Source: Podarcis gaigeae
Lineage: Eukaryota
Reading direction: 5' to 3' (one strand)
Assembly: GCA_964106915.2 (NCBI GenBank)
Contig: OZ066917.1
Length of the DNA: 64,000 nucleotides
The notes under the pieces were generated by a model. That model was not told the origin of the DNA, did not search any database, and saw only the letters and a list, made by a program, of their open reading frames with translations. Below, one piece after another: positions 1-64,000 of this stretch. Every line of letters begins with the position of its first letter. Position 1 is the stretch's first letter. The translations under genes were made by a program, and so were the position numbers.

Positions 1-64
1 AAAACTGAGATATATAAATGCAATAAATAAATAAAGCCAGGCAGCAGCTTTCTACTTGGGTTAG

Positions 65-682
65 TGTGCTGGGCCCGGGGGTAACCCGAGCAATGCGGTC
101 CAGGTCCGGTCCCGTATCCAAGGGTTCTGCAAGGAGTCAGTCCAACAGGGCCAAGGCAGGAAACCAGGCAAGGTCAGGCAAAGGGTCTAAGGCAGGTTCT
201 GGCAAACAGCTATGTTGCTCCTGCAACCTGGGGCTGAGTCCAACAGCCTTTTATCTTTGTCGGGGTAACGGCCGGTCCTGATCCCCCAGTGACTCACCTC
301 CCTGTCTCGCCCAAAGGCGAGCACTCCTCCTGCAAGTACTCAGATCTCTCCTTCTCTCAGACCTTAGTCTCTGCAGCTCAGGAGATGTTGGTGGGTTACT
401 AGACTCAGAGGCCGCCTCAGCCTCTCTGGACCCAACTGGTAGTGGAGCAGCTATAAGTGATTGCCCGGCTGAAGGCAATGAGGTAATCCCCGCATCTGGA
501 GCCAGGGCAGGCTCAGGCCCCTGACTCGGCCCAGCTGATGTTTGTTGCGGGGGAACCTGTGAAGACTGGGGCTCTTCAGAATCAGGCCCCAGACTTGGTT
601 CAGATGCTGCCTGAGGCAAAGGATCCAGTGCAGACTGAGACTCCTCTGTTCCAAGTCCGAGCCCGAGTCCCAGGCCATCACA
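65..682. mobile_element. Solo LTR of an LTR retrotransposon (Gypsy-like), 618 bp
   Basis: Begins TGTG (65) and ends CACA (682), with imperfect inverted termini TGTGCTGG / TGTGATGG. Flanked by an exact 5-bp direct repeat GTTAG at 60-64 and 683-687. GC-rich relative to the flanks. Confidence 0.75.
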
Positions 683-1167
683 GTTAGTTCCTATCCTCTG
701 TCCCTTCCAAAAAGGACTGAGAGGAGAGCAGTAGTCTGGTTTGGTAAGTCCCCACTCAGAGCCTTGCCTGCCCCATGAGGCAGCTGCCTCAGGCAGCATC
801 CCTCAAAGCATGGCACCCCAGTTCCGTGACCCAGATTTACCACTGGTCTCCCTGGCCTCTAAGAACAGAGAGGGACTGGCAGCAAAGCTCTGTGGAACAC
901 TTCCGCTCCTGCCAAGATTACTTTCTTCTAGACAATCCTTACTGAGTTTGCTGACTCCAGCGCAGGGGAGTGGAGCATTTTTGCCCTAGGTGGCAAAATG
1001 CCTTGGGCCACCCTGCCCACACCCATGCCATGCCACTCACCCAGTGATTCGTGAAAAGCCCCTGGCAAGTCAGAGTGTCATGGAGCAATATATATGGTGT
1101 GTGAGTATGAATGGTTGTACAGACACATTCCTCTGACTTGACAAGAGCTTAGATCATGCTGAATGCA

Positions 1168-1290
1168 CGCAGAAGAACAGAAGAAGAGGCCTTCTGGATC
1201 AGGCCAACCAGATGCCTATGGGAAGCCCACAAGCAGGATCTGAGCACAGCAGCACTCTCATCTCCTGTGGTTTCCAGCAACTGGTATTCA
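1168..1290 (-). mobile_element. CR1-type LINE 3' end fragment
   Basis: AGAAGAACAGAAGAAGAGGCCTTCTGGATCAGGCC...CAACTGGTATTCAGAAG. The same family occurs at 5735-5940 and 61323-61560, where it adjoins CR1 RT-coding sequence. Confidence 0.55.
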
Positions 1291-1560
1291 GAAGTATACT
1301 GTATCCGCCAGGTGTGTGTGCCTATGCCAGTATAATCAAATGAGAAGCCAGCATTGTTCCTTTATGGGTGAAATGCTCATATTATGATGGGCAGGCATGT
1401 ATATTGCAGAAACTCTTGCCTCTGGTGATCCCAGCATCTGGAATAGGTCCTACGACTCACCACCCTCTCAGTGGCATCCCATACAGGTTGACCCATACAT
1501 CTCAGTTGGAGCCACTGAGAACAAGTCAGTTTCGATCTGCACAATAACCTTAAGAATGGA

Positions 1561-1742
1561 TAGGTAGCCGTGTTGGTCTGCCATAGTCAAAACAAAAAAA
1601 ATTCCTTCCAGTAGCACCTTAAAGACCAACTAAGTCAGTTCTTGGTATGAGCTTTCGTGTGCATGCACACTTCAAAGCTCATACCAAGAACTGACTTAGT
1701 TGGTCTTTAAGGTGCTACTGGAAGGAATTTTTTTTGTTTTGA
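1561..1742. mobile_element. Penelope-like element end, inverted (palindromic) insertion with truncated hammerhead cores
   Basis: Near-perfect inverted repeat (about 1585-1655 vs 1674-1744). Direct repeat CTTAAGAATGGA at 1549-1560 and 1743-1754. Almost identical to the element at 43685-43941. Confidence 0.7.
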
Positions 1743-2229
1743 CTTAAGAATGGAAAGCAGGGACTTTGGAAGTTGCTCATCAACAGTTAGCACCTGCACA
1801 ACTTGTTGATCATAGTCTTCCACACTGTGGTGAAATGTCCTGTTTTCCTATTTAAAGAAATTCTTTATAAATCTATATTTATGAAAAGGACGTACAAATG
1901 TTTTGCGAATCCTCCCCCTCCCCATCATCGGGAAAGGGTTTATGCAAGTAAATTCCACTGAACAAATTTCGACTTACATACGTGGGATTTGGCTGAAAGT
2001 GTTCAGAACTTCCCAGAGACAAGGAATGGCAGCTAACTGGACAAAGCAGAATAAAGTGCCCTACGCATTCACTAATAATTTGAAAACTGGACACACTGCA
2101 AAACCCAGCAAGGTGGGAGAGCATAAATAAGACGAATACAAGAAGATCGCCCATATGGGTTCAGTGCATGGTCCTGGGGAGAGAAGCGAGACATCTCTCA
2201 GATCCCACTGCCTCTCATGTTTGCTGCAG

Positions 2230-3110
2230 AGACCAACCAGAGGGCGGATTAAGCCCGCAGGCAAAGCTGTCCTCCCACTTCGCCGGCTGAAACATGCTCA
2301 CAAGCCCGGCCGTGGGAACTCCCACGCCATACACGTGACCGGCAGGGAAAGAGCGCCCCGACGCCCGCTGGGAGATGTAGTCTTCTAGTGGCTCCTGGTC
2401 GGGGCAGGCGCCCGGCTGAAGAAACCGCATTTCCCAGGGTCCTCCTGTGGGTGGCGCCGAATCTCCTGCCGGCGAGCGGCTGCACCCGGGCGGCGTTGCT
2501 GAAAAGGGGGAGGAGGGAGGAGGTCTCTGTTCCGCGAGCATCGGCGTTTCCTCGCGCCAGCGCTGGAAGAGGAAGGCGGGTTTCCCGTGAGGCAACAGCA
2601 GCAGCAGCAGCAGCAGCAACTTTTGCTTTCGCAACTCTGCCGGCAGCTGCGCAAGCGGCGAGCTGCTCCGCTCTCGGACTCGCTGCGAGGGTCCCGCGCC
2701 ACCTGCCTCGCTCCGTCAGCATGAGTTTGTGGGCTCGCGTGGGCATCTTGGGCACCCTGGCGTACTGCGTAGCGAGCAAGAGGAGAGCCCTGGCCGAGCC
2801 CAGGAGGAGCAAAGCGCCGCGCGGAAGCGGCGGCGACGACGACGACCCGCTGGAGCTCAAGCTGGTGCAGGTTCTTTTCCGGCACGGCGCCCGCACTCCG
2901 CTGAGACCCATCCCCGATGTGGAGCAGGTGAGGGGGCCCGCTGCCCGGGGGTGGAAGGAGAGGGACGGAGCTGGCAGAGCAGGGCTCGCCGTCCCGCGCG
3001 GCCACCAGCGGGGCACCTTGGGCCAAGCAGTGTCTGCCGTCCAGCCGAACCTGCCTCCCAGTGTCGTCGTCGGGATGAAATGGGGAGAGGGGAAACCATC
3101 TATGCCGCCT
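2230..3110 (+). promoter_or_regulatory. ACP6: CpG-island promoter of ACP6 with E-box and ZNF143/THAP11-type motif
   Basis: High GC and CpG density spanning exon 1. CACGTGAC E-box at 2332-2339. CTGGGAGATGTAGTC at 2368-2382 is the reverse complement of the ACTACAnnTCCCAG motif. A (GCA)n run lies at about 2593-2619. Confidence 0.75.
2721..2927 (+). CDS. ACP6: ACP6 coding exon 1 (MSLWARVGILG...FRHGARTP...VEQ)
   Basis: ATG at 2721. Histidine acid phosphatase RHGxRxP motif. Basic N-terminus consistent with a transit peptide. Donor CAG|GTGAGG. 207 nt. Confidence 0.93.
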
Positions 3111-5077
3111 TGAACCCCAGGCAGAAATAATGCAGTCACTGCGTACATGCCATTTCCCTTTGCCTCTGGCCCTTTCCAAAAACAAGGGCCATGGGGGAAG
3201 CATCAGCTTGGGGGGGGGCGACATTCAGCAATATACCCCTCCCTGGGTTGGTTCGACCCCTCTTGGCTTCTTGCCCCCCACCATAGGTGCCAACTCCTAG
3301 GTAAGTAAAATATTATTTGACCCCCCCTCCCATAAAATATTTGAGGTGGCTGCCCCCCAAGTTGATGGGCATTGTGATTCAAATAGTATGTGTGCCTGCA
3401 GTGCCTTGTGATCAATTATATGGGGTTGTGGGTCACCTGCCCCCCCTTATTTTATTCAAGACAGCACCCCAGCATACATACACACCCACTGTCTGTTCAC
3501 TTGCATGCATGCGCGCACACACACCCATCCACACAACCACCCAAGTGGGAAGCACAAGGTGAGGTTCCCTTTTGCTCTCCTCGCTGTTTGCTGGCTAGGA
3601 AGATCTACAGAGTCAGACCGCTGATCCGTTGTCCACACTGGCTATGCTTCAGGCAGGAGCTTTCCCCAGTCCTACCTGGAAACGCCTGGGGTTGAACTTG
3701 GGACTTCCTGCATGCACAGCTGATGCTTTGCAACTTTCCTGTTCCTAAGAGGGCAGTTGGGCAATGACAAAAGGATGCCCAGCAGGGCCAGGAGGCTCAG
3801 CAAGTGGGGGCTTTTGAGTGGTACCGCCCCCTCTGATGCTGCCCCTGGATCTGGGCAACACAGGCAAGCCTCAGCCAAGATCAAACTGGAGGGAAACAGC
3901 TAGTTGGGGGTGCCTGGTTGTGATAGTGGTAAAAAGGGGGGGGGTAAAAGAACATGTTAATATTGTGTCCTTAAGTGTTAAAAGTATCTCTGCTACATTG
4001 TCTCACTAATCTTTGTAACAACCCTACCAGGTACTGTATTATGCACTGTGATTTTAAAAAATGTATTTATAACCCAGTGCTGTAAATTGGCATGAAAAGC
4101 AGCAGCCTGCCAAATAATTATCAGGCATGTTCATGCAGAAATACTAGTGGAGCTGATGATGCCCTGGGCTTGGAAATTCCTGGTGCTAACAGCAATCAAT
4201 TCCTAAAGAAAGTGCTGCATTTTTCCCCCCAGCTGACCTAAAAAGTCATTTGGCACATCAGGAGCAGGTTGGAGGAAGCGGAAGTGGTCCGAGGAGCAGC
4301 AGAGGTTGCTGAGTTTACTAGCTCAGGGCTGTCAGTGTGGGCATTTTCACGAGGCAGCAGGTGAAGGAAGCATAGGTGGAAAATTTGGCTTTGCTCAGTG
4401 CCAGTAGCCACCAAGCGGAACGCAGGCCAAAGTACAGAAGGTACAGCAATAAGACACCTTTATACCGCCAAACCACAATCTGATAAAGTGGATATTTGCC
4501 CCAGAGTGCCTTGGCATAGAGAACATGGAAACAAACGTGGGAATTATGTTAAAATGTGGGCTGCTGCAGAGCTAAGGGAGTGAGCTCCATGTGAGGTCAA
4601 CTCTATTGTGGTCACTTGCTTAATGCCTGCCATTCATACTGGTGGGGTGTGCTAACTTGGGCTGCTCTGCTGCCTGTCAACAATGAGATGCTTCCTTCAT
4701 TACCAGCTGGGTGCTGCAGCCCCAGATTGTGAGCGCTGGAAGGTGTAAATGCAACTGTATGCCAGAGATGGGGAGTGTGCAGTCCTGCAGACATTGCTGG
4801 ACAACAATTCCCATCATCATCCCTGACCACTGGCCATGTATGTTATGTGCCTATTGATGAGTAAGAATAGTGACTCATTTATAGTGCTAATTCTCTATAG
4901 CCTTGTTTTGTGCATCTCCTCCTATCTTGAATGTTACCAACCCATAGGCTAACTAACCAAGTACTATAAATAATTTGATTGGGGTGCTTGCCTCTTGCCC
5001 TTTTAACTTCAGGAAATGCATGCATAAACATGCATTTGCAGTAGTGCAGGATAGCAGTGAACATCAATCAGCCTGTA

Positions 5078-5122
<45 letters not shown>

Positions 5123-6944
5123 ATCCCGCCCACCCTCCCCAGCCAAAGCCGGGCTCAGAGTGGCTGTATAGTCAAATTTGGAAATTTTTCACTCTGCTTC
5201 AACCAGATCAAAGTTTGTCTGTGCCACTGTCTTTCATAAACACGTGATGAGAGAAGGCATTGCAACTTTTACTTACCCAGTATATGAACTACTTACCCAA
5301 CACCTGCATTTCCTCTTGATTTTGTAGCTGGAATAGAATTAATGGTTGTGTTTATTTTTCCTTATGCACCATGTTCCTCTCTTGGCTCTACCTAGCAACT
5401 TGTGATAACTTCTGGTGATGAACAGATTTGGCAGATTTACCACCTAGATCATTAGGAAGTGCAGTTGTGAAGAAATTGAGACTGCTCTTTTTAAAGTTCT
5501 GAAACTCATACACTTTAAAGTGGAATTTCTGGGGAAGTGGCCAAGAACTATTGATGGCAAATATGCTTCTTAGGATGAATACAGAGAAACCCTGATATTT
5601 TAAACATTCCAGATATGTGCAAGCCTCATTTGTATTTTCTGTGTTGCAGTGTTTCTAAAGGCAAGTGCTTGGAATAGGGCAAGGATTGGGAGCCTACCAG
5701 CTTTTCCTCTGAGGACCAGCTGTTTAATAACTTAAGAGCCCTGCTGGATGAAGCATATCTAGTCTAACACTATGTTCTCACAGTGGCCATCAGATGCCCA
5801 TGGGAGTACCATAAGCAGAACCTAAGTGCAACAGTGCTCTCACCACACATAACTGGTCTTCAGAGGTATTTTATTTCGGACAGTGGAGGTAGAACATAGC
5901 CTCCATAGCTGGTGGTCATTGATAGCCTTGTCCTCCACAAATCAGCTGAGCAGGGTAGGAACACCTGCCATAGGTGATGCTATAATTGCGGCATTGAGCA
6001 AGGACCATGACTTGGTTCTCTGTATTTGTAACCCTGTCTAAAAGAATTGCAAGCAATCCTCTCTTGACTTTTTAACCAGCAAAAGAGTTGAATATAGTAT
6101 TTTAGCCCTGGCAGTTCTGCAGAGATCTATTTTCGCAAGACTTCCTGATGCTGGTGTCCATAAGGCATGTGCAGCACATTTCATTAGGGCTGTGCTTACC
6201 CAGTAAATTAAATTGAAACACAGTTCTTATGAAGCCAAACAAAAGGAGAGCGAGCACAAGGCAGAAGAACAACAGACAAAGACACACAAAGTGGGGGGGG
6301 GGGTAAAAAGAAGGGATGGAGACACGGGTGAACACACGGAGCCCATCTGTGCCCCCCCCATCCCATAGTCACTACTTTGCATTATGGCTTCTGAGTCATC
6401 CCCAAAGCAAACCCAAAACTCCTCACAGGCTGACTCCACTCCTACTCCTCCACGAAGTCTAAGAATGAGACACAGGAACAAGCTATTCGCTGCTGCTGCT
6501 CCTCTTGTTACACACACAAAGCAGAGCCAGCCAAGAAGGCCTTGCCATGCTCTGACTGCTTCTCCAAACACGGGGGTAGGAGCGCTCCCTACTGCCATTG
6601 TAAAAACATTGCTGAGGCTGCAGCCACTTTTTCTTTTTCAAGACATTAGAGCATGTATGGGCACACCCAGAAAGTATGCCTACATTGATGTTTTTGTATA
6701 TTTCAAAATCCTGGAGTAAGAATATTGTGAAATGTGTCACTGCCTGCTCCTCTTGTAGCAGCACAGCCTGAGCATTGAATGAGATGTTTTAGCACGAACC
6801 TTGCAGTTTGCCATGCCTCTAAGCCCACTGAAATAAATTTGATTTTCCACAGTAGTGGATTGTCAACCTCTTCTAGCTATTTGAGGGTCCCAGTTTGCCT
6901 ACTCAAATGCTTTTTCTTTTCCTTCATCCTTGTTTTTGGAACAG

Positions 6945-7073
6945 GTAGCATGGGACCCTGCTCTTTTGGAGACCCCTGCCGAAACCAAGTTTGACTACAC
7001 AGTAACGAACCTGGCTGGTGGGCCAAGACCTTATTCTCCTTTCGAGGAAAGCTACAAAAAAACAGTGCTGAAG
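6945..7073 (+). CDS. ACP6: ACP6 coding exon 2
   Basis: Acceptor ...GGAACAG|GTAGCA. Translates [43 protein letters not shown]. Donor AAG|GTGACC. 129 nt. Confidence 0.92.
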
Positions 7074-7154
7074 GTGACCCAACATGTATTCCTTTGGAAA
7101 TGTTGCATCTCCATTTATTTTTTCAGCCATTCAACAGAGCTTTTCTCTTCCCAG

Positions 7155-7285
7155 GGCGGAGTGAATGCAGGCCAGCTGACGAAAGTAGGAATGCAGCAGA
7201 CGTTTGCACTGGGGAAACGGCTAAGGAGACGTTACATTGAGGAGACCCATTTCCTCTCGCCAGCATTCAAACCTTCTGAGGTCTT
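7155..7285 (+). CDS. ACP6: ACP6 coding exon 3
   Basis: Acceptor TTCCCAG|GGC. Translates [27 protein letters not shown] (GQLT motif of the HAP family). Donor TT|GTGAGT. 131 nt. Confidence 0.93.
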
Positions 7286-7595
7286 GTGAGTCTCTGAACA
7301 CTCCAATTTCCTTCCTAACAGCTTTCTTGCTCTTTCTGCTGACTGTTCCGCTCCCTCCAAGCCCACACGGCATCATAAGCCTTAGCAAAGTTTCATCCAA
7401 AGTCCTCGCTTGCTTTTTCCCACACCACTGTGTTCAGTTTGTTAAGAATCTCCAGCTAGAACAGATAGCAGCGCTTGGTACTGCCATATTGGTGGCTCAC
7501 AGATTGCTGAAACCCCTCAAGTCCCACCCCGTGTCAGTTTGTACAGGGAGCAGCCCACTGTGTTCCCATTTCATTGGCTGCCTTCTGTCTTTCAG

Positions 7596-7675
7596 TGTCC
7601 GTTCCACTAACATTGTTCGGAATCTGGAGTCCACGCGGTGTTTGCTAGCTGGGCTGTTCCAACAGCAGAAAGAAG
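7596..7675 (+). CDS. ACP6: ACP6 coding exon 4
   Basis: Acceptor TCTTTCAG|TGTC. Translates [26 protein letters not shown]. Donor G|GTCAGC. 80 nt. Confidence 0.93.
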
Positions 7676-7812
7676 GTCAGCAATGAAGGGGAGCTCCTTG
7701 CTCCTCTGTTCGCAGTCCTGCCTTGGAGTCTCTTTCCTAACAGAGATCTTTACACCACTGTTCTCTTTCTAGATCTTCTGTTTATCACTGTCTATTATGC
7801 CATACCCTAGTG

Positions 7813-7948
7813 CAGTGTTTCTCAGACTTGGGTCCCCAGCTGCTGTTGGACTACAACTCCCATCATCCCTATCTAGCAGTACCAATGGCCAGGAATGATG
7901 GGAGTTGTAGTCTAACAACAGCTGGGGACCTGAGCTTGAGAAACACTG
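7813..7948. mobile_element. Non-autonomous hAT (Charlie-like) MITE, palindromic
   Basis: Termini CAGTGTTTCTCA...TGAGAAACACTG. Exact 8-bp TSD CCCTAGTG at 7805-7812 and 7949-7956. Internal inverted GACTACAACTCCCATCAT arms. Confidence 0.9.
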
Positions 7949-8474
7949 CCCTAGTGGATTCTGATAGGCTACACTTGCACTCTAAATGAGGAATTTCACG
8001 TTTAGAAGGAACTGGTGACTACTCAGAAAAGGAGTGCTATGTTGGCTCCCTTGCTGCAACTCCTAGGGTAGAGGATGTAGTTTGCAAGGTTTGTGGTGTT
8101 GGTGGGCTTTTATTTGTACAGTCATGCAATTGGGTGCAGCTCATGCACTGCATCATTTTGGGAATGTTTTCACTGGGGGGGCTCACCATGGCAACTGCAT
8201 CTGGCCCAGGAGCTAGTAGCATGTTGCAGAGCTGGCCTCAGAAGGGCCCAGACCCCTGCTGCTCCCACAAGTATACCTCTTGCTGCATGCCTGCTTCACA
8301 ATCCTTTGTTAATGCATGCAGGTATCCTCTACATGCCTCCCTTTACCCAGGCAAGGCAAACATCAATCATAAGTTTCTGAGACAGCAGAGAGCTTGACCC
8401 CCGTAGTCAGCACACCTTGCATCATGCCCATTGCACCATTGACACCCTACTACCCTTGAGAACTGAAGGAGATG

Positions 8475-8994
8475 GAAAATTCAGCGGCCAGGTTGCTCAC
8501 TGGAGCAAGACGGTCTGAGCATATTACACCGATCCTAGTCTGACTGCACTGGCTACCAGTTAGTTTCCGGCCCCAATACAAAGTGCTGGTTTTGACCTAT
8601 AAAGCCTTAAAACGGTTCAGGACCACAATACCTCAAGGACTGCCTCTTTCCATATGAACCTACCCAGTCTCTGAGATCATCTTTTGACGCCCTCCTTCAT
8701 GTGCCGCCTCCTCGAGGTCCAGAGGGTGGCAACACGAAAACGGGCCTTCTCTGCAGTGGCTCCCTGTCTGTGGAATGCTCTCCCCAGGGAAGTTCGCCTG
8801 GCACCTTCATTATACACCAGGCAAAAATGTTCCTATTTAACCAGGCATTTGATTGACATTCTATGCCCTTTTAAAATGTGTTTTCTTGGGGGGGGTATTG
8901 GGGGGTTGTTCTTTATTTTGATTATGTATATTGTGGTTTTATATTTTGACTTTATTCTGTGAACCACCCTGAGACCTCTGGGCATAGGGCGGTA

Positions 8995-9032
<38 letters not shown>
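8475..9032 (+). mobile_element. L2-clade LINE 3' fragment with (TTA)n tail
   Basis: Degenerate RT C-terminus NSAARLLTGARRSEHITPIL..LHWLPVSFR..YKVLVLTYKAL. Ends TGTGAACCACCCTGAG...GGGCGGTATA(TTA)n. Confidence 0.75.
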
Positions 9033-9033
<1 letters not shown>

Positions 9034-10341
9034 AATAAATCCAAAATTTACAGGAAAAAAGAGACAATGCAGGCAGAAAGAATGAGAAGGAAAAGGGGGG
9101 CAAAAAGGGAAATTGGCTAGTTCCATCTTCCTCCCAACTCCCATGATCAGAGTTGTGGTTCAAAACATGGGGGGGGGGGCACATTGGGGAAGGCTGACCC
9201 AGCTATTAGTCCCATTTTCTTGGAATCGCAGGTGGTCAGAGCACTGTTGCACTCAGGTCCTGCCTGAGGGTTTCCCATAGGCAACTGGTCAGCCATTGTG
9301 GACTAGGTCGGACCTTAGCTAATCCAGCAGGCTCTTCTTATGTTCCTAAGGAGAAGGATCGAAATGATGCTGCTAACTGGCAGCCAGAACAAAACTAAAT
9401 GGGAAGGCAATGGCCATACTGCGTGTGGCATGCACCTTGAGGGTTGGGAATGAGCCTCTATTCAGAACCTTTAGTTGCCCAGCTTTAGAGAAAGATGGGT
9501 AACTTGGGTCCTCTTGATGTTGCTGGACTAAAACTCCCACCGTCCCTGGCCATTGCCCATGCTGGCTGGAGCAGATGGGAGCTAGAGTTCCCAACCACAT
9601 CCAAAGGGCCACAGATAACCAACCCAGCTCTCAAAGATTCCATATGCTGCTCTGAGCAGGCACCAAACTTATATGTGGAGCTGCACAGAGACCAGAAAGA
9701 AGAATGGAACAAACAAGTTAAATCTCAAAAGTTTTGATACTAGGATTAAGTAAATTGCAAAGTTCTGCTACCAAAACATTTGTGCATAAACCACTGTTTC
9801 TTGCAGAAACTCTTATTGTGTTAAACCTGATTATTGGGAAATGATTAGGAGGGGAAGAACGCTGCGCTTACTTCTGGTTTTGTAAACCCCAATGTTTACA
9901 ACGGTGGCTGTTACAAACTGCTTTGATTAAGATAATGGCATGCTGTGGTGTAAATTAATTTACAAGTAAGAGAATCATGTGGTGTAAGTCGTTCTGTGTA
10001 AGAGCAGAATATATCACCAACAAGTATCTGAAGGCATGTGTTAATAAGTGTGCTTTGCTGAGCATTTAGCACAGTGGGCTCTTGCCTTATTAGTTTGCAG
10101 GCATGATTTAATGCTTGCTTGAAGCACAAATGTAATTGGGAGCATAGACTTGTATGCTCCCAAGTGCAGGGGAAGTTCCCTAATGTGCTTTGCACAAATG
10201 AGGGTCGAGATGGGTAAGAGATTGTCCTAGGATTATAAACTATTTTAAATCAGTACAAGATGTGTTTGAATTAATTCTCAACAGCCCGAAACTTTAAACC
10301 ATGAATTGCAAGTGCATTCAATGTTTTTTTGTCTTGTACAG

Positions 10342-10429
10342 GACCCATTACCATAGTTACAGATGAAGCAGACTCTGAAATCCTTTATCCCAACCCAGTG
10401 AACTGCCATGGACTGAAAGTCATGAACAG
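10342..10429 (+). CDS. ACP6: ACP6 coding exon 5
   Basis: Acceptor TTGTACAG|GACCC. Translates GPITIVTDEADSEILYPNPVNCHGLKVMNR. Donor AG|GTAGCA. 88 nt. Confidence 0.9.
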
Positions 10430-12120
10430 GTAGCATGCCACAAACATTCTGTCTGGTGCCACTGTGCAGACAGAGGGTGCAGTAGTTATTGCAGCAAGGC
10501 CTTTCAGAAGACCTTGACCTAAATTATATGCATGACATCAGTTGATTGCCAAAAGCAATGTGCTCCCCTAAACCCTGTGAACGGTTCTGGATCTGTTCAA
10601 GCATTTAAAAGAACATGTGAGAAGTGTTCAAACTGGGCAGAGGAGCATAACCTAGCCACCCCTGCTCCTCCTTTTGCAAGAAGGATTGAGCTGCATTCAG
10701 AATCATCTTTATCAGGAACTTGTGCAGTCAGCATGCAAAGGTTTGCTGGGCTGGGGAGCTGCACATTTTCACATGCTTCAGTTTGAGCCTTCATACACGC
10801 TTGAACCTGAAAGACACCTTCTGACTTCCTGGGGGCGGTTGGCTTGTTGCATCCCTCACAGAACGGTTCCAGTGTTCCTCTGTGAAGCAAGCCCAGGCTT
10901 GCCATTCTTACCTTGCCTCTTTCCCTGCACTTTTTATGCCATTGCAAAAGTCTCCTTAGGGAATGATTGTGTCAGATGTAGCCATAGCCTAAAAGCTGCT
11001 GACGTGTAAGATTGTGAGACGAGAACAAAATGGCCAAAGCAAATCATGCTCTTATTGTATGTTACAGTAGTTGTGCAACTATGTTGTGAATAGACTATTT
11101 TCAATTAAAAAAAAAAGCAGTTGGAATGAAAACTTATGAAGTAGCCTACCATACTTCTGTGTCTCACAGCTTGACTACTTAAACGGCTCAGATGATAGCA
11201 TTTGTTTCCCCAAACTTATACTGTAGCGACCGGTTGCATTTTGTGGAGCGGCTATTGTGCTTGCTGTAGGCTCCTCTGGGATTATGATGGGAAAGGGCTC
11301 TCTAATATGCTGCTTGACAATTCTAGTGATTCGGTGAACTGCGTAACTGGTGCCCAGTCAGCTCAAATAAAAGCAAGTATGATCACGCTCTTGTCAAAAG
11401 CCCATGGGACAGAGAGTGAACGCCAATTCCCTAACTCCTGGCAGAGCCAATACGATGCTATTATAATCACTATATTCTAAAACAACCCCATATGCAATTC
11501 TGCTTCTCTTTTAAGAACTGCATCCGTAACAGTTTCCTTTTCAGGGAAGCTGTGGCAAAACTAGGAATTTTCAAAGGTGGCTGTAGGCAAGCTTGCCACC
11601 TTGTCCCTGCAATTGAAGGGGCCTGGGGCCGTGCAACATCAGTGTGGCGTGCACACATGATGCAAGCATGCCCTGTGGACCTGGCCCCACGTCCCCCCCC
11701 CACTTGGTGCCCCTGGCCATAGGCTACTCTTGTACAATGGTGCAGCTAACCTGTGGTCCCTTCCAGATGTTGCTGGGCTCTCAAATTCCATCACTCCTGG
11801 CTGATGGGAGGTGGGGTCCAGCAACATCTAGTGCACCATTGGTCATTAACATCTGCCCTAGTGAGGCAAGAGCTATTTAGTTATTTGCCCTGAAAAAGAT
11901 CTGAGTCAACAAATGAAAAATTACTTTCACGTGCTTAAGACCTCTTTCTTTTTTGTAACTAATTCTGATGCATTTAGTTGTCTATTGGTCAAGCAATCAT
12001 TTTAAGCCAAACAGCCCTGCACTCCTTTTTCCCTTCTAACAAGCAGGGGGATTCAAGCACAGTAGTTTGTGCAGATTGCCATTTATGCATTATTCTGAAG
12101 CTTTCATTTTTCCTTGACAG

Positions 12121-12256
12121 AGAGAGGCTGGCCAATGTGCTTCTTCTGCAACCAGGAATTGCGGAGGATCTGAAGACCATTAAAGAGAAGATGGGCCTTG
12201 ACAGCAAGAATGGGGCAGACTTCTTTCTGCTTTTTGACAACATTTTTGCAGAACAG
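12121..12256 (+). CDS. ACP6: ACP6 coding exon 6
   Basis: Acceptor TCCTTGACAG|A. Translates [45 protein letters not shown]. Donor CAG|GTATGC. 136 nt. Confidence 0.9.
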
Positions 12257-13221
12257 GTATGCTGTGTCTTCATAGGAACAAGCCTGTTTTCTTTAGCCAT
12301 CCAAGTTGATTCATGCAGGTCAGTGAGAGAAGCTGTGCTGAAGTAGAGCAGTGTGGCAGCCCAGGAGCTGATGGGCTCCAGCTCCCATTAGCCCAAGCCA
12401 GAATACCCCATGCCCAGGGGTGATGGGAGTTGTAGTCAAGCAATGTATGGAAGGCCACGTGTTCACCATTTCTGTGCTAGCAACTATTCAGCAGAGTAGC
12501 TCTTGTTGCAAATCGGGAAACCAAGACAGCTCTGGCAAGAGAGGAAATCATGTGTCTTCCTTCAACTCCCTCCTCAAACATCACATTTTTTTGTCTTTTG
12601 TGTTAATTGTTTTAACACTTCTCCTTTTTATCTTTCTCTCCATCCCCCCAAAATGTATTGCCTTTTACACTGGCAAAATAGATAAGCTCTTTCTTGCTGT
12701 CGTTGCTTATGAAAATCTCCAAAGTAGCTTGTAAAATTATTTAATCGACTGAATTTCTCTTAGATCTTACCTAGGACCTGATAACACAGAAGTAGGTTAC
12801 AAGAAGCAGTCAGTATGATATCAGGGAGGGGTTGGGCCCAATTCTGTAATTCCCTCCTTAGGGTGTATCTGTGCTCCCAATATTAGATTGATCCCCAGTG
12901 CATCATATGAACAGATAACACATCCTGAGTTGGACCTAGTAAGTGGTCCAAGGTGGGATATTGGCAAAGGCCTGCTACTCCACTTTATCTCAGGTTTGGC
13001 ACTAAAGATTAAACTGGATGTGGGAAAAGCTTGCATGCCGAGACATTTTAAGGGGTTACATCAGTTACAGCAGAGGGAATACTGAATACTGTATGCTGAA
13101 CATGACTATTACGGATGCTTAGGCTTTTAAGTGGCCAAGGATTGTTTTGTTGTTTTATCCTGAGATCAATAGATATAGAGTAGGCTAGAAATGTTGTAAT
13201 AGGAAAAATAATGCTCTAGCT

Positions 13222-13357
13222 CAGTGTTTCCCAACCTTGTGCCTCCAGCTGTTTTTGGACTACAATTCCCATCATCCCTTGCCACTGGTCTTGCTAGTCA
13301 GGGATGATGGGAGTTGTAGTTCAAAAACAGCTGGAGGTACAAGGTTGGGAAACACTG
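13222..13357. mobile_element. hAT MITE, same family as 7813-7948
   Basis: Palindrome CAGTGTTTCCCAACCTTGT...ACAAGGTTGGGAAACACTG; the TSD is imperfect. Older degenerate copies lie near 4725-4830, 9490-9630, 11740-11860, 12350-12480, 16080-16200, 43230-43340 and 62278-62990. Confidence 0.8.
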
Positions 13358-13681
13358 CGAGTCTAGCTGGGTAAACCAGTATAATTATCTATCAGTAAAA
13401 GCAAAGCATGTAACAGCAATAAAAATATGTGCTTTCAACATTCAGGGCTCCCTTTCTTTATGGATTTGTCTGAAAAAGCCGTGCACCGTCATTATGGAGC
13501 TTCTTTCTCCGAGATGCTTCTAACCACCCCAGGGTTTCCTGCAGCCGAGTTTGAAAGCCATTTTTGTACAACAATACGCCTCACTGAATACTTAAAACTT
13601 GTAGGAAATGAAATGAAATGAAACCTAGGTTCCTCATTGTAAACTTTCCCCTATCCTACTGTTGTCCTTCTGATCCAGTCT

Positions 13682-13820
13682 CATAGAATTCTATGGTTGG
13701 AAGAGGTCCTGGGATTCATCAAGTCCAACCCCTGCAATGCAGGAATCCTGTCCACCGCTGTCCCAGGGTGGGCTCGAACCACCAACCTTCTGGTTAACAG
13801 CCAGATGCATTGACCCATTA
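13682..13820 (-). mobile_element. tRNA-Asn-derived SINE with CR1-like tail
   Basis: Minus strand reads ...TGGCTGTTAACCAGAAGGTTGGTGGTTCGAGCCCACCCTGGGAC, matching the tRNA-Asn(GTT) anticodon arm, B box and 3' half. It is followed by a CR1-like tail ...CTTCCAACCATAGAATTCTATG. A related partial copy lies at about 58716-58790. Confidence 0.7.
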
Positions 13821-13868
13821 TGCAATTGTTTTAAAATTACTGGTTTTATATTTTAATTTTTTACTGTA

Positions 13869-14235
13869 CCGTATATACTTGAGTATAAGCCGACCCAAAT
13901 ATAAGCTGAGGCACCTAATTTTACCACAGAAATAATTGGGAAAACTTACTGACTAGAGTGTAAGCCAGTTCACCACACCACAAACCTCCTGGTGGGCCGG
14001 AGTGCCTGTGCGTGTAGATGGCAACTAACAGACAAACAAGCAGAAAACTGACAGCGGCAAAGGCGGAGGAGGAGGAAGCAGCCGTCAGAAAGGGCTGCTT
14101 TTGGGCTGCTCGTTCCTCCACCGCCACCACCTCCGACAGTGGCAAAGGGGACCCTCACTCGAGTACAAGCCGAGGAGAGCTTTTTCAGCATAAAAAATGT
14201 GCTGAAAAGGTCGGCTTATACACGAGTATGTATGG
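13869..14235. mobile_element. Tc1/mariner-superfamily (pogo/Tigger-like) non-autonomous DNA transposon
   Basis: TIRs of about 27 bp, CCGTATATACTTGAGTATAAGCCGACC / GGTCGGCTTATACACGAGTATGTATGG, flanked by TA at 13867-68 and 14236-37. Confidence 0.8.
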
Positions 14236-14782
14236 TAACTTGCTGTTTGGTTTTTATATTGCTTTTGTAAACTGCTTGGGTCTTTCTTTTTGAAGTAAGC
14301 AGTATATAAATTTGTTAAATAAACAAACAAAATGAATATTGTGCCACTTCAGGTAATTATGTTGCCTGACTGTGGCAGCCAGCATTGTAGTAGGTAACAT
14401 AAGACATGGGAGGAAATGGTAATCAAGACATATGAATGGTCCCATTCATATGTCTTGAACTGAAATCTGTCCTCTACATGAAGATGTTTTCAGGTTGTTC
14501 AAGTTAAAACTAAAGGCTTGTTGTTTTTAAAGGGAATCACTCACTTGCTTATTGTAACAGTAATATAACTATTCATATATTTATCTGTTCACATTGTTCT
14601 TTGTCTTTAGACTTAGAGGAATGGCCTAGTTCCTTGTCTAACACAACTTGTTCAAGTGCATGTCCATGTTATGATATCTAACGATAAGCACATGTGTGTC
14701 CATGCCTGATCTAAAGTATTGGTGCCATTTGTCACTGCAGCCTTAGAGTTGTTATTTTAATTCACACTATGCTGTCTTTTAG

Positions 14783-14883
14783 GCACATGATCTGCCTAGT
14801 TGCCCTATTCTGAAGAGTTTCATGGAACTGATTGAGCAGAGGGCTATAGACTCACTCCTTTATGTCACAAAATCGAATTTAAG
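14783..14883 (+). CDS. ACP6: ACP6 coding exon 7
   Basis: Acceptor TCTTTTAG|GCA. Translates [34 protein letters not shown]. Donor AG|GTGAGC. 101 nt. Confidence 0.9.
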
Positions 14884-15159
14884 GTGAGCAGTCCCAGGGA
14901 TGGTATGGGTGGTAAGCCTGGGGATATCTGCAAGACAAACACAGAATCACTCTTCTGTTTTAAAACATGGACTTCTTGTGCAGACTAGTCATGTGTGTCG
15001 TCATGTGTGTCCCTGCTAGCCAGGAACCTTTACTTTTAAACCTGCTCATATTCCGATTAAGTTCTGCCAGTTATCTAGAACTGTTAAAAGATGTTGCAAC
15101 TCTTGTTAGAAACATTTTTTTTAAAAAATGGATCTCTGTTTTGTTTTATTTCTGACTAG

Positions 15160-15255
15160 AGAGTCTCTCAAGATGTCAGTTGGTCCTCTACTCAATATAA
15201 TAGAGAAGAACATTAAGGCGGCAATGAACCCTTCCTCTCCTGAAATCAAGGCCAG
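15160..15255 (+). CDS. ACP6: ACP6 coding exon 8
   Basis: Acceptor TTTCTGACTAG|A. Translates ESLKMSVGPLLNIIEKNIKAAMNPSSPEIKAR. Donor AG|GTATGT. 96 nt. Confidence 0.9.
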
Positions 15256-15706
15256 GTATGTAGATTATTGGTATTTACGGTCTTGGCAGAATATCCCATT
15301 GAGCAGCATCTACAAGCTAAAAACATTGAAAAGGGAAATGGGACAAATCAAGGGGAGCAGGAGTTGATGGAACAGTGACAATTGCACCATTTAAGATGTG
15401 TGTATATATTTTTAACTGGGTAAAGGTGACTTGTAAATATTCTAACTTTAAATGGAAGTTATGTAGAACTTAGCTCACAAAAGCAGTTTCATATGAACAA
15501 ATACAAACTAGGTGCTTGTATGTGGAAGACAGAACAAAAAGGAGAGGAAGGAATGCTATTAGCCTGATAATTCTCAATTTAGCTTATTACATCTACCAAC
15601 TGACTTGAGATTCAGTGTAAATGGAAAATGCAGCTGCAATGGCTGCTATACACAATGTATGTCATGAGCAAGACTGAATTATTGGTCACTTCTTCTTTTA
15701 TTTTAG

Positions 15707-15866
15707 AAAGCTTGCTCTGTATGCTATTCACGATGTTACCCTCTTCCCACTGCTATTGGCTCTGGGGGTCTTTGATTCCAAGTGGCCTCCATACGCAGCA
15801 GACATGACAGTAGAACTCTACCAGCGTTCCAAGGACTGGTTTATACGGCTGCTCTACAATGGAGAG
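15707..15866 (+). CDS. ACP6: ACP6 coding exon 9 (catalytic HD motif)
   Basis: Acceptor TTATTTTAG|A. Translates [53 protein letters not shown]. Donor GAG|GTAGGA. 160 nt. Confidence 0.93.
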
Positions 15867-16301
15867 GTAGGAGGCTCCATGGTGATGATGTTACACATAT
15901 AAATGGGACCTCAAGTGAGATTTGGGCAGGAGGCAAATTCCATACTCTAGCTTGCACAACATCTAAATACAAAGGCTGTTAACAGATAAATCACTGAATC
16001 TGAAATGCGGGGATCTCATACCTGTTTCAAACTAACTTTTGGTAACTTTTAAAGCAACTCTCTTTGCAAGGCTGGCAGTAGTGATGCTGTATGTCAGGAT
16101 ATCAGGACTCTGGCCCTCTAGTTGTCACTTGACTACAAATCCCATCATCTCTGACCACTGACTGGTACTGTTAGGAGTCTAATAGAATCTGGAGGACCAC
16201 AAAGTGTACGAGATTTTTTTTATTTTTATTTTTGCCCAAGGGCCTCTTGTAATGGCAGTTGTTTGGTGACGTTAATGTTGATTTGTCTTGTCTTTCCGCA
16301 G

Positions 16302-16415
16302 GAGCTGGTTCCAAGAGGATGCAGAGCTGGTCTCTGTCCGCTGGAGGATTTTCTAAATGCCCTTTCAACTTACAGTGCTAATCCAGAGGAATATAAAATG
16401 CTTTGCTCTCAGTGA
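16302..16415 (+). CDS. ACP6: ACP6 coding exon 10 (last); total CDS 1242 nt, 413 aa
   Basis: Acceptor TTTCCGCAG|GAG. Translates [37 protein letters not shown], with TGA at 16413-16415. Confidence 0.92.
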
Positions 16416-18224
16416 GAAGAGACGTAGAAGAGATAAATGATTAGTAATACTAAAACATTTCAAACGCCATAAAGAAAAGTGTCATTTACTTCTGGTTTAA
16501 CTCTGCTAACAGGACAGTTCAAGTAATGTAAAGTATAACAGGGATGAATGCTGCTGCTACATTTTGAAAATTGGGTCCCTGGCTGCGGTAAGAGTTGGTG
16601 GTGGCTTAATATCCAAAAAGTTGTTACTGTAACCCAGTTTTTCAAATTAATGGAATCTTTCAGATGGCAGCCAAGTGATAGCCCTCTGCTGACAGAAGGC
16701 ATACACCAGTGAAAAGGGGAGGCAAGGCAATTTTAAATAATCCCTGTCCCTAGCCAAAGCTGCTCCAAAAGATCCCAACCCGGAAACAGGGGGTTCCTGA
16801 AAATTGCCTCTCAGTAAGAGAACATTAATTGGACACCAACCGCTCTGCACCTACTGCTACATTTGCTTTTGAGCTCCACTAAGACATTCAATGTGCTGAA
16901 GCTAGTGCTACTCTTTGTTTTAAGTTCCCTGTGGTCCTTTAGCAGCTAAACTGAACCACTAAACTAGTCTTTCAAAATTCTCAATTAAGGCATTTTACTG
17001 GAGCTTAACTTTCATTCCAGGACACCTATATATAGCCTTGCTGTTGTCAGAAGCTACAGCCATTAGCAGGGCAAAGTCTCTTTCCTTGGAACCTTCAACC
17101 AGCCACTTTATTATAATTATTGCCATATTCACTTTATAACCGAAGTGTTGCTTGATATGGCTAGGTAGGCCAGAGGTGAACTGTTGTGGAAATGCTACAG
17201 TTAGCTAAAATGCAAAAACATGGAAGCGGGCCGATAGAAGCCTGGAAAGATGTAATTGGATACAAGCACTTTGTCAGACTGAATGCTAAAAGCAGGCAGC
17301 AATGTTAATATAACTAACCCAAAGACAAGACAGGTGGATAGTCACTGGGTATTCAAAATGGCTGTTACTTATTGTAACAGAAGCATGTTGAATCAGATTG
17401 GTGTTGTGCCCTGTGGGTTATAGGGAATACAAATTGACAACCCAAATCAGTGCAAATGCTACAGCAACCTCTGTACCTGAAACATAGGGTTAGTAATAGT
17501 TTGCTCCCTCTAGTAAAAGGGAACTGCATCCTGGAAGAACCTGTTTTGTGTAGCTGGAGAAAACTTGACACATCACAAATATGGATCTTCCAAAGGAATA
17601 CTGGGGTAGGTGAGGTTAGTTGTTGAAACAGACTTTGAAAATAAAGAGGTAAGAAGTCTCAAGGTTTTTATATACAAAGGCGCTAGCTCACTGGCCCTTT
17701 CCTAATGAATGTAAACAGATACCAAACTCATGGCTGTTCAAATATTCAGTTGATACTATGATTGTATTACAACTGATTCCGAGGAAATGGGAGTTACTAC
17801 CTACAGCTTGATCAGTACTCAGGCTTTGGAGTTGGAGATCTTCATCTGAAACTTATTTTGGATTACTGAAGGTAAACATTTTACAACTTAATTCATTTTC
17901 TGGTTGCCTGTCTAGAGTGGATATCTCTGTTCCTGAGCAGCTGCTCACTGCTAGGGGATCTTCACCTGTGCGCCCATGTTAAGGCTAACCTGCCCCCATG
18001 ACAAAGGTGAGACTGGTAGCACAGCCATGCCCTTCTACACCTAGAGAGGGTGAAAGGGGTTTAAGAAGCAGCCTACGCCGTGTGCAACATAAAAACCTTA
18101 TCAGAAGGATGCGATCTGAAACTCATACGCAAGCACTTTAAACCTGATACAAACAGGCATACTTAGAAGCAAGCTAGATTGTAGCAAAGGAGGAAAGAAA
18201 TAGCTTTTGTAAGAAACAATATAT

Positions 18225-18230
18225 TTTATT
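18225..18230 (-). terminator. BCL9: BCL9 polyadenylation signal AATAAA (3'UTR about 18210-19266)
   Basis: TTTATT on +, about 1 kb past the BCL9 stop, followed on the minus strand by a U-rich stretch. Confidence 0.65.
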
Positions 18231-19266
18231 TTTCTGACACCACAGCCCTGGCAAGTGGTTTTGTACCAAATTTAATGGAGGTTACACAGAGAACGTTTTA
18301 CGCTGGGGAACAAAAAAAAAAGATAGCCACAAAAAAGGTCAGGTTAACTTTTAGTGTCTGTTCCACTCCCACATTAATAAAGTCACCGGGGGGGGGGGGG
18401 TCCTAAGAAAAGGAGAACGAACAGTAAGACTACTGTAGAATGTAACAGTGTCAAAGTCCAGCCTCCTCCTGAAAGTAGCAACGCTCTCAGAATGAGAAGG
18501 GGCTCTCCTACATATACTCCCCAAAAATAATACAATGTATTGCAGCTGCCAGAGGAGGAGACAGTAAAGGGAGGGGGGGCAAGATGCTTTTTTTTTTTTT
18601 TAAGAGTGGGAGGGAGAGACAAAGGTGCTTGACAGCACTCCATAATTTGAAAAATATGTCCTTAACTTATTTATTTTTTTAAGATTCCCCCTCACTGAAC
18701 TTAAGTTCCTTTTGTGCTTTTCATTAATACTCTGCTCTGAGGTCGTAGTTTGGTTTTTCTATACATTGGAGTTGAAGGAAAATAGTCCAAAGTTCTGAAG
18801 ATGGATTTTCCACCTAAAAGTAAACAGCCTCTCACCCCAAAGACTAAAGTCTCTGCTAAAATCCCTTTTACAATATAGTACAGTACACAAAAATAACCCC
18901 CCCAAAATAACCAAGAGTCCTGGGAGAAGCCAGTCCAAAGGACGTAAACATACAGAGAGAATGGTGCAACTTGTGACAAATGGCAATTCTCAAAATACAG
19001 CTACAGATTCTCAAAGCAGGTGCCATCACAGGATATCCAAGTACACAAAAATAATTTTTAAAAAATAAATTTTAAAAAAACAACCTGTTAAAATGAATTC
19101 ATTTGTTTTCAGGTAATTCCATACATTCGAGATTTCCCAAAGCATCCTCTGGTCTGTTTTTTTACCTATTGCATGGCCAAACTGTGCTCCTGGAGCTCTC
19201 AGGCAGCCCTCAGGACCTGGAATCTCATCTCAACAAGGATCGAACCATCCAGTCTTATGTAGCAGC

Positions 19267-20360
19267 TTAAAACATCATGTTCCCTGGATTTCCAGGGCCT
19301 TGGCTAAATCCTCCCATTCCTACATCAGCAGCCATTCCCCGGGGTCTCATCTGTGGAGGAATCATGATGTTCTGTTGGGGTCCTATCATGCCCTGCATTG
19401 ACATCATCATACCAGGTGAACCCACAGGTCCCGGATGGCTGTAGAGCCCAGTAGGAGCGCGGTCCTTGCCTGGAATCATGCCTACTGGGTTGCTCATTAG
19501 AGTGGGCTGGCCAGGCATGGTTGGTTGTGCTGGTGACATCATCCGATGGTGAGGTCCCATCATGCCTTGTTGCAGGAAGGCAGGAGGTCTCATTGGGTTG
19601 TGACCTGGCATGGATGACGCTCCTCCAAGAGAAATATCAGGTGCGCCCACCGGCCCCCCCATGCCAGCTAATGCCAGCCCCATTCTCGGATTCTGTTCTG
19701 CCATCATTCCCTGCATGTGAGAAAACCCAGGCCCAACACCCTGTGGCTGCTTGCGGCCCGGTACTTCCCCACGAGGGAAATACTGTAGTGTCTGGCTAGG
19801 CTTCTCTGATGGAATAATCCTGGACAGGTCGAATTCTGGTATTCCAGTAGCTCCAGGGCGAATCACTTCCTGCAGCTCCGGGTCGGTAAAAACTGAAGGC
19901 ATGTTGTTTCCTAGGACAGTGAAAGAATCGGGTCCTCCGGGACCTCCAGACTTGCAAAGTGCGGGATCCGTTGAACTTTGGGGCATGCTGGTGGGACGTC
20001 CCAGAGGTCCCTCACCGTGGAAGCTCATTCCAGCTGGGAAGTTGCCTTGTCCTCCACTCGGTCCATTATGTGGAAATGGCACCTGCTGGGGAGGGGACTG
20101 TACTGGAGGAAACCCCTGTGGGAAGCCCAGGCGTCCTTGAGGTACCATTGGTGGATCCTGGGAACCATGACCCATCATTGGATTGTGTGACATCAGGCCA
20201 GGGACCCCATGAGGAGGTATACTGGGTCCCATAGCATTTGGAGAGGGCATCTGGTTACTGTGAGTTAGAGGCTGCGTCATTCCCATTGGGCTAAGAGTTG
20301 GCATCGGGCCCACCTGGTTGGGACCTGAACTGCGAGGATTCTGGGGGTTAATGCCCATTC
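19267..20360 (-). CDS. BCL9: BCL9 last coding exon; total CDS 4242 nt, 1413 aa
   Basis: Acceptor TTCTCTCTAG|GA. Conserved VIRPGATGIPEFDLSRIIPSEKPSQTLQYFP block. Ends PGNPGNMMF* with TAA at 19267-69. 1094 nt. Confidence 0.95.
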
Positions 20361-21822
20361 CTAGAGAGAATGGGAGGGGGAAAAGGTTAAGATTAGAGCA
20401 AGTAGGTGATAATACAAAAAGCTTTCAGGAATGGCAAGTACAGCATACGTGACTTCTAATGTGAAAATGAGTAATCTATGGATAGCTAAATATCTCATTG
20501 CTATACTACAGCCTTGCATAAAATAAGGACCACGTCGAAAGCACACCAACACAAAGAGGTTGTCCCAGATGCTGACATATTTTCGATCAGAGACCGTTGC
20601 ACATACTGGAATCTCTCAATACAAAGACAAATGTCAAAGGGGAGGTTTCATGCTGATGAAGGTAACAAACAATTGCTGAAATGAGGGAACCCTTTCCATT
20701 GTTGACTTCTCTGCCAAGGCAACCCGATCACACTGTAATAAGGCATGATCAAGGGTTTACAGAGGACAAGGGAAGCCCCAAGTATGCCCTAGAAAACATC
20801 CACCATTTTCACCAGGGTGAATCAGAAGTATTACGCAAGCTTAAAAAGAATGGGGGTAACAATTTGGTCCTTTCCTTGAGGTATTCCATAAGTGACTGAT
20901 ACAACAGCAGAACAATGGAATTTAACCCTTCTCTAGAAGGGAAAACGATGCAAATTAACTCCAGATCCTTCTGCAAGAAGCCACTAAAGGCGAAGGCAGT
21001 TATAAGAAAGGTCTCCAGGAATAACACTGCCTACAAAAAGAGGGGGTCCAGAACAGAGGCAGAGTGTGTCATTCTGGAGTTGCTTGGCACAGCTAAGCTC
21101 CAAATCTTCCACAACCAGCTCACTACATTTTACTGTTGTAAGATTCTAGTCACTTGAACTGATTTATCTCACTATTTTCATGAGGTTGGTTAAAAGAGCA
21201 AAGGTGTGCCTTTTCAAAATAAAAGTACTACCACCTAAAGTCTAACCAACCTGAATCAAGAACCTGGACGCACTTAATCTGAGCCTCAACACCTTTCTGT
21301 GAAGAAGAGAAGTTGTCATTCTTCTAAGTCAGCTTGACATAAACTCAACAGTTTTTAAAACTCCTCTTAATCCAATTGGAGTCAAACAAACTCTTGACAT
21401 AATTTCTCACTTCCTTGGAGAGAACTTGTTTCTGGGTTCTAAGAAAGACCCAACTGAAACAGCCACAAGCAAGTAACAGAACACACTACATCAATATCAG
21501 AATGATTCTTAGACTGGTAAGTGGCTTTCATGTAAGCTATGATAAAACGTGATCACTTGAGACACACAGAGACATAATCCCTAGTCTTTTTTCACAAATT
21601 ACACTTGGTGTAATAGTTTGCGCTATATTTGCAAGTCACAATGCTCCATTTTCAATGTGGATAACTACTGCTGGAAAGTTAAAACTGTGAAAAAAGAGAG
21701 AAGGGTATGATTTATGTAACTGCCTACATCAGCAGCCTCCTGCCAAACACTTGGGTTAAGTTACACAGGCTGTTTGCTGCCCCCATCTTAAGCTGTCCAT
21801 CCTGTGTGAGTAGTTCCTGAAA

Positions 21823-21864
21823 ACTATTTCAGTGAGGCTATTTCAGTGAGACTATTTCAGTGTG
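21823..21864. repeat. 14-bp tandem repeat x3
   Basis: ACTATTTCAGTGAG GCTATTTCAGTGAG ACTATTTCAGTGTG. Confidence 0.85.
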
Positions 21865-21971
21865 TCACTGTTTTGCCACATGCAAGTTGCAATTTCATTA
21901 GCTTCTCCCTATGATATTCTCCAAACCACATGCTACCAGCCACAGCACACCTATACAGAATTGTTTCTTAC

Positions 21972-22232
21972 CCGAAAGATTGTTCATAGGTGGCAGGTTT
22001 GGGGAACGTGCTGGAGGAGAGTCATCATCTGAGGAAGCTACAGTCTTGATAGCATCATGGTAGAGTGGAGTAGAACTGGGCATTGCAAACTTGGACATCC
22101 GGGACATCATGATGGAGAGAGGATTTTGAGACAGAGTAGGCTCTGGGGGCATTGTGTATGGACTGCTAGAAGGAAGATTTCCAGGAAGAGTCACAGGAGC
22201 AGCCTGGCTAACCGTTGAAGGGGGTGCACCAC
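21972..22232 (-). CDS. BCL9: BCL9 coding exon 6
   Basis: Acceptor TTATTTAG|GT. Contains LSQNPLSIMMSRMSKFAMPSSTPLYHDAIKTVASSDDD. Donor G|GTAAGA. 261 nt. Confidence 0.94.
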
Positions 22233-25200
22233 CTAAATAAATAAATACAAGTTAGCCTTTAACAACTAGTTACCTTGCCTAGAATACTTTGGAAGTTTCA
22301 CTCAACAGCTTCCTGTTGGGTCTGGGTTAAATGCCAATTTGACCATATGAAACTTATTTATATCAAATAATATCACTGGTTAATCTGGCCCTGTATTACT
22401 GTCTACTCTGATTGGCAGCAGCTGTCCTCAGGCAGAGCGCTTTCCCCCAAGCCCTGAAAAAGGGAACTGTGCCCCTCCTTCGCTCCCTCACCCCTCTCTC
22501 ATGCATACCACAGTACATCAATATACCACAAGGCAACTGCTCCATAATCAGGCTGTCTGCAGTTTATTTAGTGCTTCATTCTCAATGACACACACGTTAC
22601 CCTACACTATATGCAACAGGAAGTTCATTTTCAGCCACACACAAGGACAACACTTGTGTACCACAAAGTCCAGGTATCTGAGGACAACCAAGCCTTCAAG
22701 ATGCTGTGACACTCTTACATTGGATGAAGAGGGTTCTGACTTAAGAGGCATAAATCATAATCCCACAAGTTCACCCCCACTGGCTTCTCTGCCAATATAC
22801 CAAATGCTCAGAGAAAAGCACACATCCCTAGAAGAGTGGACTCTGGTCCCCTCTTGAATCCACTAAGACAACTGTATTGCAATGAAGTTGTTGTGAGCTG
22901 TCCCGTGTGGTGGGCACTAAAAGCGTAGGATATAAAATTTTAAATAAATAAATCTCTGGGACAATAGCAAGCCATAACAGCAATAGCAACTACACAGCCC
23001 AGTCCATCAATGGTCTTTCTGCATAAATGAAGCTTGAGTGTGTGTACATCAGGGACTAGATCTACTTTCTCCTGGTAACACTAGTTCCGTAAGTACTTAC
23101 AAGGATGGTACTATAATCTGCAGTTATGCACGAAATACACACTGTATTACCATAAACTGAATTTCAGACCTTGTTACAAAAGAATTATATGAATCAAGGT
23201 ATTCAGACAAATCAACGAAGAGGAAGAACTAATAAAATAACTGCAGGAAAGGGAAGAGGAGAGGTTATTTTCATACTGGATCCTTCAAGCCATTTGCTTT
23301 TTGAGAGCCCAGGTGTCAGAATCTCAACAAAATGCTACTTTCCCTGCTAAATCCCAGTTTCTCAGCAATCTGGACAGCTCATTATCATCACAACTGCTAG
23401 AAAAACTATTTTACGCCCAGGAAATGCAACTACTATGCCTGGTTTTTTGTGTGCAGAACACCAGAATCTCTCAAGACTAGAATGACAGGCACTAACTGGA
23501 TAATGTCCCTTGACATCCCTACCAGCCATAGTAGCTCCAAACATCCATGCATGCTTCATGCCATTCAGCAATGCCTGCTGCTGAGACAAAGGAGGGAGGA
23601 CCTGGCTCACAGAGAGACCAGGAAGAGAGCAAGTGCCTTTTAAAAAGAAGGGGGGGCTCATTTTCATAAATACAACAAATAGTAGAGAGAACAAACTTGC
23701 CTGTGCAAAAATGTACACCCTCCAGCTACCTAATGGTTGGAATCCCAACAAATAGAACAGTTACGCTGTGATGCATATATGAAGCAAAGCTGAACAGCTT
23801 GGGAGAGTTCAGAAGTTTAAACGCTATTATTAAATGTGCTGTTTCACATAAGAGCACTAACCAGCTTACTAAAAGTTCCATTTCTTATTCAACAATGCAC
23901 CACGAGCTATCACTGCGTATTTTTAACACATGTCAGACAAGGTCAATGTTTTCCACTGTCAACCCAAGTCTCTCAAGCAAGATTTCATTCCAATTGTGAT
24001 GGAATGAAATCAGGAGTGTCTGGATTTGTCTGCAGACAGAAGAAATGGCAGTGACTATGCATTGGCTGCAAATCCAGCTACCATCAACCAAAGCATCAAG
24101 ATGAGAGAGGGGAGACAGAGAGAAGCTTGTTCCAAATCTAGTGTTTTTCAATGCGGTCTCAAATGCTATTCTATAGTTTCAGAATTATTTCTAACTCTGA
24201 GTTTTATCAAAATGTAACTTAGATAATGTGTACTATTTGTCTAGAATAAAGTGTATGTAGGTCCTAATAAACCTAAAAATGTTTTATCACAATAAAACCC
24301 ATTGGAGAGCTGGGCCTCGGAGCTACAGGAGAGCTCCAAAAAGAGGGGTGGGGGAAAGCATGCCATTGCAGTGATTACTCTGAAACAGTAGAGGGCAATG
24401 CAGTCAAAGTGTTGTCTTGGTTGCCTTCCTAATTCCTGGAATAATGTGATTTCACAAACTGAAGAGCTCCCAAGGCTGGCTCCATCAAACAACTGCATGC
24501 AAACATTGCGCACCTGGGGACTTCCTTTATTAGAACCTTGCAGGATGAGAACAGCCAGTTGACTTTAAGCTATAAATCTGAAAGATTCAATGAGACTTGC
24601 AATTCTGTAGGGCAAACAGGACCATGTGAACCAAGAAAGGGGCTTATATTTTGTGTAAAGGCAAAAACCACTGCAGGCATCTGCCTAAAAACCATTCACA
24701 GCCAAATCTGTGATCTAATGTTAAACCAACTTCCTCCCAGGAGGGATCTGTGAAGCCAAGCAAGACACAAAGTTTACCAAATGCTGTTTACCATCTGAAT
24801 TGTTCAGTGAGGACAACTCTTCACAAAATGTCATGGTTTCAGGAATTTATATGCAATAATCCTTACAGTACAAAAATACTACAAGAACCAGCTTGTGATA
24901 TGCAAGAGAGCTGGTTCTAAGTTTCCATGGGAGGAACTCTCAAATCCGCAACAAATTTGCTTCAGAACAAGGCAAAGGAGTTTACTCCCCCGCCCCCCTT
25001 CTCACATCTATTCCACTTATGGAATATGAGGCTCCACTTATGGCATATAAGGTTGGATCCAGACATGCATGCCCTTCCGAGAAACATCTCAGATCCAGCA
25101 GAGGTTCCTGCTGGAGGAAAGGAAAAAAAAATTTGAAGTCCCCCCCCCCCCGAGGCCTCCAACAACACTTCCCATGGTGTTCCAGAAGGTCCCTCAACTC

Positions 25201-25635
25201 CCTAGTAGCTACAGAAGGAACTGCCTCTAGCAGCAGAGTGTTCTGCTGAGAGAACTCAATTTACCCAACACACGATACACTAGTAATCGCTCCAAGTCTA
25301 CCCTGTTTCAACCTAGCCTGTATACAAAAGACTATGTTTCTAAGCTAGTGAGAGTAATCAGTTTGTGCATCCATCTCTTCATAGTTCAATTATGTCCATA
25401 CATCAACTAGTACTATGACAATATCTTTACAGGGTTGTGCCCAACCCTTTACAGTCGTGTGCCCAACACAAAGCAGTTTAGGAGCGGAAAGGTAACAAGC
25501 TAGCCTGCCACGTCTGGTGCATCAAGTTGTCAATAAAAGGAATCAGAGCAGAGTTTGTTTAAAGGAAAGGTAGCGCCTTACTGACTATAAAGATAGTGAA
25601 GAAAAAGGATGGTAGAGAAAGCGAGCACAACTGAC

Positions 25636-27868
25636 CTGATTCAACATTTCCCATCATGGCTGGTGAAGACATGGCAAGAGACGCTTTGTGGTTGGGGGGT
25701 ATTCCAGGACTCTGCAGTGGGGGCTTTGGAGATGAAGTCCATCCAGGAGAAGGTGCAGGGAGGGACGGAGACTTGAGATGGACAGGAGAAGCGGCAGCAG
25801 AGCCCATAACAGGAGGAGATTTGATTGAAGCAGCAGCTGCTGCAGTCGGCCCTGCGAGTATCCCTGCCAGCTGGGATGGAGTCTGGGGGGACTTGAGGTT
25901 CCCGGAGGGCGAACCCAGCATGGGAGACTGGACCTGGCGCATGGTGGGGGACTTCAGTGGATTTATGCCTGGAGAATGAACCTGGCTGGCACCAACGGAA
26001 ACATCCAAGGGCTTGCGTCCGAGGTTGCGTTGAACAGGAGGAGCTGTGTTGAGGCTGTTTGGGTTGCTGGAGGGATTCAGAGGTAGTGGTGGCATGTGGC
26101 TAAGCCGGTTGTTAGTCCTTTGGTCGGGCCCCATTTGTTCTCTGTGATTCCGGAGACCAACACCTGGGCCCTGAGACATAGGATGGAAAGGTCTCGGGCC
26201 CATTCCATAGTCCTGCTGGGGATGCTCACCAAATGGCATGGGCACCATTTTCTGCTGCGAGGGGAGTATCTCCGAGACACCTGGGCGCATTTTCATCATT
26301 TCCTCCGGGCCCACTCCAGCTTCCCTCATCTTCTGAGGTATCATTGGTGGATTGGAACTCATGTTGACATTCAGATTCACATCCCCCTTCATGCTACCAG
26401 GGCCCATCCCAAATTCCAAGTCCCTACCAGCTGCCATCTGAGGTGGCATCCCTTTGGGGAAGTCCCCCCTGGAGGGGCTCATGGACCCTTCAACCGGCAT
26501 ACGTGGGAAGATGGGGTTATTGCCGGGCTCCATGTGTCTTTGAGAGGGAATCATCCGGTTCATTTCCATGCCAGGCCTGATGCCTTCAATGCTCATGCCA
26601 GGGGGAAGTCCTAGCTGTTTTTCTGCCAGCTGCTGTTGAAAGATCTCCTCAGGCAGGCCCTGAGGATTGGGGAACCTCTCCCCTCGCCCAGGCCCACTGA
26701 ACACACCTTGCCCAGGAGGGAAGTTTCGGCCATCTGGCATTTTTGGCACATCTTCCGGCCAAGGGACACCTGAAAGCCCGGGTCTAGAAGTGGCGTTTGG
26801 GACATTGGGACCCTCTATGTCAGGGTTTATCATTCCAGCAAACCCAGGCAGCCGCATCTGACCACCAGGCACATTGGGATGGGGGGCCATGCCCCTTGGG
26901 GGCAGTGAATGGGACATAGTCATACTTTCAGGAAAGGGCTCTGGGCCCCCAGGACCCCAGCCCTCACCTGGGGTCATCTGGTATGGAGGTGGGGGGCCTC
27001 TGACCAATCCTCGAGGCCCATGCTGGTGAACCATCATGTCTTGTAAAGAACACTGCTGTACAACCTGCTCCTGCTTCCTCCTCTTTTCTTCGTAGAACTC
27101 CTGTTGCAACTTCAGCCAGGCAACCTGCTCAGGGGTCATATGATCCAGGTGCTCTGGTCCTATAGGACCAGCCTGAGAGTTTAAGGATGGTGGCCCAACT
27201 TCATCTGGTGAGAAGGGCATGTCTCGGTGCCCTGGAGGGCCAAAGGGAGCCCCTCCTTCTGTCCGGGGTCCTGGCCCTTTACCTAAACTTTGGGATTGAG
27301 CCATCAAGGCCTGTATTGGCCCTTCAGGCTTCTTTTGGGGACCATCCAGCACTCCAGAATTGGGCGGGGGAGGCCCAGCTTGGCCTCCAGTGAACTCCTT
27401 CTCATCTGGGAAAAGCATACGCTGAATATCTCGCAGAGTCTGCAGGGAACGTTCTCTATGCTCCAGCTGCTCCTGGGACAGTCCATCTGGATTTTCACCC
27501 ATATTTGGTGGGTCCCCACCAGATACCTGCTGGTTGGGACCTTTAGGGTCCGCAGTGGAACTGTTACTTCCTTGGGAAACTGGACTAACGGCTCTATTAC
27601 TGGGGGTTGAAGTTTGCCCAAATCCTTCAGTTTGTAGAGGGGTGGAGTTTGCAGGACTTCCTGCTGACATCACTTTACTTTCTAATCCAGGATTGTCCTG
27701 CTCAATAGGACACGGAGGGCCAGTAGCTTTGGGTGCTGGTGCCGGCACTGGAATGGGTGGAGTCTGCTGCATTTTGGCATTCTGGGGAGGAGTCTGCTCT
27801 TGAGAAGCAGGCAGATGAGATGGAGCTTGGGGCTTTGTATCATTTCGAAGTGGTGGAATCTGAGTGTT
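25636..27868 (-). CDS. BCL9: BCL9 large coding exon 5 (HD2 beta-catenin-binding domain, HD3)
   Basis: Acceptor TTCTTCAG|AAC. Contains GLSQEQLEHRERSLQTLRDIQRMLF (HD2) and MTPEQVAWLKLQQEFYEEKRRK (HD3). Donor G|GTCAGT. 2233 nt. Confidence 0.96.
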
Positions 27869-28052
27869 CTGAAGAAAAAGGAAGACAAGTTAGTAATTTC
27901 ACATGGCTCAAATGAAGCCTAGTTCTAGGGCAATAAGGAAGGCCAAGCTCTGAGTTCACCTTTCGCCAATCCTGCTTTAACCACTCTGTCAAGCCACTGG
28001 CAGCCTCACCCCTCCTGCCCACACTGTCTTCTCCATCTGTGAAGTTACTTAC

Positions 28053-28149
28053 CAAAGGTGCAGTGTTTCGTTCCACCTTGTTAGAGATGTTCTGAATGTG
28101 AAAAGATACAATGGTTTCCACTTGTCCTTTCAGCACAGCTTCTGCAGCC
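28053..28149 (-). CDS. BCL9: BCL9 coding exon 4 (HD1, C-terminal half)
   Basis: Acceptor GTCTTCAG|G. Translates AAEAVLKGQVETIVSFHIQNISNKVERNTAPL. Donor TTG|GTAAGT. 97 nt. Confidence 0.94.
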
Positions 28150-28889
28150 CTGAAGACAAACACAAGCAGCTGAAACATCACAAGGCATGTCAGTCCCTGT
28201 CAACAAAATCTGCACCCCTTTCTGTAATTGATAACATACTAGCTGTCTTTTTTCTTAATCGCTCTTCATAGAAAGATTCCAGGACAGTGTACAAAACTAA
28301 GTGAAATTCGCACAATCAAACAAGATACAAAACAATATAAAATCTTAAGAACTAACATCAGGATAAAGTACAATTAAAAAGAAAATAATCTAAAATCTAT
28401 AAAACATTGGCAAATGAGAAGGTCTTCCCCTGGTGCAAAAAGCTTGCTGGTGCCAGGCACACCCCATTACAAATGGCAGTCCAAAGTCCGTCGGTTACCA
28501 TTCAGTAGGCCCTCTTTCTGTAAACGTAATATACCTTTACTGAAGAGGGCAACATCTAACAAAGATGTTATTTTAGGATTTAATTGGTTTCTATACCACC
28601 CTCTATCTGAAGTCCTCAGGGTGCCTTACAAATGCACAATTAAGTGCCAAATTGTCCACAAGGCAAAACACAGTTTTTCATTTTCCTAGAAGGATTCTTT
28701 TTCAAAGCAGAACATACATTCATGCCCTTCCTCGTGTGATGTGATGGAGATACAGGTACCTATTTAAGCAGATATGGTTGCAAGTGGAAGCAATGAATGG
28801 ATATAACTTGTCATCGTGAATAAGCAGCAAACAGAACTAAACCAGAGGCTGTGGCTACTACATTCAATGTAAACCAAAGTGTCACTTAC

Positions 28890-29079
28890 TTATTAGCCAT
28901 CTCTGTTGAAAAGACATAGACCACTTTGGATGGAGTCTTCTGCATACTACCTGGCTCTGAAGGGGCCGCCTGACCATGAGAAGGCGTGGAAGATCTTGGG
29001 GCTGAGGCATTTGAAGGAGCCAAGGAGTGTGCAGTATGCTGGGACTCTTGCGATTTTGCATGGTCAGCAGAGCCAAGAT
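28890..29079 (-). CDS. BCL9: BCL9 coding exon 3 (HD1 N-terminal half, Pygopus-binding)
   Basis: Acceptor CCGTTTCAG|AT. Ends ...QKTPSKVVYVFSTEMANK. Donor AA|GTAAGT. 190 nt. Confidence 0.93.
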
Positions 29080-31973
29080 CTGAAACGGAAGTAGTGGAGA
29101 GGTCTCAGTCTCAAGAAAGATAGCAAAATTCCATTCCCATCTTTCAGTAGCTCACTTAGTAGCACTTTCATTTTAGATACAGTACAATCACCCACCATAA
29201 GATTCATTTGTTCTGGCATTTATATAAGACAATTATTTCTTATGAATGCCCATCCTAATATTGATAGCTGGCATTTACAACTTCAGGCTTTTTCTCCCAT
29301 TTCCACCACAACTTCTACTATTACACTTTGTGTGATTTAAAATCCAGTCATTCATAGTATACTCTTGTACATTTGTCAATTTCCACACATCCACAAGGAA
29401 AACTCTTAAAAAGTATTTTGGCCTGAGGGCCACATTCATCTTTGGCCAATCCTCCAAGGTCTGCATGCCAACAGCAGGTATAGCAAACCTATACACTTTT
29501 AATGAAAACTTCCGTATGTGTGCGCACACAAAGGACGTGGTTTCACCCTTCGTCAGCTGATCCATGAAGAACCCCCCCCCCCCAAAAAAAACAGGAAAGG
29601 AGTGATTCTCCATCCTCATCAGGGTACCCTGCTTCACCCACCAAAATATTGTGCATGGTTCCTCCCCCCCCCCTTCACCATTGATGCCCAAAGTCATTGG
29701 GATCTTGGGGGCAGAGCACCGATCAGTCACAGCTGTTGTAAAAAAATCTGACTGGTTTCAAATCAGGAGTGTGTGTGGAATCCTCCACCAGCAAAGCTAC
29801 TGAACCTTCCACATTGTTCAGCTAGATAAAACACTTTCCCCCAGTTTGCCTCAAACTGAGATGGCCTGCCCATAGTTGTTTAGATGTTTTAGTTTAAGAC
29901 ATACTATAAATTCTACCAAGGTAAGGCTAACCTAGGACAATTGCTCCCACCTTGACACACCAGCAATGACAACAGCACACAGGAGATTGTTCTTAGAAGC
30001 TTTACACCACTTCATTGCCTTTCCCAAGAAATACACTAGAGTCAAATCCTAGAGTCTATTCAAAATCAGTACAAACCTGATGTGTAAGCAACATATGCAT
30101 AGGCCAGAGCATTTTGGCTGTATAGATTTTCTCACCATATTTAGTGTAATATTTTCACATTTAAATTGCTCTTACCCAACACATGAGACATGGGGGTTGG
30201 TTCAGAGGCTAAGTGAGATTCAAATGGTTTCCGAAACTTTAAGAAGTCCACACCACACAGTAATCAAGTAATAAAGTTTCAAGATCCACATATGGCGATA
30301 CAAAACCTATTTTTTTTTGCAAAACATCATAAGCAAAGTAAAATGAGAAACAAGTCATGTGTTGAAAAAAGTGCCGATGGGCAAAAAATGCCCTAATCTT
30401 CAGCTATGAACCCGTAATGATCAAAGCGCCCCAAACTCGAAGGTGCTGCGCAAAAAATAAATACACAACATAATCTCACCTGTAGGCTTGCAATCAAATA
30501 ACAGAAGGGAAAGCAAAAAGTAAAATAAAAGAGAAGAGGAGGAATTGGGGGGGGGGGCGCCAGATGCATGCTTCAGCTCACTTGAATTCAGCTAGTGGCC
30601 CCTGTGAATCTCTTGAGCCCAGCAGCCTCAGGACTGAGTAGAATTCAATCAAAGCTTGACACATTTGGGCTTATGTGGAGAGCACTGGCCACTATCACAC
30701 GAATTATGTTAGCCACTGAAGACAGTCCCAAGCACATGTGATTTACATAAACAGCACTTCCAGAAGTGCAACAACACTCGTAACATGAACAGTGCCTATG
30801 ATATTCCAAGCAGAACAGGACTTCTGAGACTGACAGATTGGAGCTGCATTCCTGTAGTCTAAGACACCATACAGTAACAACAGAAAGACTTTCCCTACCC
30901 CAATCAAAGCTATATTTCAAGTGGGTGGAAATGATGGTCAACAATTATAAGCTGTGAAAATATCTGACTGCTTAGAGACCAGCCTTACTGAGCTGGGATA
31001 TACAGGAACAAGCACTACTCTAGAGCAAAAATTCCTCTCTGGGGGCTAAGCTCCCCTTACTACTCCCATCGTATTGTGAAGTGGGCAAGGATACACAGCA
31101 TTAACCTAGTTCTTCCCAACCTATGAAACACAGACTATTTATCATCTGTCCTACTCCAAATTTTGTTTCACAAGCTATTCCTTTCCTTAAAGGCCTTCTC
31201 TGAGACAACTAATGTTCCTCTATTGAGGTTTTTAACCCTCTCTATCCCAAGAGGGTCTTAGTGGATTAACATATCTATGAAATTAACATGTCAACACAAA
31301 GAAAAAACAAAAATACCCACTTAAATATCCTGCACACAAACAACAGATTGTGTCGTTTTTGAGAACCAAAGCAAAACCCATTCTTTTAACACTTACAGAA
31401 ATACAGGCTCAGATTTGATGGCTGCTCCTTATGCGACATTACATAATTCACTAGAGATACCCAAGCACAGAATACACTCAGATCGTGTCAATTACGAATG
31501 GCACTTGGGCCTTTTTATAGTGTGGTGCTTGCATTTAAACCTATGGAAAAGACACCCTTTTCCTGAGAAAATTAGCCTTTTGCCTGCAGTGGAAGAAAGG
31601 CCCACCGCTAGGCACGTATCAAAACTGACCACAGTATGCTGTGGGGTTCGTGGGACCTGCCTTCTTATCAAGCATATCAAACAAAACACTCTTGAAAAGA
31701 CAAATTGTTTGCCTCTTTTTACACTTGAGGAACTATTAGTTTAAAAGGGGGTCACTGTGACAAGTTTCAGAACATGTGCTTTGGCAGGAAGCTACTTTTT
31801 CCAAGTCTTCCAATCCAATTGTCAAAAATCTTCCTTCATGCCAATATACAAAACTGACTCATTTTGGCTGGTACAATTTCTAGGGTTCAGAGCAAGTTAA
31901 AAAAAAAATCACAGAGGCTCTCAGTAAAAGCTGGCACCCACTCATATTTCTGCCCCTTCACATGTAGACATAC

Positions 31974-32287
31974 CTTTGATTTCAGATTCATCACTGGGAG
32001 TCCCAGCATCTCTTTGTTCAAATGAGTCCGCTGAAATGCTCCTCTCTCTCTTTCCTTTCCCTTTTGAACCATTGCCAGCCCCGTTCTTCAACCCCATGCT
32101 TCCTCCTTGTCCTGGGAGCACTTTTGGTGTGTGGCCCCCACTCTTGGGGTCGCAGGGAGAGGGCTGGGATTGGCCAGTTGAGCCCCCCTGTTTACCCTGG
32201 TTGGAGAATTTAGAGTCCAGCTGGGGGTTGCCAGATGGGGACATCACTGTAGGGGGACGGACCATCACCTCCTGCTTTGATTTGGGA
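31974..32287 (-). CDS. BCL9: BCL9 coding exon 2
   Basis: Acceptor TTTTCCACTAG|T. Translates SPKSKQEVMVRPPTVMSPSGNPQLDSKFSNQGK...KGKGKRERSISADSFEQRDAGTP. Donor G|GTATGT. 314 nt. Confidence 0.92.
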
Positions 32288-34261
32288 CTAGTGGAAAAGA
32301 AAGGTGGGGAAGAAGAGTAATTTGTAATAAAAGATATAAGAATGCCAACTTACGCAGCAGTAGCCACCAGCTCAGCTCATTTTACAGAGTGTGGCCAACA
32401 CCGGTAAGTTAAATTCATCCGCATGCATATTGTCCAGCAACTATCTAAAAAAATGCCTTATTATCCAGCTTGAGGTATTACTACTTAAGCAAACAGAGAA
32501 AGGCAGCAACTACCCAGATCCTAGGAACCAGTCAGTCACATGGGGATGTACCTCTGTCACTTCTGTCAATAAAGACAATGGTTTCTATGTACAAAGACAT
32601 GCCTCACACTAAGACCAGCACAAAGCAAATAAGCAGGGCACCATAAAGTTCACAATGCCACCCATCTGGATTCAAACAACACAGCTCAACTGAGGGGGGG
32701 GGATGTTTTTCCATGAAAGTTCAACTGAATTTTTACACAACTCTGAATTTCTATCCATTACCTGCCAGCGGAATGTAAGTTTTAAAAATGCTCACTTCAG
32801 TTACTTTCAACTGTTAGAGGCAAAAATTGCATCTTTCTGAAAACAAGTGCAAAAGAATATTGTAAAATAGCACTGAACTAGATTTCATCAGCACAGTAGA
32901 TGTGGGGGAAATATATTGAATAAAAAGAGCTGAATCTCAGAACTGATCCATAATTATAATCAGCATCCACAATGTATATGTAGCCAACTTGCATGAAGAG
33001 GAACATACCAGATCAGGGGTAGACCTCCCTGATAATGGAAGCTGGTCTGTAAGATCACTCAATTTCTTTGAGTCGTAGATTACTTGAAAGAGCTGTGAGA
33101 TGCACATGAGTGGCAGAAGATATGAATCAGCTCTCAGATACAATGTAATAAAAAAAACCCCCAGCAATAAAGATGAGAAGGAACCTACCCACCCCTTCCA
33201 CAATCCAATAATACACACTGGGTACAAATTTGCTTCTGGGCACAATTCTTTTGAAATGGATTAGGTCCAGAATACTTCAAGGATCCCCTCCACTCATACC
33301 ATTCCTAAGATCATAAGGAGAGACCCTTCTCTGTGTCCCATCGAAGGTAGAAGTGTAGCTGGATGAGATATGGGAGGACTTGCTCCATGTCAACAACCAG
33401 ATTACCATATTCATTTGGCCCATAGTTGGTCACTTCCTACACAGCTTTCCCCCCCAGTTACTGAATAACTGTTTTTTCCCCAGAAGGCTTTTATAATATG
33501 AGGCAGATAATGCTTTTTAATGATTTTTTAAACTGCTAACTCTGCCTCTTTTGCAATTATTTTCAACCATTTTCATGAAACTGGTTTTTCTATATTGTAA
33601 GTTATCCTAAGTGGCATGAAGTTTGGGGTATTAATGCTCTGATAAACTAATAATAATAATAATAATTAAGAGATCTGGTTACCTCAGGCAAAATAGCTAC
33701 AATTTCCATTCAGTTTTGTGTTCTAAGGATGCTTCTTTGCACTTCTACTTATTTGGGGGGGATGTTTTTGTTCCGTCTATACGAAGAATATGCTTGCCCC
33801 CTGAACACCAAGACAGAAGTGACATGGGAACACTTCCTCTATGTGCCAATATTTACCTTCCCCATAAAATGGAAGTGGAAGCACTGTGTGCTGTCAAGTG
33901 GAATGGTCAAAACTGTCACCCTCTCAAAGGCTGTTTTGTCAAATTAGAAGATTGAGCCAGAGATCCTCAATGGGGGCAAAAAACAACAAGAAAACACAAG
34001 CGACTACAAAATCAAGAACCTCAAAAGAGATTGCAAAAACTTGTAATTTCTTATGAAATATCATATAAAGGCAGATAGAACCAGCACATGAAGAGAATTC
34101 TCCGTAGCAGAATAAACTTGAATAGCACTCAGCAGATGAAACTCACATGACAGGGGGTTCCAATTAAAGTACAGAAGGCAAATAGCGATTCATGTAATAA
34201 TGCCACCAGAGAGACACACAGAGAGAGGGAGAATGAATATATATATATATATGATATTTAC

Positions 34262-34314
34262 CTCTGGGCATTTCCTGATGGGGAATTTCTCACTTTGGGG
34301 TTACTGGAATGCAT
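34262..34314 (-). CDS. BCL9: BCL9 coding exon 1 (CDS part; the whole exon is 34262-34558)
   Basis: ATG at 34314, MHSSNPKVRNSPSGNAQS. Donor AG|GTAAAT. The exon's acceptor is TTTGATTCAG|TTTGCC at 34559/34558. Confidence 0.92.
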
Positions 34315-37300
34315 TGACAGAAATCCTAAGCACACAGCCACACACACTGAGGGGGGCTTCTTGTCAAGTTCCTCTGTTGCTGCTGGCAGTTCTGAAGCAC
34401 TTTCTGTCCCTTGCTTTCCTCAGTGCTGTCGGTCTGCTTGTCTTTTTCCTTTTTGCTTCTCTCTGTTGTTGCACTGGGCCTTTCCCTCTCGCAGCTCCAG
34501 CATTCTCCAAATGTGTGACTCCTGCTGTTGTGAGGAAGTCTCGCATCTCCAGGGCAAACTGAATCAAACCCAGTCAAAGAACAAAAAAAGACTATTAAAA
34601 AGGGGAGGAATCTAGAACTAAATGAGAGCAGTATATGGCCTTTTTTTCTCCACCTTTTTAACTGGAAGGGCAAGATGAGAAAGCTCAACCAGATGGAAGC
34701 TGAATGTACATTCCGATTATAAAATAAATGCTTTTCCGGTATTAGCTACGTAAGCAACAACTAGGTGTGCTAGATCTAACAGATGAGAGGGAGGAAGTTT
34801 CTCTGTACTCCAATCCAAGATCATGTACAAACACATTTATGTGTAGAGAAGCAAGTTGCTTGTATCAATCAGTTCAAGCTTTCTAAAAGTACTACGCAGG
34901 CCACATCACTGCAAAAAGATATAGCAACATTTTTAGAAGATCACACAATTATTAGCACATCTTAAAAACAGGTAACAATTACCCTAGTGAAACACAAGAT
35001 GGTAATGGGAGGAGGGATCATTTAATGACTTCTGAATAATCAATATCCACCATCAAAATTACTGCATCAAAGTGCTAAGTATCCTATGTCAAAGTTGCTA
35101 GGCCCAATTTTCTAGACTATTGTCCATAAATACTATGTCTCAATCTACATTTAAATGAAAAGTTAGAAACACTGAACATTATGGTGTTTGAGCAGATTTT
35201 AACACAGGGCTTATTCATCACTACTATTACTAAAGGAATCTAAAATGTTTTTCTTCTTCATGCTGAAGAGTTTTGGAACAATTTTATATCAGATTCAATT
35301 TATTATCACAGTTTTTATATCAGAACAATTTTTGTATCTGAATGAAAACTAGATTACCAACCTCTAACACTGGATGATAATATTCAAATTAAGTATTTTT
35401 TCATAATTCATAAGTTTATAAGCTATGAAGAAAGTAAAAGTATACGAAAGTAGTATTTACTGGTGAGATTTCTTTGAAACACAGCAGTATATTTTGAAAG
35501 CAAAAAAACCCTTTTGTGCTGCTGAAATATACTGCAAGCATCTTCATATGACAATGTCGTAATACTGAATTTTGTCACTCTATGACACAGCATCAACATA
35601 TCTTAATATCAGAAGATAGCATCAAGACATTTAAGTTCTTTTCCTCCTTCTACCATTCCTTCCTCAAATGCTTCCAAGTCTGAAGGAAGGAAGTCCTACA
35701 AATTTGGCAAAGGATCCCCATACTCGAAGTATGTAAGGCAAGAGAGATTTTTAAAAGATTTATTATTTTTGCTCATTGCAAGAAGAAGAATGTGCTAATT
35801 AAATTTCAGATAAGGTCACGGGACAGCTATTACTAACGTTGATGCTTAAGAACCTACAAGAAATCCAATCCAATCTGCATTAAAGAACTGTATTTTACAT
35901 AAGCCATATACAGAGTTATTGTGAGATCTTATTCTCACAAGCACAGGACTCATTCTGCCCGAGAGCATATGCTAATGCCCACAAATTAGACTTGGTGGTT
36001 TTGAGAAACGAGACTTCTAGAAGCATTTTTAGTAGAAGTGGACAAGCATGCTTATTTAAACATTTTGGATGTGCCACATCTGAATCTGCTGTAAGCCAGG
36101 CTGTATTTCTACCCCTTCACCCGTAAAACATTCAAACACAAGATGGTAGGCATGCTTTCACTGAGGACAAAAGACCATAGCAGACTACACAGAATATGAA
36201 GCAGGAGATGAATTCAAACGCTCCTGTCTACTACAAATCATCCCAATATAATGGGCACTAATTTCACTTATCAATCCCAAAAGGCAAATTTTATTATTAT
36301 TTTCTAGGTTAATGAAGCTAAAATGCAAGTCATCTTTTGGGACATGTTGGACAGGGCACATGTCTTATAGAAAAGCAAGCTTTGCCAGCCTCGTTTCTGT
36401 TAATGCCACTGTCTCAGAAGAAACAATCCACAAAAGTTACTTTCAACCCAAAGTGCAGAGTTCACTGCAATCAGGACATCAATGGTCCATTCGTTCTTTT
36501 TGTAATATACTTATTATACGCAGCCATTTGACTTCATCCCTGGAGGCACACTCCATTGTCTCTCGAGACAGAGGGATGCCAACAATATTATGCTGTCAAA
36601 TGTTACAGCCAAGCAGACCATTATTAAAACCAATTTCAGTAGCTCATTCTTCAATATAATGTAGGGAACCCTGTATTTCTGCAAGCCTTTTGGCCTGTTC
36701 CCTTTGCTTCTAAAGGCAGCTTACCAGAACTCCAGTGTCACGACATTGTACTGATCATCCTGAAAATGGGTTCAGAAGCCCTTTGTAGACAAAAAGATCA
36801 CCTGAAATAAGACAAAGCTTCATCAAGCAAAATCCACAGCAAAATGAGTTTTGCCCAAAGCAAAAGAAAATACACCCACCCAGTTTTGGAAATACAGGGC
36901 CAAATTAAACTAACCAGTTCCACTACTGGAAGCCTGAACAAAGTCTCCTGTAGTGCAACAGGGGGGCCCCCCACACCCCTCAACGGCTTGAGGTGTGTGT
37001 GTTGGGAGATCCCCTCCCACAACAGAGAACAAGGGGAAGAAAGGGGAGATTGTTCCATCATGCAAGCAGATAGCTTGCGCTGACAAAACATTGTTAACAG
37101 CATGACATTGTGTTCCTCCCACCGCATCTGGAAGCATACAGTACTTGACAGCTTATCTGCCCTGATGTTTAAGGATTGGTAGACAAGGTGTATTACAAAA
37201 GACCTGCTAAGGAGGCAATTGCTCAACAAGTTGCACTGAAACAGAAGAACTGTCTCATCCAAATGATGGAGAGATGGATGGAAAGAGGGACACAATCCTC

Positions 37301-38695
37301 ATCCCAAAATTAAAGATGTAGTGGTAAGTAAAGAATGCTTGAGGGGCACAGAAGTCTACTGCCTTGGACAGAATACTTGTTCCAGCAGTTACGATCCTCT
37401 TTTAGCCATTTAATAACTATTCTGCCCAACAGTTAATGGGAACAACATTCAACTCTGAATTGTTATGTTCTTTTCAAAGATCCATTGAAATACAAACTAG
37501 ATACTCTGAGCCAGGTACAAAACACACAGAAAAAAACATGATAGATCCTTCATGCTGCTGCTATTGAAAGGGTGATCACAAATGTGTCATCCCTGGATCT
37601 GTAGCTGATTAAGCAAAAATATTACAGCCTACTGCACCAGCCAAGTTTCAGTGACTGATACGTAATTTCTGAAGAGATCTAAAACTTGATTATGACCTAG
37701 ACCTCCTGCTGTGGCATTTCCCAACTGGGGTACAATTCTAGAGAAAGGTTGGGTCAATATTATTTTTAAATATTGCATGTATTTTCAGCATTTTCGTATT
37801 ATGTTCCAATTCCATCACTGTCTTCTTCACCTACTATAAGATACAGAGAGTTGCTGTTATCTATAAGATATGCTATGGAAATGATTCTACAGTGCTAGAA
37901 GGCAACTCATAGCCAAGCTGTTGAACAATAGCTGGAATACCCTTTGAAACCAAGAGGCGAAGAAAAATAGAGCTCAACTGATGCAAAAACCCAAATTCTT
38001 TCACAAAGTATTGTTAGCTTCCTTAAGTCATGAAAACTGATGGCTCTGCTGCCTATCTTCCTTTTTGTCCTTCCTCTCTCATTTTTCCCCCTTTGTCTTG
38101 TTCTCTTTTGTGCAGTGACTGTGTGCATTGGAGTGAGTGTGTCTGTCTACAAAAGAAAACTTTATCAAAACAGATCCTAGACAGAGGAGGAGTCTAGAGA
38201 TGGCACACTGATGAATCTAAGATGGAAATGCACAGAGTTCACACCTTAGAAGAGGAATAGGAATGCAGTGCATCTGCACAAATATGACAACCCACTTCCA
38301 TTTCAGCAGCAATACACCAACAGATGGTAGCACAGCTCATGCTGAAGCTGGAAACCTTACTGGAATCAAAGCAGAATGCAACCCAACAGTATATTCAATC
38401 CCAGCAATAAACCATCACACACAATTCAAGTGAGCAAGATCTACATGGCAAAGTGCAATATCTACTGAGGGCTCCTAGAAAAGACCATTAGTAGCAGTAG
38501 TGGTAGTAATTAGAAGATTCTGATTTAGAAAATACAAATTGGAGACCTGTGAGCAGTTGTGGATAGAGTAGTAAGCTGAAAAGCACAAAATGGTTAAACT
38601 GCCTGTTCGACTAGACCTGAACCTCGGCAAACTAGTAATTGCTAGATTGGGGTTAGGCTCATCTAGCCCTGAACCTAAACAAGATGTGTACTTAC

Positions 38696-38778
38696 CTCTC
38701 CCACCCTGCTCTGTACAGGAGTGTTTGGGTGGAGAATTGGAGTCAGGGTAAATGTGCGGACACACATGTAAAAGCATC
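38696..38778 (-). other. BCL9: Putative BCL9 5'UTR exon (83 nt)
   Basis: Acceptor CTTCTTTTATTCCTTGTATACTTGGCAG| and consensus donor GAG|GTAAGT. Confidence 0.65.
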
Positions 38779-41700
38779 CTGCCAAGTATACAAGGAATAA
38801 AAGAAGTGACTAAACTGTAGTCCAGATCCAGCACAGCAAACTGCAGAAGTTGCCCACCAACTCCTTTGACCTGGAGTAATGAGTGACTAGGGAAACCCAG
38901 ACAGATGGGCAGGGTATGAATAATAAATTATTATATTATTATAATATAAAGGACTCTGCCTGCTATTTAAGAGACTGATCTCTGAAGCACTTTATCTCCC
39001 CCTCTCAGTGCTGTGGAGCTCTGCCTTGGAAATAGGGGAAAGGGCTGTGTGCACGCTAGCATGTCGGAGAGTGTGCTCGGTGTGCACACTAAGTATGCAC
39101 AGGGCATTACCACGGCTGGCATGTGGCCCTCAAGACGGGTGGCTAACCAACAATGCAGCCCTCAGGTGAAAAATATATTGGCCACTGGATGTGCTATTTT
39201 CATTCAAAATCTTGGAGAAGATGCAGCTATATTAAGCCACTCTCTCTTATGAATCAAAATCCCTGGTTTGCGACAGGTTAAAATTACATCATGCAAACTT
39301 TGGAAGTTGCAGGTTTCCTTTATGGCAGACAAAGAATAAAGGATCTACAGCACACAAAGAGAAGAAATATTCTCTCCCACTCAGTGTACCTCTTTTCTCA
39401 GATGATTAAGAGAGTTTGAGTTGGGCAGAAGCAGCTGTTAAGAATACTGGATGATGAATGGCCAAGGGTTGATATCTCTGACATACAATGTCCTATGATA
39501 AAGATCTATAAGCAGAGACTTCAGTCAATAGTTCAATAAAAAATACATTATGACAGACACACACACACACACACACCCTGGTCTGCAAATGCTCAAAGTC
39601 CATGTTACACAGTTCCCATACAGTTCTTTAACATCCACAAAATATACCAATGAGGTACGTAGACTTGGAAGTGTAGTCTATATGATCTGTTTTCCAAGTA
39701 TGTGGCAGTTTAATTGCTTCTGCAACACAGTCTCCTTCAGAGGACATTAATACACATCTCCAATACTGACTTTTCAAGAATAAAGGGCTTTTAGAAGACC
39801 TATAAAAGAAAAATGATAGCAGAGGAATGTAAAGGTGGCAGCACACAGGGAAGAATGCAACAGGTTTCTCTCCATCTTGGCAGCTCACTATGCAGTTTCA
39901 ATGCAGAAGGTGTACACAACAGGTACTTTAAATCTAAAACTGTAATTTTGCCTGCTCCCACAAGATAGATATTCCATTTAAGGTATTCCATTTAAAAAAA
40001 AAGAATATGCAAGTTTTCAAGTTACAGAATTTGTCGCACCATGTAATCATAGCTTGTATGCAGTAGAGATGTTAGCTTGGTGAAAAATGCAAGTAATGTA
40101 GGGATCTGTGTGTTTCTTAACCATGCAACTGTGTGTTCCAGTTGTGCCTGGTTGGCAGGACGGTGCGGAGAAGAGAAAGCTGGAACCTTAAGATCCTAAT
40201 GGCACAATGGAACCAAGTCTACACAAAAGTAAGTCTGACTGAATCCAGTAGGGCTTATTCCCAGTTAAGTAGGACTAGGATTGCAGCCTAAATCCCCTAT
40301 GATGAGAGATATTGAAGAAATGTGCATATCAGGAATGCTTTGATTTCATTTCCTTGCAGTTCCCCCACCAAAAACCAGTCTCTCCCAAGGTTCAGGAATT
40401 GTGGGTGGAGGTCTTGAGGAGGAAGGAAAATCCCTGAAAATCAAGAGGAGGCACCTACTCCAAAGTAGAAAGATACCTCCACTCTTATTATGGGGCATTC
40501 CTTCCTCCTCAGCCTCCTCATCCCACAGCTTATTGCATTCAGCAGGGTAGGAAAGCCTGTTTCCTCTAAACCTGTTCCACAGGCTTTTCTCTGGATTCAT
40601 CCCACCACCCCTTTTCAATTTCTGTGCATTAACGTCAATGCTCCCCTTTAACTGGGAAACTGGAAAGAACATCAGATGTGATGCAAGCAATGGCCATTAC
40701 AGGGACAAGAATCAAGACTACTGGCTTGCACTGCTGTAGCTAGCATGTGATCCGATGCCCGAGAGTTAGAGCAGAGATAAATGAAGACCATGGCCAGGAT
40801 TTAAATCATTGAGAAGATTCATTCATTTATTTTAGAAATATCTATCTTGTGCCAATTACCATAACTTAAGGCTTTTGTTAACACTTGGCAACGATCTCAA
40901 CATTGCTCAGATACTTTGCACATATTTTCTTTATGATTTAAAATTTATAGAATTGATTTGTGAAGCACAATTGTCTGTATGTTGATGCAATGTAACTTTA
41001 AAAATTGAACAGTAAACAATATGCACAGACAATTCCATCATTCACATTTAAAAATCACTAAAAATAATTAAAGAGTACCTTGAGCTTAAAAAAATAATTC
41101 AAGTGAAGATGTTTTTGCCTGTTGAAGGATAAATACAAACAGGTTTTCAAAGCTAGTGGTTAGAACACCAATATAAATAAGATCAGTTGTCTGAACAGGT
41201 GGATAACTTTGACAGTTTCAGCCATGGTCTGCTTCAAACTGCCTGCCCTAGAGATAGATAAAATTTTGAGTCTTTGACATACTAGAGGCACTAGCCAACA
41301 CTTACTGTCCAATAGGCTGAGAATAGATGGGTGGACTCAACACCACCTATAAAAGGAAGTCCTTGGACATTCAACTAATCCCTGTGACTACAGTATTTAA
41401 AACAATTGCAATATCAAAAGAGGTAAATTATCTAATTAACAGATATAGTCTCTTGCCCTAGCTTTAAACATCAGCAGTTTCTTCGAAGTTTCAAGTTGAT
41501 GGTGAACAGTCTCCCACCCCACTGTTTTCACAGGTGTTTCTGCTGCTTGGATAGCCAGTCACTTATCTTACTGTAATGTACAGATGCTATGGTTGTGTTC
41601 AACAGCTTCCCGCAACTGCTACTGATTTAGTGCTAAAGATAAACAAAGGATACAAATTTTCAAGCTGGCTTCTGCAAGCATCCTGGGGGACTCTGTGGTT

Positions 41701-43684
41701 TGGACTTTACTACCTCTGCCAACCCTACCAATTTCCCAGTCTGCCATTTGAACTGACAGGGATCTGCAGTTCCTTCTGTGATTTGTGGGATCTGGGTGCG
41801 ATGAACCAGCATACCCAACACCCAAAACCCCTCCAACTGGAAGGGAGCCAACTTTTAGCCTGAGGGGTGTGTGATACTACACACCAGTTGTGCCTTGTAT
41901 CATTCTTCTGCTTGTACATAGTTTAGAGCACCCACGAAAGATGGGGGAAACAAAAGAGCCAAACAAATCTTATCGTTCACATTGTAGGACTGTCAGTCTG
42001 AATTCTCATCTACTTCCATATTCAGATGTTACATTCAATGACCAGACTAAGATCATTCTTTTAGTCCAGATGGATAATTTGCTATAAGGCACTTTAACAT
42101 GGATATTTAAGCAAATAAATTTGTGTGTTAAAGGTTCAGAGGCCCCAAACCTCAAAATAACAAAAGGAGTTCCTTATGCAAGGATATTTGACTTTCCTAA
42201 GAAGATATGGATATGAGACCCATACCAAAGATTAAGCCATATGGTAAGGACATGTACCCTCAAGGTAAATATTAACTAGCCTAACATCTGCTAAAGGAAA
42301 TACTGTCTTGAGAGCTACTGCTGAAGTTCTTCATCAAATCTTAAAACCCAATTATAAAACATTTTCAAATAACTAGCAGAATAAGCTGTGTTAAGACAAC
42401 ATTTGCACTGTTCCCTTTGTCAAAGGGTTCCAGTTTCTTCAGTAAGGAAACCTAACAGCAGAATGTTATCTTTGCAACCAGTAAGAGCACTACAGCTTCT
42501 TTAAATGCCATCCTACCCTCAAATACATTTACAATATATTTGGGGGAAAGTAGACTCAATATCCATCCCTTGCTTATTAGTGCTTTAAATGTTGAGAATA
42601 GCAGGATCAATTTCATATGGGGGTGGGGGAGAAAAGAATGATTTTCTCCCCCCCCCCCCCAGCTTAGAGTGGCTTATTGAAAGATCCTACAAGGTATTTT
42701 GAATAAACACTCTGAATTATACATTAATGAAGAGGTACAAAATTTAGCTGAAGTTCAGTGAAATCACATTCTTCCCGAGACTGAAAATTTGTCCATCAAC
42801 AGTCAACCTCCTAAAATTCTGTATCAAAAGTGTGCTGTGATAACTATTACACATTATGTTGAAGTCTTCTCACTGCTATAGCTGGAAGATGTTGCACACA
42901 AGTTCTTGGCCAAGAATAAGCAATTTCAATCCATACAAAACAGACGTGACAATAGCTCCAACTTGGTAACAAGACATATAAATACCTTGTGGTCTAGTGT
43001 GCCTGTTTAAATTACAGGTGAACAGCAGTAAAAGAGCAGTGTAAGAATGTCTGAAAATCCGCAAGTAGAATTTGAAATCAGAAAGTTCACAATATGCTTC
43101 CTTCATACCTATAGCTGATATGTTAATTATAAGCAGTACCATAATAAATATCCTCTTTTGGATTATGTGAGAACTGACTTCTTAAACTGGCCTAATAGTG
43201 GGCTTTCCTGTAACCGTAAGAACAAGCTATATTCTAAAACTGGGATGGAGAACCTATTGCTCTTCAGATGCTGCTGGCACGGCCAATGGTCATGGCTGGT
43301 CCAACAAAAGTTTTGAAAGGCCACAGGTTGCCCATCCTTGATTAAAATTAAAAGAGCAAGTATGTAACACTGGACTGGTTTGCATGACACTGTAATCTGA
43401 AATATGGCTTAGCAGGGACCATGCAAGCATGCAGACTCCCAGAGGGGATCTTGCAGGCACTTTACTGCTCCCCAGTCTCATGGCATGTTGAGCTAAGCCA
43501 AAGTTTGGCTTAGTGTGTCACCTGAACCCAGGCTCATGGTTATATTTTCTCCTCATTATCAACGAGCTGGAGCCAGCAGCAGATTTCTGCTTAACTCAGT
43601 ATGGCACAGGAGCAAAAAGGACCAGGGAACAGCAAATTGGGGTGTGAGCTCCTATACATTCACACAATCCCAGTACACCATAGT

Positions 43685-43941
43685 CAAAACAAAAAAAATT
43701 CCTTCCAGTAGCACCTTAAAGACCAACTAAGTCAGTTCTTGGTATGAGCTTTCGTGTGCATGCACGTTTCTTCAGATACCTTTTTTTTTTTTTTTGATGG
43801 ACTTCCATTTCCGTATCTGAAGAAGTGTGCATGCACACGAAAGCTCATACCAAGAACTGACTTAGTTAGTCTTTAAGGTGCTACTGGAAGGAATTTTTTT
43901 TGTTTTAACTATGGCAGACCAACACGGCTACCTATCTGTAA
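43685..43941. mobile_element. Penelope-like element ends in inverted orientation, carrying hammerhead ribozyme motifs
   Basis: Inverted arms of about 100 bp around a T-rich spacer. Direct repeat CCAGTACACCATAGT at 43670-43684 and 43942-43956. CTGAAGA...GAAA cores on both strands. Confidence 0.75.
43813..43850 (+). ncRNA. Minimal type I hammerhead ribozyme motif (PLE-associated)
   Basis: GTAT-CTGAAGA-A-GTGTG(CATG)CACAC-GAAA-GC-TC-ATAC. Stem I is GUAU/AUAC, stem II is intact, and a palindromic AGCU stands in for helix III. Confidence 0.65.
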
Positions 43942-44430
43942 CCAGTACACCATAGTTTGGCTTACCGAATTGTTGTGCAAACCAAGCCACTGTCTCACAT
44001 AAGAACATACAAAGCTGCTTTATATCAATTCAAACTACTGGTTCACTAGGCAGTGCCATCTATTACAACTGAAAGACACACTATATCCTCAAGGAGAAAG
44101 TCTTTCCCTGGTTATTTTAAATCTGGAGATGCTACAGGCAGAACCTGGGGTCTTCTACATGTACCACCGGGTACAATGCAAGCTTTGGTAACAGAAAAAC
44201 CAGCCAAATGTGCATCCCCCATTTGTGGTACTAACTCCACAGGCACTAGTGAGCGACACATTAGAGCACACCATGTTTCTCAGCAAATATCAATGTTATC
44301 CTAAAACACAGCAACTGAAGACAAAACACAGTGCATTTCCAACAGATTAGCATGCAAATGAAGGTTCTTTGGAAACAGAGAACTACAAGTCAAGATATAA
44401 AATTCTATAAGGAAGAAAAGTGTATCTTAC

Positions 44431-44517
44431 CATGATCGGAATATTAAACAAAGTACAGCATCAGTTCTGGGTATCTTTGAGCAGTTTGTCTCACAAACAC
44501 GTCCAGCATTTAGTTGT
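44431..44517 (-). other. BCL9: Putative BCL9 5'UTR exon (87 nt)
   Basis: Acceptor CCTGTATCTTTTTCTCCTAG| and donor ATG|GTAAGA. Confidence 0.65.
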
Positions 44518-47099
44518 CTAGGAGAAAAAGATACAGGAATGTAGTAGGTATCTCTACTGAACATAAAAGCTATGACTCACTACAGATGTTTAGAGCTGTA
44601 TAAACAGTGGAGTCAAAGTTTCTTTTCACAGCAGCTGAATCCTGAAGTATCAATATTCTGCTTATGGTTCTGTGATCAAGAAAACCGATTTCGTAACTGG
44701 GACTAACTTGTGCACATTAACCAAGAAAGCCCAGGTTAACTTTGTCATACTCATGTAGTAAAGATCAAGAAGATAGACTTTTACTTTTATTTTTTGGTAA
44801 GGAATTTAAGGGAAGTGATTTTAGATTCCTAGACAACAGCACTAAGTTTCAGCTGCCAAGCCCTGGGCTACACTGTTTTCAAAGCCCCACCTTCAGCTAC
44901 TAGATGTTCTGCCATTATCATTTCTCATTTCTAAGCTTTTTGTACATAAGTTTTATTCACAACCACAGGAAAACTTGCTTTGGCTAAAATAAAATGCAAG
45001 CACTCTCACTGTAAAGGGAAGCAATGTAATCTAAGCAACATTTCATGCTGTAATCTTGGCCACACGGGTATCTAAGCCTCACATATGCCCTGGTTCTGAT
45101 AGTATGGCTAAACCATGGTTTGGCTCTTAGGGCTCTGCCCTGGGTTCACAGACTCTCCTCTCTCTGGGGCTCCAATTATCTCCTCCACTTTCCAGTTTAT
45201 GGAAACCACAAAAGAAGAATATTGCTTAAAGTGGGGAGAGAAGAAAACACCCATGTGCAACCCGAAGTCTAGAAATCTTAGCTGGTCTTGCTAGTCAACT
45301 TGGTCACCAAGACTTTTCTCCTCTTCTCTATGCAAGGTCAAGAAAAATCCCCTGCTCCTCAGACCTGCAAATATAAATGTAGCTCAGGTGTGGGGCTGTT
45401 CCTGCACTTTGGCCTTCAGCCCCAGCCCAGATTTGCAGAAATCAGGGATGATTCCTACAGTTGTAGAAGCCCAAGATGCACACAGCACCATCAGTAGTCC
45501 GGCCTAACCTCTAGAATGATCCTCCTTCCCCCTGATAGCCACTGTGGAGAAGTTGTTTGATTCAGAGTAGAATTGCGACTCTGTTCAACAACCCACCTCA
45601 ATCAGCCAATACCTGTTTCTCCACTTAACTATATCTGTGAAACCATGTAGGGTTAGGGAAATAAAGTGGGATATAAATACAAAATAGATATCTAGAGCTT
45701 GTTCATGCACTAAGAGCACTTTGGAAGCCAAGGGACAAAGAGACAAACCCAAATAATCCTTTCTAGATATGGAGAAGGGTGCAATAATGTTCCCTTTTCC
45801 TTACTCTGCTCCATGTAATTCTATAGTCCAGCATAACTGTGGAGACATATCCATGTTCCACCAGTAGGGCCAAGAGATTTATTATCCTCCGCAGAGGATG
45901 ATGGACCATTCAACATGAGCAGTGATGTTATGGCCCCCTATAGGCAGTTTCTTTCAAGAGATCTCAAGATACGGTAGTTTCAATCAGCACCCCCCATCCT
46001 CCCAAAAAACCAAAAAGACTAGTAACTTCTGCTAGGAAAAAATAATTCAGCTCCTGGAAAGAGCTTTCTCAAAACATTTTCACAAAAGGAACATGCCTTC
46101 AAAGGGAGTGATCCTGGAGCTATCGTAGAAAAGGTCCTCCCCACCAGTCTCTTAAAAGAGGGCCTGTTCAACAAGTCAACTATCACCCAGAAAACCTTAA
46201 ACTACCACAAAATAATTATGAAGGAGGCTTCAACTGTACCTCCTTCAACCAAACAAGCCAACACTCCTCTACATCTTAATCCTCTTCACTGAAAGGAATA
46301 TTTATTTATTTTTAACTTAACTTATAGACCACAATAAAAAAATACCTAAGAGGTCCACACAGTGGAAACTGAATTCCTCTCATGAGGGACACACAAGTAA
46401 ATGAAAGGGAAACTGGCCTCTCTCACTGACCATCCCTTTAAAATAGATAAAATAATATAAAATAATACCCTCTACTTTTCAAAATCCTGACAGCTTCATA
46501 CAAGCCCATATCAAAAAGTCATGGGTAGACCCACTCTGAGCACCATCACCTCCAGCAGGCAAACATCAGCTCTCACCAAAAGGTCTCTTACACAGACCAG
46601 AAAACAAACCCCTTCTCTTCCAACACATAGGTAAGACTGACACATTACTTAACTAACTAGTCAGCAGTCAATTGACTATGTATTATTTAACCATGGTCAA
46701 ATATTTTCAATATTCCACAAAACAATGATGCTTGAAAATTTGGCCAGCTGCTTATTTAGCACAGCTGTCTTTTTTTGGGGGGGGGGGGAATTTTGTTTAA
46801 TAGTTGCTACTATATGGTTTTATTTCTGTCTTCATTTTTTTGAAGTACTGCAACTTCAGGTTGGCTGTTCCAGGATAAAGGCCCAAGAGAACTTTTCCGT
46901 GAATTGCACGCAATTGTAAAAATGTTGCCTAATAACATTAAGTTATACTTTACATGAACAGGTCCTTACTAAAGCTGGTATAAAAAGTGGCAGCCAAGAT
47001 CCATTTCACACAGCAAACCAAAATGACACGTATTCCCACACTAACCGGCCAGTGCCTTGAGAATTCTGCTGAAGCCCTTCCAGGTGCCCCCATCAGTGG

Positions 47100-47805
47100 T
47101 GAAGGCATGTTAGGGGTCAGTGGGAAAGGGATTGAAAAGAAAGCTGCCAATACTGTGGTGCCTTTCTGTGGTGTAACCACATTTGGATAACTCTGTACAA
47201 CTCTCGTCGCTGCATCTCAAGGAAGATATTGTAGAGTTGGGCAAGGTGAAGAAAAGAGCCACAAAAATTACCAGAGTGCTACAGCAAGACACCTATAAGG
47301 AACAGCTACAACATTTGAACCCAGTTGGTAGTGGAGTGGTGGAAGAGTAAGGCAGGCATGATAAAAGTGTAATAAAATTAAGCACCAAGTAGAGGAAGTG
47401 AATAGAGAGAAGTTTTTCCTTCTTCTCTCATAATACTAAAAGCAAGGGTCATCCAATGAAGCTGAGAGATTCAGGACAGACAAAGAAAAGGACTTCTTCA
47501 CAAAGAACAGAGTTAAACTTTGGAATTCACTGCAACAAGATGTATTAATGACTACCAATTTAGAGTTTTAATTAGTTTTATCTGCCATGAATTTGTCTCC
47601 CAAGGGTTACTAATCATGATGGCTACTTAGGAGCTCCAGGATCAGAGGCAGCAAGCCACTGAATACCAGTATCAGAAGAGCGGAGAGTGCTTTTCTGTTC
47701 ATATCCTACTTTTGGGACTCTGGGAGGCATTTAGTTGGCCACTGTGAGAAATCAGATGCTGGATTAGACAGGCCTTTGAACTAAAGGGCTCTTCTTCTGT
47801 TCTTA
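47100..47805 (+). mobile_element. Degenerate CR1 LINE 3' portion
   Basis: Remnants of the PHLxYxVQ..PHLK.DIVELGKV.KRATK RT C-terminus. Ends with a TTCTTCTGTTCTT tail. Confidence 0.7.
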
Positions 47806-50251
47806 CTCAATCACAAAGGAGTTTGCTTTTTCAGCATTGGCACCCCATTTATGGAATGTTGTCCCTAAAGTGGTTTGGCATGGCACCTATGCTGCACTCT
47901 TTTCAGCACCAGGCAAAAGTTTTACTCAGCCAGGCATTTAAATTGGCTTTATTTCTAGTTCTGCTTTTAGGGGTTCTATTTGATATCATCTTCTAGTTGT
48001 CTCTCATACTACAATATAATTTGATTATACACTGCCTTAATATCCAACCAGGATAAAGGATGGTATTTAAATGTGTCCATATGTATGTATGTATACTTCT
48101 CTTAAATAATTAGATTAATATTCAGTTATGTATTATCCACATGCTTGTCCTATAGTTCAGACTGCAATACTATGGTCTCTTGGAGGGCATCTGAGGGGCC
48201 TTAGGATAGATCAGATCTACCTCTCCAACATGAGAGCGAGAGATCCAATGTTGAGGCCTTCTTATTTAACTGCAATGAGTCTTCCAGCATTCTGGCCCAA
48301 CCAACATCCAACACTGGATGGTCCAAGAAGGAATATGGAGGGAAGGAGCTGGGATCCTGAGTCCTCCCAGTCTCCTGTCACACACCCAAACCAGGTTTAT
48401 TTATTTAAGTAACACTTCTGAACATGTTTAAATCTCTTCTTCCACTCCCTCTAACAAAAATGGAAAGGGAAATGTCAAAACAGAAAAACACAGCAGGAAA
48501 TGGACGGAAGAACCCAAAGGCCTTCCACCACTCTCGCTTTCATCCTGCTAGCTCAACTCGCAGGATTTTCAATTAAGGCAGTTGACTCTCCTTTGGATTT
48601 TGCTCCTCCCCTAACATTAGGGTTGCAGTCTTAATCACTAAAGCAAATCAATGTATCTTCCAGATACAGCAAGTTAAAGGATTCTTCTCTATGTAAATGA
48701 AGAAATGATTTGCTCATTTATCAGATATGAATACTTGCTCGAAACACAAGCTTATGTTCACCTGGTGAAAATAAGTTTCCCTTGTCTGTCCAGTTACTAT
48801 CAAATCTTGTATTTTTTTGTTTTTAGGATGGTGGAGCTAGCCCAAGGCAGAATGAAACAGAAAGGAGCAATACTGGAAAAAAGAAGAAAAGGAAAAAAAA
48901 TGCCCAGTGTGCAGATTCCCACACTTAGGCTGCCATCCCTAGACTGCTGCTGGGGAGTAAAGGCCTTTGAATGCAATGGGATTTACTTCTGAGTAGATAT
49001 TACAAGACTGCACTGTCTTGTGCAAGACTCAAACTGTTAGGAGAGTTGATTGTAAGACACAACCTAAATTGAATGGTCTCAGTATAGATAAAAAAAAAAA
49101 ACTAAAGCATGCAAAATTTACACATTGTGACAACGTCAATCAAAGGAGGCCTGGTTGTAATAATAAACCACTGAAGATAATATTCTAGTTGTAAATCAAC
49201 GAAGTATACTCATCAGATTTAGGAAATATATCAAGTTGTATATGCCTTGTTCCTTGCTGATTTAAATCAATTTACTCTGTTACTATGTCAGGAAATTAAC
49301 TGGAAGCTCTTGTAGCTCACATGGCTTCCAATTAGTAACCTGGCACAATTTAAGGTTGTTAGTAACCTGGCACAATTACCTACGAAGCAAAAAATAGTAT
49401 GCAGCCAGGTTATTTAATGGAACACATCCACCCACACAAGTCTTCCCAACATTTAGGATAATCATCAGATCCCCTGCTCCATGTCCTTTCCATTCAGATC
49501 CATGGATGGGAGGATGATTGGTGGGGATAGGACAGGGCCTTTTCAGAAGTGGTGTCAAGGCTATATAATTACCTTCCCCAGGAAAACTAGTTGGCTCACA
49601 CTCTCATAATCTTTAGATAGATGATCGATATCTTATTTTAACCTGGTTTTTGAAATCTTTTAACTTTGCATCCTGCTGCCACAAATGATTTATTGATGGG
49701 TTTTAATACTATTTTATTACAATACTTTATGTTTTTAATATATTGTAAGCTCCTGGGGGGGCTCTTTTAACCCAAAACATGAGATATAAATATTCAAATA
49801 TAAACAACTTGCACACAAAAATCAAATGCAAAGAACACAAATCCAATTCCCAAGCTTGGAGCTTATGAAGAAGTGGGAGATTTGTCTCAGCAGCTGCAGA
49901 GTGCTTTGGAGATGTTCTCAGGCCCCTTCCACGAATCTTTTAAGGCCTCTCCTTAGCTCTAAGCAAGGGACCCCATCACTTGAAGCAAGGGCATGGTGAT
50001 AATGTTTGGAAGCCAGAACTTTTTGGGTGGCCACACAAAATTCATATGCCCCTGACAAACTGAACTCCTTTGTTTTTGAAATTAGAAGCCTCAAACTTGT
50101 TGATTACTGAAGTATCATTTTTGTTCTAAAAAGATTAATGCTTACACATACTTGTCAACTATTTAACCAATCACTTTTTAAAGGTCAAGGGGACAACTAT
50201 GATAATGAGATAGCCTATAGTATGCTGTCAGATGAAAGCACAGTAGGCTGT

Positions 50252-50480
50252 GGTAAAGGGAACCCTGACTGTTAAGATCCAGTCGTGGACGACTCTGGGG
50301 TTGCGGCGCTCATCCCGCTTTACTGGCCAAGGGAGCCGGTGTACAGCTTCTGGGTCATATGGCCAGCATGACTAAGCCGCTTCTGGTGAACCAGAGCAGC
50401 GCACGGAAACACCATTTACCTTCCCACTGGAGTGGTACCTATTTATCTACTTGCCATTTGTGCTTTCGAACTGCTAGGCT
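50252..50480 (-). mobile_element. Sauria SINE (5'-truncated)
   Basis: GGTAAAGGG...GACGACTCTGGGGTTGCGGCGCTCATC...GTCATATGGCCAGCATGACTAAGCCGCTTCTGG...GGTACCTATTTATCTACTTGC...GCTTTCGAACTGCTAGG, the typical lacertid Sauria SINE body. Confidence 0.85.
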
Positions 50481-50667
50481 GTGGAGCACCCATCAAGGGT
50501 AACACCATGCCTCAATTCAGCTGCTCACTGTTACCTGGAGGGATTGGGAAGTGCAGAAGCAGAAAAGTTTTAACTTCCTCTAGTCAAAATGAGATGCTAC
50601 TGCTCAGCTAAGAAAGCAACATGACCAGTATTAGTTTGGCAACTCCCTCTTATCAGCAAACATTTCA

Positions 50668-50704
<37 letters not shown>

Positions 50705-52899
50705 GAGATGAGGTCCCAGGTCACTCTTATTTGGCTTAAAACCATAAGTGAGAACAAAAAAAAAAAATCCTGAGCATCATTATTTAAAAGTGCAACATCT
50801 TCCACGTTCAATAAAGATAGTCCATGTTCACCATATTTTAATACACGACTCATAAATGCAACATCTAACTTGACACCAAAATAATATGTCAAGTGGCACG
50901 CTTTAGATAAATGTAAATCAGTGTAAATTAGCTGCAGCTCTTCTGCTGGATTCCCCCCCCCCCAGCACACATTGACCAGGTTGCTGAGCCCTACCTCAAG
51001 CTAAGCAAAATCAAGTAGATAAAGAGGAAATAAATGTACAGTATGTTGAATTAGTTTTACATTCCAAATTTGGTTTATGGACCAAAAATTTACCAGGTAG
51101 TTTTGAGCTAGCTCACATTCATCACACTATTCTAACCAACTGGCTAAATTTCATTTCATCTGTAAGCTGAATGGAAGAGCCATAATAATGAGAACATACA
51201 TGCCATTTAAAAGCATTTCTTAACACACCACACTCAGACAACAGTATTCAAAGTGATATATAAATGAAGTTCTTAGCTTCATTTGTGCAAGTGCCCTCAG
51301 TCCCCCTCAGATAGAAAGTACTGAGGAACTACCCCTCCAGGAATCGCTGCAATGACTACAGACTGTGCACACTTGAATATATGAATTAAAAATAAAGCTG
51401 AATGGAAGCAAGTGATATTTGTGGATGATATGATGTGCCCACGCTGCTATACTCCAATGTGCTTTTCTTTTAACTACTTTTACACAAATGTTTTCTGCTT
51501 TGCCACCATTTTACAACACATTAAAATAACTCAAGTTTCAGTGCGAACCAAAATAGACATTTTTTTCCTCTCATCTTAACACAAGTTGATGGACTGCATA
51601 GTCAGCCTACTCTGTTGTTTATTTAAATGGAGCATTAGTTTAGTAAGAAAAAAGTAGCAAACAGGGAGGTAGAATAAACTGAATGCAAAGACTGCCAATC
51701 TGAAGTTAAGATAGCACACCAGAGTATTTAGCATTTCAGAAAAAAACCAAGTTCTCTTTGTATACTACCCCTACATCAACATTCAAGTGACCTAAAGACC
51801 AGACTCAAGAAAGGCTAGGAGGAAAAGGCCCTACTGAATTGTGTGGCCTCTCCTACCTTCAGCTATGAAACTACGTACTAAACTACGTACTAACTCTACA
51901 TATCACAGGTCAAAACTTAGGAGCAAGTCTGTCTCCCCATTTACAAAAAGGGTTTTGGAATGTAAGAGCAATTAGTCTATTACTTTAAGACCAATGCATA
52001 GTATGATCTAATCTGTATGTAGTTCTAACTACAGAACTAAAAAATGACTGAATGTGTAAATTTCCAGGGTGGAGATAACCTCAACAGATTTGCACCATCT
52101 ACCTACGCATGCAATTAAGCAAACAGGTACTGACCAATATCCACAGCACTTCAGTAGAAATTATCAAGCCCCTGATTTTTATTCTCCCCCCCCCCCCGCC
52201 CAAGATCTACAGCTCCCTTTAACTAGCAATGTGGAATAGTACTCCTTGCAGACTGGGCATCTAGTTCACAATCCCTCTGACCAGCATTGTTGGGAGGGGG
52301 AGCACTATGCTCTCTGGTCATGTACAGAAAGACCTCTTAAACAGCTCTGCACACCTTACTTTCTTAACAGCCTTGCGGAGGGTCGCCTACGGGCACCCCA
52401 TTTCCACACACTGGATGCACAAACCGTTTTCTTACCCCCTTGCACTTTTATTCTTCTGTACCGCCCCCTCAGGCCCATGACGACTGCTTGGCAGCCCAGA
52501 AGACACAAACACACACTCCGTCCCTCTCCCCCCAACCCCACCTCAAAGCCTAAAGCAGCTCCTCACCTCCAGAAGCATCTGCAAAATCCTCCCCCCTTTC
52601 AGCGGCGACCCACAATGGCAAATCCCCTTATTTAACTGGAACGGGGAGAGGAAAACGAGGGTGGGGGAGTGTGAAGCGTTCCTTACCCCCAAATTCCCAG
52701 GCTCACTCCGTTTCTTCCACCCTGTTTTCATAACCCAGGCTGCCTTCCTCCGTTACCCACAGAGACGCACGAGACCCCCCGCCCCGTCCCGAAAGGGCTG
52801 GCATCTCCTGCCCAGACACCCGCCTTGCCACAACACGCACACCATCCACACACACACCAAAGCGCATCCACATACTACTCCGTGTACACAGATAGCCCA

Positions 52900-54720
52900 C
52901 CCGCCCCCCTTTTCCCAGACTCAAGGTTTCTCTCCCCCCCCCCCCCCGGGCCGTTTGTTCTTCCCCTCATGCGATGGACACGCCTCTTCCCTCCGGCCTC
53001 CTCCACGGCTCTCCTTCCAACCCGCCCCCCCCCCGCCCGTCCGCCTCGGGCGACTACTCGGAGCCGCCCCCACCCCCGCCTCGCTTTGCCAATCGCCGAC
53101 CCCTCCCGCCTCTTTCCCTCCCGCCCGCGCCCCCACCTCACGCTCCCCGCGCCCGCCCGCGCCAGGTTTTTCGACCAGCCCCCAAACTCCGAAACTTTCC
53201 CCCGAACAGGCAGGCGGGAGGGCGGTTACCCGGTCCTCTCGCCGCGTCGCCCCCCCCCCCACCAGCACCACCTCAACACACGCGCGCGCACAGCCCGCCT
53301 CCCCACGGCCCGCAGTTTCCACGGGTGCCGCTGGCACCATGCGGAGGAGCCTCCTGCCCGCCTCCCTCCGCACGCTCACCGCTCTTGCCCACCAAGGGCG
53401 GAGGGGCCTGGCCCGGCCGGGGGGCACCTCTCAGCCCCGGGCAGGAGGCGGCGGCGGCGGCGCAGCGTCTCCCCCCGGCGACGGCGAACTCGCTCCTTTC
53501 CCGCAAACACACACAGGCTCCATTGTCCGCCAGCCAGCCAGCCTCCCCCCTCCTCCTTCTCCTCCTCCCCCTCTCCCACATGGTACCGCCCATCGCCCCT
53601 CGGCCTCCCTCCTACTCTTGCGCGCCCCCCCCCCCCGTCCGCTCCCCGCGAATGAAGCAGCCTATCGCGCGCGCACTTCCCCCAACCCCCCCGGCCCACC
53701 CAATCAATGGAACGTCCCCTCCTCACTCACGGGCAGACTTTGACTTCTCCAAGCCATCAGGGCCGCCTCGCCTCCCCAGCAACGGGAATGGTAGTGTCCC
53801 GATGGAGAGATGGGGGGGGGCTAGATCCCCCCCTTTCCTCTCTCTCGGAATGGTATCAACTGATTCCTTAAAGAGACAGGCCTTGAATGCATGGGTCCTT
53901 CCTCCCCTGTAAAGCAGCACCGCCCTCACCTCCCTCCATTCATCCTGGCACCGCCCCCGCAATTAGCATAGGCCAGCCCCATACCTCAAGGTAGTTTTCT
54001 TTCCGCCGCCTCTTCCCTCTTAAAGACGCAGCCACCCAATGGCACTTCTTAAAGCGACATGCTGCCCTTTAAAAAAAATATTCTTTTCCCCCCACCACAC
54101 ACACACACCCCGCAAAGCCATCTCCACCAGGAACTCCTCGGAGCCAGCCTGGAATCTCGGCACGTTTATTTCAAGGCATCAGAAGGCATAGAAGTGTCTC
54201 TGTGGCAATGCGAGGGGGAGGCACACGTCCCAAGCCTAAGCCACACCCAGGCAGGGCGCGCACACACACAAAAACACACACACGGACGCTCTGCACACTT
54301 CCCACACCTCAGGGCCCCTCGTCTCCCAGGTACGGCAGCCGCACCGCACGCTGCAAGAGCACACACAACACCTCGCCGCGCTGAGATGCGTAAGCCTGAA
54401 GCAGGCTCTTACCAAAATCAAGAGACAGAGCGAGTGAGGCAGGGAGTCGGGCTGCAGCGCAGCACAGGGCGAACACACGTTCTCCTCCCGCTTCCACTTG
54501 CCCCCCCCCCCCCAAAAAATAGCAGACACTGATTTAAAGAGCATGTCTGCACCATCCATCTCAATTGCAGGCGCACAAATTGGATTTTGCAGAATTAAAA
54601 GCCTAGCTCTCTGGCCGGGAGGTCGGGGTCGTTGTATTAATTCAGGAGATGCATTCCATCTCGGCGATCGGGCGCCCCCCCGAATCTGATCGGCTCCCAG
54701 ATTTATTCTCTCCTTCCAAC
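52900..54720 (-). promoter_or_regulatory. BCL9: CpG island / BCL9 promoter with putative first exon at about 53380-53590
   Basis: Very high GC and CpG. Minus-strand donor GCG|GTGAGC at 53380/53379. CCAAT boxes at about 53700 and 54036. A more distal first exon may exist beyond the window. Confidence 0.65.
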
Positions 54721-57700
54721 CTCACACGCCCGCTCCCCCGTCTTGTGTGCCCTATTACATAAACCCTGCGGGCTATCAACCAAACCAAACGCATCACACG
54801 CTTTAATGTTGCTAGGTATACTCCAGATCCATTAAAATCTATGGAATTGTGGTCACTGGTATCGATAGGTATGTGGATTGCACCCGTATGACACTTCGCT
54901 GGCAAAACAGACATAAAAAAGCCAAAAGGCGGCGGGGGAAACATGTTCATATTGATTTAATACAGCTCCTCTTGGCCTGTGGATTGTGGCTAGCTACAGA
55001 TATCCACAAACCACAGTGGTTATAATGAATTTGCAGGGATTAGCTTCCAGCATTTTTAATTTCCACACGTCTTTACAATTAAACGGCAATGAGATGAAAT
55101 GAAAATTTGTGCCTCCTTTTCTTGTCTCTAGGAGGCAGGAGACTTAACCCTCTCCACCATATACTCTTACTAAAGTTCAATTCTCAAGTTTAACCCCTAA
55201 CATATTTCCTCCTGTTTCCTTTCCTCACCCTCACATTCGAGTGGGAATTTTGCACCTTACATTTGCCCATCCCCTCTCAAACCCACCCCCACAACAAAGA
55301 GATGGAAAACAGAATTGGCACTAACTTTTGTGAATATAGCTTCCCATTTTGAGCATAATGGAATACAGGAGGCAAATCCACATTGTCTCCTTCGTTGTAT
55401 TTTGAACTGGAGGCACCAACCAATAGTAACAGAAACAGCCAGTTCTTCAGTTCCCTTTGTAGCCGAAATTCACTGGGGCTATCATGGGCACCACAGTGGA
55501 GGATGGGGAAAGATGTGTCTGTAAGTCATGTTTCTGAAGTACACAACAAGCACTGAATGTGAACATGGAAAGTGGTAATTTAGCTTCCTAAGAACTTTGG
55601 TTTCCACTTAAAACAAAAAACAAGTTACTAGCCCTTATGGTTGCATAAATGAATACACAGTGCCTGACACACGCAGCCAAGAAAACCGAAGTGTGTGGGA
55701 CATGGGTGAGAGGGAGAGGTAGCTCTGAACTGCTTTTAATGGCTATAGTGCATGAGGATATGTATTTAAGCATCGATTCTTTCACATACTTAAAAAAACA
55801 GCAAAAGTGTGTTCTCATTGTGAGCACTCTATCATGTACACACAGAAACCAAGCCCAAACATGCAGATCTGTTGTACCAATAAGATTTCGGGGGGCAGTT
55901 TCAACTTTCCACAGTACAATTTAAAGCCCTTTGAAAACTTCCCAAACCAGTTTGCCCATAGACCATGGTGTATGTGTTTACCACAGGCTATGCCAGCTCC
56001 ACAGTGCCACTTCCAAGCCTCTGAGAAGTTATCACCTGTACGCATTTTATATTTCATAAGGTCTCATAGAAGGTTTTTGGTTTTTTAAAGTAACTTGCAT
56101 GCTGAGCAGATAGAGCGCATCTACCCATGACCCACCCACTCACCCAAGAACCTGTGCCCATTGGTGGAGAAGGAAATAAATGCACAAATAGGCTAAGTAA
56201 ATGATCCTATCATAAACGGATAAAGAGAACAAAGTGATATGCATTAGGACCAAGACTAAAATATCTCATAACAAAATACACATCTTTATGGAAGGTTGAT
56301 ATGTGGTTTTCTAAATATGTTTCGTAAACATCTGAAAGGCCCTGCAAATATTATTGTGCAGGGCATAAATAGGAGGCTGTCTTTCAGAAAGCACAGGTTA
56401 AGAATCTGTTGCAATAATGATAATATTTAGTACTTGTGTTGCACTTTATAATGTTCCAAGCACTCCATGTACATTGTGATTCTTGTTACACTCCTCGAAA
56501 GTAGGTCAGCATTATTACACCCATATTGCAGATACAATTTCCATATCAGTTGCCTGTATCCACCCACTAAGTTTGCAGCTGGGGCAACCTCTTTGCACAG
56601 CTCACACTCAAAGACACTATTGGATAGCAGATCTCCTAAAATAATTTTATTATTATTAATTATTATTTTTATTTAGTTTGCTAGTTGCCTTACAAAGACA
56701 GCCTGGAGGCAACATACTAGAAATCTAAAACAAAAAAAGTTTTTTTAAAAACACACAGACACACATAAAGAATTAAGATTATAATATTTAAAAGCATATC
56801 AACTTCATTTATTTAAAATGGGATTAGATATTTTCATGGGAGGCAGGTCCTTGAACAAGCACTAGCCACAATTACTAAATGAAGCTTCCCAATTCAGAGA
56901 CAAAATTCCTTTGAATATCAGTTCTTGGAGGGTAGGCAAACATCAAGAGAACTTTTGCCTGAATGCCCAGAACTGTCTGGTTGACTACAGTTGGAAAAAG
57001 AATGCTGTACTAGAAAGACCCTTGCGTCTTTCCAGCAGGACTCCTGCATTCTTAAAACCAGCACAACAAGCAAGGTTTATATGCTACTTTTTAAAGAAGC
57101 ACTTTTAAAAAATGGTGTTCTCTATCCTCAGGCTAAAGAGGTGCATTCCCCCACCTAGTTCCCAATTCATTTTGCTGCATGTGTAGGGCTTTTTCAGTGC
57201 TGGCACCCCAACTCTGGAGTTCACATGATCTCAGAGAGGTTTGCCAGATTCAAGCACTGCACTTTTTAGTGCCAGATGAAGGCCTTTTCATCTGCCCAGG
57301 CATTTTAGAAGTTTATAATTGCTGTTTGATCTAACAGTTTTAAATCCTTTTTGCCTCTGGTTAATTTTGGTTTTATTGTTCTGCCCTTTACAGTTATTCG
57401 GTGGCTTTATGCTATTATTATATTTCCATCTGGTGGCAATGTAATCACTAATTTACCATTAGATATTCGGCCAAACTTATACAGTTATTACACCAGGAGG
57501 ACACACATGACCATAATGCCACAAACCAGTTCCTTGTTAGTTCACCACTGTCTTTTCGTTTTCAAAAGCGATTTCAGTGTGGTACTGTTCAATTAGCTGA
57601 TTTATTTTTATAAACAATAACAGTGAGAGGTTTTTGTTATTGCAGTTTTGGCACATGTTCAGGTTTCTGATGATGCAAAAGCTAACTTCACAAGAGTGTT

Positions 57701-58165
57701 CACTCTATGCAGAATAGTTTGCTGACATTGGCAACAAATTTGTTTTTGAAGTCTAAGTATTCACTGAAGCTACTATTTATCTCTGGGTTCATGGCAGCAT
57801 CTTTAAATGCCCAAGGACGTATCCTTCCAGTTCAACCCCAAATTGAAGCTGGATTGGACCTCCGATTCAGAAACTGTCAGGACTTTTGTGGCATTGTACA
57901 GAGGCCACATATTGTCCAGAAATGGACAAAATAACCCACCAAATAACTTGCTCTCATAGAAAAATGCTTCTACCTGTCATTGTAACCTGAGCTCTTCGTT
58001 AACAGAGCCCTCATATTATGCCAGGGCCAGAAACACACCTCTGCTACATGGCCAGGAGAAAAAGGGAACATACATACGAAAAAATATTAAACATGCATTA
58101 GACTGATACATGCATTAGAATGATAGACACTCCCACAGTGTCCCAGGAAACACCACCACAGCCGC

Positions 58166-58186
58166 CTTCTTCTTCTTCTTCTTCTT

Positions 58187-58243
<57 letters not shown>
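58166..58243. repeat. Compound microsatellite (CTT)n(ATT)n
   Basis: Directly visible. Other microsatellites: (ATT)n about 5080-5120, (CA)n 50670-50701, (CA)n(GA)n 58581-58634, (CA)n 63080-63123 and 63733-63758. Confidence 0.95.
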
Positions 58244-58246
<3 letters not shown>

Positions 58247-58583
58247 CCACCCATCTGCCTGGGTTTCCCCAGCCACTCTGGGCCACAACTGGGGACTGTA
58301 CTGCCACCAGTGCCCACATGACCCCCCCCCCATACAAAGAGCTAATGGCAATGTAGAAATCCCACTCCACCCTGGCACACACTCTTACATCACCACGAGA
58401 ACAAGCACAAAAAAGCCCACAGCTTGTAACTCTGTTGCAGGCAGTCCCAAGGCAACCTTACAGTCTGGGGTTCAAATCCCCTTATACCATTCACACACAC
58501 TGTTTGAGCTGCAAAGCACAGAGAAAGGGAAGGAAAAAACACACCCACATAATTCCCTGGGCAGAATGACTGCAGAGAAAACA

Positions 58584-58637
<54 letters not shown>

Positions 58638-61322
58638 CCAAGTAGCTAAGGGGAGGAACCAGGACAGGCAGCCAAAGACACACACGGAGAGCAGCAGCCT
58701 CCACTGGCTCACTGCACAGAACTGAACATAGGGTCATCTAGTCCAACTCCCTGCAATGCAGGAATCTTTTGCCCATCGTGGGGCTTGACCCTGAGATCAA
58801 CATTCCAGATGGAAGGCAGGAATATAGCCCCCTTCACCATTTATATGACAGCAAGGTGGGCAGACAGTCATCTCAGGAGTAAAAGAGAGGGAGCTGCAAA
58901 CTCTGCAAGGCAGCTCCCTAACCAGTTGGTTACAGCAGAGCTCAGTCACTGCATGAGGTCTTTGTCCGTCTCCTGCCTCCCCACCCCCACCCCTCACAAG
59001 CACAGGGGATGCAAGAGGAACTATCTGCACAGAGTGGCTCATGTTTTGCATGGTGAAGGACCATGCTTCAAATTAAGACACACGCACACCCCACCCTCAT
59101 GCTAGAAAATAGGAGGGATGTTGGGTCTCCATACAACCAGGAGCAGCACTGCATGAACCAATAGCCTTGTCCCTGAATACAGCAATTGCCTTTTGGCCCA
59201 CTCTTTCCCCTGATGTGGCCATCCCCCACCCAATGTTGCCTCATATGCCAACCCTGTCAGGTGGCATCCTAGAAGGCTTCAATGCCCTTCCTGATCTCTT
59301 CTGCATCATACACATCATTCGCTTTCCTAACCCAGGAACTGCAAAATACACCCCAGCACCAATCCCACTTGTGCAATCTGACAGACCCCAGGGAAATGGG
59401 GTGATGGGGGGGGGGGACACCCATATCCACCAGTCTCCCGGAGGCAGGAACAGTCTCCCAGAGGCAGGAGATTCTGAAAGGGAAGTCAAATGTGTGGAAT
59501 GCCAGGCAGGCACTCTAGTAAGGCTCTTGTGCCTTGGACAGTGGCAGGACAGGAAGCTATGGCACCAGCTCCACGGTAGAAACAACTCCACCTGTTGCAT
59601 AACTGTCTGTCTGCAATTTTCCAGGATACAGGAGCCTGCCTAGCACAAATATGTTAACAGCTCCATGAAAGAACAGTCAACAATATCTGGGTCATTGCTG
59701 CTGATCACCAGGATAGGCTTGTTGAGGTGTGGGGTGGACCTCTCTACCTTTGGGACAGTGGCCTGCAGAGAGCCCAGGAAGACAGAAAGAGGACAATGAG
59801 CAAGGATCAGCAGCTGGAGCATGTAGTCCTTGAATCTAGCTGCACAGCAGGTGTTTATGATGCCGAGAGAATGAGGGGTGCTATCTAAGCGCGGACCTGA
59901 GAAAAACAATACAGACATATAGCTCCCCCTTGCAGATTGTAGTGAAACTGTGTGCACAAGGGCGGTTTGTTCTGCTCCGTGCATCTGGGTTGTGATCCTG
60001 CAAGGCAAAATACCTCTTGAGCCTCTGCCCAGTGATGATAATGGTGTTTGCCAACAGAGAGCTTACCTGCATGTGGGAGTGAATCTTTCTCCTTTGTGGA
60101 GATTACTGCTCCCCACAGTTAAGGGAGAAGAGTGCTAGAGCAAAGACAGTTTGTGCAACACACAGTATTCACTCATGGCAAAGTGGCTGGGCGAGACAAG
60201 GGAAACAGCTGTAGCAGTTACACATGATGACAGATGTTCCCCTTTCCCTTGCTTACTTGTGTGATGTTCTGTTTTGGCACCCCCGGTTTTGGGAATGGAG
60301 TCTGTTTGTGTCTGGAGTCCTATGCTGTAAAGGTTCTATGCAGAGAAGTGCTATCAGTGAGCTCAAGTTCATTCGCGTAAATCTGCTTTGTGGAGACAGG
60401 CTGCTTTGCACAAGATACTCTGTGTGCAAAGTGCCCTTTTCCCCATAGTTAGCCATCACCAGAGATCTTTCTTGTGAGCCATTAGCAGGCAAGCAGCTGT
60501 GGCTATTTGCCCTCCCATCTGAGGGCTTGGATACACTTCCGCCTAGAAAGCACAGGTCCAAGCAGTTTTGCCTTTGCCCCACAACTTCCCCCTAGAAAAC
60601 TCACTCTTAGTGATAAAATTGGAACAAACTGTGGAAAACCCGATTGCCGTTTGCTCCAATTCAGTGCTAAACAACTGGTTTCCCCAAAGGAAAGCAGTGG
60701 GCTAAATGGAAGTCTGGATAAGCCCTCTGTTGTGGTCTCCTTCTGTGACAGTGGTGGCTAACCAGTGGGCTATAGTTGTGCCCACCCCCGTAAGTTTTTT
60801 GTGGCTTCCCAATAATGTATCTTAAAAAAAAATATTATATTAGTTTTGAAAACAAAACAAAAACAAACTATGAGTCCTTCACTATGATGCCAAAAGGTTT
60901 TGTTGTCGCCGCACAAAGAGTCTCCAATTTTTGTCCATTTTAATTTTTTAAAATACATTTTAATTATTACTTTTAAAAGAAATCTCCCAGCTTTCATAGG
61001 TGCCCTGATGTGATTCTCCAATTTGTCATAATTTTCATTAAAAAAAAAAAAAAGATTACACTGCACTCCCCTCTGCTGTGATTCCCTGATGCCAAAACAT
61101 ATTTTTCACCCCTAGTTCTACTTAGAAAAGAAATAGTCACACCCCTTTTAAAAACTTTGGCCATGTCCACTTTCGTACTTTCATCACTCCCACTCCGGCG
61201 TGTGAACCCCTTCAGAGGGTTGGCCATCAGTCAACTTAAACATATTTGTCTTGGGGCATGTGCAAAAGTAGTTATCAAATATGTATCGGAGAGAGGAAAC
61301 AATTACCCCATCCAATCACTGA

Positions 61323-62262
61323 AGGAACACAAGAAGAACCTGCTTGACCAGGCCAATGACCCATCAAGTCCAGCATCCTGTTCTCACTGTTGCCAACCAC
61401 ATTCCTATGGGAAGCCCATGCACAGAACCTGAGTGCAAGAGCACTCTCATCCCCTGCAGTTCAGAACTCAGCTGGTATTCAGAAGCATACTGCCTCCGAA
61501 AGCGGATGTAATAGCCCCCTGGGGTTAATAGCCAGTGGTAGCCTTATCCTCCATGGGCTGTCTAATACGCTTTTAAAACCGTCCAAGTTGGTGGCCGTCA
61601 TTGCCTCTTGTGGGAGCAAATTCCATACTTTAATTATACACTGTGTGGAAAAACTACTTTTTTGTCTGTCCTGAATATTGCAACATTTAGCTTCATTGGA
61701 TGTCCACGAGTTCTAGTGTTATGAGGGAGAGAGAGAAATTTATCTAACCACTTTCTCCATGCCATGCTTAACTTTATAAATTTCTATCATATCACCTCTT
61801 ATTTGCCTTTTCTCTAAACAAAAATGTACCCAAAAGCTGAAACCTTTCCTCATTGATCATTTTGATTGCACTTTTCTCAACCTTTCCCAACTTTACAATA
61901 TCCTTTTTCAGATGAGGTGACCAGAAGTGCACATGGTATTCCAAATGTGGTCCCACCATAGATTTGTATACTGGCATTATGATATCAGCAGGTTTATTTT
62001 CAATACCTTTCCTAATGATCCCTAGCATGTAATTTGCATTTTTCACAGCTGCTACACACAAGGTTGACATCTTCACTGAGTTACCTGCTACAGCCCCAAG
62101 GTCTTCTTCCTGGTCAGTTGCCACCAGTTTAGACCCTCATGAGTGTACAGTAAGACTTTTAACCTCAAAGTGCATCATTCTACACTTGTTTACACTGAAT
62201 TGCATTTGCCATTTTACTGCTCATTTACTCACTTTGGCTTTGTAAAGCCTTTCTGTTTATTG
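61323..62262 (-). mobile_element. CR1 LINE 3' portion (RT remnant)
   Basis: ORF 61792-62124 encodes AVKNANYMLGIIRKGIENK...PVYKSMVGPHLEYHVHFWSPHLKKDIVKLGKV, a CR1 ORF2 C-terminus. The 3' tail is at 61323-61340. Confidence 0.85.
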
Positions 62263-62355
62263 ACCACCTTTTTAAAGCAGGGGTGGGCAACCTGTGGTCC
62301 TCGAGTTGTTCTTCGTCTTCCACTCCCATCAGCCCCAGCCAAAATGGACAATGGT

Positions 62356-62959
62356 TGTCAAGGACTGGTTGGATGCAGAGCGGGAGGAACCAGCTGGGGA
62401 ACCAGCAAGGGAAGAAGGCTCAGAGCCTTCTTGTTGGCGGGACAATGATGAGTGGTCAGAGGGAGAAGACTGGGAAGAGGAGGTGTCAGAAGCTGAAGGG
62501 GTAACAGGGCTTAGTGAGCTGGGAGTTTGTTCTAGGGAGAAGTCAACATTCAGCAGCTGAAGCTGGCAAGTGAGAGGAGGAAGGGCAAGAGGCAGAGATG
62601 AGTCAGGCTGATGAAGAGTCAGGGGGTCTCCCTTTCCTGCTGGGCAAACTCCACTACCCCCTCCCCGTGTCTTTCATAACCAGGAGAGGCATGAAAAGGG
62701 CAGAGGAGAGATTGGCTGCATGCAGGCGTAGTCTCTGATTGCTTGGTAAAAGTCCTGGAGAGGAAGAGACAGACAGCTGTGGAGATGTAGGGACCTTTAG
62801 TCTTGGCAACTAATTTCATGGAGGAAGACCCACTGGGAATGAGCTGTTGTGTTCATTAGGCCTGACACTCAGCCAAGTCTGTGGAGATCTTGTTTTTGCT
62901 AATACAAAGTTAACTCCAACTTTGGACTGTGTGATTACTGACCAGCACGTTCTGTGACA
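62356..62959. mobile_element. Solo LTR (604 bp) inserted into a hAT MITE
   Basis: Inverted termini TGTCA...TGACA. Near-identical 5-bp flanks ATGGT (62351-55) and GTGGT (62960-64). MITE halves lie on either side. Confidence 0.7.
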
Positions 62960-63074
62960 GTGGTTAAGGACTGTGGAAATTGCAGGCCAGCACCAGCTGT
63001 AGAACTACAGTTTCCCTATCTCTGGATTTAGAGAATCATAAAGACTGGCTCCTGATTAAAAGAAGAAACCAGTT

Positions 63075-63125
<51 letters not shown>

Positions 63126-64000
63126 TGATGAATCTAGTGAATGAGAAAACAAGATTGTCAAGGAATGTAGGAGTGCATAATTCTGGTCTTCATGAAACTC
63201 CACTGCTTTCAGATGCTGGATGCTCTCTGGCCCACAGTTAGCAACCTGCTGAAAAATGTTTTGAGAAAGGGCATGTTCCAAGTGATGGCTCAGACATCAC
63301 CCTAGACTTCCCACATCATTAATAAGGGCAAATGAACTTTCAAAGACAAGTCAGAAACCTATTCTGGACAATAGAAACTATGAGAAATCCATCCCTGGAT
63401 GATGTCCCAGACTTAGTAATACTTGACAGATGGAACTCTGCTGATGATCCAATTGTTGATTCATTTCACAAACCAGAAGATAAAGGCAAAAAGCAGCACC
63501 AGGATTTTCAGAAGGATGACGCTGAAAATTGTGCATGTAATATCTATGATACTAACGGAAAGAACTTCCTTGCTCTTTTGAACAGCCCACAACCCAAGGC
63601 AAAGACAAAAATACAAGTGCATGATGGTGCCATCATTATTCATTATTTGCTGCCACATGTACATTTTGATAACTATGCACATTTCACATTATCCTCACAT
63701 TAACTGGTGCCTGTTTCCTTTGGCACGCACGTACACACACACACACACACACACACACAAATTCAGGTTTGGCACTTAGGCCACTGAACCAAGCATGAAA
63801 GAAACTGTTGCATGACAAGACTTTATTTATTCTTCATCATTTCTCCTTCTTCAATATGTTTTCCTTTTCTATTTTGGATGCTCCTCGGAGGAAAAAAAAG
63901 TCAGCACGCTTTCCTCATTTTCAAAGTTACGTTAGTACTCAGCCTTGTCAACTGTGGGAATCAGCTGCAGCAACTGCCTTGGGGAATGAATCCCCAAAGC

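Follow-up and report, generated by a model that had tools for sequence, protein, structure and literature searches.

The codons upstream of the BCL9 start in Podarcis gaigeae as a likely remnant of an older N-terminus split by frameshifts

Upstream ORFs (uORFs) are well known as a class, and an ORF in the leader of human BCL9 is already on record. The GENCODE catalogue of Ribo-seq ORFs contains c1norep199, a 45-aa uORF in the BCL9 leader that is classed as 'conserved' and credited with 0 MS studies (Sandmann et al. 2023, PMC10032668, supplement file 2, row 101), with PhyloCSF scores of -79.62 in primates and -458.97 in mammals (PMC10032668), and a BCL9 5'-UTR smORF with negative PhyloCSF and mammalian similarity is described in the Fig. 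4f legend of Martinez et al. (bioRxiv 10.1101/523860). As reported by Zhang et al. (2021, PMC7889888), non-overlapping AUG uORFs keep their start better than their peptide. Vertebrate readthrough genes, namely OPRL1, OPRK1, AQP4, MAPK10 and VDR, carry a UGA_CUAG motif (PMC5868278), and Ivanov et al. (2011, PMC3105428) name as a class the antizyme-type +1 frameshift that leads from a uORF into the main ORF. For zebrafish bcl9, two annotated isoforms that differ in their first coding exon are given, and the leader is otherwise unmentioned in the accessible text of PMC6217730, PMC10287724 and PMC12477815.

Here, we describe the BCL9 leader of the lizard Podarcis gaigeae, in which 63 codons containing a single TGA precede the main ATG in phase. 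We consider it probable that frameshifts have split an older BCL9 N-terminus, of which these codons remain, and that its old start now opens a 27-codon uORF likely to dampen translation. Like the uORFs of PMC7889888, this one has a leader AUG and a stop ahead of the main ORF; whereas their uAUGs were newly fixed by mutation, the uAUG here would once have been the start codon of the gene, until a frameshift disconnected it. It shares with the UGA_CUAG genes a UGA between two in-phase open stretches, but CUAG is absent, and stop, phase and downstream segment are unconserved in that frame (compare PMC5868278). The antizyme type is resembled in several amniote-type records, in which a +1 frame overlapping the uORF runs on into the main ORF, but this frame is closed in the window and in turtle and human-type records, and no stimulator was found (compare PMC3105428). 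In the literature searched, which lay mostly outside subscription papers, we found no account of the leader ORF as a former coding N-terminus.

Layout of the BCL9 leader exon

The window, i.e., the whole 64,000-nt stretch of P. gaigeae contig OZ066917.1 (GCA_964106915.2) that was analysed, carries BCL9 on the minus strand. With three Podarcis proteins, its large BCL9 exon shares 99.5-99.6% identity, and with the next-best named record 95.7%. All of the 34 sampled words of the stretch (34/34) are present in two runs from a second sample and study under the same organism label, so an assembly error is unlikely; six RNA runs contain 0.09-0.15 of the sampled words and are evidence neither for nor against. 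The leader contains the following features.

34262..34558 (-): BCL9 first coding exon, with inferred splice sites at both ends; 244 nt of leader, followed by the initial 53 nt of the coding sequence
34312..34314 (-): main BCL9 ATG (MHSS..); non-amniote models have this Met inside the protein
34420..34503 (-): uORF2, 27 codons plus TGA; stop 105 nt ahead of the main ATG
34364..34546 (-): uORF1, 60 codons in frame +2, overlapping uORF2; stop 49 nt ahead of the main ATG
36725..36801 (-): putative upstream leader exon with a 6-codon uORF (36758-36738) and a nested ATG at 36746

The first coding exon is bounded by an AG acceptor before 34558 and a GT donor after 34262, and its junctions match the Crotalus model P0007 and other BCL9 proteins. 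The upstream leader exon (36801-36725) matches a Crotalus model at 8/8 residues and a turtle model at 5/5, sequence and splice signals being in agreement, and a nested ATG-codon-stop lies inside its 6-codon uORF. A first-pass annotation, made from the letters of the window, had reported an ATG at 34503 that lies 189 nt, or 63 codons, 5' of the BCL9 ATG at 34314 in the same phase, with a TGA at 34422-34420 between them, and all of these positions hold on the minus strand. The TGA (context CAC TGA GGA) is the sole frame-0 stop between the two ATGs, and there is none between the inferred exon start (34558) and the upstream ATG.

How unusual is such a layout? In shuffled sequence, the 35 codons after the TGA are stop-free in 15% of cases and an open tail is found in 15-54% overall; at most one stop in 62 codons occurs in 21%, to which the shared phase adds a factor of one third. 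The upstream ATG with its single stop is by itself not rarer than chance. What does lie far beyond chance, as judged by alignment, is homology of the leader to non-amniote proteins, which changes frame twice.

A long isoform might also be produced by splicing inside the exon that links the upstream ATG to the main frame. Both the Crotalus model P0007 and the Myodes model P0095 do join the frame of uORF1 to the main frame, but they use different junctions, and neither involves the MLEL frame that uORF2 opens. P0007 is moreover one of 70 amniote records with the main Met motif, and at the corresponding place the window would offer a weak GC donor, as assessed by eye. The internal splices of P0007 and P0095 are probably prediction artefacts, and an isoform made in this way is scarcely credible.

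Homology of the leader to non-amniote N-termini

All cross-species statements below refer to predicted proteins, whose starts were assigned automatically, are no proof of the initiation site and cannot reveal readthrough forms. With the next coding exon as query, 72 proteins were recovered. Models from amphibians, bichir, paddlefish, teleosts and sharks have extensions of the MLE[LV]- or MQEV-type, 57-99 residues long, that run stop-free into the MHSS motif; the teleost MLE.. N-terminus that the first-pass annotation had mentioned is thus seen in actual models. Among non-amniote named records, 64/72 contain an MHS-type motif, and 63 of these 64 have an open extension. Among amniote named records, 70/86 contain the MHSS motif, 69/70 start there, and MLE[LV] is found in 0/86; since these are automatic models, many of them congeneric, the counts describe a pattern rather than independent events. 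The ATG of uORF2 corresponds to the BCL9 start codon in the amphibian and ray-finned fish models. Of the two alternatives put forward in the first-pass annotation, the outgroup extensions and the amniote starts support the first, namely that amniotes have turned an ancestral coding N-terminus into a uORF.

Frameshift-aware alignment of the leader chose two shifts for 12/12 outgroup extensions, all of which score higher with the shifts than without them, by 1-35 (11-35 for most amphibians and 1-21 for fishes and sharks). The first shift was placed at 34455-34485 in 12/12 alignments, and the second at 34355 in 6/12, at 34346 in one and at 34388-34412 in five. We further scored three segments in each of three frames against 26 amphibian-type extensions, with 300 shuffles scored against 6 of the 26 as the null; the segment borders were picked after the result of the frameshift-aware alignment, and the mean scores in the following lines are to be read with this in mind.

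34462..34503 (-): codons 1-14, matching the ancestral protein in frame 0; mean score 43, reached by 0/300 shuffles
34356..34461 (-): putative remnant of an ancestral charged segment, in frame +1; mean 61, reached by 0/300 shuffles
34455..34485 (-): predicted frameshift 1; position varies with the outgroup, likely site an AG repeat at 34464-34458
34339..34356 (-): a C run plus TG repeat where frameshift 2 probably lies, from comparison with P0001 and P0155 and from the outgroup alignments

The last 13 codons (34355-34315) match amphibians in frame 0 again (0/300 shuffles), and the other six frame-segment pairs are reached by 60-256 of 300 shuffles, the figure for the middle segment 34461-34356 in frame 0 (mean 28) being 60/300. 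The first-pass annotation had read the whole as a single in-frame extension with one TGA: the layout stands as described, but one ancestral frame does not, because over the middle 35 codons the match to amphibians is confined to frame +1. In this ancestral frame, the three letters of the uORF2 TGA are divided between two codons; on the alignments, the TGA is an out-of-frame by-product of the frameshift, not a nonsense change. Frame +1 itself ends in the window at a TAG (34328-34326). Against Discoglossus it retains 12/22 identical residues by hand count, and its likeness to amphibians appears to exceed that expected from free decay, an excess that counts against a split N-terminus.

The lost segment contains a lysine/arginine/glutamate-rich motif common to sharks through frogs. 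In the ESM Atlas, all scores for the Xenopus extension were below 0.8, and hence no functional lead for the segment emerges from it. Nuclear entry of mammalian BCL9 depends on Pygo, and a role of the lost segment in nuclear import would be a guess. If the leader is a split N-terminus, Bcl9 of zebrafish and Xenopus should have an N-terminal addition of about 60-100 residues that is absent in mammalian BCL9, a difference that may matter when Wnt results from fish and frogs are carried over to mammals.

An older step of the same kind may be visible further 5'. Shark models start with MREF.., 14-16 codons before MLEV, and the window has an ATG at 34546, whose distance to the MLEL ATG downstream is 43 nt instead of 42. 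With one extra base allowed, the window leader matches each of two shark leaders at a level reached by 0/2000 shuffles, and in salamander and human sequences PWRC stands at the corresponding place in frame 0, consistent with the same offset. These comparisons suggest, with less certainty, that a shark-type start at 34546 may have been cut off by an older one-base shift, such that the start would have retreated twice in one exon. In the carpet-shark models P0068, P0218 and P0223, the MHSS Met is replaced by Thr, which argues that this Met is not an obligatory start in carpet sharks.

Amniote records and the human counterpart

To follow the leader in other amniotes, we used 25 amniote-type records, i.e., predicted proteins that read the exon in frame +1, of about nine sequence types; they were found through a +1-frame profile, which favours out-of-phase cases, and apart from turtle P0159 their assignment to birds or mammals is judged from sequence. 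In 20/25 records, of about five sequence types, frame +1 joins MHSS, 196-208 nt from the position of the old ATG, whose A falls on a wobble base in +1-frame records and is therefore not visible. The old ATG is out of phase in these 20 by construction, and it is the existence of such records that counts. The five that are not joined are turtle P0159, P0161, P0175/P0193 and P0180. As an outcome that would speak against its proposal, the first-pass annotation had named indels that shift the frame between uATG and main ATG in many amniotes, and such indels are what these records contain (20/25 out of phase, in a biased sample).

All amniote-type records that cover frameshift 1 carry it, the 25 reading through in one frame, and together with the outgroups this places the shift on the amniote stem, where a single event, probably a 2-nt loss in the AG repeat near codon 14, would account for it. 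Later indels vary among records. The frame-changing ones fall after the stop, and the sole indel inside the uORF is a loss of five whole codons in P0175/P0193, in what is a small and biased sample; record P0158 appears to carry compensating shifts. In the lizard lineage, a later indel would have restored the phase between uATG and main ATG by chance.

Several other searches accompanied this sample. When X was put in place of the uORF stop, the search yielded 2 hits among 16 candidates, both of which use frame +1; a protein search with the +1 frame alone returned no candidate, and a DNA motif scan of metagenome contigs yielded 0 stretches. One locus among 454 candidates from a P0180 scan was set aside as an unrelated chance match, its DNA similarity being not above noise, and the longer isoform of Elgaria P0114 was rejected as an extension because it starts at MHSS. 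We also dropped as support the observation that nine of ten record types are stop-compatible at codon 28, which is weak evidence given that codons 5, 14, 17 and 26 allow a stop in most records as well.

In human, c1norep199 contains the MLEL Met and stops 27 codons after it, at the same codon as uORF2 of the window, in line with the 27-aa human MLEL uORF named in the first-pass annotation. The two ORFs are thus homologous, with the same frame, MLEL Met and stop position; c1norep199 differs in that its entry begins at a further-upstream ATG and gives the origin as 'not_calculated', with no link to a fish or amphibian N-terminus in that entry (PMC10032668). The smORF of Martinez et al. also lies in the BCL9 leader, is translated and has a negative PhyloCSF; the comparison in its figure legend covers mammals only, and it may or may not be the same ORF (bioRxiv 10.1101/523860).

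The human reading phase was approached through record P0161, which by hand comparison is compatible with the human peptide in the next frame at 28/28 codons; by this fit, the human-type stop would be TAA. Frame +1 of P0161 ends before MHSS, and a 1-nt loss costs one substitution against two for a gain in 3/4 mammal-type comparisons, a weak preference. The human uATG is probably in phase like that of the lizard, apparently via a different indel, and the human start coordinate, which would give a distance of 204 nt, agrees with this. If human is in phase, phase has been regained at least twice, which counts against a split N-terminus with chance restoration. The supplements of PMC4739776, PMC7253449 and PMC5701008, searched for the human phase, do not contain BCL9.

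Hand counts of identity between lizard and human are 11/27 residues in frame 0 and 13/29 in frame +1, so that neither frame is favoured; with these counts and a PhyloCSF of -458.97 in mammals, the ORF does not behave as a conserved-peptide uORF. A former coding N-terminus would supply an origin for a human Ribo-seq ORF that is catalogued as conserved yet is not coding-like.

Recoding, neutrality and the old start codon

The second alternative of the first-pass annotation was a long BCL9 isoform, made by stop readthrough or from a non-AUG start. In its general form, programmed readthrough, selenocysteine insertion or A-to-I editing at the UGA would give a lizard BCL9 extended by 63 residues. 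The window is in phase with one stop, the stop is a UGA, and human is probably in phase too, all of which would suit such a protein. The 35 codons after codon 14, however, are not ancestral protein in frame 0, so that reading through the stop would not recreate the ancestral protein across these middle 35 codons. The stop context is UGA GGAA rather than UGA CUAG, as the first-pass annotation had already noted; stop identity is not conserved, the human-type stop being TAA; phase is lost in 20/25 amniote-type records; and the open tail is no more than the shuffles described above lead one to expect. No hairpin was found, and folding after the TGA (z +1.34 / +1.25) is no better than in shuffles. 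The window accordingly has neither CUAG nor the conserved stop and phase of a UGA_CUAG readthrough gene, and conservation past the stop in the same frame is confined to the last 13 codons. The selenoprotein signature of a SECIS plus a conserved in-frame UGA is likewise not seen in the window, where no SECIS reaches the Rfam gathering score (1-31800 and 32400-64000), nor is in-frame coding-like conservation upstream of the first AUG, as in non-AUG extensions of the Ivanov 2011 type. We regard a readthrough-extended lizard protein as highly improbable, and the alternative as a whole is unsupported. There is also a general caution here, in that an in-phase uATG with one stop can arise from two frameshifts, with no readthrough signal.

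Could ribosomes instead recover the ancestral frame? Those starting at the old AUG might slip into frame +1 at the AG-rich lesion, which would restore the ancestral long protein in any lineage whose frame +1 joins the main ORF, this bypass having been lost in lacertids, turtles and humans. Frame +1 does stay amphibian-like, and a stop-free join to MHSS is found in 20/25 records of about five types, with apparent compensating shifts in P0158. Such frameshifting is nevertheless impossible in the window, where TAG 34328 closes frame +1, and in turtle P0159, human-type P0161, P0175/P0193 and P0180; the joined state is also the ancestral default, the search favours joined records, and no stimulatory structure was found. 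Compared with the antizyme type, the +1 frame is discontinuous with the main ORF in the window and continuous in the 20/25 other records. Because frame +1 is amphibian-like and joined in several lineages, a small chance is left to this very unlikely mechanism; if it were true, BCL9 would be an unrecognised, lineage-patchy vertebrate frameshifting gene born of a 2-nt deletion.

The uORF might, on the other hand, be a neutral leftover with little effect on BCL9 output, in an exon constrained otherwise, for example by splicing or RNA binding. The negative PhyloCSF, the absence of MS support and the fact that no frame stands out between lizard and human would fit with this. But ATG, length and stop position are equal in lizard and human despite differing stop codons, the human ORF is translated, and frame-changing indels fall after the stop while the only indel inside the uORF comprises whole codons, albeit in a small and biased sample. 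A neutral leftover is unlikely, though of the readings weighed against the split N-terminus we give it the most credence.

For the preferred reading of a split N-terminus, the old start codon was left opening the 27-codon uORF ahead of a former internal Met, where it would act on initiation. uORF2 has the make-up of a non-overlapping AUG uORF, with a leader AUG and a stop 5' of the main AUG within the inferred exon limits. Its ATG has A at -3 and C at +4, and the main BCL9 ATG lies in a weak context with T at -3 and C at +4; position -3 is a purine at both uAUGs of this exon and a pyrimidine at the main AUG. Under the established scanning model, uAUGs in such contexts draw ribosomes away, leaving leaky scanning or reinitiation as the routes to the main AUG. 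In the window, it would be reached either by leaky scanning or by ribosomes that reinitiate 105 nt past the uORF2 stop or 49 nt past that of uORF1, and on the basis of the scanning model and the AUG contexts the uORF likely lowers BCL9 output. Selection would then act on the start, the stop and the leader sequence rather than on the peptide. If so, BCL9 would offer a datable example of a frameshift converting the coding N-terminus of a core Wnt co-activator into a uORF that is translated, and perhaps of this happening two times within a single exon. In several records, the protein begins at the next Met of the frame, which the following exon encodes; with the weak main AUG, leaky scanning past 34314 to a shorter BCL9 is possible.

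Elsewhere in the window, a neighbouring gene lies at about 2250-16000 (+), with an RHGxRxP histidine-phosphatase motif in the ORF 2253-3113; judging from synteny, the gene may be ACP6. A partial tRNA match at 13767-13823 (-), covering model positions 10-63 of 71, is possibly a tRNA-derived SINE. A GC-rich island at 52000-55000 (61% in 52001-54000) is likely the BCL9 promoter or first exon, and ORF fragments at 61792-62136 (-) and 63326-63703 are, by their appearance, presumably remnants of CR1-type LINEs.

Follow-up and report, generated by a model that had tools for sequence, protein, structure and literature searches.

The hairpin found in the window, a stretch of 64,000 nucleotides at G000:C8:66092001-66156000 in a genome of 1.51 Gb, is in all probability a stub with two arms, left by a Neptune-type Penelope-like element (PLE) and likely primed from both ends on one uncleaved RNA; its two hammerhead motifs would be passengers that pairing between the arms is predicted to silence. 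As such it is an ordinary dead insertion, with a layout that has already been published for PLEs. The unit is a 257-bp insertion (43685-43941) in the BCL9 region, framed by 15-bp direct repeats and composed of a short and a long arm, only the long one being provided with a tail (Table 1). Self-comparison of the window delimits an inverted repeat of 102 bp (43678-43779 / 43813-43914, 96% identity), beyond which the right arm of the unit continues to 43941. The first-pass annotation had placed a head-to-head pair of hammerheads at 43741..43850: its coordinates and letters are correct, but its extent falls short of the unit as a whole.

Table 1. Features of the insertion and of its host gene; positions are those of the window, and element positions (+) are explained in the text
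Feature	Position	Strand	Remarks
Large BCL9 coding exon	25559..27889	-	Pfam PF11502 (25559-27886), E 2e-18; sets the host strand
Target-site duplication, copy 1 (15 bp)	43670..43684	+	Last 7 nt also match element +99..+105
Short arm, element +4..+98, tail-less, BCL9-sense, with the damaged hammerhead inside	43685..43779	-	98% to the end of long copy L094
Damaged minimal hammerhead (broken stem II), BCL9-sense	43741..43780	-	Substitutions at 43766-43767
Spacer	43780..43812	-	18-nt piece of the element 5' coding region, 13 extra A and single junction bases
Minimal hammerhead motif, intact, cleavage predicted after C43846	43813..43850	+	11,465 exact core copies
Long arm, element +4..+132, tail including the likely reading-frame start, BCL9-antisense	43813..43941	+	97% to L094 over 133 nt
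Target-site duplication, copy 2	43942..43956	+	
CpG island, likely BCL9 promoter	53001..55000	.	CpG observed/expected 0.84 and 0.72

Positions in the element are counted from the A of a TCAGT motif (+1), which stands 30 nt behind a TATA-like box. The element piece in the spacer, at 43794-43811, corresponds to about +167..+184 and is adjoined by the extra A. The stub itself contains no ORF. A 2,172-nt contig of run X9 (organism F; record 26) tracks 43512-43684 and diverges precisely where the direct repeat stops, a behaviour to be expected of an empty site, and one contig of run X3 (organism A, second sample) reaches 20 nt into the element. This read mapping covered the left flank; runs X4 and X6 yielded no contig spanning the insertion point and are uninformative. 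The window contains two further imperfect inverted repeats, at 43385-43520 and 40397-40529, which probably belong to other, older families of short repeats.

Location of BCL9 on the minus strand, as initially proposed, is supported by the Pfam PF11502 match. Three more stretches (31942-32349, 21898-22251 and 19267-20424), which we take to be further BCL9 exons, gave no Pfam hit. Because the unit lies between the most upstream of the recognised coding exons (32349) and the CpG island at 53-55 kb, we infer an insertion in a 5' BCL9 intron. Another CpG island is found at 2-3 kb, together with exon-like frames on the plus strand (~2200-12400), arranged tail to tail with BCL9; these frames resemble ACP6 and gave no database hit.

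The hammerhead read in the plus arm by the first-pass annotation withstands re-reading of the sequence in its letters, stems and predicted cut: stem I (43813-16/43847-50) encloses a core box (43817-23), a bulged A, stem II (43825-29/43834-38), the GAAA box (43839-42) and an AGCU palindrome. Both copies in the window display the core boxes CUGANGA and GAAA and a palindromic remnant of helix III. The 30-nt core matches the window twice, exactly at 43817-43846 on the plus strand and with two mismatches at 43746-43775 on the minus strand (0/100 shuffles). The two substitutions that had been said to disrupt stem II of the minus arm are equally confirmed, as 43766 and 43767 break two base-proximal pairs, and the G10.1-C11.1 closure of helix II, present in the plus copy, is thereby absent from the minus copy. 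The fifth stem-I pair of the minus arm relies on a junction base that is absent from the parent element. A hammerhead search, which the first-pass annotation had recommended, gave a negative answer: no Rfam hammerhead covariance model is found among 24 matches obtained with E up to 10 over positions 40000-48000. Two other identities were rejected. For a microRNA precursor, the best Rfam score was 62.8 bits vs a cut-off of 90 and matches were with generic hairpins only; a non-LTR retrozyme would need head-to-tail monomers on one strand, whereas the arms here are head-to-head on opposite strands. A covariation search over one variant pattern yielded eight mutants, all single-site, in a family that is young (0.7% divergence per site).

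These motifs closely resemble the minimal type I hammerheads of metazoan PLEs (PMC4209133), with which they share both core boxes, a helix I of 4-5 bp, an unpaired base before helix II, a G-C pair at the base of helix II, a palindromic helix III remnant and an occurrence in opposite-strand pairs, already noted by that source. They differ from them by a helix II of 5 bp, compared to 7-8 bp, and by the loss of two base-proximal pairs in the left copy. Minimal PLE hammerheads are described as inactive as monomers in vitro (PMC4209133), and the activity of a PLE hammerhead needed the protein of the element (PMC11167929). As a separate observation, stem II and its loop (43825-43838) form a perfect 14-nt palindrome, and two pairs of arms in our sample are joined through such a palindrome; the ribozyme hairpin may double as joining homology between arms.

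That the motifs are minimal hammerheads of the Penelope type, as first suggested, is corroborated by the presence in the genome of a parent element bearing the same hammerhead. One parent copy (L093) carries a single ORF of 813 aa with Pfam matches to RVT_1 (E 4.8e-12) and to a C-terminal GIY-YIG domain (E 2.4e-05). A CX4CxxC linker occurs upstream of EN in 6/6 long frames, and the hammerhead lies ~190 nt behind the stop in all six long copies examined, one of which has core changes; longer copies carry their GIY-YIG frame ahead of the hammerhead, in a survey of 5,299 candidates of which 150 were scored. The arms of the window align at 96-98% with the stretch that follows the stop codon in long copies. 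Judged from its ORF combining RT and GIY-YIG, its pLTR hammerhead, the inverted truncated copy, the one-sided tail and the TSD, the parent is an EN+ PLE. It would be of Neptune type on the strength of one linker motif, shared with Nematis: a CX2-5CxxC linker between RT and EN is a mark of Neptune and Nematis and, according to PMC8557442, is absent from Penelope/Poseidon. Common to the parent frame and the Neptune clade of PMC8557442 are, besides this linker, an RT with a C-terminal GIY-YIG and, putatively, two cysteines between GIY and YIG, a CxxC standing between the counterparts of these two motifs in the parent translation. The difference lies in the target, which is no microsatellite here, and the putative placement has to reckon with Nematis having the linker too.

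Exact copies genome-wide number 11,465 for the 30-nt core, 14,009 for the downstream anchor, 8,058 for the tail and 3,759 for a motif spanning the start with a reach of 12 nt upstream. Arms were sampled as the first 100 exact anchor matches, on C1 up to 5.145 Mb, to which exact-core loci up to 6.25 Mb were added; the resulting 121 loci (414,820 bases) thus represent a single 6-Mb stretch of C1, with some of the pairs included on account of an exact core. A head-to-head mate accompanies 62 of the 100 anchor arms and a tail-to-tail mate three. The combination of a long and a short arm is found in 49/54 sampled pairs (P 6e-13), and the outer ends of sampled arms fall into two groups, at about +90..+101 (about +97) and +130..+134 (about +132). 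A direct repeat of 10-17 bp flanks 40/49 long-plus-short pairs (9 dropped), its length being 12-13 bp in 28. In other copies, too, the spacer sequence comes after the tail; a longer motif that takes in its element piece has 118 copies, and a jump back to the 5' end of the element soon follows in most of 20 loci read. The tailed arm is on the left in 35/49 pairs over C1 0-6.25 Mb, but this strand preference was discarded as local or due to chance given 3,992 vs 4,066 genome-wide and 17 vs 19 in the next 4 Mb.

Other arrangements were also encountered. Head-to-tail tandems of ~183-189 nt (L194/L195, L201 and others of L189-L208) appear to result from template jumps that leave the RNA at its 5' end and land on 3' ends at varying places within the 5' coding region, and same-strand tandems such as L194/L195 and L201 could be copies able to form hammerhead dimers. 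One insertion (L029) holds three tandem 75-nt copies of +4..+78, while a large head-to-head insertion (L095, G000:C21:424500-431500), with arms of 2.3 kb and 1.0 kb, splits a LINE-like RT frame.

Two-armed stubs would arise as follows. The RNA would start at +1, with the TATA-like box 30 nt upstream; both ends of a staggered DNA cut would prime reverse transcription on one uncleaved element RNA, each end at one of two internal start sites and with a few bases of homology, and each cDNA would then run off the 5' end of the RNA. At the BCL9 locus, one cDNA would have switched to a piece of element RNA bearing an A tail, and only then would the two cDNAs have been joined. The four differences between the arms, the stem-II pair included, would be later changes or copying errors without effect on BCL9. 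Site +50, a diagnostic position with a roughly 50:50 distribution, is the same in both arms of 40/41 pairs, which points to one template; site +59 is invariant (45/45 pairs), and private changes outnumber changes shared by the arms 28 to 1. Two unrelated RNA templates per pair, suggested by differences among the top hits that merely reflect the ordering of hits by similarity to the query, are ruled out by the agreement at these two sites. Agreement of the arms is also compatible with a pair of RNAs transcribed from a single source locus, or with conversion inside the hairpin at an early stage. A head-to-head pair at G000:C17:4258958-4259024, both arms of which share a rare stem-II variant, is a further sign of a single template.

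Arm 5' ends fall within -5..+10 in 41/100 cases, and 49/115 arms start at +2 or +4, with no upstream exon in common. A spliced upstream exon at the arm 5' ends was thus rejected, 72 arms ending near +1 having no common upstream sequence, a result limited to the 5' end of arms. Only 3/100 arms end at the ribozyme cleavage site, no more than in neighbouring bins, and this lack of a pile-up led us to reject ribozyme-cleaved RNA as the template. An extra G before +4 in 18/27 arms (P 9e-5), counted by eye and with many of the G belonging to the end of the opposite arm, is a mere hint of a cap-derived base. At the outer junctions, homology averages 1.6-1.7 nt vs 0.4-0.5 for shuffled controls (mappable junctions, 32 and 30 of 40), and the short arm of the BCL9 locus shares 7 nt with its target.

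In a Poseidon element, cutting and extension affected both strands, the tail lay between two start sites and the template was mainly uncleaved RNA (PMC11167929), and an inverted truncated copy with a tail on one end and a TSD is a published layout (PMC8557442, PMC3846280). Compared to published inverted-pLTR insertions of EN+ PLEs (PMC8557442 Fig. 2; Pen2a_Av, PMC3846280), the BCL9 unit has in common head-to-head 5'-truncated copies, a TSD, a tail of 30-40 bp at one end, a hammerhead and TATA/Inr-like motifs in the pLTR, and a reading frame that begins from pLTR and tail; it differs in that no coding body lies between the arms, both arms begin at the same base and the spacer is a jumped 5'-coding fragment. 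The likeness extends to PAc, the Poseidon of Anolis carolinensis, whose tail is delimited by two fixed RT start points, whose hammerhead lies near the ORF start and for which there is no sign of cleaved RNA as template (PMC11167929). Unlike the parent element, Poseidon is without the linker motif, and the ORF of PAc starts in stem II, vs a likely start in the tail here; the slight homology between primer and template seen here contrasts with PMC11167929, which reports no homology in vitro between the cut DNA and the RNA start site. In a literature search covering few subscription journals, we found no paper applying twin priming to the inverted ends of Penelope elements.

Two other origins of the pairs have to be weighed against two-ended priming. 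One is that the unit spreads whole, as a non-autonomous mini-element similar to a MITE or a retrozyme; short hairpins of this kind, flanked by target-site duplications, exist in the thousands and might suggest this, yet we find it scarcely credible, as inner junctions and spacers differ in all 54 pairs and arms range from tens to >1,000 bases. Such variable junctions and arm lengths are those expected of one-off products of a parent element. The other is fold-back, proposed for rotifer Penelope elements (PMC3846280), in which the inverted arm results from self-priming on the antisense template or first cDNA. It would account for a diagnostic base common to the arms in 40/41 pairs and for the two pairs that overlap through the 14-nt stem-II palindrome. 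However, the tail-less short arm exceeds its partner by 10 nt or more on the 5' side in 20/49 pairs, and the long arm does so in 11/49, so that neither arm always served as the template of the other, and neither contains the other; both outer ends are at two fixed sites; and the junction at the BCL9 locus holds a jumped fragment that is not palindromic. We therefore regard fold-back as improbable and retain priming from both cut ends on a single RNA.

What the hammerheads can do in such a stub is predicted from folding. For the complete minus-strand RNA the predicted folding energy is -190 kcal/mol (z -22), and prefixes that end just past the core have a pair probability of 0.0 for helices I and II. 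Freeing the core costs 38.5 kcal/mol on the minus strand and 41.5 kcal/mol on the plus strand, which has the intact copy. As the antisense arm is transcribed first on either strand, the ribozyme is predicted to lie inside a duplex of ~100 bp, and both hammerheads would be locked in pairing with the opposite arm and hence silenced. Moreover, since the partner arm is on the other strand, helix III is not completed in cis.

The first-pass annotation had raised the possibility that the stem-II changes of the BCL9-sense copy were favoured, an intact ribozyme being liable to cut the pre-mRNA. The damaged arm is indeed the BCL9-sense one, two broken stem-II pairs are rare (0/120 sampled arms), and a preprint reports non-LTR retrozymes to be depleted from Xenopus introns (10.64898/2026.07.22.740005). 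But the sense core is predicted to be trapped in the duplex and is deprived of a cis partner, monomers being inactive in vitro (PMC4209133); half of 100 sampled arms lack an intact ribozyme anyway; intact sense cores adjoin phosphorylase, DUF3517, SOCS and ARMH4 exons; and given one damaged arm, its being the sense one is a coin toss. Selection against self-cleavage of BCL9 pre-mRNA is thus unsupported and, to us, very improbable, and chance is the likely cause of the damage. Among the 100 anchor arms, 50 ribozymes are intact, 36 truncated (some old arms perhaps trimmed by the aligner) and 14 mutated. The single stem-II changes have 58 and 39 copies genome-wide; for the double change 0.20 are expected and one other copy exists in the genome (P 0.18), which is within chance. 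With only two copies in the genome, the damaged stem II was also rejected as a subfamily trait. The other carrier, at G000:C17:32835217 (L032), is again a head-to-head pair, with the double change in a short arm near the junction and a 12-bp TSD.

Intact cores near coding exons are oriented in sense in nine cases and antisense in ten, over 18 loci whose intron position we deduced; eight of these loci have Pfam support (one weak) and ten are tentatively named, many of the 18 having been picked by their intact core. These figures show tolerance, not rates. Exon calling by codon score is noisy, a Pfam hit being obtained in 10/30 candidates from other loci, two of them below the curated cut-off. 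One intact sense copy lies ~400 nt from a phosphorylase exon, and its antisense mate is without core. For unpaired copies near exons the count is two sense and six antisense (P 0.29), a skew that leans towards purging of unpaired sense copies. Antisense bias is general for intronic retroelements.

The BCL9 locus itself is of small importance, as one among thousands of dead stubs. A broader reading, which we hold to be rather unlikely, is that the head-to-head layout acts as a built-in silencer: with their antisense arm always transcribed first, paired stubs would be unable to cut a host pre-mRNA and hence tolerated in introns, and unpaired or tandem sense copies, which may dimerise or be activated by the protein of the element, would be purged. 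Were this true, >11,000 young copies would provide a natural test of in vivo cleavage by minimal PLE hammerheads, and if introns proved depleted of unpaired sense copies but not of pairs, this would be evidence, at the level of a whole copy population, for in vivo cutting by these weak ribozymes. The family is above all a dense record of Penelope-like insertion. The mechanism of PLE insertion is still described as undefined (PMC8557442), and the copies surveyed here suggest that a single uncleaved RNA is primed from both ends of the cut and copied up to its transcription start, where the cDNAs run off, as opposed to the self-priming proposed in the literature.
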